Source: Candidatus Iainarchaeum sp. (lineage in GTDB: Archaea > Iainarchaeota > Iainarchaeia > Iainarchaeales > CSSED10-239). From it: a stretch of DNA of 32,000 nucleotides. The notes under the pieces were generated by a model, which made no database searches, was not told the origin of the DNA, and saw only the letters and a list, made by a program, of their open reading frames with translations. Shown in pieces: positions 1 through 32,000 of this stretch (within the stretch, counting starts at the first letter, position 1; every line of letters starts with the position of its first letter). Made by a program: the position numbers and the translations under genes. The stretch spans positions 292-32,291 of the forward strand of contig PWLL01000008.1 in assembly GCA_003559395.1 (NCBI GenBank), given 5' to 3'.

Positions 1-206
1 CATTTAATCAGACTTCCCCTGCTGTAAGGCGGATTAACAAAAACCCTTTCACTCTGCCAGCTCTGCGCCAGACCATCTTCTTTTTTGGTGTAGTATTTAG
101 TGCATTTGGCATTTTTTTCTGTAGCTGCCGCGTCTAATGTGAAGTTAAACTCTTTATTTAAACGATTAAAGAGCCAGTCTGGTGTACGCCACTCGTCGTT
201 AGCCAT
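1..206 (-). CDS. Phage Dam-type N6-adenine DNA methyltransferase, N-terminal 68 codons; the gene runs off the left window edge
   Basis: Not in the ORF track because it has no stop in the window. Manual reverse translation from the ATG at 206..204 gives MANDEWRTPDWLFNRLNKEFNFTLDAAATEKNAKCTKYYTKKEDGLAQSWQSERVFVNPPYSRGSLIK. The EWxTP ... FxLDxAA ... W ... VFxNPPY layout matches the phage N-6-adenine-methyltransferase (T1 Dam-like) family. The start overlaps the stop of the upstream gene (ATGGCTAA). Confidence 0.8.
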   Translation of the reverse strand, partial: MANDEWRTPDWLFNRLNKEFNFTLDAAATEKNAKCTKYYTKKEDGLAQSWQSERVFVNPPYSRGSLIK

Positions 207-396
207 CGTTATCATTCCCTTTCAAACTTTCTCCGGTCGCCTCTCCTGTTCCACCACACTCCTCGCAGGGTACCTTATCCGTTATTGGTTCATCGCCATT
301 ATAATAATATCCCTTCGGATTCAACATGATAAAAGTGTATCCTTTGCCATCACAATATTTACATTTCATATATTCCGCTTCCCACCCCTGTTTCAC
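199..396 (-). CDS. Small zinc-finger protein with two DnaJ-type CxxCxGxG motifs
   Basis: 65 aa. CKYCDGKG and CEECGGTG are two copies of the CxxCxGxG motif found in the DnaJ central cysteine-rich domain. 4-nt overlap with the upstream gene and 8-nt overlap with the downstream Dam gene. Confidence 0.6.
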   Translation of the reverse strand: MKQGWEAEYMKCKYCDGKGYTFIMLNPKGYYYNGDEPITDKVPCEECGGTGEATGESLKGNDNDG

Positions 397-743
397 GTAA
401 TTAACCCGCTGGATATTAATATAGTTTCGCCACCGAATTTTTCTTGCTTTAATACATACCTTTCTTTGTACTCATGCCCCGCGCTAATTAATTGACGTAC
501 AAGATGCCGTGCTGACACGCCGGCAGAATCACTGCCGCTCTTATAATGTACTTGAAAGCCATCTTCTTTGGCAGCCTTAATTGCTACATGATTAGAACCC
601 GGGTTAATCCCCAGTTCAATTGTTTGAGGCTTGCCCAATAACCTCATAGCTGGGGCCGAAATATAGAAACCTGGATTATATTCTGTGATCTTAAAATAAA
701 CCTTTGGCCTTTGATAAAACGCAAATCCTTTCATCTCGCGCAT
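393..743 (-). CDS. Hypothetical early protein (116 aa)
   Basis: ORF preceded by AAGGAGGG with an 8-nt spacer to the ATG at 743. No motif recognised. A central segment weakly resembles the C-terminal half of the 243-aa protein at 1375-2106. Confidence 0.55.
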   Translation of the reverse strand: MREMKGFAFYQRPKVYFKITEYNPGFYISAPAMRLLGKPQTIELGINPGSNHVAIKAAKEDGFQVHYKSGSDSAGVSARHLVRQLISAGHEYKERYVLKQEKFGGETILISSGLIT

Positions 744-916
744 TTTATTGCCCTCCTTAGTTTTTTACTTTCCCCTCAAAATATTTCCCTCGACCACCAC
801 AATAAAGCCTTGCTTGCACGACCACGGGGATGGCCGGTTGCAGATAATGCCTAATTATGGGGGATTCACCTACCTTTCGTTTTTTTGTTTTTTTTAGTGG
901 CAGCCGAGGAAAATCG

Positions 917-1207
917 TTATGCAAACTTCTCGGTGAAGGAACCACACAATCTATGGAAAGCTCGCTGAACCTCTTCTTCATCTTGAGCTGTGAGTTTTTT
1001 GGTTTGATCGTTTTCGTATTCTATGTTCTGCCTGCGTTTGCGACCCCCCTGGCGTTCGTTAGACGAAAGACCCTGATAGTTGCGCCATGAACAGATCGCC
1101 GAACGTGTTACCCCGAGCTCCTTTGCTATTTCCATGTCAGACAGACCTTTAAGATATAGCTTGAACCGTTGATTATGTTCCACAACAGTGAGTTTTCTGC
1201 CTCTCAT
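917..1207 (-). CDS. Small helix-turn-helix DNA-binding protein (about 96 aa)
   Basis: GLSDMEIAKELGVTRSAICSWR is a classic HTH, similar to sigma region 4 or the transposase-type HTH. The track starts the ORF at 1228. AGGTGGTGA lies 7 nt upstream of the second ATG at 1207, so 1207 is the likelier start. Confidence 0.6.
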   Translation of the reverse strand: MRGRKLTVVEHNQRFKLYLKGLSDMEIAKELGVTRSAICSWRNYQGLSSNERQGGRKRRQNIEYENDQTKKLTAQDEEEVQRAFHRLCGSFTEKFA

Positions 1208-1239
1208 AAGAACATCACCACCTAACATTATACTTGATA

Positions 1240-1358
1240 ATTATGGACAATCTGCCAAATTTTGCATTAAAGGGTAAAAAAATAAGTCTTAAATTTGACA
1301 TCGTGATTGATTATTATGGTTAAGTTTCCAAATTTTGCTGAGGAGATAAAAAAATAAG
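1240..1358 (-). promoter_or_regulatory. Two tandem copies of a roughly 47-bp promoter-like module upstream of the HTH gene
   Basis: On the minus strand both copies read CTTATTTTTTT-N9/10-GCAAAATTTGG-N8-CCATAAT (plus-strand units 1240-1286 and 1313-1358, 73 bp apart). CATAAT is -10-like, but there is no TTGACA-like -35 at 16-18 nt. Confidence 0.3.
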
Positions 1359-1374
1359 CCCTGCTCATCAACTA

Positions 1375-2106
1375 TTACCAATCAAGCAGATCGGCATCAA
1401 TATCTACAAGCATCGTATCTTTATCCCATAGCTTTATCGGGTGTCTACAAACATCAGTCTTGCCGTTAATAGCATGTAATTCCTCATATGCGTTTTTCGA
1501 CGTTATTTTTGCATTAGACGTTACGTTAAAAGACACCTTGTGATTATTTCCTCGTTCAATTGTCATGATTTTGTCCTGCTTGTCAATAATTAAATCCACA
1601 TAATCTATATTATGGTCGCGTAATATCCTTGTCGTCTCTGAGGAGAACCTCATATCATATACCTGCAAATAAGAGTCAAATAAACGCTGATAAGAAACAG
1701 AAAGATAATTTTGCTTCGAGTTAATGCGGGAGCGGGCGGATGGTCTTATCTTTGATAAACGCGATTTTGTTTTGGCGTCTTTCTTATCGTGTTTATTTTT
1801 GCCGTCCAGGAACTTCTTACATTTTTTACAGGTTATTTCACTTGCTCGATCAAAACTCGTTATTTCTACAGGGATTTTTAAGCGTTTGATCCTAACGAAT
1901 TGTTGTCCATTGTCTTGTTCGGTCAAGCTGCGCATTAATCCGCAGGCTGGTTTATATCCAACAAACCCATCCTGCTTCACGCCAATATGTGTTCCATGAG
2001 TCGCAGGATGTTTCATCATGACCAATTCGCTGTCAAGCTCAGTCTCAGTCCCTTCTGGTTCACGGTTAAATAAGTCTTTAATAAAACTAATAAAAACGGT
2101 AATCAT
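1375..2106 (-). CDS. Hypothetical early protein (243 aa) with a lysine-rich central linker
   Basis: Long ORF in the same orientation as its neighbours. It ends 15 nt... starts 15 nt downstream of the SSB stop. No catalytic motif recognised. Confidence 0.6.
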   Translation of the reverse strand: MITVFISFIKDLFNREPEGTETELDSELVMMKHPATHGTHIGVKQDGFVGYKPACGLMRSLTEQDNGQQFVRIKRLKIPVEITSFDRASEITCKKCKKFLDGKNKHDKKDAKTKSRLSKIRPSARSRINSKQNYLSVSYQRLFDSYLQVYDMRFSSETTRILRDHNIDYVDLIIDKQDKIMTIERGNNHKVSFNVTSNAKITSKNAYEELHAINGKTDVCRHPIKLWDKDTMLVDIDADLLDW

Positions 2107-2120
2107 CCCCCTCGCTTTTT

Positions 2121-2501
2121 TTAAAAAGGAAGCTCATCTTCATCTTGATCCGCATACGCGTTTCCCTCGCTGGCATTACTATCCTTCGGCCAGTCTAGGA
2201 AACGGACGTTATCAGCGTTCACCTTGACCCTGGACCTTTTACCTTCATCCGTCTCCCACCGGTCCTGCTGTAGACTCCCGGATATCGCTACAAGCCGCCC
2301 TTTGCCCAGATGATTATCGCAGGTTTCGGCCAGCTTACGCCAGACAACGATATCAAAGAAGTCTACTTCCTTTTCTCCTGCCTGGTTTTTATATGGTCGT
2401 TCAACAGCCAGAGAAAAGTTAGCTACGGCATGACCACCTGGAGTATATCGTAACTTAGGATCTGCAGTCAGCCTGCCAATAAGAACAACTGTATTCAACA
2501 T
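2121..2501 (-). CDS. ssb: Single-stranded DNA-binding protein
   Basis: MLNTVVLIGRLTADPKLRYTPGGHAVANFSLAVERPY ... FFDIVVWRKLAE ... GRLVAISGSLQQDRWE is a canonical OB-fold SSB with the acidic C-terminal tail DEDELPF. AAGGTGGTG followed by a 6-nt spacer favours the ATG at 2501 over the track start at 2513. Confidence 0.9.
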   Translation of the reverse strand: MLNTVVLIGRLTADPKLRYTPGGHAVANFSLAVERPYKNQAGEKEVDFFDIVVWRKLAETCDNHLGKGRLVAISGSLQQDRWETDEGKRSRVKVNADNVRFLDWPKDSNASEGNAYADQDEDELPF

Positions 2502-2521
2502 GTTCAACACCACCTTGTTTT

Positions 2522-3223
2522 CTAGTGAACGTAAACCGGTATCCCTGTAAGTTCCTGTACTTCTTTCTTGAATCTAACAGGGTCAGCATTACTCACACTC
2601 AAATGAACTAAATGTATCTGTTCCACCCTGCTTAGATCATTGGCCCTCAAGAACTCCTTTGCTGTTTCCAGCCCCATATGCGTCTTTATTACCCGGCTTT
2701 TATATGCCCTGTCTATCACCCCTTCCTTTACGTTTTCCATAAGAATATCGCGGCTGTAGTTCGTTTCCAGCAGAAGGAAGGTAAGCCCTTCAAAAGTATA
2801 CCTGCTGTACATACTATCGGTAATATATATACCCTTATCGCCGTACTTACTCGCCAGCAGGAACCCCACACTACCCGGTATGTGCTGGGTTGGGAACGGG
2901 AGGACGGCCCACGAACCCACTACCACCTCCTGCATAGGCTTTAAAACGCGTTTCCTATGGCCGTCCAACCCTAACCCTTCCCATGTCTCTTCCGTGGCGT
3001 AGGTGTCTATCCCGGCCCGCAAAACCTTATCTGCTGACTTAGTATGATCTCCGTGTCCGTGAGTCAGGAGACAGGCTGCCACTTCTGACAGCCTGAAGTT
3101 AAGTTTCTCCTTAATCTCCTGAATTCGTATTCCTGCGTCCAGCAGGAGAACAGTTTCTCCATCAGAGAGCCAGACGGCATTCCCCTCACTCCCGCTGGAG
3201 AGGACCTTGATTTCAACTGTCAT
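2522..3223 (-). CDS. Metallo-beta-lactamase-fold hydrolase, putative recombination nuclease
   Basis: THGHGDH is the HxHxDH motif. It is preceded by LLLDAG, with downstream H and D residues in MBL-like spacing. The start overlaps the recT stop (TAATG). Confidence 0.75.
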   Translation of the reverse strand: MTVEIKVLSSGSEGNAVWLSDGETVLLLDAGIRIQEIKEKLNFRLSEVAACLLTHGHGDHTKSADKVLRAGIDTYATEETWEGLGLDGHRKRVLKPMQEVVVGSWAVLPFPTQHIPGSVGFLLASKYGDKGIYITDSMYSRYTFEGLTFLLLETNYSRDILMENVKEGVIDRAYKSRVIKTHMGLETAKEFLRANDLSRVEQIHLVHLSVSNADPVRFKKEVQELTGIPVYVH

Positions 3224-4074
3224 TAAAAGTCAGGCTCCATAGTAGACTGCGCACCCGTCGCTGTGGCTTCGGGTTCAGGAGTTGGTTCTGGCTCTGGCTT
3301 TTCTTGCTCTTCGTTTACGCTATTGGTTTCTTCGTACTCAACATCTATAGTTTCGGCGTTGGCCTCGGCGTCTATCTCTTCCTGTACTGCACTTTCTTCG
3401 TTAAAGTCCTCGTCTTTGGTAAGGGCAGCTGTCATTTCGGTGGAGAGATACCCGTAGGTGCCAAGCAATCTTCTCATACAGGTTTTCATAGCCATCTGAT
3501 CAAAGTTTGTATGCCATGCACTGGATTTACTCTTATATGAAGCGCTATACCTTTTTGCGTGTGCAACAATCTCTTCCTTTGTCATATATAACGTCTTTGA
3601 AAACCCGTTCAGAAGTTCCATATAAGCGAAATATCCCTGCGCCTGGTCGCTTTCGGGTTCTCCTTCAAAACTAATCTCGCCGGTAAGAAGGTCTTTCTTT
3701 ATTTCTACTCCTTCAGGGACTATATCCGCGTTCAGATGTCGATACTGACCGGTCCGCATGGCAAGCTGTATATACCCTTTGTATCCACACTGGAACTGTG
3801 GCTTACCCTTGTATGGCACGATATAAGCGAATCCTAGCTGTTTATTGATTGGCAGTTTTAGTGTGGCCGCCTTGAGTGCTTCCATAACCACCTCGCCAGG
3901 GTCACACTGCTGCAAGTAATTATCGGAACTATACAGATCAATTACCGAGGCAACGAAGGCCCCCTTGTTTTCATCCAGAGCGTTTTCAAACTGACGTTGA
4001 ACACTATCAGCATTTAATACTTTCTTGAGCTTATTAATCCGCTTTTTTGCCAGTGCCGGTGCATTTTTAGCCAT
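3223..4074 (-). CDS. recT: RecT-family single-strand annealing recombinase
   Basis: N-terminal FENALDENKGAFVASVIDLYSSDNYLQQCDP ... AATLKLPINKQLGFAYIVPYKGKPQFQCGYKGYIQLAMRTGQY matches the RecT core as I remember it. The C-terminal tail is acidic and Pro/Glu-rich. Confidence 0.8.
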   Translation of the reverse strand: MAKNAPALAKKRINKLKKVLNADSVQRQFENALDENKGAFVASVIDLYSSDNYLQQCDPGEVVMEALKAATLKLPINKQLGFAYIVPYKGKPQFQCGYKGYIQLAMRTGQYRHLNADIVPEGVEIKKDLLTGEISFEGEPESDQAQGYFAYMELLNGFSKTLYMTKEEIVAHAKRYSASYKSKSSAWHTNFDQMAMKTCMRRLLGTYGYLSTEMTAALTKDEDFNEESAVQEEIDAEANAETIDVEYEETNSVNEEQEKPEPEPTPEPEATATGAQSTMEPDF

Positions 4075-4076
4075 GG

Positions 4077-6041
4077 TTAAACAGCCTCCTCATTGGATAT
4101 TTCTTGTCTTTCCACTCTTAACTCCTTATCGTCCTCGCTTACCACCAGATGTATCTGCTGTCCGGTGGTCGGGATAATATCCGTAACACTCTCTGAGTTA
4201 TCAATCCAGATCGGCGGGTGGAACCCATAGTGTTCAGCAAGGGTCTCTATAATATCCAGGCCCACATTAATCTTACCCCCATTGTTAAGGTTTGTATTAT
4301 ATGGAACCCCTTCGTAGGTGGTCTCACAACAGGGTTTTAGGCCACCGTTCACCTGTTCTTCAAAGAGCTTGAATTTTGCCAGCCGGAATTTGGAGTTAAT
4401 CTTCTCATTCAGCATCTGTACTTTAGTCCGGGTAAACTCTTCCAACAGATACATTTGACGTTCCAGTTTCTCATACTCTTTGGCCAGTTTTTCTTCTTTC
4501 GTTTGCAGTTCTTCAATGCGCTTTTTGCCGATCTCATACTGCTCAATGCGGGCCAACAGCATTTCAAATTTTTCAATTTCTTTTTCGTATGACTGAATAT
4601 CCTGCTGGATAGGTTCCTTATCCACCTGGGTTCCTGACTTCAGACTCTCAATTTCTGCTTGTATCGCTTCCTTTTCAGCCAGCTTTTCCTGGTATTCAGA
4701 GTCGCTTTCTATACTGCTTTCTTCTTTCTGTATAGCTTCCAGTTCAGATTGAGCCTGGGCCAGCGTTTCATTATGGAGCAAGAGCCTTTCATTGTTGGCT
4801 GCTATGTCGGCCTCGGTTGTCTTTTTTTGTCCTTTGAGTTCTGCTATCTGAGCTTTAAGGGATTTACCTTCTGTGTTAATTTTTTCTAGCTTTTCTGATT
4901 TTTTGAGATTAAACTTCTTTTCCGCTTTAGCAATCTGCTCTTGTGGTAGCTGCTGGCCACAGGTGGGGCAGGCGCCTTCACTATCGAAATTTTCGTTAGC
5001 CTTTGCCATGAATTCTTTTCGCAGAGCGTCACACTGACTTTCCAACCGTTCTATTTTCCGGTCATGTTCGGCCAGTTCACTATTGAGTTTCCTGTTTTCG
5101 TAATTCAGAGTTTCTATGTTATCCTGAACTTTTCTGATCTCGACCTTCTTTTTCATAGCCAGCCCAGAAAAACGCTCATAGCGTGCGTTTTTGATAGCCA
5201 AAAGCTCCGAATCTACCTGTTGGAGCTTATTGTTCATTTCGGACATACCACCATCGGAGCTGATGGCCGCAAGTTCATTATTTTTTTCCTGAATCTTGTC
5301 TTTGCGGTAACGTATCTTTCTGCGGATAGAGTCTTCATCTAGATCCTGGGGATCATCCGGCAGTGATTGATTCACTTCGTCGATCCGAACCGGGATCCGG
5401 TCTAACTCTTGGTTGATTTTTTTCTGTTGGGATTTGATAACTTTGCGATGTTCTTCAATGCTGCGTTCGGATAGGATATCTTGTAGGTCGGATAGGTCGT
5501 TGTTAGAGGCGATAACTTCTTCATCTGATACATTGCCACAGACATCTAGCAACGTCTCGCGGCGTTCCTCCCAGTGGATCTGCTCATTAAAGTAGGTAGG
5601 ATTGGTGAGCAGTTTGAAAATATCTTCGTCTGCAATCTTGTCAATCTTAGCCGTGTATTCTGCCTTGTTGACCGGTACACCATTAATGAAATGGTCAGTG
5701 GTATGGCCGGAAAATGTCTTTTGGGCCGATCCACGTTTTTTAACCCATTTCTCTTTATATATCTTCCGGAGTTCAACCTTCTTGCCATTTGCAAGCTCAA
5801 GAGTCATTTCGGCTTCGTGCTCTAGGCCGTGCAGGGATTCTCCGTTTTCTTTGAGTGTTTTGATCTCAAACTGGGTCTGGTCCTGGCTGTCCTTGTCGAA
5901 TAAAATCCAGGTAAAGGCATCATTTAATGTTGTTTTCCCGGTTTCGTTATCACCGTAGATTTTAATATCCCGGCCCTGTAAATCTAGTTCAAAAGACTCT
6001 AGCCCCTTAAAATGTCGTAACCTCAATCTTAACAACTGCAT
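4077..6041 (-). CDS. SMC/Rad50/SbcC-like ATPase with a long coiled coil and a CxxC hook
   Basis: Walker A GDNETGKTT at the N-terminus. About 450 aa of heptad-rich E/K/Q coiled coil with CPTCGQ (nt 4959-4970) near its middle. C-terminal NGGKINVGLDII (signature-like) and PPIWIDNSE (Walker B/D-loop). Confidence 0.75.
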   Translation of the reverse strand: MQLLRLRLRHFKGLESFELDLQGRDIKIYGDNETGKTTLNDAFTWILFDKDSQDQTQFEIKTLKENGESLHGLEHEAEMTLELANGKKVELRKIYKEKWVKKRGSAQKTFSGHTTDHFINGVPVNKAEYTAKIDKIADEDIFKLLTNPTYFNEQIHWEERRETLLDVCGNVSDEEVIASNNDLSDLQDILSERSIEEHRKVIKSQQKKINQELDRIPVRIDEVNQSLPDDPQDLDEDSIRRKIRYRKDKIQEKNNELAAISSDGGMSEMNNKLQQVDSELLAIKNARYERFSGLAMKKKVEIRKVQDNIETLNYENRKLNSELAEHDRKIERLESQCDALRKEFMAKANENFDSEGACPTCGQQLPQEQIAKAEKKFNLKKSEKLEKINTEGKSLKAQIAELKGQKKTTEADIAANNERLLLHNETLAQAQSELEAIQKEESSIESDSEYQEKLAEKEAIQAEIESLKSGTQVDKEPIQQDIQSYEKEIEKFEMLLARIEQYEIGKKRIEELQTKEEKLAKEYEKLERQMYLLEEFTRTKVQMLNEKINSKFRLAKFKLFEEQVNGGLKPCCETTYEGVPYNTNLNNGGKINVGLDIIETLAEHYGFHPPIWIDNSESVTDIIPTTGQQIHLVVSEDDKELRVERQEISNEEAV

Positions 6042-6083
6042 TTCGACACCTCTTTGTGGTATAATAAAACCAAATATACTCTT

Positions 6084-6269
6084 CTACGCGCCCGTCTTAG
6101 CGGGCGTTTTTTCTTTTCCCATCTCCTGCCCTACCATTTTCAACGCTATCTTCGCTTCCGTTTCAATAATTTTCAGAGTTGCTGATGTTCCATTCTCCTT
6201 CTCTTCGATATCCTTCCTGGCCAGTCTCTGAATGTCTTTTAGACTTCCTTCGATAAGCCATAAGCTCAC
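6084..6269 (-). CDS. Candidate small helical protein (about 61 aa), overlapping the next candidate in another frame
   Basis: AGGAGG followed by a 7-nt spacer and a GTG at 6269. The product SLWLIEGSLKDIQRLARKDIEEKENGTSATLKIIETEAKIALK looks like a genuine helical protein. It overlaps 6163-6378 in a different frame. Confidence 0.35.
   Translation of the reverse strand: MSLWLIEGSLKDIQRLARKDIEEKENGTSATLKIIETEAKIALKMVGQEMGKEKTPAKTGA
6088..6116 (+). terminator. Terminator-like GC hairpin plus T-run, oriented for the plus strand
   Basis: CGCCCG-TCTTAG-CGGGCG (stem arms 6088-6093 and 6101-6106) followed by TTTTTTCTTTT on the plus strand. On the minus strand the run lies on the wrong side. No plus-strand gene is apparent upstream. 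Confidence 0.3.
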
Positions 6270-6378
6270 GGTAACGCCTCCTCTCATCCTGGACAGTCAT
6301 CATAGCGAGTTTGGTGGTTACTGTGGCAAGAAGTATCTGTACAGCCCGTGTTGCAATTATTGTCCAGTCCCAGCCCAT
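6163..6378 (-). CDS. Candidate small membrane protein (71 aa)
   Basis: ATG preceded by GAGGAGG with a 10-nt spacer. N-terminal hydrophobic stretch WTIIATRAVQILLATVTTKLAMM. The C-terminal half is low-complexity R/E/K and overlaps the 6084-6269 candidate. Confidence 0.4.
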   Translation of the reverse strand: MGWDWTIIATRAVQILLATVTTKLAMMTVQDERRRYRELMAYRRKSKRHSETGQEGYRREGEWNISNSENY

Positions 6379-6593
6379 ACCGCTTTTGCCTCCTCATAAC
6401 AGTCGGCGTGGTAAGCTCCATCGTAGTCGGTGTAAATTGCTTCGTCGTGCTGTTCAATGTAATCCCCGCACCACTCGCACTCTTCCAGATCGGGCTCTTT
6501 CATGCAAATACAGGGAGAGATCGGAAGCCCATCTTCTAACCCGACGTCATGACCGCAGTCTGGACATATAAAGTTACGATAGACTTCACTCAC
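6357..6593 (-). CDS. Small cysteine-rich protein, putative zinc-binding
   Basis: CPDCGH ... CIC ... CEWCGD ... HADC. GGAGG followed by an 8-nt spacer favours the GTG at 6593. That GTG overlaps the upstream stop (GTGAGTGA). Confidence 0.6.
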   Translation of the reverse strand: MSEVYRNFICPDCGHDVGLEDGLPISPCICMKEPDLEECEWCGDYIEQHDEAIYTDYDGAYHADCYEEAKAVWAGTGQ

Positions 6594-6759
6594 TATCAAC
6601 ACCTCCTTTCTTATCCTTATATATCTCGACGTATCTGCTCAAGATGGTGTCTATGGCCTCTGACGGAAAACACTTCTCTTTCTCTGCAATTTGAGAAATG
6701 TTTTCATGAACACTTTTTTTAATGTTTACCTGAACGAATCTCGGTGGCATCCCGGCCAT
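6586..6759 (-). CDS. Small protein, possibly a ribbon-helix-helix DNA binder
   Basis: AAAGGAGGA followed by a 6-nt spacer and the ATG at 6759. RFVQVNIKKSVHENISQIAEKEKCFPSEAIDTILSRYVE has a strand-helix-helix pattern like CopG/Arc. This was judged by eye only. Confidence 0.45.
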   Translation of the reverse strand: MAGMPPRFVQVNIKKSVHENISQIAEKEKCFPSEAIDTILSRYVEIYKDKKGGVDSE

Positions 6760-6790
6760 CGGTGCTCCTCCTTTCAATTCAGTAGATTTT

Positions 6791-7021
6791 TTATTGTTTA
6801 CGCCGTAACCTATCCTTAAAAAAAACTTCTTCTATTGGTAGGTTGAATATATCAGCTATTTTTTTTGCTTCTGATAGAGTAAACTCAGCTTGGTTCGTTT
6901 CTTTTCTGCTATAAGTTTGTTTGACTATGCCGAGCTTCTTGGCCATTTCATCTTGCACTATTGAGCGTTCAATACGCAGCGCTCGTAGTCTATTGGTATT
7001 AATTTCAACCAACGCATTCAA
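6791..7021 (-). CDS. XRE/Cro-type HTH transcriptional regulator, first gene of the early operon
   Basis: LRALRIERSIVQDEMAKKLGIVKQTYSRKETNQAEFTLSEAKKIADIFNLPIEEVF is a typical HTH_3 (XRE) domain. The track start (TTG at 7021) abuts the SD GAAAGGAG. The in-frame TTG at 7012 (9-nt spacer) may be the real start. Confidence 0.8.
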   Translation of the reverse strand: MNALVEINTNRLRALRIERSIVQDEMAKKLGIVKQTYSRKETNQAEFTLSEAKKIADIFNLPIEEVFFKDRLRRKQ

Positions 7022-7043
7022 CTCCTTTCTGTTAATTTGTTAT

Positions 7044-7072
7044 ATTATAGTATAAAAACACTATGAAGTCAA
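7044..7072 (-). promoter_or_regulatory. Sigma-70/sigma-A type early promoter
   Basis: The minus strand reads TTGACT (7072-7067), an exact 17-nt spacer, then TATAAT (7049-7044). It is preceded by an A-run and lies about 20 nt upstream of the SD of the XRE gene. Confidence 0.65.
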
Positions 7073-7147
7073 GGCTTTTTTTAACTAAATTAAATAATAT
7101 ATGGTTTAGATCATGGTTTGTGTTAATCAGGATCGTATCATATGCTC

Positions 7148-7209
7148 CTAAAAGACAAAAGACAACCCCAAAAAACAAAAGATAACCCTAAAAGTCAAAC
7201 AAAAAAACC
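7148..7209. repeat. Three tandem 20-21-bp imperfect A-rich repeats (iteron-like)
   Basis: CTAAAAGACAAAAGACAACCC / CAAAAAACAAAAGATAACCC / TAAAAGTCAAACAAAAAAACC. On the minus strand the core is GGGTT(A/G)TCTTTTG. The array sits between the late terminator and the early promoter. Confidence 0.35.
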
Positions 7210-7230
7210 GCCAGTCATATAAACTGGCGG
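7201..7230 (-). terminator. Rho-independent terminator ending the late/lysis operon
   Basis: The minus strand reads CCGCCAGT-TTATATG-ACTGGCGG (perfect 8-bp stem) followed by TTTTTTTGTTTG. It lies about 120 nt downstream of the endolysin stop. Confidence 0.75.
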
Positions 7231-7349
7231 CCACAAATCAAAATATCCATTCTAAGGGGTCTGACAGACGATTTAAGAAGTGTTGGTATGATATACCAGG
7301 CCCCTACTATAAAACTGCGATATTACCCCGGTTTTGTGGGCCGGTTTTA

Positions 7350-8156
7350 TCACTTTTTGAATCTGCCGGTGATATTCTTAAATGTTACCCACAACTCCAT
7401 TATTTTTTCAATAGAATTCATTAAAACGTCTTTTTTTACTGGTATCGGGATAAAGTTTTCAAGAAGTTTATAGGCAACTCCTGCCATACCGAGTACCAGA
7501 TTCCGTTTCGCTTCTCCGCCACCTTCTTCTGGACCTGCTTGTTCTGCTAACTCAACCCATTTCTCTATTTTATCAGACAATTTTCTGACGCCATCTAGTA
7601 TAGAAGGAAGAGAAGTGAGGATTTGGGTAATCTGGGTAACCTTAGCTAACATGTTTATGTCCTCCTTGTTTTCTTGTATGGGTTCCGGCGCAAGGTCTAA
7701 CAGATTGCGTTCGGTCATAATACTTACCAGTTTTCTTGCATACTCAGGATCGGTTGCATATCCTGCTCTCTGTAGTTCCTCTGCAAACTCCACCGGATCG
7801 GATATCTCCCAGAGTTTACTGTATCTCTTGTTTCTTTTCAAAAACCGTTTATGATCCTCAATACTTTCCTGATAGTTGTTATATTTACGAAATCGTTCAT
7901 CTTTTACCAGAACTCTTTCGCCATTTATATATTCGTGGGTATCAATTACCACATACTCGTGCTCAGAACTGTTATGCCATTTGATACCGAAAAGGTTATG
8001 ACTATACTCACCTGTATATTTATCCGTAGGAACATATCGACCCCATCCGGTCTCAAGGGCCGCCTTTGCAATAATCACCGCCGCAGGAATTCCGTGCTCA
8101 CTTTGGATATCAAGAGCAGGTTTTTTCACCCTTTTTATAAAATTGTTAGCGACCAA
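7350..8156 (-). CDS. Endolysin: N-acetylglucosaminidase (FlgJ/LytD-type glucosaminidase domain) with an unassigned C-terminal 100 aa
   Basis: IPAAVIIAKAALETGWGRYV ... HNLFGIK ... FRKYNNYQESIEDHKRFL ... LQRAGYATDPEYARKLVSIM reproduces the hallmark blocks of the mannosyl-glycoprotein endo-beta-N-acetylglucosaminidase domain. Confidence 0.85.
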   Translation of the reverse strand: MVANNFIKRVKKPALDIQSEHGIPAAVIIAKAALETGWGRYVPTDKYTGEYSHNLFGIKWHNSSEHEYVVIDTHEYINGERVLVKDERFRKYNNYQESIEDHKRFLKRNKRYSKLWEISDPVEFAEELQRAGYATDPEYARKLVSIMTERNLLDLAPEPIQENKEDINMLAKVTQITQILTSLPSILDGVRKLSDKIEKWVELAEQAGPEEGGGEAKRNLVLGMAGVAYKLLENFIPIPVKKDVLMNSIEKIMELWVTFKNITGRFKK

Positions 8157-8171
8157 TAAACAAACCCTCCT

Positions 8172-8588
8172 TTAACGCAGATTACTAATTACCAATTGTA
8201 TGATCCCCAGAACAACCATGCACGCCGACAATCCTATTCCCAACCATTTAGCGAGTTCTTTTTTGATTTCTTTTTCCATTTCGTTCATGTTTTTTATTGT
8301 ATTGGCCTCTCTTTCCATCATAGTTGTATATATTTCTTTGAAACCTTTCTCCACCTTTTCCTTCAATCGATCATGAGCCGCCCAGGTAGAAAGTTTTTCT
8401 TTTTGTAGCGCCGACTTATGTAGCCCCGCTTTTATTTCTTTAATATCCGTTCTCATTTCTGCAATTATCTCGTCCAACAATTCGCGTCTTGTTTCGTCTT
8501 TTGCTCTCCATTCTGAAATTGTTCTGATTATGCCATCCATTTGTTCTACAGTATTTTTTAGTTTGTTGTGTTCTGGACAGCGCTCCAA
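8172..8588 (-). CDS. Holin-like lysis protein: coiled-coil N-terminus with a single C-terminal TM helix (XhlA-like topology)
   Basis: 138 aa. Charged helical N-terminal region, then WLGIGLSACMVVLGIIQLVISNL at the extreme C-terminus. Lies immediately upstream of the endolysin. TTG start 6 nt after GGGGAGGG. Confidence 0.45.
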   Translation of the reverse strand: MERCPEHNKLKNTVEQMDGIIRTISEWRAKDETRRELLDEIIAEMRTDIKEIKAGLHKSALQKEKLSTWAAHDRLKEKVEKGFKEIYTTMMEREANTIKNMNEMEKEIKKELAKWLGIGLSACMVVLGIIQLVISNLR

Positions 8589-8610
8589 TCATAACCCTCC
8601 CCAAGCATAA

Positions 8611-8657
8611 ACACTCCTGGGCTCCGGTTGGATCTGGTTATCGGAGCCCAGGAGTGT
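8611..8657 (-). terminator. Perfect 16-bp stem-loop between the giant gene and the lysis cassette (attenuator or RNA-stability element)
   Basis: ACACTCCTGGGCTCCG (8611-8626) and CGGAGCCCAGGAGTGT (8642-8657) are exact reverse complements with a 15-nt loop. On the minus strand the hairpin is followed only by TTTATGCTT, a poor U-tract. Confidence 0.45.
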
Positions 8658-8659
8658 CT

Positions 8660-11600
8660 CTATTCTGCAAAAAGCATCAATGCTCTTTGCACCGATTCAT
8701 CAGTAACGTAAGGTCGAGCCTCGCCGCTTCTTTGCGCTCCGGTAGCATCTACTCCGAGTTGTATCAGTATATTAGCATAGTGTTCCGCTTCTTCCCGGTC
8801 GCCGCGATCTACCGCGTTCCACAGATTCCCGTAATATTCAGTACGCAGTTTAGATACCGCCTGTTTTTCCTGTTCGGCAGGATCCAGGCCATTAAGTACA
8901 GCAGCTTCATCTAACTGTTGTTTGAGACGTAACAGCTGACTGCCTGGTGCTATCTGCTGGTATGTTCTCTGCCACCAGCTCGGGTCTACCCTGGCGCGCC
9001 AGAGGTCCTCATATCCCTTCTGGGCCTGCCACCAACCCATCCCACGACGCATAGGCATTGTAAAAGCAAAGTTATTACCACGCAGGGAGAAGGGTACGAA
9101 CTTCTCGTAGACCGCCCTTACTCTTTCGTCCATCTCCTGGTAGAAAGGCATATCTCCTTCTCGCCAGGGCATAGGCCAACCGCCCGGTCCGGCTTGAGTT
9201 CCGGTCGTTTGTTCTAAGGCAGTTCTTACTACCGGACTAAACTTTGAACCAAACAGGTATGTTATAGGATCATCGAAATACCGTAGTATCTCTCTGGCCT
9301 GTTTACCTGGAGCTGCGTAGTACCTTCGTTCATCATCGGGATCGTAAGTACCAATAATCTTTCGCGCAGCATGGATTATTGGTGTAACGTCTATATCTGT
9401 TCTTCTTCCAGGTTCATTCTCCCAGGCCCAGCGTCCGGTTAGTGCTCTGTTGGCGATATTAATTGCTGCTAACATACTGATCAACATTGATATCCAGTAT
9501 CGGGCACCAAATTTGCGCACAACAGGGTCCTTGTTCTTTTTAAATGGAAGGTTCTCATATAGCGTTCTACCGAAGATCCGCATATTAGTATAGGTATAAT
9601 CAGGAGATAGCCACAATAATTTCATTGCCTGTCTTACTCGCGGGGTAGCCCAGAAATGAGATTCCCATTCCTGACCGCCGAAAGCATCGTTTACCATCCT
9701 TGCCACTTCTTCTTTTATCTCTCGTATTTTCTGTGGCGAAGCATCTTTAGCGTTCACTTTCTGATCAGAAAGTGCTTCTTTAGCCCATTCGTAATAGGTG
9801 ATAGCTTTAAGACCAGCATAATATTCATTCCACAGCTTTCTATCATACCACTCATTAGCCTGCCGCATTTTACGCACCAGACTTCCGGCACCAGGAATTT
9901 TTCTGGTGTGAGCTTCTAATTTTCGCAGGTCCTGGTTTATGCGGCGCATATGAGCATCAGGTATGGGATCGAATACTACACCGTGCATTATAGCATCCCT
10001 GAGTGCTTCCGGGGATCCACTTATCAGGTCTAATCCCAGTTGATGGGTCCTGCGAATAACAGCAGACTCATCAACTTCTTTAACCTCTTCTCCTACTGTA
10101 AAGAATCCGCGTAGGGGTTGAGTTATTTTTGCCAATGCGGCCTGCGCACTCTCGGTAAGATTCCAGAAGTGAAAACCGCTCAACTTTAAAGACAGACCTT
10201 TTGCATACGCGTTGAAAGCCTCTATAATCTGTAGCGGTTTCCAATGGAAAGGCTGTTCAAAGACCTGTTTGGTAATTTTATATGCCTCCGGGTCAACCGC
10301 AGCCTTACCTTCCCATAGTATTGTAGTGCCGTCTCTGGCCTGTCTCGCGTAGTATTTATTTATAGCCGGATGATCAACAAGCGGCCAGTGTGGAGGAGCC
10401 TGATTACTCTTTTGAATTATCGGTTCGCCTTCATCATTAGCGATTTTAGTTAATTCGTGGACGAAGGCCCTGTTAAGCGCACCCTTCCAGTTCAGTTCGT
10501 GCCAGAGATAGTGCAGTTCTGCTATGTTCTGGGTGCGCGGAACCAAACCTGCCTCCACAGCATCTTCCAGTGTAGGGATGGTTCTCTGCATAGCACTCGG
10601 AACGCGTTTAGTCCATCTGTAAGCAAACTCTTTAATTCGCTTAGGTTTGTTCTCATAAAAGTGCAGCAGATAATCTTCAAGGTATGTTACATACTCTTCA
10701 TCACCAACAACCTCACGCATAAAACGGTTCAGGTCCTGTCTTGCTTTTTCCTGAAAGTACCTATACTCCGCTAATGCCTGCCGCATTTCAGGGGTAAGTT
10801 CTTCTTGTATTTCTTCAGCGGTTTTGCCAGTCCTGATATTTTTAACTTCTTCAACGGCAGCACCCATATCCTCAAGCTGTTCTTCGGTAAACCGTGCTGA
10901 CCAATCTATCTTCCTATAGCCAGCCTCGATCTGCCGTAACCTGAACAACCTAGACCAAGATTTAATGATCGTTTTTACATTATCCTTATAATCATCAGTT
11001 AGATACTCGCTGGGGAGCAAACGCTCAACTTCCTCAATAGGCCGTATCGCAGAAACATCTATCTTCCTTTTCATTTCATGCCGTTTCTGAATGATGTCCT
11101 GTATCTTCTGATGTAAGTCAGGGTTCTGCCTGATCTGCATGTCGAGGCCCTGCGCTACATCTGGTGCTAAATTGCGAGCCATTTCAGTGTTGAGGAGATA
11201 CATTGTATAGAAGTCGGCCATTAATTCGGTATGTTTGTTCCGGTATCTGTCCAGTTCGCCCTCTTCCGGCGGTCTTACCTGTTTAGCAACCGCCTTTAAC
11301 TGTTCCCTTAACTCCATCTCTCCAACTTCAAGATCCGGGAACCGTTCTTTAATGCTGGAAGGATATTGGTTGTTATTTATCCTGTAATCAATTACATGAG
11401 CTACTTCATGGCCGAGAGTTTCAAGGTTAGTAACATCTCTGGTCTCAATACGCTCGTCACCACCAATATCAGTGAACCGTGCAGCTGCCTTAGTCCGAAG
11501 TCCAGTGTACCTCGCTGGAGCCGCAAGTTCTGCGGCCAAAGAAAAGACCTCGACCATGAATTCATCAGGTACGGGGTCAATGTCCAGCCGTTCTTCTATG

Positions 11601-14600
11601 CGGTACATCTCTTCTATCGGCTCGGAATCGGGTGGAAGCATCTTAACTATATTCAAATTATGTTTGGTTAAGTCTTGAAGTGTCGGGAGTGCTCTTTCTC
11701 CTACCGGAACGAAGTATCTAGTATTGTACTGGATAATTTCACTGATTAACCCTGCGTCAAGAAGTTGCTGGCGGTTAGTTGTGAGATCCGGTCCAGCATC
11801 CTTCTTGAGTTCTATACGATAATCACCGGAGACAGTGCTTCTTTGTAATATCCAACTATTATCAAGCATAGCTTTCCAATTCTTATCAACAATTCTACTT
11901 GGTACTGTGCTAATATCGATCTCCTCTAAATCACGACTAGCACCGAGACGTTCAAGGACATTATCGATCTCTTTCTCACTTATAACTCTGCCGAGGATGG
12001 TTTCTCCCTCTTCGGTGAGAGCACGTTTAACTTCGATCTTGCTTGTAGGTAGTTTATCCCAGATATCAAGCAGGGCTCCGGTTATCATGTGAACTGTCTC
12101 TTCTTCATACTCTGGTAGTTCAGCAACCTGTTCATCCCAAAGCTGACGCGCAACATCTTCTGCTGTCATATCAGGATCTGCTGGTTCTTTAATGGTGTTT
12201 TCATCTTCGTAGCGGGGGGAGAGGCCGGCTCTATCAATCCCCTTATTTATTGCCTCTTTTGTTTTCTCGATACCCAGACGCCTAACAGTATTCCTGGCAT
12301 CTTCTATTGCTCGTAGTTCGTTGCTGCCATCTCCCAACTTAGCCCCTGATTTTCCTTCGGTAACTATATACGCCATCTGACCGGAACGGCCTGGATGAAC
12401 GAAGGCGTCTATATCCTCAAATCCTTCAATCTCTACCTCTTTGCCATCCACGGCGACAAACTCTTTTCCATCATGTACGAAGTATACATCTTCTTCTACC
12501 GTTATTATCTCCCAGGTGCTCTCGCGAAACTGGTCTTTTTCAAGAGGTCTCCCTCGTCCGGGCCTCTGGTCGATTAAGCGTACCATCTCAACCACTTCAC
12601 CAGACTTCTTGGTACGGGTGCCTGCTTCTACCGCAAGAACAATGTTTTTAGATCGTTGGTTTTGGAAGTAACCTATATGTCGTTCAAGAAAGGCGGGGCC
12701 TCCGTCTCGGAAGTCTGCACGAGTATGGTCGAATGTTATGGGATATACCTTATTCTTGACATTGAGCTTAATGTACCGAGTATCAGCAGCATCGTCTCTC
12801 TCTACTACGGATCGATCTTCGACAGCCTCGGTAATATCTGCGTGTAGGTTTTCAGTGCCCTTGTCTACTTCTCCGGCCTCTTCTGCTCGCCCATAGACCT
12901 CATTATGTTCTACCTCGAAGGCTTCAAAGACCTGGTTCTGTAAGTGTGGCTCTAACCCTAATATTCTGTTAAGGAATTTCTTGGTATCTCTCAGCTCATC
13001 AGTATCTTTAAGGTTGCCTTCATCTGTAAGAATGTCGTCTTTTATGCCCATTCTTTCTGATATAGTAGATAACCCTTCGTCAATAAACTCATACTCATCA
13101 TTGGAAAGGTTAATATACATTTGCATCAGAGCATCTCTCGCAAAAGGACTGCTCAGATCGTCCTCATTATGGAACAATCCAGAACTCTCAGCCCCACGCT
13201 CCCCGCGCGATAGTGCCCCAAACTCATTAAGACGTTGAGCAACGGTTGAGAGGAACCGTTTTTCACCTTTGAGGTTAGTAGTAACCAAAATGTATTCCGG
13301 AGGTTGTTTTTGGAATGAACGGTGAGTCCGTCCAAACCCCTGGAATACCTCTTTAACGTCCCAGCTTGGCTCTAAGAGATAATGTCTTCTTAATCTTTGG
13401 TTCTTGAAATTTAAACCCGCATGATAGTCAACACCGGTATTGCCGATCTTGCTGAACAGCAGTATATGCTTTTCGTCGTCAAGAAAACGCCTAACCTCTT
13501 CCTGGACATACCCTGTTCCTCTGGTGTCTATATATTTGTTACCTTCCTCATCCTCCAAGACGCGTTCTTTGCGTCCTGTTATTTCAGAGACTCTATCTTT
13601 ACCAAAAGAGTCTACCAACATATCAATCGGTGACTTAGGAAGCCTTACACCGCCCAGGTGAGCAAGCAATTCGTTCTTTAAGCGTACTGCTTCAGGGTCT
13701 TTCACCGTATTGCCTTCGCTATCACGAACGGGTGTCCATACCGTTCTTGTCTTTCCGTCCTCTGTGGTAATTTTTACGGGTTCGTATTTCGTTGTCGGAA
13801 AGGCGCGTTCTACATAATCCATAATCATACTGGTTGGAGATACGTTAAAGTCCTGCAAAGACATATCAGGATCAGTACGGATACGCTGTAACTCTCTGCC
13901 CATAGAGGCTTCTCCTGTTTTATCTACCTGGATAACCGGAGCGTAACCCTGTTCTAAATCTTTCTCAATGCTCTCTATGAGAGTTGGCATTTTCATGGCT
14001 GTAAGCAGATCGCTCCAAAATCGCTGGTAAGTACCGTAAAACTGTGATTTTGCGGCCCTTTTTGCCTGGGGTGATTCCCCCGCCCCTGTTGATTCCATAG
14101 CCGCGGACATGTTTTGAAAGAGGATCTGCCACGCTTCAGCAGCCACGTTATACTGCTGTATTTGTTCTTCTGTCAGCCGGTGTTCTGTGTGGTCATATTC
14201 AATTCCTTCGTAGCTGATCTGTCGAGAAAGGTAAGCACCTTTTTGTTTGGAGTCGCGGGCAATAAGCTCCATACCGCCTAACCCGCTTGCGGATATCTGT
14301 TCAACGAAATCCTCCATGCTGGCAAAAGGTGTTCCCTCGCCCCACAGGCCAAGGCGTTCAGCATAGGCAAGCGTTTCTGGGTCGTCAAATGCTGTAGCTG
14401 ACGAATACTCTATTCGTGCTTCCGGGAAGGCCTCTTGTAATCGCAGACCGGCCATGGCCTGTAGGCTAGGTTCTTTCTCAATTCCAGAAGCGTTCTGCAT
14501 CTTATGTGATTCGTCAAAGACAATTACCCCGTCGAAATCATCGTCAAGCCATTCCATAAGCTGTTCTAAACGTGTTTGTTCCCCTTCGGGCACAATCCTT

Positions 14601-17600
14601 CGTGTTCCATATCCATCACCGGCTGGCTCAACACTATATCCTCCGCGTATCATTGAATATGTTGTATAGAATATGCCATGATCAGGGTCCAGTTCATCGT
14701 TTTTGCTATAATCATTCTGGGCATAAAGTATATCTTCTGACATATGTTCAGGATCGTGCTGGCCAACATCGCGTATATCCCTTTTGGCGGCCTCGTGCAT
14801 ATCACCCCAACTGGCACTAATCCATACCGCTTTATCTCGACCCTGGCGGAGATTATCCAGTATTATAGCTGCTATAGTACGCCCCTTACCGGTACCTGTG
14901 CCATCACCGATCATGTGTCCCTGCCTCACCCCAGAGGGGAGCATTTTCTGGTGAGATTGACCGGCATACACCACGGCTTCTAGCTGTGATTCGCTTATAT
15001 CACCGGATTCTATTAGTTCTTTTGGCAAGTCTGGAGCATAGGTTATGTCTGGCGGTTCTGAGTCTGCCATAGCAGCCGTTTCCGATATCTGCGCCGGATG
15101 TTCCTTTGCTCCCTCTACCTTCAGTTTGGATGGCTTATACTTGCCTGTAAAAATATTATCGCTTAGTTTTCCTCTTCTCTCGTCCTCTCGCTGCTCGACT
15201 CTGAGAGTGCTATCAGTTCGGTCAGGCTCGTTACCCGATTCGAGCTTATCAGGATCGCCAGGTCCTCTAACAGCCGGATGGCGGCTTCCCTTGGGTTTTG
15301 GTCTTGCATCATCCTGAGAAGGTCCCGTCGGTTCCCCAGGTCGAGGTGCTTCAACAGGAGGTTCAACCTCTGGGACGGGCTCATCAGGTCTAACATCTGG
15401 AACGTCTCGGACAGGTTCATCTCTCTCATCCCCAGGGCGAACGGCCACGTCGGGCCGGGTCTCAGGTTCATCCCGAGGTGGAGCAGGTTCACCAGGTACA
15501 GTTCGGATACCGGGTCGCTCTTCGGATGGTAATCTATCAGGTTCTTCTGGTACGCCTGGTTCAGGATCTGGAGGGCTAACTGGTTCTCTGGGATCAGGTT
15601 CAACTGATATATGTTTGCGATCTTCTTTCACTCCCCTCAACATGGGCACGGCCTGTCGTACATCTTTGACCTGCCCCGTTACTGGTGTTTCTGTAGTTGG
15701 ACCATCCTTATCAATAACGACAAGCTGAACACCAAAAGAAGTTCCGTATTTACGATACTCGCTGCCGTCTATCCCTATATTAGCCCTAACATTGTACCTT
15801 TCCTGTATATCCTCCCACCATTCTCTGTGCGCGGGTTTATCAAGTGCCATCCCTTCACCCAGGATAGCTACCAACCTGCCATCATCACGAAGGAGTTTAA
15901 GAGCTTCCTCCATATGGCTTCGAACATTACGGGTATCTCTAACGCCCTCTAATCTACCTGCAGTCGACGAAAACGGGGGGTTCATAACCACAAGGGAAGG
16001 CGGTTCTATTTTATCATGAAGTATTGCGTGTAAGTGCTCTGCATTTTCAGTATACACCGCATCGAATCCCATTTCACGCAATATATTAGCGCGGCGGTCG
16101 GATAATTCGTTGACCATAACCTGCTGGACTTGCATGCCCTTTGGGAAAACAGCCAGCCCGCCGATTCCTGCACTGGGTTCTAATACTATATCCTGCTTCA
16201 TTATAGAGGCTGCCCAGTTAGCCAGGTAAGCAATGTTCGGCGGAGTAGAGAACTGCTGGAACTCTACACCCTCACCGGTGCGTTTGGTTTGAGTAGGAAT
16301 CTTATCTAAAATATCTTCCTGGATTCGATTCAAGACTTTTACTGCATGGGTATAATCTATATTCCTGTGTGTTGGAAACCTGCCTGGGTGTGAAAGTATA
16401 TATTTATTAATACCTAGCTCCATAGCATCATAAGCGTCTTTAGGGGTATATACTCCTTCGGCCTGTGTTCCCTGGTAAGCGGTATCTGCTATAGCGAAAA
16501 GGTCACGCCAACTAAACGAACGGCCTTTTTCTAGCATATCATGAACACGACCAGCAATATCTGTTTCTGGTAAGCGAGCTTTTGCTTTAGTGGGGTCTGT
16601 TGTTGGTTCATCGTCAGGCTTAATACGCAAGTCCTCTATAGCTGGCCTGCCGGTAGCTTCTTGTGTGAGTACAAACCGCTGTGCATCTTCGAGTGAACGG
16701 TGGTGTCCTATAACCTGTAACGGTCTCTTGAAATCATCCCCTGGGGTTTCGGCACGCAACCGGAAAGGTGTATCTGCTATCTTAGTGTCAGTGGTATCTC
16801 TATCCCTTACATCAACTATACTCCAGGGGGTGCCTGGCAGAGTCCATATTTTGCCACCGAGAACAGGATCAGGAACCTCTGTCCATTCTTCTGTGTCGGC
16901 TGGTTCTTCTGGTTCGAAAGCATCCTTAAAGCGCTCTCTTAATTCTTCTAATTGCCGTTTTTCATCTAAACTAGCCACCCTATCCGCTCTCAGCTTTTCG
17001 TCAAGAGCTTCCATGATCATATCGGCTTGATCAAAAAGCCCCTGGCGAAGAAGTTGCTCGTTCAGTTCTTGCATACTGCCAATATTTAAAAGAGCATCTG
17101 TCTCTGGTACGTCTGCAAGTTGTGGATCTCTAGTTACATCTACACTCTGCATAATCCTCTCGTGTTCTGCTTCGCTATCTATACGAAGATCCTTAAACCG
17201 TTCAAATTCCTGCGGGGTAATGTGCTTTAAAACCTCTGTGCGGAATTCTTCCGGGTCCTGCATTTCGTACATGGCTGTTCCTTCAAGCAGATCGATTATT
17301 ACACTGGCATCACCATAAAGCCATATAAGTTTTTCGCCGGTCCACTTAATAGCTTCGTAATCATCTTCCAATACCTCTGATAGTACCCAGCGGTTAAGCG
17401 GAAGAGATACATCCGGTGCATGATCGCCAGTAAGCGGGAATTCCGTCATAACAGGTTTAGGACCGGGAACGATTTCAGATACAGACGCAACAGTGGGTTC
17501 CTCTTCTTCCACCGGAGCTTCTTCTACCATAGTCAACCTGCCAGGACTAACACTTTCAACCCTTTCAACAGGACGACCAGCAACCATCGATATCTGGTCA

Positions 17601-19606
17601 ACATGAACGCTAACCATAGTACCTAAACCCTCATAATCAATAACACTTCTTACGGTACCAGTCAACTCTTCTCCTTCTGGAGTGGTCCATGATACGCGGT
17701 CTTCTCGTTTGAATGTAGGTGCTTCAACAGGTTCTTCCGGGGGTATCTCTTCTAACCGTTGTTCCAGATCGTCTATCATCTGGTAATCCCTCTGAACAGC
17801 TCCTACCCCACCAATCACAGGCGTTCCTGCTGCTTCTGCTTGTTCTGCCTGTTGAAGTTTTTCTTCAAGGCGTTGTTTAATTTGTCCTATATCTTCTGGA
17901 GTTAAATCTTCCAGAGGCTTATCTACTGATATGGTATGGAATGGTGAATCCTCAACCACTTCAGGAGGTTCTACCGTGGGAGCGTCAGGCATAGGTGCAG
18001 AAGGTGTTTCTACAGTAAGACCTTGCGGCCCCTCAACTATACGGAAAGGCCCTGTCGGTCCTGTTGATATGGCCGGAGTAGGTATTTCCATAGTAGTCGG
18101 GATAGTAGGTTGTACCTGTTGCGGCATATCAGGAGCAGTCGGTACCCCATAAGGCGCCGCTTGAGTAGCCGGCGGCGATATCTCCATACTGGGATCCGGT
18201 GTGGTTCCTGCGGGCCAGGCGAATTGAGTTCTTTGTACCTCTTGTTGTACCCCTTGATCTACCTGCTGGGTTGCCACTTGTTTGGCCTGTGGTGACATAT
18301 CGCTGCTCTGGATCATATTATAGGCGGTGTCCCTTGCTATCTGAAGTTCTTTAAACTTTTCAGGATCTCCACTGGGCACATCAGGGTGTAATGTTTTTGC
18401 AATATGCCTATAGGCACTCTTTATCTGATCCCGTGTTGCCGTCTCTGGCAGTCCCAGTACAGAAAAGGCTCTACTTCTTATCTCCTGCTCCCTTACTACA
18501 TCACTGCGGGTGGCTTCTGCTTCCTGTCTTAACCTTTCACGGTAAGCGTTTAGCTTGCGTTCTATGGTCTCAGCATCATCCCCAGGACTTATACCAGCAT
18601 CCGCAAATATCTTTTTCCGGTTATCGCGGGCTGCATGGAATGTTTTATGTACCCGGTTAATCTCTGCCTTATCCTGCGGAGATAGTGCTGCTGTGTTTAC
18701 CAGTCCGAGAATAGTAAGGCCAACCACAGAGGAACCCATATCCATAAGATCCAAAGGTTCTCTTTCGTCTGGGGGAGTTAATGCCCTTCTTGTTACCTCA
18801 GAAGCGGTTACTCCTGCCGGTGCAGAAATTAAGGATCTGGTCAGGCTTTGCGCATATGGATATAACTGATCCGGTACGCTTGTAGGAAGTTCTTGCGCTA
18901 ATCGCCCGGCGTAAGGAGCAACAGCACCCATCGCACCACCAAAAGCCAATGAGCTTGCGAAGTCTGCTGCGGTAGGCCGGTGTTCTTCGGGCATACCTTC
19001 AAGTTCCATTCCTCGTATGCCAGCGAAACGAGCAGCTCCACGGGCCGCACCACTCAATGCCTCGGGCGTCTGTGCTGCTCTAAGCGCAAGTTCAGGAGCA
19101 TACCTCGCTCCTGCATACCCCAGGGCCTGTGTTCCGGCCTGGGTAAAAGGTCCCATAAGCTTTAATCGTCCCAACCAACCGGCGGTTGATCCCAGGGTGT
19201 GCATGGTCTGATCGATTCTTTCATCACCAGTTGTAGAATAAGTACCCTGGCGCCTTTCTACTACTCCCGGCTGCATACCATAACTCTCCTGCCAGGCTTC
19301 CGAGAACCGGCTGAGAGCTGCATCTACACCAGGAGCCACCCTTCCTACCCATGTATCTTCATCAGTAAGAAACCTGGTTACAGGTTGTTTAATCTTTTCT
19401 ATCTCCTGCATCAGCAGAGGATTGTGTCCTACCCAGTCTATGGCCCGTTGATATGGAGTAGAAGGTGTGAACCCCGTATCTTCTGCCCACGATGCAATCG
19501 CGGCCCCGGGTGTTTGTGGGGCCGTAGCTTGCGGGTCCTGAGCTTGTGGGCTGGTGGGGGTAGGTTGTTGTTCTTGCCATATATTTGCAAACGGGTTAGT
19601 TGCCAT
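8660..19606 (-). CDS. Giant 3,648-aa polyvalent virion/ejection protein (J-domain + N6-adenine MTase + Strawberry-notch/SNF2-like helicase + HExxH zincin + TM-containing C-terminal region)
   Basis: Uninterrupted 10,947-nt ORF. The SD GGAGG lies inside the last codons of the upstream gene. Motifs are listed as separate sub-features below. It is the last structural gene before the lysis cassette. Confidence 0.9.
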   Translation of the reverse strand: MATNPFANIWQEQQPTPTSPQAQDPQATAPQTPGAAIASWAEDTGFTPSTPYQRAIDWVGHNPLLMQEIEKIKQPVTRFLTDEDTWVGRVAPGVDAALSRFSEAWQESYGMQPGVVERRQGTYSTTGDERIDQTMHTLGSTAGWLGRLKLMGPFTQAGTQALGYAGARYAPELALRAAQTPEALSGAARGAARFAGIRGMELEGMPEEHRPTAADFASSLAFGGAMGAVAPYAGRLAQELPTSVPDQLYPYAQSLTRSLISAPAGVTASEVTRRALTPPDEREPLDLMDMGSSVVGLTILGLVNTAALSPQDKAEINRVHKTFHAARDNRKKIFADAGISPGDDAETIERKLNAYRERLRQEAEATRSDVVREQEIRSRAFSVLGLPETATRDQIKSAYRHIAKTLHPDVPSGDPEKFKELQIARDTAYNMIQSSDMSPQAKQVATQQVDQGVQQEVQRTQFAWPAGTTPDPSMEISPPATQAAPYGVPTAPDMPQQVQPTIPTTMEIPTPAISTGPTGPFRIVEGPQGLTVETPSAPMPDAPTVEPPEVVEDSPFHTISVDKPLEDLTPEDIGQIKQRLEEKLQQAEQAEAAGTPVIGGVGAVQRDYQMIDDLEQRLEEIPPEEPVEAPTFKREDRVSWTTPEGEELTGTVRSVIDYEGLGTMVSVHVDQISMVAGRPVERVESVSPGRLTMVEEAPVEEEEPTVASVSEIVPGPKPVMTEFPLTGDHAPDVSLPLNRWVLSEVLEDDYEAIKWTGEKLIWLYGDASVIIDLLEGTAMYEMQDPEEFRTEVLKHITPQEFERFKDLRIDSEAEHERIMQSVDVTRDPQLADVPETDALLNIGSMQELNEQLLRQGLFDQADMIMEALDEKLRADRVASLDEKRQLEELRERFKDAFEPEEPADTEEWTEVPDPVLGGKIWTLPGTPWSIVDVRDRDTTDTKIADTPFRLRAETPGDDFKRPLQVIGHHRSLEDAQRFVLTQEATGRPAIEDLRIKPDDEPTTDPTKAKARLPETDIAGRVHDMLEKGRSFSWRDLFAIADTAYQGTQAEGVYTPKDAYDAMELGINKYILSHPGRFPTHRNIDYTHAVKVLNRIQEDILDKIPTQTKRTGEGVEFQQFSTPPNIAYLANWAASIMKQDIVLEPSAGIGGLAVFPKGMQVQQVMVNELSDRRANILREMGFDAVYTENAEHLHAILHDKIEPPSLVVMNPPFSSTAGRLEGVRDTRNVRSHMEEALKLLRDDGRLVAILGEGMALDKPAHREWWEDIQERYNVRANIGIDGSEYRKYGTSFGVQLVVIDKDGPTTETPVTGQVKDVRQAVPMLRGVKEDRKHISVEPDPREPVSPPDPEPGVPEEPDRLPSEERPGIRTVPGEPAPPRDEPETRPDVAVRPGDERDEPVRDVPDVRPDEPVPEVEPPVEAPRPGEPTGPSQDDARPKPKGSRHPAVRGPGDPDKLESGNEPDRTDSTLRVEQREDERRGKLSDNIFTGKYKPSKLKVEGAKEHPAQISETAAMADSEPPDITYAPDLPKELIESGDISESQLEAVVYAGQSHQKMLPSGVRQGHMIGDGTGTGKGRTIAAIILDNLRQGRDKAVWISASWGDMHEAAKRDIRDVGQHDPEHMSEDILYAQNDYSKNDELDPDHGIFYTTYSMIRGGYSVEPAGDGYGTRRIVPEGEQTRLEQLMEWLDDDFDGVIVFDESHKMQNASGIEKEPSLQAMAGLRLQEAFPEARIEYSSATAFDDPETLAYAERLGLWGEGTPFASMEDFVEQISASGLGGMELIARDSKQKGAYLSRQISYEGIEYDHTEHRLTEEQIQQYNVAAEAWQILFQNMSAAMESTGAGESPQAKRAAKSQFYGTYQRFWSDLLTAMKMPTLIESIEKDLEQGYAPVIQVDKTGEASMGRELQRIRTDPDMSLQDFNVSPTSMIMDYVERAFPTTKYEPVKITTEDGKTRTVWTPVRDSEGNTVKDPEAVRLKNELLAHLGGVRLPKSPIDMLVDSFGKDRVSEITGRKERVLEDEEGNKYIDTRGTGYVQEEVRRFLDDEKHILLFSKIGNTGVDYHAGLNFKNQRLRRHYLLEPSWDVKEVFQGFGRTHRSFQKQPPEYILVTTNLKGEKRFLSTVAQRLNEFGALSRGERGAESSGLFHNEDDLSSPFARDALMQMYINLSNDEYEFIDEGLSTISERMGIKDDILTDEGNLKDTDELRDTKKFLNRILGLEPHLQNQVFEAFEVEHNEVYGRAEEAGEVDKGTENLHADITEAVEDRSVVERDDAADTRYIKLNVKNKVYPITFDHTRADFRDGGPAFLERHIGYFQNQRSKNIVLAVEAGTRTKKSGEVVEMVRLIDQRPGRGRPLEKDQFRESTWEIITVEEDVYFVHDGKEFVAVDGKEVEIEGFEDIDAFVHPGRSGQMAYIVTEGKSGAKLGDGSNELRAIEDARNTVRRLGIEKTKEAINKGIDRAGLSPRYEDENTIKEPADPDMTAEDVARQLWDEQVAELPEYEEETVHMITGALLDIWDKLPTSKIEVKRALTEEGETILGRVISEKEIDNVLERLGASRDLEEIDISTVPSRIVDKNWKAMLDNSWILQRSTVSGDYRIELKKDAGPDLTTNRQQLLDAGLISEIIQYNTRYFVPVGERALPTLQDLTKHNLNIVKMLPPDSEPIEEMYRIEERLDIDPVPDEFMVEVFSLAAELAAPARYTGLRTKAAARFTDIGGDERIETRDVTNLETLGHEVAHVIDYRINNNQYPSSIKERFPDLEVGEMELREQLKAVAKQVRPPEEGELDRYRNKHTELMADFYTMYLLNTEMARNLAPDVAQGLDMQIRQNPDLHQKIQDIIQKRHEMKRKIDVSAIRPIEEVERLLPSEYLTDDYKDNVKTIIKSWSRLFRLRQIEAGYRKIDWSARFTEEQLEDMGAAVEEVKNIRTGKTAEEIQEELTPEMRQALAEYRYFQEKARQDLNRFMREVVGDEEYVTYLEDYLLHFYENKPKRIKEFAYRWTKRVPSAMQRTIPTLEDAVEAGLVPRTQNIAELHYLWHELNWKGALNRAFVHELTKIANDEGEPIIQKSNQAPPHWPLVDHPAINKYYARQARDGTTILWEGKAAVDPEAYKITKQVFEQPFHWKPLQIIEAFNAYAKGLSLKLSGFHFWNLTESAQAALAKITQPLRGFFTVGEEVKEVDESAVIRRTHQLGLDLISGSPEALRDAIMHGVVFDPIPDAHMRRINQDLRKLEAHTRKIPGAGSLVRKMRQANEWYDRKLWNEYYAGLKAITYYEWAKEALSDQKVNAKDASPQKIREIKEEVARMVNDAFGGQEWESHFWATPRVRQAMKLLWLSPDYTYTNMRIFGRTLYENLPFKKNKDPVVRKFGARYWISMLISMLAAINIANRALTGRWAWENEPGRRTDIDVTPIIHAARKIIGTYDPDDERRYYAAPGKQAREILRYFDDPITYLFGSKFSPVVRTALEQTTGTQAGPGGWPMPWREGDMPFYQEMDERVRAVYEKFVPFSLRGNNFAFTMPMRRGMGWWQAQKGYEDLWRARVDPSWWQRTYQQIAPGSQLLRLKQQLDEAAVLNGLDPAEQEKQAVSKLRTEYYGNLWNAVDRGDREEAEHYANILIQLGVDATGAQRSGEARPYVTDESVQRALMLFAE
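9437..9496 (-). other. Predicted transmembrane helix in the C-terminal region of the giant protein, aa 3371-3390
   Basis: WISMLISMLAAINIANRALT is flanked by basic residues (RKFGARY ... GRW). A second hydrophobic segment, SSVVGLTILGLVNTAAL, lies at aa 291-308 near the N-terminus. Confidence 0.4.
11207..11539 (-). other. HExxH zincin-like metallopeptidase motif region inside the giant protein, aa about 2690-2800
   Basis: LETLGHEVAHVIDY (HEVAH aa 2733-2737, nt 11396-11410), with a downstream E in HTELMADFY as a possible third ligand region. This is a motif-level call only. Confidence 0.45.
13187..14995 (-). other. Strawberry-notch/SNF2-like superfamily-2 helicase module inside the giant protein, aa about 1538-2140
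   Basis: Walker A GDGTGTGKGRT (aa 1567-1577), motif II VFDESHKMQN (DESH aa 1698-1701), motif VI FGRTHRSFQ (aa 2091-2099). These are followed by YILVTTNLKGEKRFLSTVAQRLNEFGALSRGER, which closely parallels the Strawberry-notch C-terminal block. Confidence 0.8.
15197..15604 (-). other. About 135-aa Pro/Glu/Asp/Arg-rich disordered linker between the MTase and helicase modules
   Basis: EPDPREPVSPPDPEPGVPEEPDRLPSEERPG ... DEPETRPDVAVRPGDERDEPVRDVPDVRPDEPVPEVEPPVEAPRPGEP. The DNA is a degenerate reiteration of GAACCTG-type units. Stops are depleted in several other frames on both strands here. Confidence 0.7.
15737..16309 (-). other. N6-adenine DNA methyltransferase domain inside the giant protein, aa about 1100-1290
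   Basis: FQQFSTPP, then motif I VLEPSAGIGGLA (E1143), then motif IV VVMNPPFSS (NPPF aa 1209-1212, nt 15971-15982). The order and spacing are typical of amino-MTases. Confidence 0.8.
18308..18478 (-). other. J-domain (DnaJ/Hsp40 N-terminal domain) inside the giant protein, aa 377-433
   Basis: RSRAFSVLGLPETATRDQIKSAYRHIAKTLHPDVPSGDPEKFKELQIARDTAYNMI. The invariant HPD is at aa 407-409 (nt 18380-18388), with a basic helix II and an F/KEL helix III. Confidence 0.8.
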
Positions 19607-19609
19607 CTT

Positions 19610-21931
19610 TTAACCTCCAATTACACTATATATATCATCGAAGGTGACCCCTGGGGGTAACGCTTCCTCGAATTCATCTCTTATTGCCGGCGAGATAGCT
19701 TCCAGGTAATAAAGTAGCTCTTCGATATCGTTCAATGTACCATCCCTAACCAAGACTGTTTCCAGGTTAGACGCAATCATATCAGCAGCGAAACCTTCCT
19801 GCCCTGCTACCTGCGGGACTATATTCGGCAGTATGCTTCTTACATAACTGGCTATCTCTCTATCAGCATCAGGATCGCCTTGCGCCTGGAACGTGAGATC
19901 ATCATCCAGTGCCGCTTCTGCGGGTTCCTCAACCGGTGTCATATCTTCTGCCTGCTCGGTTGGTTGCGGAGCCATACCAGGTTCTGGAGTTGGTACCTCT
20001 CCAGGTTCGGTAATCTCTTCCGTTCCCAGAGCTTCGTCAACCAGGTCTACCTGAGGCAATCTATCTTCATAACCTACTGGCCGTTCAAAGGCTTCTTCAT
20101 GAGTAGGTATACCGCGAGTTTCTTGTGGTGGACCGGCTAATGTCGTTGTCGGTCTATCCACCGGGGTAGGCCCTGCTTCTGGCTGAAGGTCCATACCCAT
20201 TACAGCATCAACATCGCGTTGTTCTCTTTGTCCTAAGCTCGGATCCTCATCATAAATAGCCGCAAGTATTTCATCAAACGGCACCTGATATGCTTCTTCT
20301 GTGGACTGTTTCTGTGCTTCTGACAGGCCCTCAAGTATGCGGATAACATCGTTTAGTGTGGCGTCCTGATATTGAGTGGTTACCGCAGTAATAATATCAT
20401 CTACCGCATAGGATACGTCCCCTTGATATTCTTCTGGTGCTGCCGGAAGTGGTGTTGCCTCTTCAGGTACCGTCTCTACATCTGGCACGACCTCTTCCTC
20501 TGTTATCTCAGGGGTCAGTCCAGGCATATCTAAAGCCGGATCCGGTTCAAATTCGGGATCCAGTTCAGGAGATACGGCCATTGGGTCTACCTCCGGCTGT
20601 GGCTGTGGGGTAGCTTCGGGAGTTATACCGTATCTTCTAAGGGCATCACCAACCTGCCCGAAATGCTGTCCGGCGCCACCACCCCAGAGTCTTCCCAGCC
20701 ACGAACCCTGCTCTTCCCCGACCATCTCTTCGGGAACAGGGGTACCATCTTCATAGACAGGTCCATACTCGGCATGGTTCCAGTACGGGAGCCCGGAAAT
20801 ATCTACTCCATCGCCCTCGGGATTCCAGCCAACAAGCTCTTGCAGTTCTTCTGGTGCAAGTACCGGCTGGGCCAGTGGATCTATCATCCCTTCTAGGTAC
20901 CCGGGATGAATCCAGTTACCTTCTTGATCGGAGTGCCATACGTTTCCATCTTCATCTTGATATCTGAATATAGGGCCAAACTGTGGGTGGTCTGTCCCTG
21001 TATATACGCCATCCGCTGGTGGTGGTGCTAATGTCATGGGTTGCGGTCCGAAATCGCCACCAAAAGCTCCCCACTGGTCCTGCGGTGCAAAACCCATACC
21101 CATAGTACCCTGCATGTTTTCATTAATAGTCCGTTCTCTTTCATTTAAAATGTTCTGTAGTTCTACTTGTGCGTTAATAAGATTTGCATTGGCCTGGTCA
21201 ATAGCTGACTGACTAACTCCAGCAGAGATCAGATTGTCACGTTCGACTTCCATAAGGTTAATGTTTTTTTTCATCATATCTGTTTCTAATTCAAGGTGGT
21301 TAAGACGATGTTGCTGTTCAGCTGGCATTATATTATCGAGATAATATCTATGCTCTCTAAGTCCCAGATCAATTTCTTCTACCTGTCTATCATAAAGCTC
21401 CCGATTATGTGCGTTTAAATCAGCCGCCTGTCTTACATCTAATGACGCTAGTTGATTGTGTAACCGCTGTTGCGCCTGCAATAATGGGCTCATATCCTGA
21501 AAGTGTTGTGTTTCGGCTGCTATCCCCTGTGCTGTGGCGTCCTGCACTCCGGTCAGGGAACGGGTATAATCTGCCTCTGCACCCAGTCCCTCCTGCCGTG
21601 CCAGACTTTCTCCGGTAACCAGCGGAGCATCGACAACACTATGACCGAAAAACTGTTGAAAATAAGCGGGATTAAATGCCTGCTCACCAAACATACCAGG
21701 GTCTACATCAATTCCTGCCCCGGATATCATCTGCTGAACCGGAATATCTTCAAATCCAGTTAAATAACGTGCTTCTTCTTCTAACATTCTATTCCTTAAA
21801 TCTGCTTCCTGTAGTGCGCGTTCCGCAAGCTCCTGATCGTCTCTAAATGTTTGCAACTGCATATAACGTCCAAAAGGATCCGCTTGCGCTAATCCGCTTG
21901 CGAATCCTCCAACGCCTGCTCTATAAGGCAT
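19610..21931 (-). CDS. 773-aa coiled-coil, acidic, low-complexity structural protein; internal-core/ejection protein by position (T7 gp15 slot)
   Basis: N-terminal Gly-rich MPYRAGVGGFASGLAQ. Long Q/N/E/L coiled coil at aa about 140-270. The C-terminal half is Pro/Glu-rich. Only 3 nt separate its stop from the giant gene start. The size matches T7 gp15 (about 747 aa). Confidence 0.5.
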   Translation of the reverse strand: MPYRAGVGGFASGLAQADPFGRYMQLQTFRDDQELAERALQEADLRNRMLEEEARYLTGFEDIPVQQMISGAGIDVDPGMFGEQAFNPAYFQQFFGHSVVDAPLVTGESLARQEGLGAEADYTRSLTGVQDATAQGIAAETQHFQDMSPLLQAQQRLHNQLASLDVRQAADLNAHNRELYDRQVEEIDLGLREHRYYLDNIMPAEQQHRLNHLELETDMMKKNINLMEVERDNLISAGVSQSAIDQANANLINAQVELQNILNERERTINENMQGTMGMGFAPQDQWGAFGGDFGPQPMTLAPPPADGVYTGTDHPQFGPIFRYQDEDGNVWHSDQEGNWIHPGYLEGMIDPLAQPVLAPEELQELVGWNPEGDGVDISGLPYWNHAEYGPVYEDGTPVPEEMVGEEQGSWLGRLWGGGAGQHFGQVGDALRRYGITPEATPQPQPEVDPMAVSPELDPEFEPDPALDMPGLTPEITEEEVVPDVETVPEEATPLPAAPEEYQGDVSYAVDDIITAVTTQYQDATLNDVIRILEGLSEAQKQSTEEAYQVPFDEILAAIYDEDPSLGQREQRDVDAVMGMDLQPEAGPTPVDRPTTTLAGPPQETRGIPTHEEAFERPVGYEDRLPQVDLVDEALGTEEITEPGEVPTPEPGMAPQPTEQAEDMTPVEEPAEAALDDDLTFQAQGDPDADREIASYVRSILPNIVPQVAGQEGFAADMIASNLETVLVRDGTLNDIEELLYYLEAISPAIRDEFEEALPPGVTFDDIYSVIGG

Positions 21932-21948
21932 TTTCTAACCTCCCTCTA

Positions 21949-22491
21949 TTAGCTCTGCCACGGCCAACCGTGTTCAGAAAAATAATCGATAGCATACGGT
22001 GCCGCGGTTCCTACAGCTTGCCCTATTCCTTGCCACATCTGTCCACTACGCTGCGCATCCATATCCTGTGCGCGTAAAGCTCTGTCCGCTAGTGCTGATT
22101 GTCTCTGAAAATCCTGCTGTTGAAGTCCTGTCGCATATTGCGCCAGGTTGGCCTGGTGCTGCATGGACAGATCACCGGCAGTAGACCTCCTCAAAGCGGC
22201 AGCCGGTAGTTGTCCGAAAAAACCTCTCTGCATGCTTTGGTGGTCTATGTTAGATAGTGTTTGATCCATAGTCCGCTGAAAACCCGGATCTAACGCCTGT
22301 TGCGCCCGTTGATAAGCATCATCCCAGGGGAGTTGTTCTACCTCCTGCTCTTGCGGTTGCTGTGTTGCCTGCGTATCGCTGCTACTACCACCAAATGCCC
22401 GCTCTAATAGGCCGCCCCCTATAGTACCTATAACGCCACCAACAGGGCCGCCTAAAGCTGTGCCTAAAGCCCCTCCGACGGTCTTGAACAT
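21949..22491 (-). CDS. About 180-aa protein with an N-terminal glycine zipper; internal-core/ejection protein by position (T7 gp14 slot)
   Basis: MFKTVGGALGTALGGPVGGVIGTIGGGLLERAFGG followed by a Q-rich helical region. GGAGG followed by a 9-nt spacer favours the ATG at 22491. Confidence 0.45.
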   Translation of the reverse strand: MFKTVGGALGTALGGPVGGVIGTIGGGLLERAFGGSSSDTQATQQPQEQEVEQLPWDDAYQRAQQALDPGFQRTMDQTLSNIDHQSMQRGFFGQLPAAALRRSTAGDLSMQHQANLAQYATGLQQQDFQRQSALADRALRAQDMDAQRSGQMWQGIGQAVGTAAPYAIDYFSEHGWPWQS

Positions 22492-22522
22492 AATATACAA
22501 CCTCCTTTATCCATGGTTCGCT

Positions 22523-22918
22523 TTAAACTATAATACCCTCTGCGTTCACCCAATCGGTACCGTCATACCATATCGGTAGACCTAAGTCGGTGTCGAAATA
22601 CATCTGATAATCACGGGGTTCGGATGGTCTTTCTGCTGTGGGTCCACCGTTTCTCGTTTCTTCTTCAATTATGGCGTCAACTTCATCCTGGGTATAATAA
22701 TCTTGAAGTGTGTTGTTTATTTTCTGTTGCGCTCCCTGTGGCGTCTCCGCACCAATATCCCCAGGGTAAACTCTATCGATCCCTCCTGCTGCATGAGACC
22801 GTCTGTGACGCGGAACTTCCGTATCTTCTATTGAAGCTCTTATGATCTCCGAGAGCTGATCAGAGATCCTCTTATCACCCGACCGGGTTACAATGCGCGG
22901 ATCGCTTTTGTTGCTCAT
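22523..22918 (-). CDS. 131-aa structural protein with tail-fibre-like short motifs (T7 gp13 slot)
   Basis: HRRSHAAGGIDRVYPGDIGA, and a C-terminal RPSEPRDYQMYFDTDLGLPIWYDGTDWVNAEG. The latter resembles the RP..P..G..YFDT.L..PIWW.G..WVDA.G motif I recall from fibre and depolymerase proteins. ATGA overlap with the upstream gene. Confidence 0.4.
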   Translation of the reverse strand: MSNKSDPRIVTRSGDKRISDQLSEIIRASIEDTEVPRHRRSHAAGGIDRVYPGDIGAETPQGAQQKINNTLQDYYTQDEVDAIIEEETRNGGPTAERPSEPRDYQMYFDTDLGLPIWYDGTDWVNAEGIIV

Positions 22919-24810
22919 ACTGTATCACCCATTTGTTGAACCAAGTTATAATCCAGGGCTATTCCATACAGTGTAGGCATGTTATGCATTCCGGTTACCG
23001 GTACTGGAGAATCTTCGTGCTCCTCTATAACTACTTCAAATCTACTGCCTACAGCATAAGTTTGAAGTCGCGCAGTATAAAGTCGTGCACCACCAGAACC
23101 AATCACTACCTCTTTAGATTCAACCTCTTCATCATCCGCATATAAAGTAACAATAATCTTATACCCGTCAATGAAAGGGTTCTCCATCGCAACGTATATC
23201 CTGCTAACCTTTTTCTTTCTGAAAGGGTGTCCGAAATGGTATCGCGGAGAACGAATCTTCCATCTGGCCGGATCGTATTCAGGATCTCCTTCTGAGTCTA
23301 AACCCTGTTCAAAAACAATCATATTATTGTCGCTGGCAGCTAAAATATCACCGTTTAAGGTATAGCAAAAATCATTAATATGTATATCAGGGTATAAGGT
23401 AAATGAACCGAGATTGAAATCAAAAACCAGAACATTGTTATTTATACCAGTATCATCATCACAATACGACAGTAAATATCGCTCATGCTTACTATCGAAC
23501 ACCCCGGTTGCCTGTTCAGGATAAGTAATCTCTTTGATAATACTGGAGACCCTGTTCTTTGCAATATTGTTTATATAATTCTCTCTGGCCTCCATCGCCA
23601 TAGATACACCAATTATATTCGGCGACAGAGCATAAAGACCACCAGGGCCAAACATGGTAATAGAGCTGGTTGTAAGGTGTATCGTATTACTCGATAGTGT
23701 CCCTTCTGAAGTGGGTAGTTTCTCCCAGACAGCATCAATTTCTGGATCTATACCCCTCCAAGACCAGATCGAGTTCTTATAAAAAACTAAAACCGCGTCC
23801 ATAAAGACCGCGAGGCCGGTTACTGGTCCATCTGCAGTCGTTGGATACAATACCGAGGTTTCTCTTATAGCTGGCGGATCATTAGGTTCACTGAAATAAA
23901 GCGCTGATTCGTTACCTTCTGCGCCGGCATAAAACATTCTAAAGCTCTTCGGATGGCGTACTGCAAACTTACACGTTTCAACGGGGTGCTCCTCATATTC
24001 AAATTGCTCATCAGGATCTGTATCAACAAATGGCTCCTCTATATCCGGCTCGTTATAAAACTTATGTTCAATAGGGTCGGTAATCGTATCATAGTCAGGA
24101 TGTGGTATAACATCATGGAAGAGTTGATAGAACTCTTCACCATCAGCTAAAGTCATAAATGGCAGTACCCTCTGATAGTTAGGGTTGGGCATGATCCAGT
24201 CTACTCTATAACTATCTGGAGGAGCCTCTACCTCTGCAACAGGCGAAGCCTGAGAAATGATCTCTCCTTCTTTAGTGACATAAACATATAAACATTTGTA
24301 GGTCCCTGACGAAAAGGCGCCGCCACCAATTATCGTTTGAAATTCTACTACTGGAGCTTCCGGTGGTGCTGGTAGAGTATGTCTATCGTAAAAGAGTGTT
24401 ACCTCCTCAACCGTATCACCATCGTATACATACATCTGTTCTTCACCAATAAAGTATAACTTGTCTTGTAGAAAGAAGTATGCAATTCGGTCGTAACCAA
24501 CGGCATGTAGCGGTTCAGATTCTTCGGTTTCGAATATATATTCCATTAAGGTTTGATCCGCTACAAAAAGCAGGGATGAAGTACCATCATCCCTCTGCCA
24601 TTCAAACACCTGTGTAATTTTTTCATAGAATCCCTCTTCAAAGAGGACCTGGCTGCTTTTTCTTTTCCTAAGACCGCCGCGTTTACTAAGTTCCACGTTC
24701 TCTGCAATCTGTAGTTCACTGCGATCTAAGTGATCAGGGCTGGCGTCTACGTTAAGGCCACCGGTATAGTTATAATCAACGTGTTGTATCACTCTGCTGG
24801 GATCAGGCAT
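22915..24810 (-). CDS. 631-aa putative tail tubular protein B / nozzle (T7 gp12-like)
   Basis: The N-terminus YNYTGGLNVDASPDHLDRSELQIAENVELSKRGGLRKRKS parallels the T7 gp12 N-terminus (KGGISQQPDILRYPDQGSRQVNGWSSETEGLQKRPP) in its GG(I/L)-x-P-x-L-x-N-x-GL(Q/R)KR pattern. The rest is beta-rich. Position relative to neighbours fits. Confidence 0.45.
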   Translation of the reverse strand: MPDPSRVIQHVDYNYTGGLNVDASPDHLDRSELQIAENVELSKRGGLRKRKSSQVLFEEGFYEKITQVFEWQRDDGTSSLLFVADQTLMEYIFETEESEPLHAVGYDRIAYFFLQDKLYFIGEEQMYVYDGDTVEEVTLFYDRHTLPAPPEAPVVEFQTIIGGGAFSSGTYKCLYVYVTKEGEIISQASPVAEVEAPPDSYRVDWIMPNPNYQRVLPFMTLADGEEFYQLFHDVIPHPDYDTITDPIEHKFYNEPDIEEPFVDTDPDEQFEYEEHPVETCKFAVRHPKSFRMFYAGAEGNESALYFSEPNDPPAIRETSVLYPTTADGPVTGLAVFMDAVLVFYKNSIWSWRGIDPEIDAVWEKLPTSEGTLSSNTIHLTTSSITMFGPGGLYALSPNIIGVSMAMEARENYINNIAKNRVSSIIKEITYPEQATGVFDSKHERYLLSYCDDDTGINNNVLVFDFNLGSFTLYPDIHINDFCYTLNGDILAASDNNMIVFEQGLDSEGDPEYDPARWKIRSPRYHFGHPFRKKKVSRIYVAMENPFIDGYKIIVTLYADDEEVESKEVVIGSGGARLYTARLQTYAVGSRFEVVIEEHEDSPVPVTGMHNMPTLYGIALDYNLVQQMGDTV

Positions 24811-25333
24811 GGCGTACCACCCTTACCTGACTGGGTTTACGTTTTCTGATAAGTGTATTAAATGTACTGGCAGCTAACTCTCTGAACTCGCCTATAAGCC
24901 GTACTCCATCCGGGCTATGGTCGTCGTCTCTCAGTTTTATAAAACCGCGCATATATGAAACGAGTGCGCTTTTGTATAAAGAGTTAAGATCGATTATATC
25001 CGTTAATTTTTCAATGGATTCCGGCAACTTTCGAGCTGCCACTTTGTATGTTCCGCTTTCTGCAAAACGTATCAGATTATCTTCATACTGCCAGCGGTAA
25101 TAAGGGTTACCGTCCTCATCGACAACATGGATTACGGTTATGGCATCGTTAGGTATGACCGTCCATGCTTCTTCTGACTTATCATAATCTATAGTTACCT
25201 CGCCATAAGCCAGACCCAGCACTCCCATCTGATTAACGCTCTCGTTAATGATCATTACTGCATCGTCATTGTCAATACTGATCGGCAAAAAGTTTTCTGC
25301 CTCATCTACTATCTTTTGAGCTTGAATAGGCAT
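24803..25333 (-). CDS. 176-aa putative head-tail adaptor / tail tubular protein A (by position only)
   Basis: Lies directly upstream of the nozzle-like gene, with an 8-nt overlap (ATGCCTGA). Its size is close to T7 gp11 (about 196 aa). I see no sequence-level similarity. Confidence 0.3.
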   Translation of the reverse strand: MPIQAQKIVDEAENFLPISIDNDDAVMIINESVNQMGVLGLAYGEVTIDYDKSEEAWTVIPNDAITVIHVVDEDGNPYYRWQYEDNLIRFAESGTYKVAARKLPESIEKLTDIIDLNSLYKSALVSYMRGFIKLRDDDHSPDGVRLIGEFRELAASTFNTLIRKRKPSQVRVVRHA

Positions 25334-25358
25334 AAAACCACCTCCTGTTTAGGTTGGT

Positions 25359-25856
25359 TTAATCATCAGGAGAGCAGGGGATCCCCCAGGGGACCTCCTC
25401 ATAAACCTCTGTTTCCCATTGAGAATCTCCGACATCTTTTATATCCCAACCCAGCCGGGAACTAACCAGAGTTAAGATGAATTCATTGAGCGTAAATATC
25501 CCATCAGGGTACAGTCTTATATTCTCTACGGTCATTGTCTGCCGTAGTTTCAGAGTATCTCCATGTTCAAGTTCAAGATCGTCTCCATCTATCAAAACTT
25601 CTTCGTCGTTTTCTAATAAACTATAAGGACCGTCGTTTTTAGACATCTCAATCTGTAGTTCTGCTATCGGAGGTATACTTTGCATAGTCCAGGATACATG
25701 TCCAAAATCTATCCTTGCGAAATCCTCAAATACCCCACCCTGTTCATCAGTTAAGGGTATTTCGGTTTCACGCACACCTACAAACGGGGCCACAAGGCCC
25801 AGATCCACTTCCAGAGCGTCAAGTTCACTATATAGCCCTTCGTATTCCCAGTCCAT
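25359..25856 (-). CDS. Hypothetical structural-module protein (165 aa, very acidic)
   Basis: ORF with an upstream SD, co-oriented within the late operon. No motif recognised. Confidence 0.5.
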   Translation of the reverse strand: MDWEYEGLYSELDALEVDLGLVAPFVGVRETEIPLTDEQGGVFEDFARIDFGHVSWTMQSIPPIAELQIEMSKNDGPYSLLENDEEVLIDGDDLELEHGDTLKLRQTMTVENIRLYPDGIFTLNEFILTLVSSRLGWDIKDVGDSQWETEVYEEVPWGIPCSPDD

Positions 25857-25879
25857 GACCTAGAACCCCGCCCCCTTCG

Positions 25880-26107
25880 TTATTCTTCTGGTTGTTCTTC
25901 GGACAGTAGAGCCTCCACTTCTTCTTCCGTTAAAAACTTCTTTTCTTCAGAATCGTAGTACACCGCACCCTGCCAGCCATTATCACCCGATATCGGTGCC
26001 TCGCCTACAATAAAACCTACCGGATTTTTTGGAACGGTAAAGTTCCAGGTATGTATTTTATATATCCCCGAATGTTCTACCTCTTTACCACGCACTTCTA
26101 CTGCCAT
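25880..26107 (-). CDS. Hypothetical small structural-module protein (about 75 aa)
   Basis: The ATG at 26107 (MAVEVRGKEVEH...) lies downstream of AAAGGTGGTG. The track start at 26122 (GTG) overlaps the SD itself. Confidence 0.45.
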   Translation of the reverse strand: MAVEVRGKEVEHSGIYKIHTWNFTVPKNPVGFIVGEAPISGDNGWQGAVYYDSEEKKFLTEEEVEALLSEEQPEE

Positions 26108-26124
26108 ATAAAAAAACACCACCT

Positions 26125-28248
26125 TTAAGGATTGGGAGCTATACTAAACTTAAAATCCAGGTGTAACCGGTGTGTGTTCGGTTTGTCAAGTTTAGGGTCG
26201 AATGTTACTCGTCCTACGAAATTATGATCTGAATAGAGTAAGACCTCTCCGATCTCACCCACACCTTCGTCAATATCTAATGTAACTCTAAAGGTCTGTT
26301 CATAACTACCAGGAGTATAAGTACCGGGAGATACTTCATAAGGTGGATGTAACTCGTCAATGAAACTGCCTAAACGAATATGGTCTTGATCTAGCTCCTG
26401 GACAACATTAGAATCGCCAATAACAACCCGTGGAGTACCTTCAGCCCCAAAGAAAGAGCGTAAAGAATTTCTAGTTCCCATATCAAAATAGGCCGCCGCT
26501 GCTGATGATGAAATACTATCAATAAACCCAGCATTTCCGACCATCACCGTATAGACAACATCTTCACCTTCTAAGCCACCCCCGGTGATCGTGGCGCTCC
26601 ATGTTTTTGTGGGGTTGGTGACCTCTAGGACCCATTCCAATTCTAAACGATGGTACTCTTCCTTAACGAGTGCTGGTTCTACTAACTGCCGCGCTACACA
26701 TTCCCCGTCAAACGGTTCAGCCGATTCAAAATCCGAGCTTCTTAATACGACATCATTTATTGTTCCTGTACCCACCCCTTCCTCGAAAGTCCAGGTATAA
26801 CCCATTTCTCTGGATTCAACGGTAGGGTTGCCTGCACGCATAATAGAAAGAGCAGGGTATTCGGTATCAGTACTATTCGTGCCATCTGAACCGTCTGCCA
26901 GTATGAGTTGGGAACTGTCAGGACACCACCTCACCCAAGAAAATCTGGTGGAATATCGGTTAGGTCGAATTTGGTGGTTAAATTCTGCATATACTAATTC
27001 GTTCCGAGCTGCACTCTCTGCCAGATCAATCCCATCAATTCGACCGTTGCTACCGATCGCCAGAAACCTATTGTCAGGTGATATATCCATTGTCCTAACT
27101 GGTCTTGAATATGAATCCGGACTCCAATCAACGAAGATAAAATCCTCAAAACCTGTTGCAGCACTTGCTGGCAGGTCTACTATCTCAAGTTCCCCGGCCT
27201 GGCTGCCATCATTGTTGCCATACACAAAGTATTGACCATCAGTAGAAAACGCTGTATCTACAACAGCATTAGCCTGGGCACCGAGTTCTGACCTCGTTTC
27301 AAATAATAATGCCACATTACCATTGTTCATTAACTCTTCTGCATCATATAGTCTAGCAGTACCCCTACTAGCTATCGTCCCTCCACCTCTACCAGATATA
27401 GCGTAATACAGTCCGTCAGGAGAAACTACCGGTCCATAAGCTGTCGGCCAACATTGATTCGAGGAATAGTGTGCGGTAGGGGTCGTACTGGTATCAAATG
27501 CGTCAGCCATATCATATATGTTGAGGTACGAAGAAGATGTTGTAAGAAGGTAAGCATCATCTACCGTCCAGGCCACACATCGGATAAGTTCCTCGCTTTC
27601 AACATCGGTAATCGGCGACCAGGAAACCTCTACGAGCTCATTAGCCACAATACTGGCCGCGAAGTCTACTATCATAATATCCTCTGTCGCCGCATGACCA
27701 CCTAAAGCCAGGTAATTATCATCATGTGACCAACCAGCACTACTGTATCCAGGCATAGGACTCCAGTCTAACTCGACAAACTCTTCCCACCCTCCGGCCA
27801 TAGTGGCATCTATATCATAAATGTGTATTTCAATGTTTCCCATTTCATAAATAGCTAAGTATTTACCATCATGAGACCATGAAGGCCTCATAATATTGTC
27901 ATCAATATCAACATCTATGTCCAGTGTTTGATAGTACCTATGACCAATATGATCGAAGGGGACGGTGTTTTGGGGGGAGAGATTAGACGCTAAGATATCT
28001 TCCGCTTCCGGTATACCATCAGATCTATCCGGCGCGATATCATTTGTGCCAATATAACACGCATTGAAAACCGCATCACTTAATAAGGCAGTACCGTTCG
28101 TAAAGTATGAGTCAAGGTATTCATCTAACAACAGGTTATTAAACTCTCTGGTTTCTACTACTTTTCCATTTCTGGTATCGGTCAGTTTCATCTTCACATG
28201 ACCAGATAAGCCAATATTATTAGAAATGCTTATTGACTTTTCACCCAT
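26125..28248 (-). CDS. 707-aa tail/receptor-binding candidate with a central 7-bladed WD40/PD40-like beta-propeller
   Basis: Seven spaced repeats of the [WF]S.D..[YF]LA....(I/L).(I/L).D type: SWSHDGKYLAIYEMGNIEIHIYDID, GWSHDDNYLALGG..IMIVDF, VAWTVDDAYLLTTSSSYLNIYDM, VSPDGLYYAISG...ARLYDA, FSTDGQYFVYGN..LEIVDL, ISPDNRFLAIGSNGRIDGIDL, WCPDSSQLILADGS (aa about 118-470, nt 26839-27897). Confidence 0.6.
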   Translation of the reverse strand: MGEKSISISNNIGLSGHVKMKLTDTRNGKVVETREFNNLLLDEYLDSYFTNGTALLSDAVFNACYIGTNDIAPDRSDGIPEAEDILASNLSPQNTVPFDHIGHRYYQTLDIDVDIDDNIMRPSWSHDGKYLAIYEMGNIEIHIYDIDATMAGGWEEFVELDWSPMPGYSSAGWSHDDNYLALGGHAATEDIMIVDFAASIVANELVEVSWSPITDVESEELIRCVAWTVDDAYLLTTSSSYLNIYDMADAFDTSTTPTAHYSSNQCWPTAYGPVVSPDGLYYAISGRGGGTIASRGTARLYDAEELMNNGNVALLFETRSELGAQANAVVDTAFSTDGQYFVYGNNDGSQAGELEIVDLPASAATGFEDFIFVDWSPDSYSRPVRTMDISPDNRFLAIGSNGRIDGIDLAESAARNELVYAEFNHQIRPNRYSTRFSWVRWCPDSSQLILADGSDGTNSTDTEYPALSIMRAGNPTVESREMGYTWTFEEGVGTGTINDVVLRSSDFESAEPFDGECVARQLVEPALVKEEYHRLELEWVLEVTNPTKTWSATITGGGLEGEDVVYTVMVGNAGFIDSISSSAAAAYFDMGTRNSLRSFFGAEGTPRVVIGDSNVVQELDQDHIRLGSFIDELHPPYEVSPGTYTPGSYEQTFRVTLDIDEGVGEIGEVLLYSDHNFVGRVTFDPKLDKPNTHRLHLDFKFSIAPNP

Positions 28249-28268
28249 AAAAACTTATCCTCCTAAAG

Positions 28269-30275
28269 TTAAATTTCTACATAAAGGATTGCCTCTAATC
28301 TGAACTCGCCAACCTCTGTATGCTCTGTGGCCGCCAGCTGCTGTTTAAAGGCAACATCAAAGGCCATGGTCTGTGTTTCATCTTCGCCATAGACTGTTAT
28401 TTCGTTATGATCGGTCTCTTCATAATCCTGGTGATTTACTGCTACCTGATATGGGGCTGTAAAGGGTAAAAGATCAAACTGTACCTCACCGTTTGCATCT
28501 GTAGTACCCTCAACCGTCTCCTGGAATTGTTGTCCGATAACCGTGACATTAGCATCAGTCACCGTCTGGCCTTCTGGGTTATAGACTGTAATGGTAACCG
28601 TGTAGTGAGCATCCCACCATGCGATATCTTCGATTTCAAATAGCGATATCAGGGTAGTCTCTGCAGGTAACATTGTCTGCACAAAGGCCAGGTCAAATTC
28701 AGTCTGATAGGTTTCTTCTCCGTGGCTAATTAATATGCTGCTATGGTCAGCTTCTCCGTGTGTTTCGTGAGATAAGATAACATCGTAAGCAGTATCATAC
28801 GGAAGCAGCGGCAAGATAACTTGACCGTTAGCATCTGTGAAACCTGTTACTTCTTCCTGGTCTCTTTGAGCCAGTACAGTTACTGTAGTATCGGGTACGA
28901 CAGCTCCCAGATCATCATATACGGTTATTTCGATATCCATGGTATACATTTCAAGGTATATATCTTCAAGAATCAACTGATTCAACGCAGTTGTATCTTC
29001 AAAGAGCAGATTCTGGGGCCAGGCGATATCGAATTCTTTGTATCGTGTTTCATCTGCACCGTAAACCAGTATAGTATTAAAATCTGCCTCGCCGTGTTCT
29101 GCGTGGGATATCAATACTTGATACTCGGTACTGTAAGGTCTTATAAGGAACGGTATCTGACCGTTGCTATCCGTTATCCCTGCTAACTCTTCCTGGTCTT
29201 GTTGCTCCACCACAGTCACAAGGGTTTCCGGAACCGGATCCCCCTGATCATCATAAACCGTAATCAGAATATCGTATCGCATATCCTCTAACATGATATC
29301 CGAGAGTTCAAGATCCACTAAACTAATCTCTTCTACTCCAGATATATTCCTACCCAGCCACACCAGACGGCTTGAGATTACATAACGCAGTTCATTGTTG
29401 CTATCCCGGTATGCAACCATTAAATGAAAACCGGTATCGCGGTATGTATATGTTGAAGGGCCAATCGGTATCAGGGCCTGATAGGCTGCAAGCATTCTTT
29501 TCTCGCCCGGTTCAGTCATGCCTACCTCATGTTCAACATCATACCCTTCATCGGCCCTGCGATAATACAGGGTCATCCCATCCTGCGATTGATAGAATAA
29601 TACAAGGTCTGTATTTTTATGAAATGTTTCGGATACCATCCATCCTGACCGTTCTTCAAATTGTTCATACCGGTAATTCTCTGGATCGGCATCCAACACC
29701 AGCGCAGGAAACTTACCACTGGCTACATTACGAATTGCAGCACCTTCATACGGGGGTTCTATAATCCATATCTCATGTTGGTCCGTACCAGCAGGAACGA
29801 GTTCTACCGATGTCACATAATCCCCATTGGAATTAAACCCTATAGTGGGGTTCATACTGCCAGAGGGAGCATAAACTATCTGCACTGGTGGTTGCCAGGT
29901 TTGGGTATTAATATCATACTGAGTGAGCATAATCCTTTGTTGCTCATCGGTATAGATCGTCCATATCCTGCTATAATCTAAGCCTGGTTCACCTAAAGTT
30001 GTAGGACCATAAGTCGAATGGGTCTCGGCAAATGGCGCCAGTGCACCCTGACTTATTGCGCGCATTAGATCGAGTTCTCCGGTAGAGAAATCAGGCTGAG
30101 TTGTTTCTATATAATTCCAGGGGTGCATCGCTCCTATAGGATCCCAGGGATTGACAATACAAACGAAGGTCTCACCACGAATAGTAGCGCTAACAGTTGA
30201 TACTGCGCCACCATGTATCACTTTATAACCCGCACCCTCAGTAGCAATATTAACAGTACATGTGATATTGGCCAT
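28269..30275 (-). CDS. 668-aa structural protein: about 310-aa N-terminal domain plus three tandem 110-aa beta-sandwich (carboxypeptidase-regulatory/transthyretin-like) repeats; fibre, spike or capsid-decoration candidate
   Basis: Repeats at aa about 316-426, 427-535 and 536-645 (nt 28341-29330). Each contains I(T/E)(I/V)TVYD..G..V.(D/E)T.VTV......E..G.TD.NGQ......P(Y/F)...Y.V..SH..(H/Y)(G/E)E(A/T)D, ending FD(I/L/V)AF/W. Confidence 0.55.
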   Translation of the reverse strand: MANITCTVNIATEGAGYKVIHGGAVSTVSATIRGETFVCIVNPWDPIGAMHPWNYIETTQPDFSTGELDLMRAISQGALAPFAETHSTYGPTTLGEPGLDYSRIWTIYTDEQQRIMLTQYDINTQTWQPPVQIVYAPSGSMNPTIGFNSNGDYVTSVELVPAGTDQHEIWIIEPPYEGAAIRNVASGKFPALVLDADPENYRYEQFEERSGWMVSETFHKNTDLVLFYQSQDGMTLYYRRADEGYDVEHEVGMTEPGEKRMLAAYQALIPIGPSTYTYRDTGFHLMVAYRDSNNELRYVISSRLVWLGRNISGVEEISLVDLELSDIMLEDMRYDILITVYDDQGDPVPETLVTVVEQQDQEELAGITDSNGQIPFLIRPYSTEYQVLISHAEHGEADFNTILVYGADETRYKEFDIAWPQNLLFEDTTALNQLILEDIYLEMYTMDIEITVYDDLGAVVPDTTVTVLAQRDQEEVTGFTDANGQVILPLLPYDTAYDVILSHETHGEADHSSILISHGEETYQTEFDLAFVQTMLPAETTLISLFEIEDIAWWDAHYTVTITVYNPEGQTVTDANVTVIGQQFQETVEGTTDANGEVQFDLLPFTAPYQVAVNHQDYEETDHNEITVYGEDETQTMAFDVAFKQQLAATEHTEVGEFRLEAILYVEI

Positions 30276-30313
30276 TAATACTCACCTACGCTCATTTCTA
30301 CACGTTAAGATTA

Positions 30314-30664
30314 TCACTCTGCGGCTTCGTGAGAGATTCCTGTATCATCGGCAATAAGAATGTACTGTCCTGAGTTCGTAAAGGTTTCTGGATCTAAATC
30401 TTTACCACCGTATTCTATGCCTCCCGTTTCATCTGCATAGCCTCGCCAACCTTGGACGATTATACCGCCGCCAGAAATGTTAAAAGCAAGGTTCTCGATT
30501 GGCCGTATCAGTCCTTCTACGGGGTCTGTCCAGTTTACGGACTGCCTTGAGTAATACTCATCATCTATTTCGTTACCTTGATCGTCAACCAGTCCGATAT
30601 AATTAACAATACTGCCACCATGATTGGCTATAGCATTGAGATAATCTTCGTTCATACCCGCCAT
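30314..30664 (-). CDS. About 116-aa hypothetical protein of the fibre module
   Basis: AGGAGGG followed by a 6-nt spacer and the ATG at 30664. The pattern YIGLVDDQGNEI...YSRQSVNW...LAFNI...VQGWRGYADETGG resembles a small conserved family I recall next to phage tail-fibre genes. That is recollection only. Confidence 0.45.
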   Translation of the reverse strand: MAGMNEDYLNAIANHGGSIVNYIGLVDDQGNEIDDEYYSRQSVNWTDPVEGLIRPIENLAFNISGGGIIVQGWRGYADETGGIEYGGKDLDPETFTNSGQYILIADDTGISHEAAE

Positions 30665-30683
30665 AATAATCCCTCCTATCACT

Positions 30684-30720
30684 AAAAAAATATAAACCTG
30701 GAGCTTGATTACCCCAGGCT
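30684..30720 (-). terminator. Intrinsic terminator-like hairpin plus U-run directly upstream of the SD of the next late gene
   Basis: The minus strand reads AGCCTGGGG-TAATCAAG-CTCCAGGTT (9 bp including two G-U pairs), then TATATTTTTTT, then immediately AGTGATAGGAGGGATTATTATG. Confidence 0.5.
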
Positions 30721-30736
30721 ATAAGGACCGGTTACA

Positions 30737-30764
30737 ATAATCTCACATGAATACAGGCAAACAA
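30737..30764 (-). promoter_or_regulatory. Weak candidate promoter just upstream of the 30684-30720 hairpin
   Basis: The minus strand reads TTGTTT (30764-30759), a 16-nt spacer ending in TGA (extended -10 TGn), then GATTAT (30742-30737). The match to consensus is only moderate. Confidence 0.25.
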
Positions 30765-30801
30765 CCTCACCTGACATTCCTGCTCTGTCTATCCGGCATC
30801 T

Positions 30802-32000
30802 CTATGGAAAACCGCCAGGCATGGAAATTGGCTTATTTTTAGGGAATAATCCTGGCCGGAGTCCTCTGATAATGTCAGTAAGAATTGGCTCCTCAGCCGC
30901 TTTAAACTCTTCATGCTCACCATAAATCACAAACCCATCAAACTCTGTTACCATCCGATATTGGTATTCTTCGCCTGCATCTAACTCGGTTATTTCTGCA
31001 TCAATTGTAGTTACGCTATTTACATTCTGCGGAGTAGTTGTCTGCCATGTCACGCCCCAATGTAAATAGCCATGAGGGATTTTCGCATACTGAAAATACA
31101 CACTAACATTTGCTCTGTGTCCTAAGTCTGTTATTTCTCCATTTAGAGTAGCAGAAGTTTCACCTACATTAGTTGGTAAGTTTGTTTGAGCGTAAGGTCT
31201 ATCACCCAGATTAGACCAAGTTTCTGCGACTGTATCATATTCATAGCAACCTGCTTCTTTGTTCCCACCCTCTACATCTTCATAGTAGGCTTTTAGTCCG
31301 TAGTCCCCGAGAGTGTCTGTGTGAACCCCTACTGTAACGTCCACTGGCATTATTACTGATGTTAGTGAGTTGTCACCGAATGCATAACCTCCTATAGTTG
31401 TAACGCTGTCTGGGATGGTGAGTGATGATATTGAGTTGGAAGCGAATGCGGAAGTTTCTATCGTGGTTACGCTATCTGGTATTGTGAGTGATGTTAGTGA
31501 GTTGTTACGGAATGCGGAATCTCCTATCGTGGTTACGCTATCTGGTATGGTGAGTGATGATATTGAGTTGTAACGGAATGCCCAATCTCCTATCGTGGTT
31601 ACGCTATCTGGTATGGTGAGTGATGTTAGTGAGTTGCTACGGAATGCATCATCTCCTATAGTTGTAACGCTATCTGGTATGGTGAGTGATGTTAGTAAGT
31701 TGCTACGGAATGCGGAATTTTCTATCGTGGTTACGCTATCTGGGATGGTGAGTGATGATATTGAGTTGTAAGCGAATGCGGAATCTCCTATAGTTGTAAC
31801 GCTGTCTGGGATGGTGAGTGATGATATTGAGTTGGAAGCGAATGCCCAATCTCCTATGGTTGTAACGCTGTCTGGGATATTAACGGATGTACAATTACTC
31901 ATGCTTCGTAATGAATGATCGCCTACTCTAGTAATCCCATGTACTATCTCTATATGCTCAACTCTGGTATCATCATGAACAGGAGAATCCCCAATAGCAA
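30802..32000 (-). CDS. BspA-type leucine-rich-repeat protein with a C-terminal Fn3/Ig-like domain; the gene continues beyond the right window edge
   Basis: At least 8 consecutive 22-aa repeats SLTIPDSVTTIGDxAFxxNSLT (LRR_5/BspA type). The C-terminal TNVGETSATLNGEITDLG...VSVYFQY...EYQYRMV resembles an Fn3-like beta-sandwich. The frame stays open upstream of the track ATG (31902) to position 32000: AIGDSPVHDDTRVEHIEIVHGITRVGDHSLRS-MSNC... The LRR pattern continues there, so the true start is outside the window. Confidence 0.75.
   Translation of the reverse strand, partial: AIGDSPVHDDTRVEHIEIVHGITRVGDHSLRSMSNCTSVNIPDSVTTIGDWAFASNSISSLTIPDSVTTIGDSAFAYNSISSLTIPDSVTTIENSAFRSNLLTSLTIPDSVTTIGDDAFRSNSLTSLTIPDSVTTIGDWAFRYNSISSLTIPDSVTTIGDSAFRNNSLTSLTIPDSVTTIETSAFASNSISSLTIPDSVTTIGGYAFGDNSLTSVIMPVDVTVGVHTDTLGDYGLKAYYEDVEGGNKEAGCYEYDTVAETWSNLGDRPYAQTNLPTNVGETSATLNGEITDLGHRANVSVYFQYAKIPHGYLHWGVTWQTTTPQNVNSVTTIDAEITELDAGEEYQYRMVTEFDGFVIYGEHEEFKAAEEPILTDIIRGLRPGLFPKNKPISMPGGFP
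31357..31884 (-). repeat. Eight exact-period 66-nt tandem repeats (coding LRR units) with a mosaic of two synonymous haplotypes
   Basis: Units start at 31357, 31423, 31489, 31555, 31621, 31687, 31753 and 31819. R3 and R4, the one pair I counted, differ at 5 of 66 positions. The DSVTTI block is encoded either as GATAGCGTAACCACGATA (units 2, 3, 4, 6) or as GACAGCGTTACAACTATA (units 1, 7, and 8 with one change; unit 5 is a hybrid). Confidence 0.85.

Follow-up and report, generated by a model that had tools for sequence, protein, structure and literature searches.

A phage-borne 3,648-residue polyvalent protein with a J domain, a plasmid-type MTase-Sno cassette and a conserved C-terminal module is a candidate ejection protein

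The giant gene occupies positions 8660..19606 of the window, by which we mean the whole stretch of DNA analysed (32,000 nucleotides). It is located on the minus strand, as are all the protein and gene features described below for which coordinates are given as a range with two dots. The gene starts with ATG and comprises 3,648 codons and a stop codon with 0 internal stops, so that one unbroken reading frame covers 34% of the window, in agreement with the third that was originally predicted. The product is protein P0020 of our library and an NCBI singleton found on one 32,291-bp contig. The exact-protein search on assembled contigs returned no record. Megablast of the gene against GenBank phages gave 0 matches, and the same holds for tblastn of aa 1-1100 and aa 2261-3648. 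The IMG/VR scan with the single giant protein found nothing, and the alignment-based scan of IMG/VR found one locus.

Virion structural genes are located upstream of the giant gene and an endolysin gene downstream of it (7350-8156; Glucosaminidase, E 1e-34). A holin had been predicted together with the endolysin; this label was dropped for 8172-8588, which has no profile support. The gene directly upstream ends with TAA at 19612-19610, followed by 3 bases and then by the ATG of the giant gene at 19606. The GGAGG sequence is placed 8 nt before this ATG, within the 3′ end of the upstream gene. Such tight spacing is compatible with the proposed translational coupling to the preceding gene, but the two reading frames do not overlap. 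At the other end, an 18-bp perfect hairpin (8609..8659; −35.8 kcal/mol, z −5.7) starts 3 nt past the stop codon and is not called as a canonical terminator. A tRNA scan found none.

The two genes preceding the giant gene encode orphan proteins. The first has 183 aa and a Gly-rich hydrophobic N-terminus (21949..22500), and the second has 773 aa with a helical N-terminal part followed by a P/E/D-rich one (19610..21931). By their size and position only, they are candidates for a gp14/gp52-like protein and a gp15/gp51-like tunnel protein, respectively. The word-indexed protein search found no homologue of the 773-aa protein, no recognisable ejection-protein homologue was found among the neighbouring proteins, and BLAST of all of them against the neighbours in related loci and against N4 gave nothing. 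The run of 183/773/3,648 aa has the same order as the ejection proteins gp14-15-16 of phage T7 (196/747/1,318 aa), where the last is the largest and the run follows the tail genes (PMC8954989). The gp52-51-50 run of phage N4 is 150/644/3,500 aa. Relatives of the giant gene occupy the same place on phage contigs; a lysis-type gene (PG-binding or Amidase_2) follows in loci L001 and L005, and no lysis gene was recognised downstream in L003 and L006. The proposed T7 gp16 slot fits in gene order and sizes, but both neighbours are orphans, gp16 homology is undetected and the SLT domain is absent. The argument for the putative ejection slot consists of synteny, gene sizes and relatives. We infer the short-tailed morphology of the phage from the lack of recognisable long-tail genes in the 12 kb upstream and from an SU10-type adaptor in one relative.

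The giant protein is tripartite. It consists of the N-terminal region (aa 1-1016), the cargo cassette (aa 1017-2650) and the conserved C-terminal module, or C-module (aa 2690-3648). All motifs quoted in the original prediction were found in place: HPD at 407, EPSAGIGG at 1143, NPPF at 1209, GDGTGTGKGR at 1567, DESH at 1698, GRTHRS at 2092 and HEVAH at 2733. The profile searches proposed there returned DnaJ, AAA_34 and Helicase_C_4 as expected, with the MTase recognised via PHROG and PADLOC.

The N-terminal region begins with an orphan Gly/Ala-rich part (aa 1-375; 18482..19606), in which G+A reaches 31% at aa 101-200 and which has one weak match, to family member P0120. The word-indexed search of aa 1-1100 found no homologue in 5.8 billion proteins. 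A moderately hydrophobic segment at aa 285-308 (18683..18754; Kyte-Doolittle mean 1.55-1.58) is a candidate membrane-interacting helix. Across the family, the strongest hydrophobic peak before the module lies at the median position of aa 256, regardless of protein length. The two segments initially described as TM are indeed hydrophobic, but moderately so: over 19 residues the Kyte-Doolittle mean is 1.58 at aa 290-308 and 1.40 at aa 3372-3390. We consider both as borderline membrane helices.

The predicted J domain (aa 376-440; 18287..18481) is confirmed by the Pfam DnaJ match at aa 381-425 (38.4 bits, cut-off 27.8), by NCBIfam DnaJ and DjlA matches and by the J domains of Sis1 and DnaJ in the PDB (E 2e-5), and its HPD motif is placed at aa 407-409. 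Of 150 family members, 7 have a J domain between aa 300 and 520. It is N-proximal in several members with otherwise different cargo, which fits the role of a platform rather than that of a payload. The J domain is followed by a P/Q/T-rich spacer of low-complexity composition with no homologue (aa 441-640; 17687..18286) and by an acidic orphan region with a net charge of about −13 per 100 aa and no profile match (aa 641-1016; 16559..17686). Judged from sequence, the truly orphan part of the protein is aa 1-1016 minus the J domain.

The cassette (aa 1017-2650; 11657..16558) is a plasmid/ICE-type MTase-Sno protein in its full length. Eighteen stand-alone MTase-Sno proteins of 1,412-1,496 aa align with it from their residues ~20-45 to ~1,390-1,480. 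Proteins of this type, such as those of pRL7 (WP_041936622.1) and of Methylomonas plasmids, are 34-44% identical to aa 1017-2650 and colinear with it end to end. The cassette matches 685 plasmid records, 340 of them at ≥80% coverage; of the 685 plasmids, 320 are typed conjugative. The pRL7 gene has ParB, toprim and DUF736 genes as neighbours. Unlike in the plasmids, the MTase-Sno unit is embedded here in a gene of a phage virion module, has an expanded inter-domain linker and contains a 115-aa insertion.

The amino-MTase domain (aa 1101-1310; 15677..16306) carries the FSTP, EPSAGIGG and NPPF motifs. The assignment of the MTase is supported by PHROG ‘DNA methyltransferase’ families (E 5e-20 to 3e-13), by PADLOC MTase_II and by the LEPSAG.G, NPPF and upstream S-T-P (FSTP) motifs, which are invariant across the 18 plasmid homologues; a Pfam match above threshold is absent. 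With motif I before NPPF and the TP motif, the domain resembles EcoKI/TaqI-like N6-adenine (amino) MTases, and adenine-N6 activity is predicted. The P/E/D/R linker, which is expanded relative to the plasmid proteins, follows (aa 1311-1475; 15182..15676). Both lobes of the predicted Strawberry-notch (Sno) helicase (aa 1502-2252; 12851..15103) are confirmed by Pfam, AAA_34 at aa 1502-1820 (E 3e-101) and Helicase_C_4 at aa 1993-2252 (E 7e-69), and the plasmid homologues share its Walker A, DESH and motif VI without exception. The insertion (aa 2371-2485, 115 aa; 12152..12496) corresponds to a gap in the plasmid homologues and has pLDDT <50 in the model. The last part of the cassette is an alpha/beta domain (aa 2486-2650; 11657..12151; pLDDT ~85-90), which aligns with the final ~150 residues of the plasmid homologues. 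It has no PDB fold match and may correspond to the C-terminal wHTH domain of Sno described by Iyer et al. (PMC5512222). The model of aa 1993-2700 is mediocre (pLDDT 68), its fold search against the PDB gave weak SNF2/Mfd lobe-2 matches only, and the cassette profile has no match among PDB sequences.

In 50,697 GenBank phage records, tblastn of aa 1101-2430 (E≤1e-5) gave 17 matches, each confined to the MTase part; the helicase part had none. The same MTase-Sno-C-module architecture is present in family member P0042. The idea that phages captured the Sno cassette only once is not supported: the P0042 and P0041 copies are 39% identical to the one described here, barely closer than the plasmid copies (34-38%). 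Recent acquisition of the cassette was rejected, since GC3 is uniform at 0.34-0.44 in every part of the giant gene and matches that of the neighbouring genes.

The C-module (8663..11539) has about 950 aa and defines the family. At E≤1e-3 the family counts at least 1,058 cluster representatives, nearly all of them metagenomic, and 274 of these pass E≤1e-30. The median number of residues after the end of the C-module is 32. Uncultured Gemmatimonadota, Planctomycetota and others seem to be the hosts, which explains the lack of the family in reference phage collections. The AF2 model of the C-module (pLDDT 87, pTM 0.86) is a mostly helical compact globule, which is not an obvious channel former. 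In this model the C-module opens with a zincin metallopeptidase core (aa ~2680-2810; 11177..11569; HEVAHVID 2733-2740, TELMAD 2793-2798), for which proteolysis is predicted. The original assignment of HEVAH to a zincin stands, with the Pfam match absent. Among 49 members, H2733, E2734, H2737 and E2794 never vary and D2740 hardly does. HExxH occurs in 77 of 80 members, and the order of the core is that of zincins: a helix, three strands, the HExxH helix and the Glu helix. In the PDB, anthrax lethal factor ranks first among the matches of the C-module, with a probability of 0.89-0.94 at E about 0.05-0.2.

Neither Pfam nor the PDB offers a counterpart for the ~820 aa that follow the protease core. 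These residues include a hydrophobic helix (aa 3372-3390; 9437..9493; Kyte-Doolittle mean 1.40) inside a long helix of the model; at the aligned position of P0001 the value is 1.61. A structural search of BFVD gave the C-module 31 matches at E≤1e-3. Pieces of ‘large polyvalent protein’ entries make up the largest group that has a name, and the weak matches include an internal core protein of a phage and an RNAP subunit of a crAss-like phage. The estimate that more than half of the protein has no nameable motif was overstated: the cassette takes in most of the ‘550 unassigned’ residues after the helicase, and HEVAH together with the last 900 aa forms one conserved module.

Some family members lack enzyme domains, and others hold different cargo between the two shared ends. 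The C-module can also stand alone, as a protein of ~1,000-1,140 aa in some relatives, and hence the single-chain platform is not obligatory. At most 5 of 25 mid-size members (1,400-2,200 aa) have any Pfam domain. The comparison with relatives, suggested earlier to reveal module swapping, did find such swaps: P0001 carries ddrB-ParB, P0021 carries GGDEF, an Eco57I-type MTase and SNF2, and SNF2, ParB, RadC, MutS_I, GNAT and others are found in 15 long members.

Polyvalent proteins combine unrelated enzyme domains in one huge phage protein encoded beside late genes, with a zincin metallopeptidase as the hub, where HExxH is followed by Asp three residues later (PMC5512222). The giant protein belongs to this kind, as was proposed: it has at least two unrelated domains in a late-gene setting and shares the zincin hub, the MTase-helicase dyad and, in its relatives, the ParB/GGDEF/RadC-type cargo. 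No Pfam LPD or MPTase model matches it. ‘A few instances’ of Sno-type helicases in polyvalent proteins were described (PMC5512222); a J domain is not mentioned in that paper, unlike here. The kind is known, and this combination of J domain, MTase-Sno and C-module is not.

In P1 DarB, too, an adenine MTase and an SF2 motor are fused within a large protein. However, its motor is of the DarB/SNF2 type, whereas that of the giant protein is of the Sno type, typical of conjugative plasmids. Of the predicted DarB-like core, the MTase-helicase dyad is present but the DarB homology and motor type are not; tblastn of the cassette against the 50,697 phage records gave no match to P1 at E≤1e-5. DarB belongs to a myovirus and, to our knowledge, has neither a J domain nor such a C-module. 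It is packaged in the head and shields the incoming DNA in cis (PMC5512222).

The fusion of enzymes to a putative ejection protein, originally considered unusual, has precedents in N4 gp50 (PMC13434306) and phi24B gp47 (10.64898/2026.04.10.717836). N4 gp50 (3,500 aa) is now taken as the analogue of gp16 and is described as ‘beads on a string’, with an N-terminal lipid-binding part, a low-complexity linker, an enzymatic middle and a very large C-terminal domain (PMC13434306). The giant protein is similar to it in size, in this layout, in its place at the end of the run (in N4 after ejection genes of ~150 and ~650 aa) and in the Gly-rich hydrophobic segment in the N-terminal part. The cargo differs, being RNA polymerase in N4 gp50 and methylase-helicase here, where Pfam finds no RNAP domain. 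No homology to N4 gp50 was found in any part; hhalign and hmmsearch of the 49-sequence C-module profile against it gave probability 0.08 and E 2, and a 3-sequence C-module profile found none either. The ‘G-L/F-VNT’ motif shared with the hydrophobic segment of N4 gp50 was dismissed as chance, being unconserved in the family. The phi24B gp47 protein (vb_24B_48; about 2,807-2,811 aa) is polyvalent, found in virions and proposed as an ejection protein (bioRxiv 10.64898/2026.04.10.717836). It comes from a short-tailed phage and has a metallopeptidase, as here, but its LPD5, LPD1, LPD38 and MuF-C domains differ; the HExxH region alone co-aligns with the C-module, non-significantly (hhalign probability 0.2). 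T7 gp16 is also the last and largest of a small-medium-large run, and the giant protein is, as noted originally, about 2.8 times larger. The comparison with gp16 was made by profiles: no SLT or other Pfam or PHROG match to a transglycosylase was found, and no T7 gp16 chain is present among the 50 PDB matches listed for the C-module (all E > 0.04). The only link to T7 gp16 is a weak structural similarity found in BFVD, between the C-module and a protein of a Pseudomonas phage that is named ‘putative internal (core) protein’ (E 1.4e-3, TM 0.24).

On balance, we favour the view that the giant protein is a polyvalent protein which is packaged in the virion and ejected, and which carries an anti-restriction payload like that of DarB. 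The enzymes are probably joined to the C-module so that they are injected together with the DNA. Packaging has precedents in DarB (PMC5512222), N4 gp50 (PMC13434306) and phi24B gp47 (10.64898/2026.04.10.717836). Together with the products of the two genes before it, the giant protein would be loaded into the capsid and then released into the cell, either before the DNA or along with it, in the role that T7 gp16 and N4 gp50 play as the largest ejection proteins of short-tailed phages. The N-terminal region and the C-module would form the platform for virion entry and tail exit, and the middle would be the exchangeable payload.

In the cell, the Sno motor would travel on the DNA as it enters, and the methylase joined to it would mark adenines. 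This would protect the DNA in cis against restriction, in the way suggested for DarB. The J domain would recruit the host DnaK at the entry site for the refolding of the ~400-kDa chain and perhaps for pulling it in. The metallopeptidase may cut the chain at low-complexity linkers or process an envelope or host target.

Alternatively, the giant protein could be a packaged effector carrier and not a conduit, with the C-module serving only capsid targeting and self-processing, like the C-terminal region of N4 gp50 required for encapsidation, and the ejection work done by other products. We consider this possible, though rather unlikely. The compact globule with the protease core, the lack of similarity of the C-module to any channel-forming ejection protein and the stand-alone C-module proteins are in line with it, as is the proposal of Iyer et al. 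that the metallopeptidases of polyvalent proteins process the chain (PMC5512222). However, the C-module is kept in members without recognisable enzyme cargo, the gene always sits where the largest ejection gene would and matches it in relative size, and the hydrophobic helix of the C-module and the position of the N-terminal hydrophobic segment are conserved.

It is improbable that the giant protein is a late cytoplasmic enzyme, never packaged, which methylates progeny DNA before this enters the capsid and draws on DnaK either to fold itself or to assemble virions. Many phages methylate their DNA before packaging, and the packaging of the giant protein is deduced only. The Rki protein of phage RB43, a small soluble J-domain protein with HPD, acts on the host DnaK in the cytoplasm (PMC3486835); unlike Rki, the J domain here is one bead of a 3,648-aa protein from a virion run. 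Such an enzyme would leave unexplained the conserved 950-aa C-module, also found in enzyme-free members, the fixed place closing the virion run with tight spacing to the preceding gene, and the ParB/RadC/GGDEF/SNF2 repertoire, typical of delivered proteins (PMC5512222).

An artefact, i.e. an assembly chimera or several genes joined by sequencing errors, might be suspected since this exact sequence is known from a single metagenomic contig, but it is extremely improbable given 10.9 kb open in a single frame, the even GC3 shared with the neighbouring genes, the same MTase-Sno-C-module order in P0042 (3,661 aa; contigs from two independent samples) and ten other representatives of 3,019-4,333 aa terminating in the same C-module.

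Returning to the ejected polyvalent protein, we also note a more specific and doubtful scenario for the J domain. Located ~70 residues past the hydrophobic segment, it may act like the membrane-tethered J proteins of import motors (mitochondrial Pam18/Tim14). With the N-terminus lodged at the inner membrane, the J domain would bring the host DnaK to the cytoplasmic mouth of the ejection channel, where ATP-driven binding of DnaK would ratchet in the other ~3,200 residues and refold them bead by bead, and the protease would later free the beads. If true, the J-domain/DnaK ratchet would be a host-Hsp70-powered step of protein injection in phage infection.

If packaged, the giant protein means that the phage devotes ~11 kb to one injected protein, which is roughly a fifth to a quarter of such a genome, since related contigs are 41-55 kb long. 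The DNA-modifying motor and the Hsp70 handle would then reach the cell ready-made. The ~820 residues after the protease core have a confident model fold with no PDB counterpart and occur in >1,000 protein clusters. The cassette documents that an establishment or anti-restriction gene has moved between conjugative plasmids and the virion proteins of phages. The family as a whole is a natural experiment in delivery, in which the same two ends carry nothing, ParB, RadC, GGDEF, SNF2 or a whole plasmid gene. It could reveal what a phage tail passes and how the cargo is attached, and it bears on the question raised for N4 gp50 of how a 400-kDa protein passes through a 35-Å channel.

The giant ORF (8660-19606, minus strand) starts with ATG, runs uninterrupted for 3,648 codons and occupies 34% of the window. 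Its product is a singleton on the 32,291-bp NCBI contig, nearly all of which the window covers; the same architecture was found again independently, on contigs from two samples. GC3 is uniform over all parts of the ORF (0.34-0.44) and agrees with that of the neighbouring genes. The stop codon of the preceding ORF (TAA, 19612-19610) and the ATG are three bases apart, with GGAGG within the end of the upstream gene, a spacing compatible with the translational coupling that had been proposed. All seven motifs quoted in the original prediction lie at the exact residues claimed. The J domain is recognised by Pfam DnaJ (aa 381-425, scoring higher than the gathering threshold) as well as by NCBIfam and PDB J domains, and the Strawberry-notch-type (Sno) helicase by Pfam AAA_34 (E 3e-101) and Helicase_C_4 (E 7e-69). 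For the predicted N6-adenine methyltransferase (MTase) there is no Pfam match above the cut-off, but PHROG methyltransferase families and PADLOC MTase_II match, and FSTP, EPSAGIGG and NPPF do not vary when the protein is aligned to 18 plasmid homologues. The two presumed transmembrane segments are hydrophobic to a moderate degree only. The observation of the giant ORF is confirmed, and its interpretation is supported in part.

The protein is built of three parts, an N-terminal region (aa 1-1016), an MTase-Sno cassette (aa 1017-2650) and a conserved C-terminal module (C-module, aa 2690-3648). The C-module aligns with the C-terminus of P0001, a 2,339-aa relative, at 32% identity over 984 columns, and with that of a 1,830-aa protein on an IMG/VR contig at 29% identity. 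When 1.84 billion cluster representatives were searched exhaustively with HMMER, a family of 1,058 proteins emerged at E<=1e-3, 274 of them at E<=1e-30; the module falls outside all Pfam and PHROG models. Among the best 150 of the 1,058 members a median of 32 residues separates the module end from the C-terminus, and the part ahead of the module ranges from ~60 to 3,340 residues. HExxH, usually in the form HE.GH..D, is present in 77 of the 80 members that include the module start. H2733, E2734, H2737, E2794 and D2798 are invariant in 49 aligned members and D2740 is nearly so.

The alignment of these 49 members served as input for an AlphaFold2 model of aa 2658-3648, which is confident (pLDDT 87.1, pTM 0.86). 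In the model the C-module starts with a helix, three strands, the HExxH helix and the Glu helix, and this start is predicted to be a zincin core as Iyer et al. describe (PMC5512222). The ~820 residues after the core are mostly helical in the model. In the PDB fold search anthrax lethal factor alone stands out (probability about 0.9, E 0.05-0.2), with no PDB fold match beyond the zincin core. The fold matches from this April 2026 library, which may lack the N4 gp50 C-terminal domain (PDB 9PNR), include no N4 chain. The BFVD fold search yielded 31 matches at E<=1e-3; of the named groups among them, chunks of uncultured-phage entries called ‘Large polyvalent protein associated domain-containing protein’ form the largest. 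Further matches are proteins of Escherichia phage PTXU04 and Cellulophaga phage phi19:3, and weak ones are a Pseudomonas phage ‘internal (core) protein’ and a crAss-like-phage RNAP subunit.

For aa 1-1016 no homologue was found in a search of 5.8 billion proteins. The region comprises a Gly/Ala-rich stretch, a hydrophobic segment (aa 285-308), the J domain (aa 376-440), a P/Q/T spacer and a strongly acidic region. Across the family the strongest hydrophobic peak of the part ahead of the C-module lies at a median residue of 256, independent of total length, and reaches a Kyte-Doolittle mean >=1.4 in 32 of 65 full-length members. Of 150 family members, seven have a J domain, always N-proximal (aa 304-583), and four of these seven retain an intact HPD.

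The cassette (aa 1017-2650) aligns colinearly, from one end to the other, with proteins of 1,412-1,496 aa that stand alone and are annotated as ‘strawberry notch family protein’ or as ‘bifunctional class I SAM-dependent methyltransferase/DEAD/DEAH box helicase’. Thus, most of the ~550 residues after the helicase, previously left unassigned, are part of the cassette. In the phage copy the P/E/D/R linker (aa 1311-1475) is longer than in the stand-alone proteins, and there is an insertion of ~115 aa (aa 2371-2485), disordered in the structure model. The tblastn search matched the cassette in 685 plasmid records, 340 of them near full length, at 37-44% identity; 320 of the 685 plasmids are typed conjugative, and the best matches are Methylomonas plasmids. 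The pRL7 homologue gene is surrounded by ParB, toprim and DUF736 genes. A Sno-type motor was noted in ‘a few’ polyvalent proteins by Iyer et al., who cite a Methylomonas example (PMC5512222). In 50,697 GenBank phage records tblastn found partners for the MTase piece only and no match for the helicase; P1 DarB is not among the matches of the cassette.

The cargo ahead of the C-module is variable. P0001 has a ddrB-ParB domain at the place of the cassette. P0021, the closest relative by C-module (48% identity; L005 locus, 10001-21067), carries there a GGDEF domain, an Eco57I-type MTase and an SNF2 helicase, together with a degenerate J domain in which the HPD is lost and reads HEA. In P0021 a non-homologous dyad appears to have taken over the MTase-helicase function. 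Another relative, P0042, has a C-module 34% identical to that of the giant protein and an MTase-Sno cassette just 39% identical, about as distant as the plasmid copies. Fifteen further long members (2,648-4,333 aa) contain SNF2 and Helicase_C (5-6), ddrB-ParB (3), RadC (3) and Eco57I MTase (2), as well as MutS_I, DnaJ, GGDEF, GNAT and others. At most 5 of 25 mid-size members (1,428-2,215 aa) have any Pfam domain. The family thus resembles a basic protein of ~1,400-2,000 aa that has repeatedly received enzyme insertions ahead of the C-module.

Upstream of the giant gene, in order of transcription, Ig-like and beta-propeller fibre-like proteins come first. A 707-aa protein (26125-28248, minus strand) with WD40/beta-propeller matches at aa 173-441 and a tail-fibre match at its C-terminus is an unusual receptor-binding candidate. 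PHROG 18805 matches a 366-aa protein (30802-31902, minus strand) in four separate stretches, indicating internal repeats. Also upstream are a 631-aa protein with PHROG matches to ‘head closure’, ‘internal virion protein’ and ‘tail appendage’, a protein of 131 aa matched as ‘virion structural protein’, another of 183 aa whose hydrophobic N-terminus is rich in Gly and, directly preceding the giant gene, a helical, acidic 773-aa orphan.

Downstream, a highly stable hairpin is followed by a 138-aa protein, the endolysin, which is confirmed, and the recombination module. The perfect 18-bp hairpin (8609-8659, minus strand; -35.8 kcal/mol, z -5.7) begins 3 nt past the giant ORF stop. It is followed by UUUAU alone and was rejected as a canonical intrinsic terminator; a role in RNA stability or processing at the end of the virion operon is possible. 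The holin label of the next ORF (8172-8588, minus strand) is not supported, as the product has no PHROG match and a single Pfam match, below threshold. It looks like a charged coiled-coil-like N-part and one C-terminal hydrophobic helix, and its true start is likely an internal ATG near 8540. A canonical terminator (7232-7206, minus strand) about 120 nt past the endolysin stop and, after it, a sigma-70-like promoter (7072-7044, minus strand; 11 of 12 positions matched) together separate the late genes from the recombination module, which encodes SbcC-like, RecT, hydrolase and SSB proteins.

The C-module genes of relatives occupy a similar genomic place. At the locus L001 the gene follows an SU10-type adaptor and a PG-binding protein and precedes a PG-binding lysin; at L005 it lies 4.6 kb past the major head protein, ahead of an amidase. 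L006 and L007 are contigs of 41.5 and 22.4 kb from two samples. The neighbouring proteins show no BLAST similarity among these phages: the C-module is shared at 30-49% identity, but no neighbouring virion protein encoded at 19610-25856 of the window has a BLAST-similar counterpart at L001, L003, L005 or L006. Hence, the C-module is much more strongly conserved than its surroundings, or else more mobile: either it is much more constrained than the remaining virion module or it moves horizontally.

GTDB species-representative genomes contain at least 10 C-module loci, a lower bound from a single search pattern, in Gemmatimonadota, Planctomycetota, Marinimicrobia, Peptococcaceae and one archaeal bin. 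All are in MAGs and mostly on short contigs, which accounts for the absence of the family from reference phage collections. Among these genomic loci the closest to the C-module, at 46% identity, is the one on a 450-kb Gemmatimonadales contig (L011, 2518-5940). There the module is within a ~1,140-aa ORF, overlapped by an 893-aa ORF upstream. The locus may represent a prophage whose version is split or stands alone, and it gives a hint of the host phylum.

T7-type ejection genes are recognised ‘based on size and synteny’ (PMC8954989). The window's size run of 183/773/3,648 aa parallels T7 gp14/15/16 (196/747/1,318 aa; PMC8954989) and N4 gp52/51/50 (150/644/3,500 aa). N4 gp50, the gp16 analogue according to a 2026 study, begins with a lipid-binding domain, continues through a low-complexity linker to an enzymatic middle and ends in a huge C-terminal domain; the study describes the ejected chain as ‘beads on a string’ (PMC13434306). 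The argument for the proposed ejection-protein slot is one of position, gene sizes and relatives. N4 gp50 and phi24B gp47 have no detectable homology to the C-module, and the Pfam search found no transglycosylase domain such as that of T7 gp16. By analogy, the giant protein would work like N4 gp50, phi24B gp47, DarB and T7 gp16, but outside their families.

Given the gene position and the DarB, gp50 and gp47 precedents, we suggest that the giant protein is packaged in the virion and ejected. At the entry site, DnaK would be brought in by the J domain. The MTase-Sno dyad would travel along the entering DNA, methylate it and protect it in cis, as Iyer et al. argued for DarB-type MTase-helicase dyads (PMC5512222). 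The protease may cut the giant protein at its long linkers. The protease core is retained even in members without recognisable cargo, which suggests that it also serves the platform itself.

The giant protein is a polyvalent protein, probably acting as an ejected effector carrier. Polyvalent proteins as a kind are already known, and giant ejection proteins have recent precedents. New are the J domain in such a polyvalent protein, a whole conjugative-plasmid MTase-Sno gene as cargo of a phage virion-module protein and the recognition of a large uncharacterised C-module family with both enzyme-free and cargo-laden members.

Follow-up and report, generated by a model that had tools for sequence, protein, structure and literature searches.

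A methyltransferase–Strawberry-notch module within a giant putative phage polyvalent protein

Introduction

The Dar proteins of phage P1 are packaged in the particle and co-ejected (PMC12810830). The mechanism of DarB is undefined, and plasmid-based assays of it are confounded by DNA-mediated restriction alleviation (PMC11109961). Single giant proteins described as 'DarB-like' are encoded in the structural region of podoviruses such as Burkholderia phage Bcep22 and Agrobacterium phage Atu_ph08 (gp21, 4,877 aa), and join methylase and helicase with cell-wall hydrolase and peptidase domains (PMC6630229); they have been described as DarB homologs, not as Strawberry-notch (Sno) types. For the methylase–helicase dyad of polyvalent proteins a translocate-and-methylate role has been proposed, and rare Sno-type versions are on record (PMC5512222). 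The protein described here belongs to that class (Iyer et al. 2017, where the rare Sno-type versions were already noted), and its methyltransferase (MTase)–Sno module is likewise already known, being common to phage and conjugative plasmids.

Results

A single giant reading frame

The window (the whole 32,000-nt stretch of DNA that was analysed) had drawn attention for a methyltransferase, a disordered linker and a Strawberry-notch SF2 ATPase in one polypeptide, and motif positions, Pfam, PHROGs and structure models bear this out. Every peptide quoted by the first-pass annotation lies where it was placed, in a single 3,648-aa ORF (Table 1): FQQFSTPP at aa 1116–1123 (nt 16238–16261), EPSAGIGG at aa 1143–1150 (nt 16157–16180), NPPF at aa 1209–1212 (nt 15971–15982) and the motif VI block at aa 2092–2137 (nt 13196–13333), with Walker A GDGTGTGKG at aa 1568 and DESHK (DExH) at aa 1698. 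The flagged span, 13187–16309, corresponds to aa 1100–2140 and is too small a unit, being the core of a larger multi-enzyme phage protein. On alignment evidence the true module runs from aa ~994/1017 to ~2660/2683 (nt ~11.6–16.6 kb).

Table 1. Features of the giant ORF and its start region, in window coordinates
Feature	Coordinates	Strand	Basis
Giant ORF, putative phage polyvalent (multi-effector) protein	8660..19606	-	ORF list and translation
Shine-Dalgarno GGAGG of giant ORF, within 3′ end of upstream gene	19614..19618	-	sequence read
J-domain with HPD motif, aa 381–425	18332..18466	-	Pfam DnaJ E 1.3e-9
Pro/Glu-rich region, aa 426–1016, lineage-specific cargo or spacer	16559..18331	-	no Pfam/PHROG family
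MTase unit, aa ~1017–1334: N-terminal helical domain and gamma-class N6-adenine-type Rossmann methyltransferase	15605..16558	-	motifs, PHROGs, homologs, AF2/Foldseek
Disordered Pro/Glu/Asp/Arg tether, aa 1335–1470 (136 aa)	15197..15604	-	composition, family-wide linker
Sno ATPase lobe 1, aa 1471–1820: AAA_34, Walker A GDGTGTGKG, DESH, SAT	14147..15196	-	Pfam, unvarying motifs
Helical insert between ATPase lobes, aa 1821–1992	13631..14146	-	conserved with plasmid homolog; long helices in AF2 model
Sno ATPase lobe 2, aa 1993–2252: Helicase_C_4, motif VI block QGFGRTHR	12851..13630	-	Pfam, Foldseek
Sno C-terminal extension, aa 2253–2674, end of mobile module	11585..12850	-	plasmid alignment, IMG/VR match ends
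C-terminal 'chassis', aa ~2675–3648, opening with zincin HExxH metallopeptidase-like domain	8663..11584	-	homolog search
HEVAHVID, putative zinc-binding/catalytic motif (H2733, E2734, H2737, D2740)	11387..11410	-	conservation

The start ATG at 19606 has its GGAGG 7 nt 5′, and the stop of the upstream gene is 3 nt away. The N-terminal 1,000 aa have zero homologs among 5.8 billion proteins; within them the J-domain scores 38.4 bits against a Pfam cut-off of 27.8 and is matched by NCBIfam DnaJ models too. A Pfam search detected none of the polyvalent-specific domains (LPD families, MPTase-PolyVal) in the giant protein, a point against the polyvalent reading.

The methyltransferase unit

The order of the MTase motifs, X-I-IV, is that of the gamma class. 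The domain falls under Pfam thresholds (N6_Mtase E 0.26, MTS 0.067) and is matched by phrog_9133 (5.5e-20) and by phrog_6263, 'DNA methyltransferase' (3.2e-13). QQFS, SAGxG and NPPFS are unvarying across 37 homologs, which points to catalysis being under selection. The AF2 model (pLDDT 90), which contains no target-recognition domain of its own, has as its top Foldseek matches in the PDB type I HsdM, PacII, M.BseCI and TaqI. The RNA m6A/m2G methyltransferases METTL5, PH1948 and Trm11 are also good structural matches, with TrmM among the matches, so that DNA is the probable rather than the certain substrate. If the MTase instead modified RNA or protein, for instance rRNA or tRNA of the host or one of its factors, the module would be an effector of host takeover and not an anti-restriction device; a JGI source does name homologs 'predicted RNA methylase', and in a profile search of the PDB the top sequence matches, both weak, are PH1948 and an RNA MTase. 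We nevertheless hold an RNA or protein target to be very improbable: structurally the domain is closest to DNA N6-adenine MTases of type I/II restriction–modification (R-M) systems, its PADLOC matches (mad2 of MADS at 2.3e-9) are R-M/MADS-type DNA MTases, and it forms one polypeptide with a dsDNA-translocase fold and is interchangeable in position with a DarB-type DNA MTase dyad.

The linker

The linker is 26% Pro and 63% P+E+D+R (31% P+E+D+R in the whole protein). Its DNA had been taken for a GAACCTG-type reiteration open in several frames. Five copies of GAACCTG do lie within 15412–15601 (9 in the whole window, 3.35 expected by chance), and two of the six frames are fully open with two more having one stop each. 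However, TRF finds no tandem repeat in it and a repeat search only degenerate 19-mers (67–79%); each of the five copies reads in frame as Glu-Pro-X codons, their spacing is irregular, and the open frames are a by-product of composition, since T is only 3% at codon position 1. As read from the sequences, the linker is a flexible tether common to the whole family and the 'repeat' is reused Glu-Pro codons. It is present in every homolog examined (64–173 aa), with column identity of 0.30 against 0.61 and 0.65 in the flanking domains. The proposal that it is a recombination-prone joint does not hold, as MTase, linker and Sno always occur together; the junctions at which shuffling does occur lie near aa 1017 and near aa 2660–2690.

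The Strawberry-notch motor

The Strawberry-notch assignment is far past chance (AAA_34 E 3.4e-101 at aa 1502–1820; Helicase_C_4 E 7.2e-69 at aa 1993–2252). In the 37 homologs the motifs GDGTGxGK, DExH, SAT and QGxGRxHR are unvarying, as are Q/G/G/R/H/R of motif VI. Inserts of SWI2/SNF2 type such as may lie between these lobes have been described (PMC5512222). The C-terminal extension has a lineage-specific, low-confidence insertion at ~aa 2372–2474 (low pLDDT at model residues 904–949), and aa 2474–2659 align with the end of P0001 plus the following ORF of L003.

With the motor modelled at pLDDT 83, the whole of it matches in Foldseek the SWI2/SNF2 dsDNA translocases CSB (4e-12), Chd1, Mot1, ZorD, SsoRad54 and RapA. 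That its nearest solved folds are the protein-displacing translocases Mot1, RapA and CSB would suit a module in which the translocase is the essential part, stripping host DNA-binding proteins or restriction complexes off the entering genome or helping to pull it into the cell, with the MTase an accessory for DNA binding or regulation, or a minor contributor. The ATPase is the module's largest and best-conserved part (column identity 0.65), the MTase has no target-recognition domain, and the proteins P0142 and P0143 have BLASTP similarity to the Sno ATPase and the chassis and none to the MTase (Pfam finds no MTase in P0142). Such primacy of the motor is unlikely, though, given the unvarying catalytic motifs of the MTase and an MTase–helicase coupling that almost the whole family shows and that recurs in the unrelated DarB-type dyad (PMC5512222).

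ZorD, the SNF2-type ATPase of the Zorya defence system, is one of these structural matches. Together with the match of the MTase to the MADS mad2 model and the occurrence of MTase–helicase couplings in type I/III R-M systems, it could point to an R-M- or DISARM-like device for defence or competition, labelling self DNA and keeping competing elements out. This we consider extremely improbable: no domain of a nuclease or other effector was found within the module or beside it, none of the PADLOC helicase models matches, and the gene stands inside a virion operon, within a giant virion-type protein.

Chassis and exchange of dyads

The chassis, for which Pfam has no family (weak match to ATLF, the anthrax lethal factor zincin, E 0.013), is widespread, with 1,062 representative proteins at E<=1e-3, and always C-terminal (median 14 aa from its end to the protein C-terminus). 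In 45 homologs the H/E/H of HEVAHVID are 100% conserved and D 98%, with E2794 at >= 90%. The sister giants have only the chassis in common with the giant protein. At the equivalent position, chassis-sharing giants (41–49% identity) carry an Eco57I-type MTase and SNF2/Helicase_C dyad which is a true DarB homolog (2e-26, 1e-20, 2e-12). In a homologous chassis, then, a true DarB-type dyad is swapped for a Sno-type dyad and, as the two occupy the same position, they are probably functional equivalents. 'DarB-like' as a statement of homology for the present protein fails: no pairwise homology to P1 DarB is detectable (BLASTP best E 0.49), and the family profile against DarB gives a probability of 9% in hhalign, over the generic SF2 C-lobe only.

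Spread of the module

The MTase–linker–Sno–SnoC span is found in 686 plasmid records at 37–45% identity (320 of them conjugative plasmids), and at least 224 IMG/VR viral contigs carry the module, nearly always inside giant ORFs (median 3,938 aa). Among the complete IMG/VR ORFs with it, 55 of 57 exceed 2,500 aa and in 54 of 57 it is internal, with > 300 aa on each side. The IMG/VR matches stop at about aa 2650. By these alignments aa ~1017–2660 form one self-contained mobile module.

Gene context and probable delivery

The giant gene is translationally coupled to the gene upstream, in a virion/tail-lysis module at the end of the virion/tail gene block. Upstream genes match 'virion structural protein', 'internal virion protein' and tail-fibre families and adhesin-type domains, and an endolysin gene lies downstream. 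The giants with the module in IMG/VR adjoin portal, internal-virion-protein and tail-fibre genes. The earlier suggestion of delivery together with the DNA is made plausible by both contexts, and from gene context and analogy we infer virion delivery of the protein and anti-restriction methylation by the module.

Alternatively the protein, made late, may act in the producing cell, for instance in the manner of an orphan phage methylase that modifies progeny genomes ahead of their packaging, or as an aid to replication or recombination, its late-operon position being incidental. A recombination module (RecT, SbcC-like) is indeed nearby, and no DarA/Hdf-type packaging helpers are recognisable within the window. 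We regard this as distinctly unlikely, because it would leave aside the coupling inside the virion/tail block, the consistent flanking of viral homologs by portal, internal-virion and tail genes, the ddrB-ParB of chassis relatives (the domain of a P1 head-packaged protein), and the plasmid homologs, which are fused to ArdC-N/MPTase and occupy, within transfer operons, the place of known transferred proteins (PMC5512222).

Discussion

Proposed mechanism

The reading that we favour, with somewhat better than even confidence, is that the giant is a phage polyvalent protein, packaged and ejected with the DNA, whose MTase–tether–Sno core protects the entering genome. The protein would most likely be in the particle. 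At entry the ATPase would load onto the incoming double-stranded genome and track along it, and through the flexible tether the MTase would gain access to adenines of the passing DNA and methylate them in cis. Displacing or blocking type I/III restriction complexes may be a further effect of the motor. With methylation in cis on entry the genome would be protected ahead of any phage gene expression. Processing of the polyprotein may fall to the C-terminal HExxH peptidase, and recruitment of host DnaK to the J-domain. By analogy, protection of incoming DNA from restriction is probably the role of the MTase–Sno module.

Comparison with known systems

P1 DarB (2,255 aa, head-packaged and co-ejected) follows the same logic: a large protein from the phage late/structural region in which a SWI2/SNF2-clade ATPase comes after an N6-adenine-type MTase. 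The Pfam content differs, N6_Mtase/Eco57I with SNF2-rel_dom/ResIII/Helicase_C in DarB and AAA_34 with Helicase_C_4 here. Phages of the Bcep22/Atu_ph08 type gave no match at E<=1e-5 (tblastn with the dyad, C-terminus and N-terminus against a 50,697-record phage collection), and no cultured phage relative of the giant protein was found.

Eukaryotic Strawberry notch (Sno/SBNO) and the Sno-like helicases of giant viruses belong to the same Pfam families, AAA_34 and Helicase_C_4, and among the structural matches in BFVD are helicases of Emiliania huxleyi virus 86 (E 3e-39) and Aureococcus virus, none of these matches having a methyltransferase fusion on record. The biology of eukaryotic Sno/SBNO differs, as it is a transcriptional co-regulator.

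A comparison with MTase–helicase proteins of conjugative elements had been advised, and the MTase–Sno proteins of plasmids and ICEs (annotated 'strawberry notch family protein' or 'bifunctional class I SAM-dependent methyltransferase/DEAD/DEAH box helicase') prove to be the closest relatives; the closest known systems also include the Sno-type polyvalent proteins to which Iyer et al. 2017 drew attention. Homology covers the full span, as with WP_230874547.1 of Methylomonas sp. LL1, and identity to the plasmid homolog is 49% in the MTase domain, 42% in the helicase and 28% in the C-terminal extension (aa 2451–2683). Catalytic motifs are the same, linker length is similar, and the module is likewise embeddable in giant multi-domain proteins: in Methylomonas sp. 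LL1 it stands at the front of a 3,236-aa protein, further comprising ArdC-N and MPTase-PolyVal, whose gene comes after traJ-traI-T4CP-traF-topoIII-traD. On plasmids the module is usually N-terminal or stand-alone (~1,450–2,000 aa), followed by ArdC-N and MPTase-PolyVal, whereas in the phage giant it is mid-protein, with ~1,000 aa including the J-domain before it and a different C-terminal chassis after it. The route of delivery would differ correspondingly, phage ejection for the giant protein and a type IV secretion system for the plasmid proteins.

Organization of the giant ORF and its surroundings

The peptides quoted in the first-pass annotation all lie where it had placed them, within a single minus-strand ORF. 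The 3,648 aa of its product, here called the giant, hold several unrelated enzymatic or effector domains: a J-domain, a methyltransferase (MTase), a Strawberry-notch (Sno) ATPase and a conserved HExxH domain. The start looks credible, with GGAGG 7 nts 5′ of the ATG and the stop codon of the upstream gene 3 nts away.

Features of the giant and of neighbouring genes (coordinates in the window; aa, residues of the giant)
Feature	Position (nt)	Strand	Giant (aa)	Details
Giant ORF	8660..19606	-		3,648 aa; encloses 13187-16309 entirely
N-terminal region	16607-19606	-	1-1000	long Pro/Glu/Gln-rich stretches; hydrophobic segment near aa 285
J-domain	18332-18466	-	381-425	Pfam DnaJ 1.3e-9; HPD motif intact
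MTase motifs		-	~1017-1334 (MTase)	FQQFSTPP aa 1116; EPSAGIGG aa 1143; NPPF aa 1209
Linker	15197-15604	-	1335-1470	26% Pro; 63% P+E+D+R vs 31% in whole protein
ATPase lobe 1		-	1502-1820	Pfam AAA_34 (PF13872) E 3.4e-101, profile positions 1-305/306
ATPase lobe 2		-	1993-2252	Pfam Helicase_C_4 (PF13871) E 7.2e-69, profile positions 2-270/271
ATPase motifs		-		Walker A GDGTGTGKG aa 1568; DESHK aa 1698; motif-VI block aa 2092-2137
Chassis	8663-11584	-	~2675-3648	~960 aa; without Pfam family
Three large proteins upstream of giant	26125-31902	-		probable receptor-binding or adhesin
BspA-type LRR protein	within 26125-31902	-		366 aa
Ig-like/CarboxypepD_reg/macroglobulin-like protein	within 26125-31902	-		668 aa
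Beta-propeller protein	within 26125-31902	-		707 aa; tail-fibre C-terminus
Coiled-coil protein	8172-8588	-		138 aa; C-terminal hydrophobic (TM) anchor; directly after giant gene
Endolysin	7350-8156	-		phrog_3513 1e-49; after coiled-coil protein
Recombination module	3223-6041	-		RecT-like annealing protein (phrog_148, 9e-72) beside SbcC-like ATPase/nuclease subunit (phrog_77, 3e-78)

The J-domain aside, the first 1,000 residues have no homolog in a database of 5.8 billion proteins; one protein, P0221, matches aa 125-625 weakly (24% identity). In a tblastn search of GenBank phages their sole match is a J-domain in Atu_ph07, and jackhmmer searches of 80 viral giants gave no match to the N- or C-terminal flanks of the giant. 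A J-domain is also present in one further giant with the same C-terminal segment (the chassis). The terms ‘DnaJ’ and ‘J domain’ are absent from the 2017 survey of polyvalent proteins (PMC5512222). A delivered J-domain could recruit host DnaK.

The giant is translationally coupled to its upstream gene, and the products encoded upstream match virion-structural, internal-virion-protein or tail-fibre families or are adhesin-like (a 631-aa protein among them has just one weak match, to a Bacillus phage, by tblastn against GenBank phages). The coiled-coil protein on the other side may be a holin or have some other link to lysis; with the endolysin it marks the end of the late block. Beyond the endolysin come regulators and then the RecT/SbcC-like recombination module. 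[By eye, a 76-aa ORF at 6791-7021 (minus strand) resembles an XRE/Cro-type HTH regulator, and the ORF-poor stretch between it and the endolysin, 7022-7349, may be a regulatory boundary between modules.] With phage virion and late genes around the giant, and portal, internal-virion, tail or tra genes beside its homologs, a polyvalent context fits. By gene context and analogy, the giant is most likely a virion-delivered polyvalent protein, and its delivery together with the DNA is given moderate confidence. A rival reading of the same late setting is that the protein acts only in the cell that produces it.

The methyltransferase

The MTase has a Rossmann fold with the gamma-class motif order X (F-x-TP) - I (SAGxG) - IV (NPPF), as in EcoKI and TaqI, and all three motifs are invariant across 37 homologs. 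It does not pass the curated Pfam model N6_Mtase or Eco57I (N6_Mtase, E 0.26, 11 bits with a cut-off of 20.4; MTS, 0.067). PHROG families do match it, one of them annotated ‘DNA methyltransferase’, and its identity with the MTase of homologs on plasmids is 49%. The AlphaFold2 model, built on the family alignment, has a pLDDT of 90 and a pTM of 0.89. Its best PDB folds by Foldseek are HsdM 3ufb, 2okc, 7eew, EcoKI 2ar0 and PacII 7vru, with M.BseCI 7qw7, BpuSI and TaqI 2adm also at the top (E 3.5e-10 to 3e-7). A phmmer search of the dyad (MTase and ATPase) against PDB sequences gave no match, and the family profile gave weak MTase matches only and none to a helicase. The domain is predicted to represent a divergent subfamily of gamma-class N6-adenine DNA methyltransferases, and the model contains no separate target-recognition domain (TRD). 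A rival view has RNA or protein as the substrate; RNA m6A/m2G enzymes do occur among the fold matches, at lower rank.

The Strawberry-notch motor

Recognition of a Strawberry-notch helicase in the first-pass annotation was correct: AAA_34 and Helicase_C_4 are both matched over nearly their full length, and on its sequence the helicase is unambiguously of this type. Neither GDGTGxGK nor DExH varies among 37-49 homologs, and QGxGRxHR in lobe 2 is invariant as well. For the AF2 model of motor plus C-terminal extension (pLDDT 83), the top Foldseek folds of the motor are CSB, Chd1, Mot1, ZorD, SsoRad54, RapA and ISW1 (E 4e-12 to 1e-9). The fold is that of the SWI2/SNF2 clade with helical inserts, the best matches being SWI2/SNF2 dsDNA translocases. 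In BFVD the model matches a single fragment of a viral protein (TM 0.71), as well as the helicases of two giant algal viruses. A motor-first alternative, in which displacement or entry is the role, would draw on this translocase fold; the invariant motifs of the MTase have to be set beside it.

Residues 2451-2683 correspond by homology (28% identity) to the C-terminal extension found in Sno proteins of plasmids, and they model as alpha/beta units. A Sno-specific C-terminal winged-HTH (SnoC-wHTH) was described by Iyer et al. (PMC5512222). Within the extension lies a beta-rich stretch of ~100 aa (aa ~2372-2474; ~12185-12493, minus strand) with a low-confidence model. It has no counterpart in the alignments with plasmid proteins or with P0001, the closest database homolog, and is classed as a putative lineage-specific insertion.

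The linker

A linker between MTase and ATPase is present in all 37 family members compared (64-173 aa, median 127). In these members some 85% of its residues are disorder-promoting, and its column identity is 0.30, with 0.61 and 0.65 for the flanking domains. Always present, disorder-rich and of low column identity, the linker is therefore a flexible tether within a single unit, old and maintained. This replaces the earlier suggestion of a recombination-prone joint between modules, as TRF finds no tandem repeat and the linker sits within a unit that moves in one piece. Both a tandem repeat and a recombination hotspot in the linker DNA are likewise rejected; the repeat search gave only degenerate 19-mers, irregularly spaced and always by multiples of three. 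The ‘GAACCTG-type reiteration’ noted previously is real in so far as the heptamer is truly enriched (9 in the window vs 3.35 expected), with five local copies in the linker, but all of these are in frame, GAA-CCT-G, and are Glu-Pro-X codons. That the linker DNA is open in several frames was also rightly seen: two of the six are open, because T is nearly absent from codon position 1. A 146-aa second-frame ORF overlapping the linker (15163-15603, minus strand) was considered as a real gene and rejected; the T-poor codon composition explains it, and it is most likely not a gene.

Extent and distribution of the module

The conserved span is larger than the stretch flagged at first. It runs from giant aa ~994/1017 to ~2650/2683 (nt ~11.56-16.63 kb), as fixed by three agreeing comparisons: with the Methylomonas plasmid protein, with P0001 plus the small ORF after it, and with 80 IMG/VR loci. 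It also matches the full length of the common stand-alone ‘strawberry notch family’ proteins of ~1,450-2,000 aa. The module of MTase, linker, Sno ATPase and extension is a compact unit of ~1,650 aa with clear boundaries, suited to expression and assay.

Among plasmids 686 records match, 320 of which lie on conjugative plasmids; in 409 of the 686, coverage of the dyad is 80% or more, at 37-45% identity. The plasmid of Methylomonas sp. LL1 encodes a 3,236-aa protein (L001:8755-18465) with the module first, followed by ArdC-N, an MPTase-PolyVal zincin and DUF5710. Its gene comes directly after traJ-traI-T4CP-traF-topoIII-traD, a position which we take to be the slot of the transferred TraC primase of IncP plasmids.

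The best match in the 5.8-billion-protein database is P0001, at 44% identity. On its phage-like contig (L003:10001-14873) the module is a separate gene of 1,474 aa; the next ORF (153 aa) encodes the final ~130 residues of the C-terminal Sno extension and is followed by a 984-aa LPD38 protein. Since the end of the extension is encoded by that next ORF, the P0001 gene is split or frameshifted.

GenBank phages gave no match to 12000-17000 by megablast, leaving the module without a close phage at the DNA level. An exact-sequence look-up among public contigs likewise gave no record of the giant. A tblastn search of 50,697 phage records gave protein-level matches to the MTase part only and none to the Sno ATPase; P1 was not among the matches. 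For IMG/VR a single-sequence scan gave no matches and the family profile was needed; with it, at least 224 viral contigs carry the module. The 57 complete ORFs among these carriers have a median of 3,938 aa and a maximum of 6,165 aa. All except two (55/57) are longer than 2,500 aa. The module lies inside the ORF in 54 of the 57, flanked on either side by more than 300 aa. Genes flanking the IMG/VR giants match portal, ‘virion structural protein’, ‘internal virion protein’ and tail-fibre families; syntenic matches between the window and these loci are few and distant. The Sno module is thus found widely among the transfer operons of plasmids and occurs in hundreds of giants from uncultivated phages, yet it is absent from ~50,700 GenBank phage records.

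The C-terminal chassis and dyad exchange

The chassis starts with the HExxH (H2733, E2734, H2737, D2740), conserved in 98-100% of 45 homologs, and despite it has no match to PF18818. The C-terminal 949 aa of the giant have no match in GenBank phages by tblastn. In an exhaustive HMMER search with the C-terminal 989 aa, 1,062 representative proteins of 700-4,300 aa match, always with this segment C-terminal, and the chassis may be the part that serves virion anchoring or processing in a large family of phage giants. [In species-representative genomes it is rare: seven MAG loci (L086, L087-L092, GTDB contigs), in Gemmatimonadales (46% identity), Planctomycetes, Marinimicrobia and others, a hint that the hosts are environmental and not enteric.]

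The relatives closest in the chassis (41-49% identity) are giants of about the same size without the Sno module. These sister giants, P0122 and P0125 among them, have an Eco57I-type MTase and an SNF2/Helicase_C ATPase at about the position of the Sno-type dyad, and the dyad of the sister giants is a bona fide homolog of phage P1 DarB (2e-26, 1e-20, 2e-12). When 13 chassis giants were scanned, seven had the SNF2 type and three the Sno type; other cargo was ddrB-ParB, RadC/JAB, GGDEF, MutS_I and DnaJ. The exchange of Sno-type for DarB-type is read, from these alignments, as non-homologous cassette replacement in homologous chassis proteins. With a DarB-type dyad in the slot of the Sno-type, two unrelated methylase-translocase dyads are therefore interchangeable cargo of one protein family, and this exchange is the best available argument that both types would do the same job.

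Possible roles

Since the 1980s, to our knowledge, there has been no settled account of how methylase-helicase dyads of the DarB kind protect DNA on entry. Distribution and cassette exchange point to a portable device, under strong selection and common to phages and plasmids, that would “protect the DNA on arrival”. In the mechanism proposed here, the Sno motor would move along the dsDNA as it enters and the tethered, TRD-less adenine methylase would modify it in cis, and/or restriction complexes would be displaced. Anti-restriction by methylation is judged possible, if a little short of probable. A role in defence could be seen in the PADLOC matches, but these are to MTase models only and no nuclease is present; for this reason it is disfavoured and identity as a defence system is rejected.

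Considerably more speculative, and improbable as a whole, is an extended form of the proposed mechanism. The module would be a sequence-independent ‘methylate-while-translocating’ machine that enters with the genome and may also help to power or rectify DNA entry. It would be a plug-in cassette functionally interchangeable with the unrelated DarB-type dyad and adopted both by phages (ejection) and by conjugative plasmids (T4SS, TraC-primase slot), here joined by a DnaK-hijacking J-domain and a zincin cutting the polyprotein into active pieces. If true, dyad, delivered J-domain and zincin would form a pre-made toolkit for the first minute.

Comparison with polyvalent proteins and DarB

Polyvalent proteins of phages and conjugative elements were defined by Iyer, Burroughs, Anand, de Souza and Aravind in 2017. 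Their third most common element is the ‘DNA methylase-helicase dyad’, with DarB as archetype, proposed to bind injected DNA and methylate while translocating; ‘in a few instances’ the ATPase resembles Strawberry notch and has a wHTH at its C-terminus (a Methylomonas protein is cited), and zincin peptidases are proposed to process polyvalent proteins (PMC5512222). The Pfam search put none of the LPD families, MPTase-PolyVal, PBECR or ddrB-ParB above threshold in the giant. Such class-specific domains occur in its relatives: LPD38 and PBECR3 in an IMG/VR giant (L008), ddrB-ParB in chassis-sharing giants. The giant is a further member of the described class, not a new kind of system, and its domain identities and class membership are held with high confidence. 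New are the boundaries of the module, the abundance of giants of the Sno type among uncultivated phages with none in cultured ones, the Sno/DarB cassette exchange and the J-domain. In the literature searched, MTase-Sno proteins of bacteria or phages are not the subject of any experimental study.

Phage P1 carries its Dar proteins in the head and ejects them along with the DNA (PMC12810830). Head packaging and protection in cis against type I restriction are experimental properties of DarB (PMC12810830; PMC11109961), its mechanism is still termed undefined, and DNA-mediated restriction alleviation confounds assays of it on plasmids (PMC11109961). DarB-like giants have been described in podoviruses such as Bcep22 and Atu_ph08 (PMC6630229). 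Like DarB, the giant has its MTase N-terminal to an SF2 ATPase (aa ~1017-1334, linker, aa 1471-2252). The Pfam domains of DarB are N6_Mtase/Eco57I with SNF2-rel_dom (1.3e-10), ResIII and Helicase_C (3.3e-6), whereas the giant has AAA_34 and Helicase_C_4, with a marginal ResIII match (1.9e-4). As a statement of homology, the name ‘DarB-like’ in the first-pass annotation fails: BLASTP of the dyad against P1 DarB gives a best E of 0.49, with sister giant P0122 as positive control at 2e-26. Profile searches upheld the Strawberry-notch half of that annotation and not the DarB half, hhalign of the family profile with DarB giving a probability of 9% (E 0.0036) confined to the generic SF2 C-lobe. As judged by these comparisons the dyad is an analog of DarB, not a homolog, and annotation should be corrected accordingly, to Sno-type dyads of polyvalent proteins in place of DarB homologs. 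A second, non-homologous dyad in the DarB slot of a homologous giant is comparative evidence on how incoming DNA is protected.

Follow-up and report, generated by a model that had tools for sequence, protein, structure and literature searches.

A J-domain in the N-terminal end of a giant phage polyvalent protein suggests putative recruitment of host DnaK

Why a phage protein of several thousand residues, equipped with several unrelated enzymatic domains, should carry an Hsp70 co-chaperone module close to its N-terminus is the question raised by the locus described in this article. The DNA analyzed is a stretch of 32,000 nucleotides (hereafter, the window), and the protein is encoded on its minus strand by a giant ORF (8660..19606) of 3648 aa, 412 kDa and pI 4.9, assigned as a polyvalent protein. 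Translation starts at the ATG at 19606, which is provided with a GGAGG Shine-Dalgarno sequence and is separated by 3 nt from the stop codon of the upstream gene. The original prediction described an enzyme array of about 400 kDa with a J-domain near its N-terminus, after a hydrophobic region; the computed mass, the several enzyme domains and the position of the J-domain agree with this description.

The J-domain is genuine: its presence at residues 377-433, including the HPD loop, was confirmed by profile search and structure prediction, two of the checks that had been proposed. The peptide RSRAFSVLGL...AYNMI is read from the minus strand (nt 18478..18308), the plus-strand reading being nonsense, and its HPD occupies residues 407-409 (nt 18380-18388). 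The Pfam DnaJ profile (PF00226, curated cut-off 27.8 bits) matches the whole 3648-aa protein with 38.4 bits (E 1.3e-9; residues 381-425, profile positions 3-50 of 63) and an 89-aa fragment with 45 bits (E 1.2e-11). The same stretch is matched by the NCBIfam DnaJ models, and 41 distinct PDB J-domain chains were matched by phmmer, the best being Sis1 (1e-7). The AlphaFold2 model, based on a 45-sequence alignment, has a mean pLDDT of 88 and reaches 95-98 over the J-domain. When this model was compared with the PDB by Foldseek the best 50 matches were all J-domains, among them Sis1 (4rwu; 49 columns superposed at rmsd 1.1 A) and the J-domain of DnaJ in complex with DnaK (5nro_B; 50 columns, 2.6 A), the shortness of the domain limiting the E-values to 0.015-0.5. 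Helices I-III have the canonical form, the HPD loop is intact and helix II conserves K, Y, R and H at the positions of DnaJ R22, Y25, K26 and R27; the usual helix IV motif (LsDxxkRxxYD) is absent and a family-specific helix is found instead.

The J-domain is preceded by a conserved N-terminal domain (residues 125-310; 18677..19234, minus strand), rich in Gly and Ala and containing moderately hydrophobic segments, which is common to the relatives P0011 and P0018. These similarities were detected by blastp and also in the alignment (residues 125-462 vs P0011 97-415, E 4e-18; residues 125-625 vs P0018 154-569, E 3e-16). The TM-like segment that had been placed about 70 aa before the J-domain does exist (residues 285-308), its hydrophobicity being moderate (Kyte-Doolittle 1.55-1.58 over 19 aa). 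The last hydrophobic segment, MGSSVVGLTILGLVNTAAL (residues 290-308; 18683..18739, minus), is a candidate membrane anchor flanked by 3 K/R within 30 aa on its N-terminal side and 7 within 30 aa on its C-terminal side. Then comes a basic, helical linker (residues 309-376; 18479..18682, minus) with helices at model residues 31-58 and 66-105 (residues 310-337 and 345-384 of the protein; pLDDT 90-97), which the model makes continuous with helix I of the J-domain.

Beyond the J-domain lies an N6-adenine DNA methyltransferase domain (residues ~1101-1310; 15677..16306, minus; NPPF motif at residue 1209), supported by matches to PHROG methyltransferases and, by tblastn, to phage and plasmid methylases. 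Next comes a Strawberry-notch-type SWI2/SNF2 helicase (12851..15103, minus) composed of AAA_34 (residues 1502-1820, DESH at 1698; Pfam E 3e-101) and Helicase_C_4 (residues 1993-2252; 7e-69), with 36-44% identity to plasmid proteins annotated as 'bifunctional methyltransferase/helicase, strawberry notch'. The C-terminal module of about 1000 aa (residues 2649-3648; 8663..11662, minus) contains an HExxH motif (HEVAHVID, residues 2733-2740, nt 11387-11410), a conserved hydrophobic helix (residues 3366-3388) and GGQEW and WENE motifs. It has no match in the PDB, Pfam has no entry for it or for the N-terminal hydrophobic domain, and no cultured-phage homologue was found for the N- or C-terminal parts of the giant. 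A methylase-helicase dyad together with HExxH in a late phage context constitutes a polyvalent-protein signature, as outlined in the text of PMC5512222.

The gene is located in a late operon that runs from structural to lysis functions. Upstream, a co-oriented structural-type block (19610..31902, minus) comprises genes for proteins of 773, 631, 707 and 668 aa, of which the 631-aa product is internal-virion-protein/head-closure-like, the 707-aa product WD40/tail-fibre-like and the 668-aa product contains Big_1/CarboxypepD_reg; translational coupling links the giant gene to the structural-type gene preceding it. The operon end downstream (7206..8588, minus) consists of a 138-aa ORF (8172-8588), a glucosaminidase endolysin (7350-8156) and a strong, terminator-like hairpin (7232-7206). 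The order structural genes, giant, small ORF and lysin is repeated at L009 and L011. From this gene order, the polyvalent-protein class and the analogy with P1 DarB and the N4 vRNAP, the giant is probably packed in the virion and injected into the host; a role in the producing cell accords just as well with expression late in infection.

J-domains occur in five divergent giants (the window protein, P0011, P0018, L036 and L103) and are 20-40% identical in pairwise comparisons. In all five the domain lies 25-85 aa past the last hydrophobic segment, behind a K/R-rich flank, the 30 aa ahead of that segment containing 0-3 K/R and the 30 aa behind it 6-9. HPD is present in four of the five; the expectation that it would be conserved among homologues thus holds for three of the four divergent J-bearing ones and fails for L103, which has HPE. 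The P0011 domain scores 17.7 bits, below the Pfam cut-off, and the hydrophobic segments are borderline for transmembrane helices (Kyte-Doolittle 1.3-1.6). The cargo is wholly different from one giant to another (methylase and Sno helicase; ddrB-ParB and LPD38; helix-hairpin-helix; none; GGDEF, Eco57I-type methylase and SNF2), which indicates that the J-domain travels with the N-terminal end and with no particular enzyme. The LPD38 and ddrB-ParB domains, carried by P0011, are Pfam polyvalent markers. P0001, a relative having the C-terminal module only, resides in an island rich in integrase genes, in which no tail genes are visible. The free 65-aa protein of the window noted earlier does contain two CxxCxGxG motifs (199-396, minus), with a Pfam DnaJ_CXXCXGXG score of 21.2 bits that is below the cut-off of 32.7; its proposed link to the J-domain of the giant is unsupported, no such ORF being found at the other J-bearing loci.

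The reading that best accommodates these observations, to which a probability of roughly 40% is assigned, sees in the J-domain a functional Hsp70 co-chaperone module, placed at the 'delivery' (N-terminal) end of a polyvalent protein that is brought in by the virion. On this view the phage may use the DnaK of its host for handling a huge injected protein, and the mechanism that fits best is a putative recruitment of DnaK to refold or pull it. The 412-kDa protein would be produced late, packed in the head and sent out through the tail in a state that is unfolded at least in part. The N-terminal region, hydrophobic and rich in Gly and Ala, may then settle in or at the host inner membrane, leaving the K/R-rich linker and the J-domain on the cytoplasmic side, where this small three-helix domain could refold unaided. 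The HPD loop and the basic helix II would dock DnaK-ATP of the host and set off ATP hydrolysis, upon which DnaK could clamp the adjacent unfolded chain and aid the methylase/helicase cargo to emerge and refold beside the entering DNA, guarding it from restriction as DarB does. Acting in this way, the domain would be a membrane-anchored, client-tethered type III J-protein and a booster that is optional, not an essential motor.

The last qualification follows from the distribution of the domain, which was found in four of the roughly 38 complete proteins that share the C-terminal module (three of 37 distinct fetched ORFs plus the window protein). The family works without it, and it is missing from L051, where the virion genes upstream have homology to those of the window; the J-domain is thus an optional accessory, dispensable for handling these proteins, and not a core ejection motor. 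The proposal of an obligatory translocation motor is weakened accordingly, and the original interpretation is partly supported. The same counts weigh against an injected recruiter of DnaK, as do the borderline hydrophobicity, the HPE relative and the sub-cut-off score of P0011.

A patchy, optional distribution is also typical of accessory effectors, and it is possible, if rather unlikely, that the J-domain is a further 'warhead' for host takeover that hijacks or titrates DnaK without acting on the giant itself, perhaps after being freed by the HExxH peptidase. It might stabilize sigma-32 as Rki of phage RB43 does, blunt a chaperone-dependent defence or prime DnaK for phage replication. There are precedents for the reprogramming of DnaK by a J-protein of a phage (Rki; PMC3486835) and for the injection of an effector with a J-domain (HopI1 of Pseudomonas syringae, delivered by type III secretion; e.g., PMC8150971), and polyvalent proteins are described as sets of unrelated effector domains, perhaps autoprocessed by metallopeptidases (PMC5512222). 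However, the slot of the J-domain is constant in five of five giants, right behind the N-terminal hydrophobic region and not shuffled among the changing cargo, and no substrate-binding or targeting domain accompanies it.

The attachment to the hydrophobic region instead of the cargo is also in line with self-chaperoning in the producing cell, an unlikely reading in which DnaK is recruited during late synthesis of the 3648-aa chain and maintains both the hydrophobic N-terminal region and the many domains in a soluble state, or in a loosely folded one suited to packaging, until procapsid loading, with no role in the next host. The late operon shared with structural and lysis genes favors it, and a folding aid would be optional across the family, as the J-domain is. 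Nevertheless, L073 (3857 aa) and L074 (3901 aa) are equally large and lack the domain, the K/R-rich flank pattern suggests a membrane topology that a cytoplasmic role would not need, and a built-in J-domain adds less in the producing than in a freshly invaded cell because host DnaJ, CbpA and DjlA are already there. That the giant is not virion-borne at all, but a late cytoplasmic anti-restriction/DNA-modification enzyme whose J-domain is a folding help or a decaying relic, is very unlikely: although its packaging is deduced, its methylase-helicase is closest to plasmid and ICE proteins rather than phage ones, P0001 has the island setting mentioned above, and L103 and P0011 show HPE and a sub-threshold domain, the synteny of virion genes, giant and lysin is tight in three lineages, a methylase-helicase made only late cannot shield incoming DNA unless carried by the virion (as argued in the text of PMC5512222), and survival of HPD at 20-40% J-domain identity argues for selection.

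The proposed DnaK recruiter can be compared with several systems described before. For polyvalent proteins of conjugative elements and phages, including P1 DarB, injection along with the DNA has been predicted (Iyer, Burroughs, Anand, de Souza, Aravind 2017; PMC5512222). They resemble the giant in joining unrelated activities in a single polypeptide, in coupling an adenine methylase to a SWI2/SNF2-type ATPase (the Strawberry-notch variant is noted in PMC5512222), in their zincin-like HExxH and in their place beside late (virion) genes. In contrast, DnaJ, J-domains or an Hsp70 link are mentioned 0 times in the main-text domain inventory of PMC5512222, a Pfam search of the giant gave no LPD-family match, and tblastn against the phage collection (E 1e-5) revealed no similarity to P1 DarB. 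The original prediction knew of no ejection protein with a J-domain, and the literature search likewise found no published description of one in an ejection, virion or polyvalent protein. The vRNAP of coliphage N4 (gp50), the model giant ejection protein, is similar in size (~3500 aa) and passes through a 30-45 A tail channel before refolding in the cytoplasm while membrane-tethered, by a route that is left open with no chaperone mentioned (PMC13434306). It differs in that ejection is demonstrated for N4 and deduced for the giant, which has no RNA polymerase domain and no sequence similarity to gp50, while gp50 lacks a J-domain and is not known to involve a chaperone.

HopI1 offers a J-domain injected from outside to exploit host Hsp70 (reviews), but it is a bacterial effector for a plant chloroplast Hsp70, with a C-terminal J-domain and another delivery machine, and its homology to the giant is limited to the J-domain. 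Rki (gene 057w) of the T4-like phage RB43 is made inside the infected cell. It has a J-domain, the HPD of which is functional, engages the DnaK of its host and stabilizes sigma-32, but is a small free protein, not part of a virion-associated or multi-enzyme one, and the word 'virion' is absent from the paper describing it (PMC3486835). The giant also recalls DjlA, Sec63 and Pam18 in the succession of hydrophobic membrane segment, basic flank and HPD J-domain, which would place Hsp70 at a membrane surface or translocation exit. Membrane-anchored type III J-proteins include bacterial DjlA and eukaryotic Sec63 and Pam18/Tim14. The giant is not a DjlA orthologue, as the NCBIfam DjlA model gives 19 bits vs a cut-off of 162, and its helix IV region is atypical; whereas the J-domain of these proteins lies at the end of a small dedicated co-chaperone, that of the giant occupies the N-terminal tenth of a 3648-aa array.

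The original prediction placed a J-domain near the leading end of a presumed injected phage protein, and its coordinates proved right: the peptide it quoted is residues 377-433 (nt 18478..18308) of a protein encoded on the minus strand. The open reading frame, 8660..19606 (-), specifies a giant protein of 3648 aa (412 kDa, pI 4.9). Its start codon, served by a GGAGG Shine-Dalgarno sequence, comes 3 nt past the stop of an upstream 773-aa gene, and an identical 3648-aa protein is contained in the public protein collection (NCBI record). The giant opens with a Pro/Gln-rich N-terminus, followed by a conserved N-terminal domain (residues 125-310) that includes moderately hydrophobic segments rich in Gly and Ala, the last of which (residues 290-308) has a Kyte-Doolittle value of about 1.55. 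A basic, helical linker leads from this segment to the J-domain, with HPD at residues 407-409, and acidic and Pro-rich linkers come after it. The enzyme domains (cargo) include an N6-adenine methylase (NPPF at residue 1209) and a Strawberry-notch SWI2/SNF2 helicase (AAA_34, E 3e-101; Helicase_C_4, E 7e-69). The last 1000 residues (2649-3648; window positions 8663-11662 (-)) form a C-terminal module (C-module) that starts with an invariant HExxHxxD motif and contains a conserved hydrophobic helix. The methylase-helicase core shares 36-44% identity with conjugative-plasmid proteins annotated as 'bifunctional methyltransferase/helicase, strawberry notch' and has no close counterpart among 50,697 phage records, against which the window and the N- and C-terminal parts of the giant likewise gave no match by megablast/tblastn. 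Profile and sequence searches of PDB sequences returned no match for the central part of the protein.

Residues 377-433 are a J-domain by profile, by the HPD loop and by the predicted II/III hairpin fold. With the Pfam model DnaJ (PF00226; curated cut-off 27.8), the full-length giant reaches 38.4 bits (E 1.3e-9) and an 89-aa fragment of it 45 bits, and NCBIfam DnaJ models match the same residues. The DjlA model NF006948, by comparison, reaches 19.1 bits over the J-domain only, against a cut-off of 162, so that the giant falls below the threshold of that family. Using phmmer, 41 solved (PDB) J-domain sequences were matched, and an exhaustive HMMER scan of residues 1-480 against 1.84 billion representative proteins gave 666 matches at E<=0.001; among the 150 of these that were listed, nearly all cover the J-domain only. 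Four eukaryote-looking matches (P0019, P0052, P0086 and P0107) were rejected as relatives, having the J-domain alone in common with the giant.

Structure prediction agrees with the profiles. AlphaFold2, run on residues 280-465 with a 45-sequence alignment, modeled the J-domain with pLDDT values of 95-98; this alignment-based model was used in place of a single-sequence one, which had led to uninformative Foldseek output. The best 50 Foldseek matches in the PDB are J-domains in every case, Sis1 superposing with an rmsd of 1.1 Å over 49 columns and the J-domain of DnaK-bound DnaJ (5nro_B) at 2.6 Å, with E-values that are modest (0.015 and above) because the J-domain is short. The HPD motif lies in the loop between helices 113-127 and 136-155 of the model (model numbering; helices II and III). 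Helix II is basic, with K/Y/R/H where DnaJ has R22/Y25/K26/R27, and F-K-E is retained in helix III. Helix IV is non-canonical, with another helix, conserved among the closest relatives, in place of the usual motif.

Other giant proteins carry a J-domain. A search with the N-terminal region identified two, P0011 and P0018, which share the N-terminal domain and have the J-domain in the same place. P0011 (2565 aa) contains a divergent J-domain (17.7 bits, Pfam) that keeps HPD, and its cargo comprises ddrB-ParB, HExxH and LPD38 domains. P0018 (2438 aa; Pfam DnaJ, 36.8 bits; HPD) has cargo that includes a ComEA-like helix-hairpin-helix and ends in the same C-module. Profile scans with the C-module, for which about 95 loci were fetched, added two further J-bearing giants. 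In that at locus L036 (1221 aa), hydrophobic segments at the N-terminus precede an HPD-containing J-domain (38 bits), which a Pro/Ala linker joins to the C-module. The other, at locus L103 (1386-12937 on a 450-kb Gemmatimonadales MAG contig, probably a prophage), has the C-module closest to that of the window (46% identity), a J-domain of 31 bits with HPE instead of HPD, and cargo made up of a GGDEF diguanylate-cyclase domain, an Eco57I-type methylase and a SNF2 helicase. Near 9335-9716 the reading frame of the L103 giant breaks into two that overlap, through either a frameshift or an assembly error.

The tripeptide is HPD in P0011, P0018 and L036 and HPE in L103; the five J-domains are only 20-40% identical to one another, yet all retain HP(D/E). 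In all five giants the J-domain starts 25-85 aa past the last hydrophobic segment, and Lys/Arg residues number 0-3 in the 30 positions before that segment and 6-9 in the 30 after it. Such an asymmetry would be expected if the segment spanned a membrane and the J-domain were cytoplasmic. Ranking J-domain identities was uninformative as to a single origin, because the sequences compared had themselves been chosen for resembling the window. No family members came up in word-indexed searches, whether the query was the first 700 aa of the giant or an N-terminal profile. IMG/VR likewise yielded no match to the N-terminal 700 aa or C-terminal 1200 aa of the giant, or to the 773-aa protein encoded upstream. 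When IMG/VR was scanned with a profile of the N-terminal region plus J-domain, the only proteins recovered were unrelated phage DnaJ-like proteins of small size. They are encoded on several viral contigs (L012-L016), stand alone at 105-457 aa, and include one complete protein of the DnaJ/CbpA type. IMG/VR thus contains free phage J-proteins, whereas J-domains fused into giants are rare.

The genes of the window from 31902 down to about 7350 all lie on the minus strand. Upstream of the giant there are matches to Big_1/CarboxypepD_reg, to WD40 with a tail-fibre PHROG, and to 'virion structural' and 'internal virion protein' PHROGs. Two large genes in this region, 26125-28248 (-) and 28269-30275 (-), encode putative fibre or receptor-binding proteins, one with a WD40-type beta-propeller and a C-terminal tail-fibre PHROG and the other with Big_1, MG3/MG4 and CarboxypepD_reg. 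Downstream are a 138-aa ORF and a glucosaminidase endolysin, right after which comes a strong terminator-like hairpin at 7232-7206 (-) (11-bp stem, 6 G-C pairs, T-run). The hairpin is followed by a near-consensus, sigma-70-like promoter site at 7072-7044 (-) (11/12 match); the pair probably delimits the late operon from the transcription unit that comes after it. Further downstream, at 2121-6041 (-), a recombination module encodes an SbcC-like ATPase (654 aa), RecT (283 aa), a metallo-beta-lactamase-fold hydrolase (233 aa) and SSB. The hydrolase has a faint Anti-Pycsar Apyc1 match in the public record, and proteins identical to RecT, the hydrolase and SSB occur in runs SRR490128 and SRR490129.

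This gene order is repeated at the loci of the two relatives found by the N-terminal search. One of these loci, L011, reads tail-fibre-like gene, 571-aa gene, giant, small ORF, M15 lysin, SbcC-like, RecT and Lactamase_B, the last three in the same order as in the window; its counterpart L009 reads 569-aa gene, giant, small ORF, lysozyme and SSB. With structural-type genes upstream and an endolysin and terminator downstream, the giant is the last large gene of the late operon, a position in which virion-borne cargo would be expected to sit. The original prediction had also pointed to a free 65-aa ORF with DnaJ-type zinc-finger motifs. Two CxxCxGxG motifs (CKYCDGKG and CEECGGTG) are indeed present in this ORF at 199-396 (-), which scores 21.2 bits with Pfam DnaJ_CXXCXGXG (threshold 32.7) and has an alternative ATG start at codon 10; a functional link to the J-domain found no support and was rejected because the other J-bearing loci have no equivalent ORF.

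The C-module has more than 130 metagenomic relatives and forms the C-terminus of many proteins of 1000-3900 aa with varied cargo. Its invariant features are HExxHxxD, GGQ(E/D)W, WENE and the hydrophobic helix (residues 3366-3388). The HExxHxxD motif is invariant in 22 relatives, the best zincin match in Pfam being ATLF (E 0.05). The module gave no Pfam match and no PDB match by profile or sequence search of PDB sequences, and it looks like an undescribed family. Both this 1000-aa HExxH module and the N-terminal hydrophobic domain are widespread, uncharacterised modules that merit family status. A relative having the C-module only, P0001 (1964 aa; L003:10001-15895), lacks J-domain, methylase and helicase and comes from a Pirellulales MAG (L003-L008 / L105). 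It lies on an island with two integrases, an IS1595 transposase, PIN/NYN nucleases and ParB, which adjoins a prolyl-tRNA synthetase-like gene (Pfam tRNA-synt_2b, tRNA_edit, HGTP_anticodon); within 10 kb, no tail genes were seen.

Among 37 distinct C-module proteins whose N-terminus is complete, only 3 contain a J-domain (4 of about 38 counting the window). At locus L051 the upstream genes are homologous to the 176-, 631-, 131- and 183-aa genes of the window, and the giant, with an N-terminus rich in Gly and Ala and cargo resembling that of P0018, lacks a J-domain. The domain is also missing from C-module giants of 3857 and 3901 aa, larger than that of the window. Since it is rare, and absent from these proteins, it is not a general requirement for packaging or ejecting members of the C-module family.

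The best-fitting reading is that, once in a newly infected cell, the J-domain would act as a client-tethered, membrane-proximal recruiter of host DnaK. The chaperone so recruited may help the adjoining, just-ejected and unfolded chain to emerge and refold, with the J-domain as an accessory booster. A role tied to handling the giant itself is favoured because the J-domain keeps its place beside the N-terminal region while the cargo changes completely. Self-chaperoning of the giant during its late synthesis and packaging remains in contention with DnaK recruitment after entry. So does a free effector acting on DnaK, in the manner of RB43 Rki (PMC3486835) or the type III secretion effector HopI1; the patchy distribution of the J-domain speaks for an accessory or effector role, and its constant place beside the N-terminal region speaks for handling of the giant. 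That the giant is not virion-borne remains a competing explanation too, set against its position at the end of the late operon. A phage-built import motor appears unlikely: here the N-terminus would be inserted in the membrane, the J-domain would sit at the cytoplasmic mouth of the channel, and DnaK would work as a ratchet of the Sec63/BiP or Pam18/mtHsp70 type, pulling in the 412-kDa unfolded enzyme array, perhaps together with the genome's leading end, and refolding the array. A tape-measure protein was rejected because the giant has enzyme domains, follows fibre-like genes directly before the lysis genes, and at 3648 aa would imply an implausibly long tail.

Phages eject giant proteins (N4 vRNAP, T7 core proteins and DarB-like enzymes, for example) through a tail channel of 3-4 nm; these must leave it unfolded or as beads on a string and then turn into active enzymes within seconds. 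To our knowledge, no host chaperone has been implicated in their refolding, which is an acknowledged open question (PMC13434306). A conserved J-domain exactly at the junction of a membrane-type N-terminal region and the cargo suggests a concrete hypothesis, recruitment of DnaK at the site of entry, and gives a testable handle on this refolding. An import motor, if true, would answer how giant ejection proteins refold and would be the first chaperone-driven step described for the entry of phage protein or DNA.

A full-text literature search gave no description of an ejection protein with a J-domain, in line with the original prediction. J-domains, phage-encoded J-proteins and polyvalent proteins are each already known, and their combination appears to be undescribed. 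Polyvalent proteins are predicted to be packaged and injected along with the DNA, and their methylase/SWI2-SNF2 dyad to shield the incoming DNA as P1 DarB does (Iyer et al., 2017; PMC5512222). The main text of that paper makes no mention of DnaJ, J-domains or Hsp70. Judged from its domains, the architecture of the giant is that of polyvalent proteins: it too joins disparate activities (J-domain, N6-adenine methylase, Sno helicase and HExxH module), adjoins phage late genes (same strand, a structural-type block upstream and an endolysin downstream) and has the dyad, methylase then AAA_34 and Helicase_C_4. An LPD domain has no Pfam match in the giant of the window, whereas its relative P0011 has LPD38 and ddrB-ParB. 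A putative chaperone-hijacking module would thereby be added to the polyvalent-protein repertoire. The closest studied analogue is N4 vRNAP, for which refolding is likewise treated as open and chaperones are not mentioned (PMC13434306). The giant differs from it in showing no gp50-like match and no Pfam or PHROG match to an RNA polymerase domain, and tblastn of its N- and C-terminal thirds against cultured phages was empty; its J-domain occupies exactly the position of the N4 linker.
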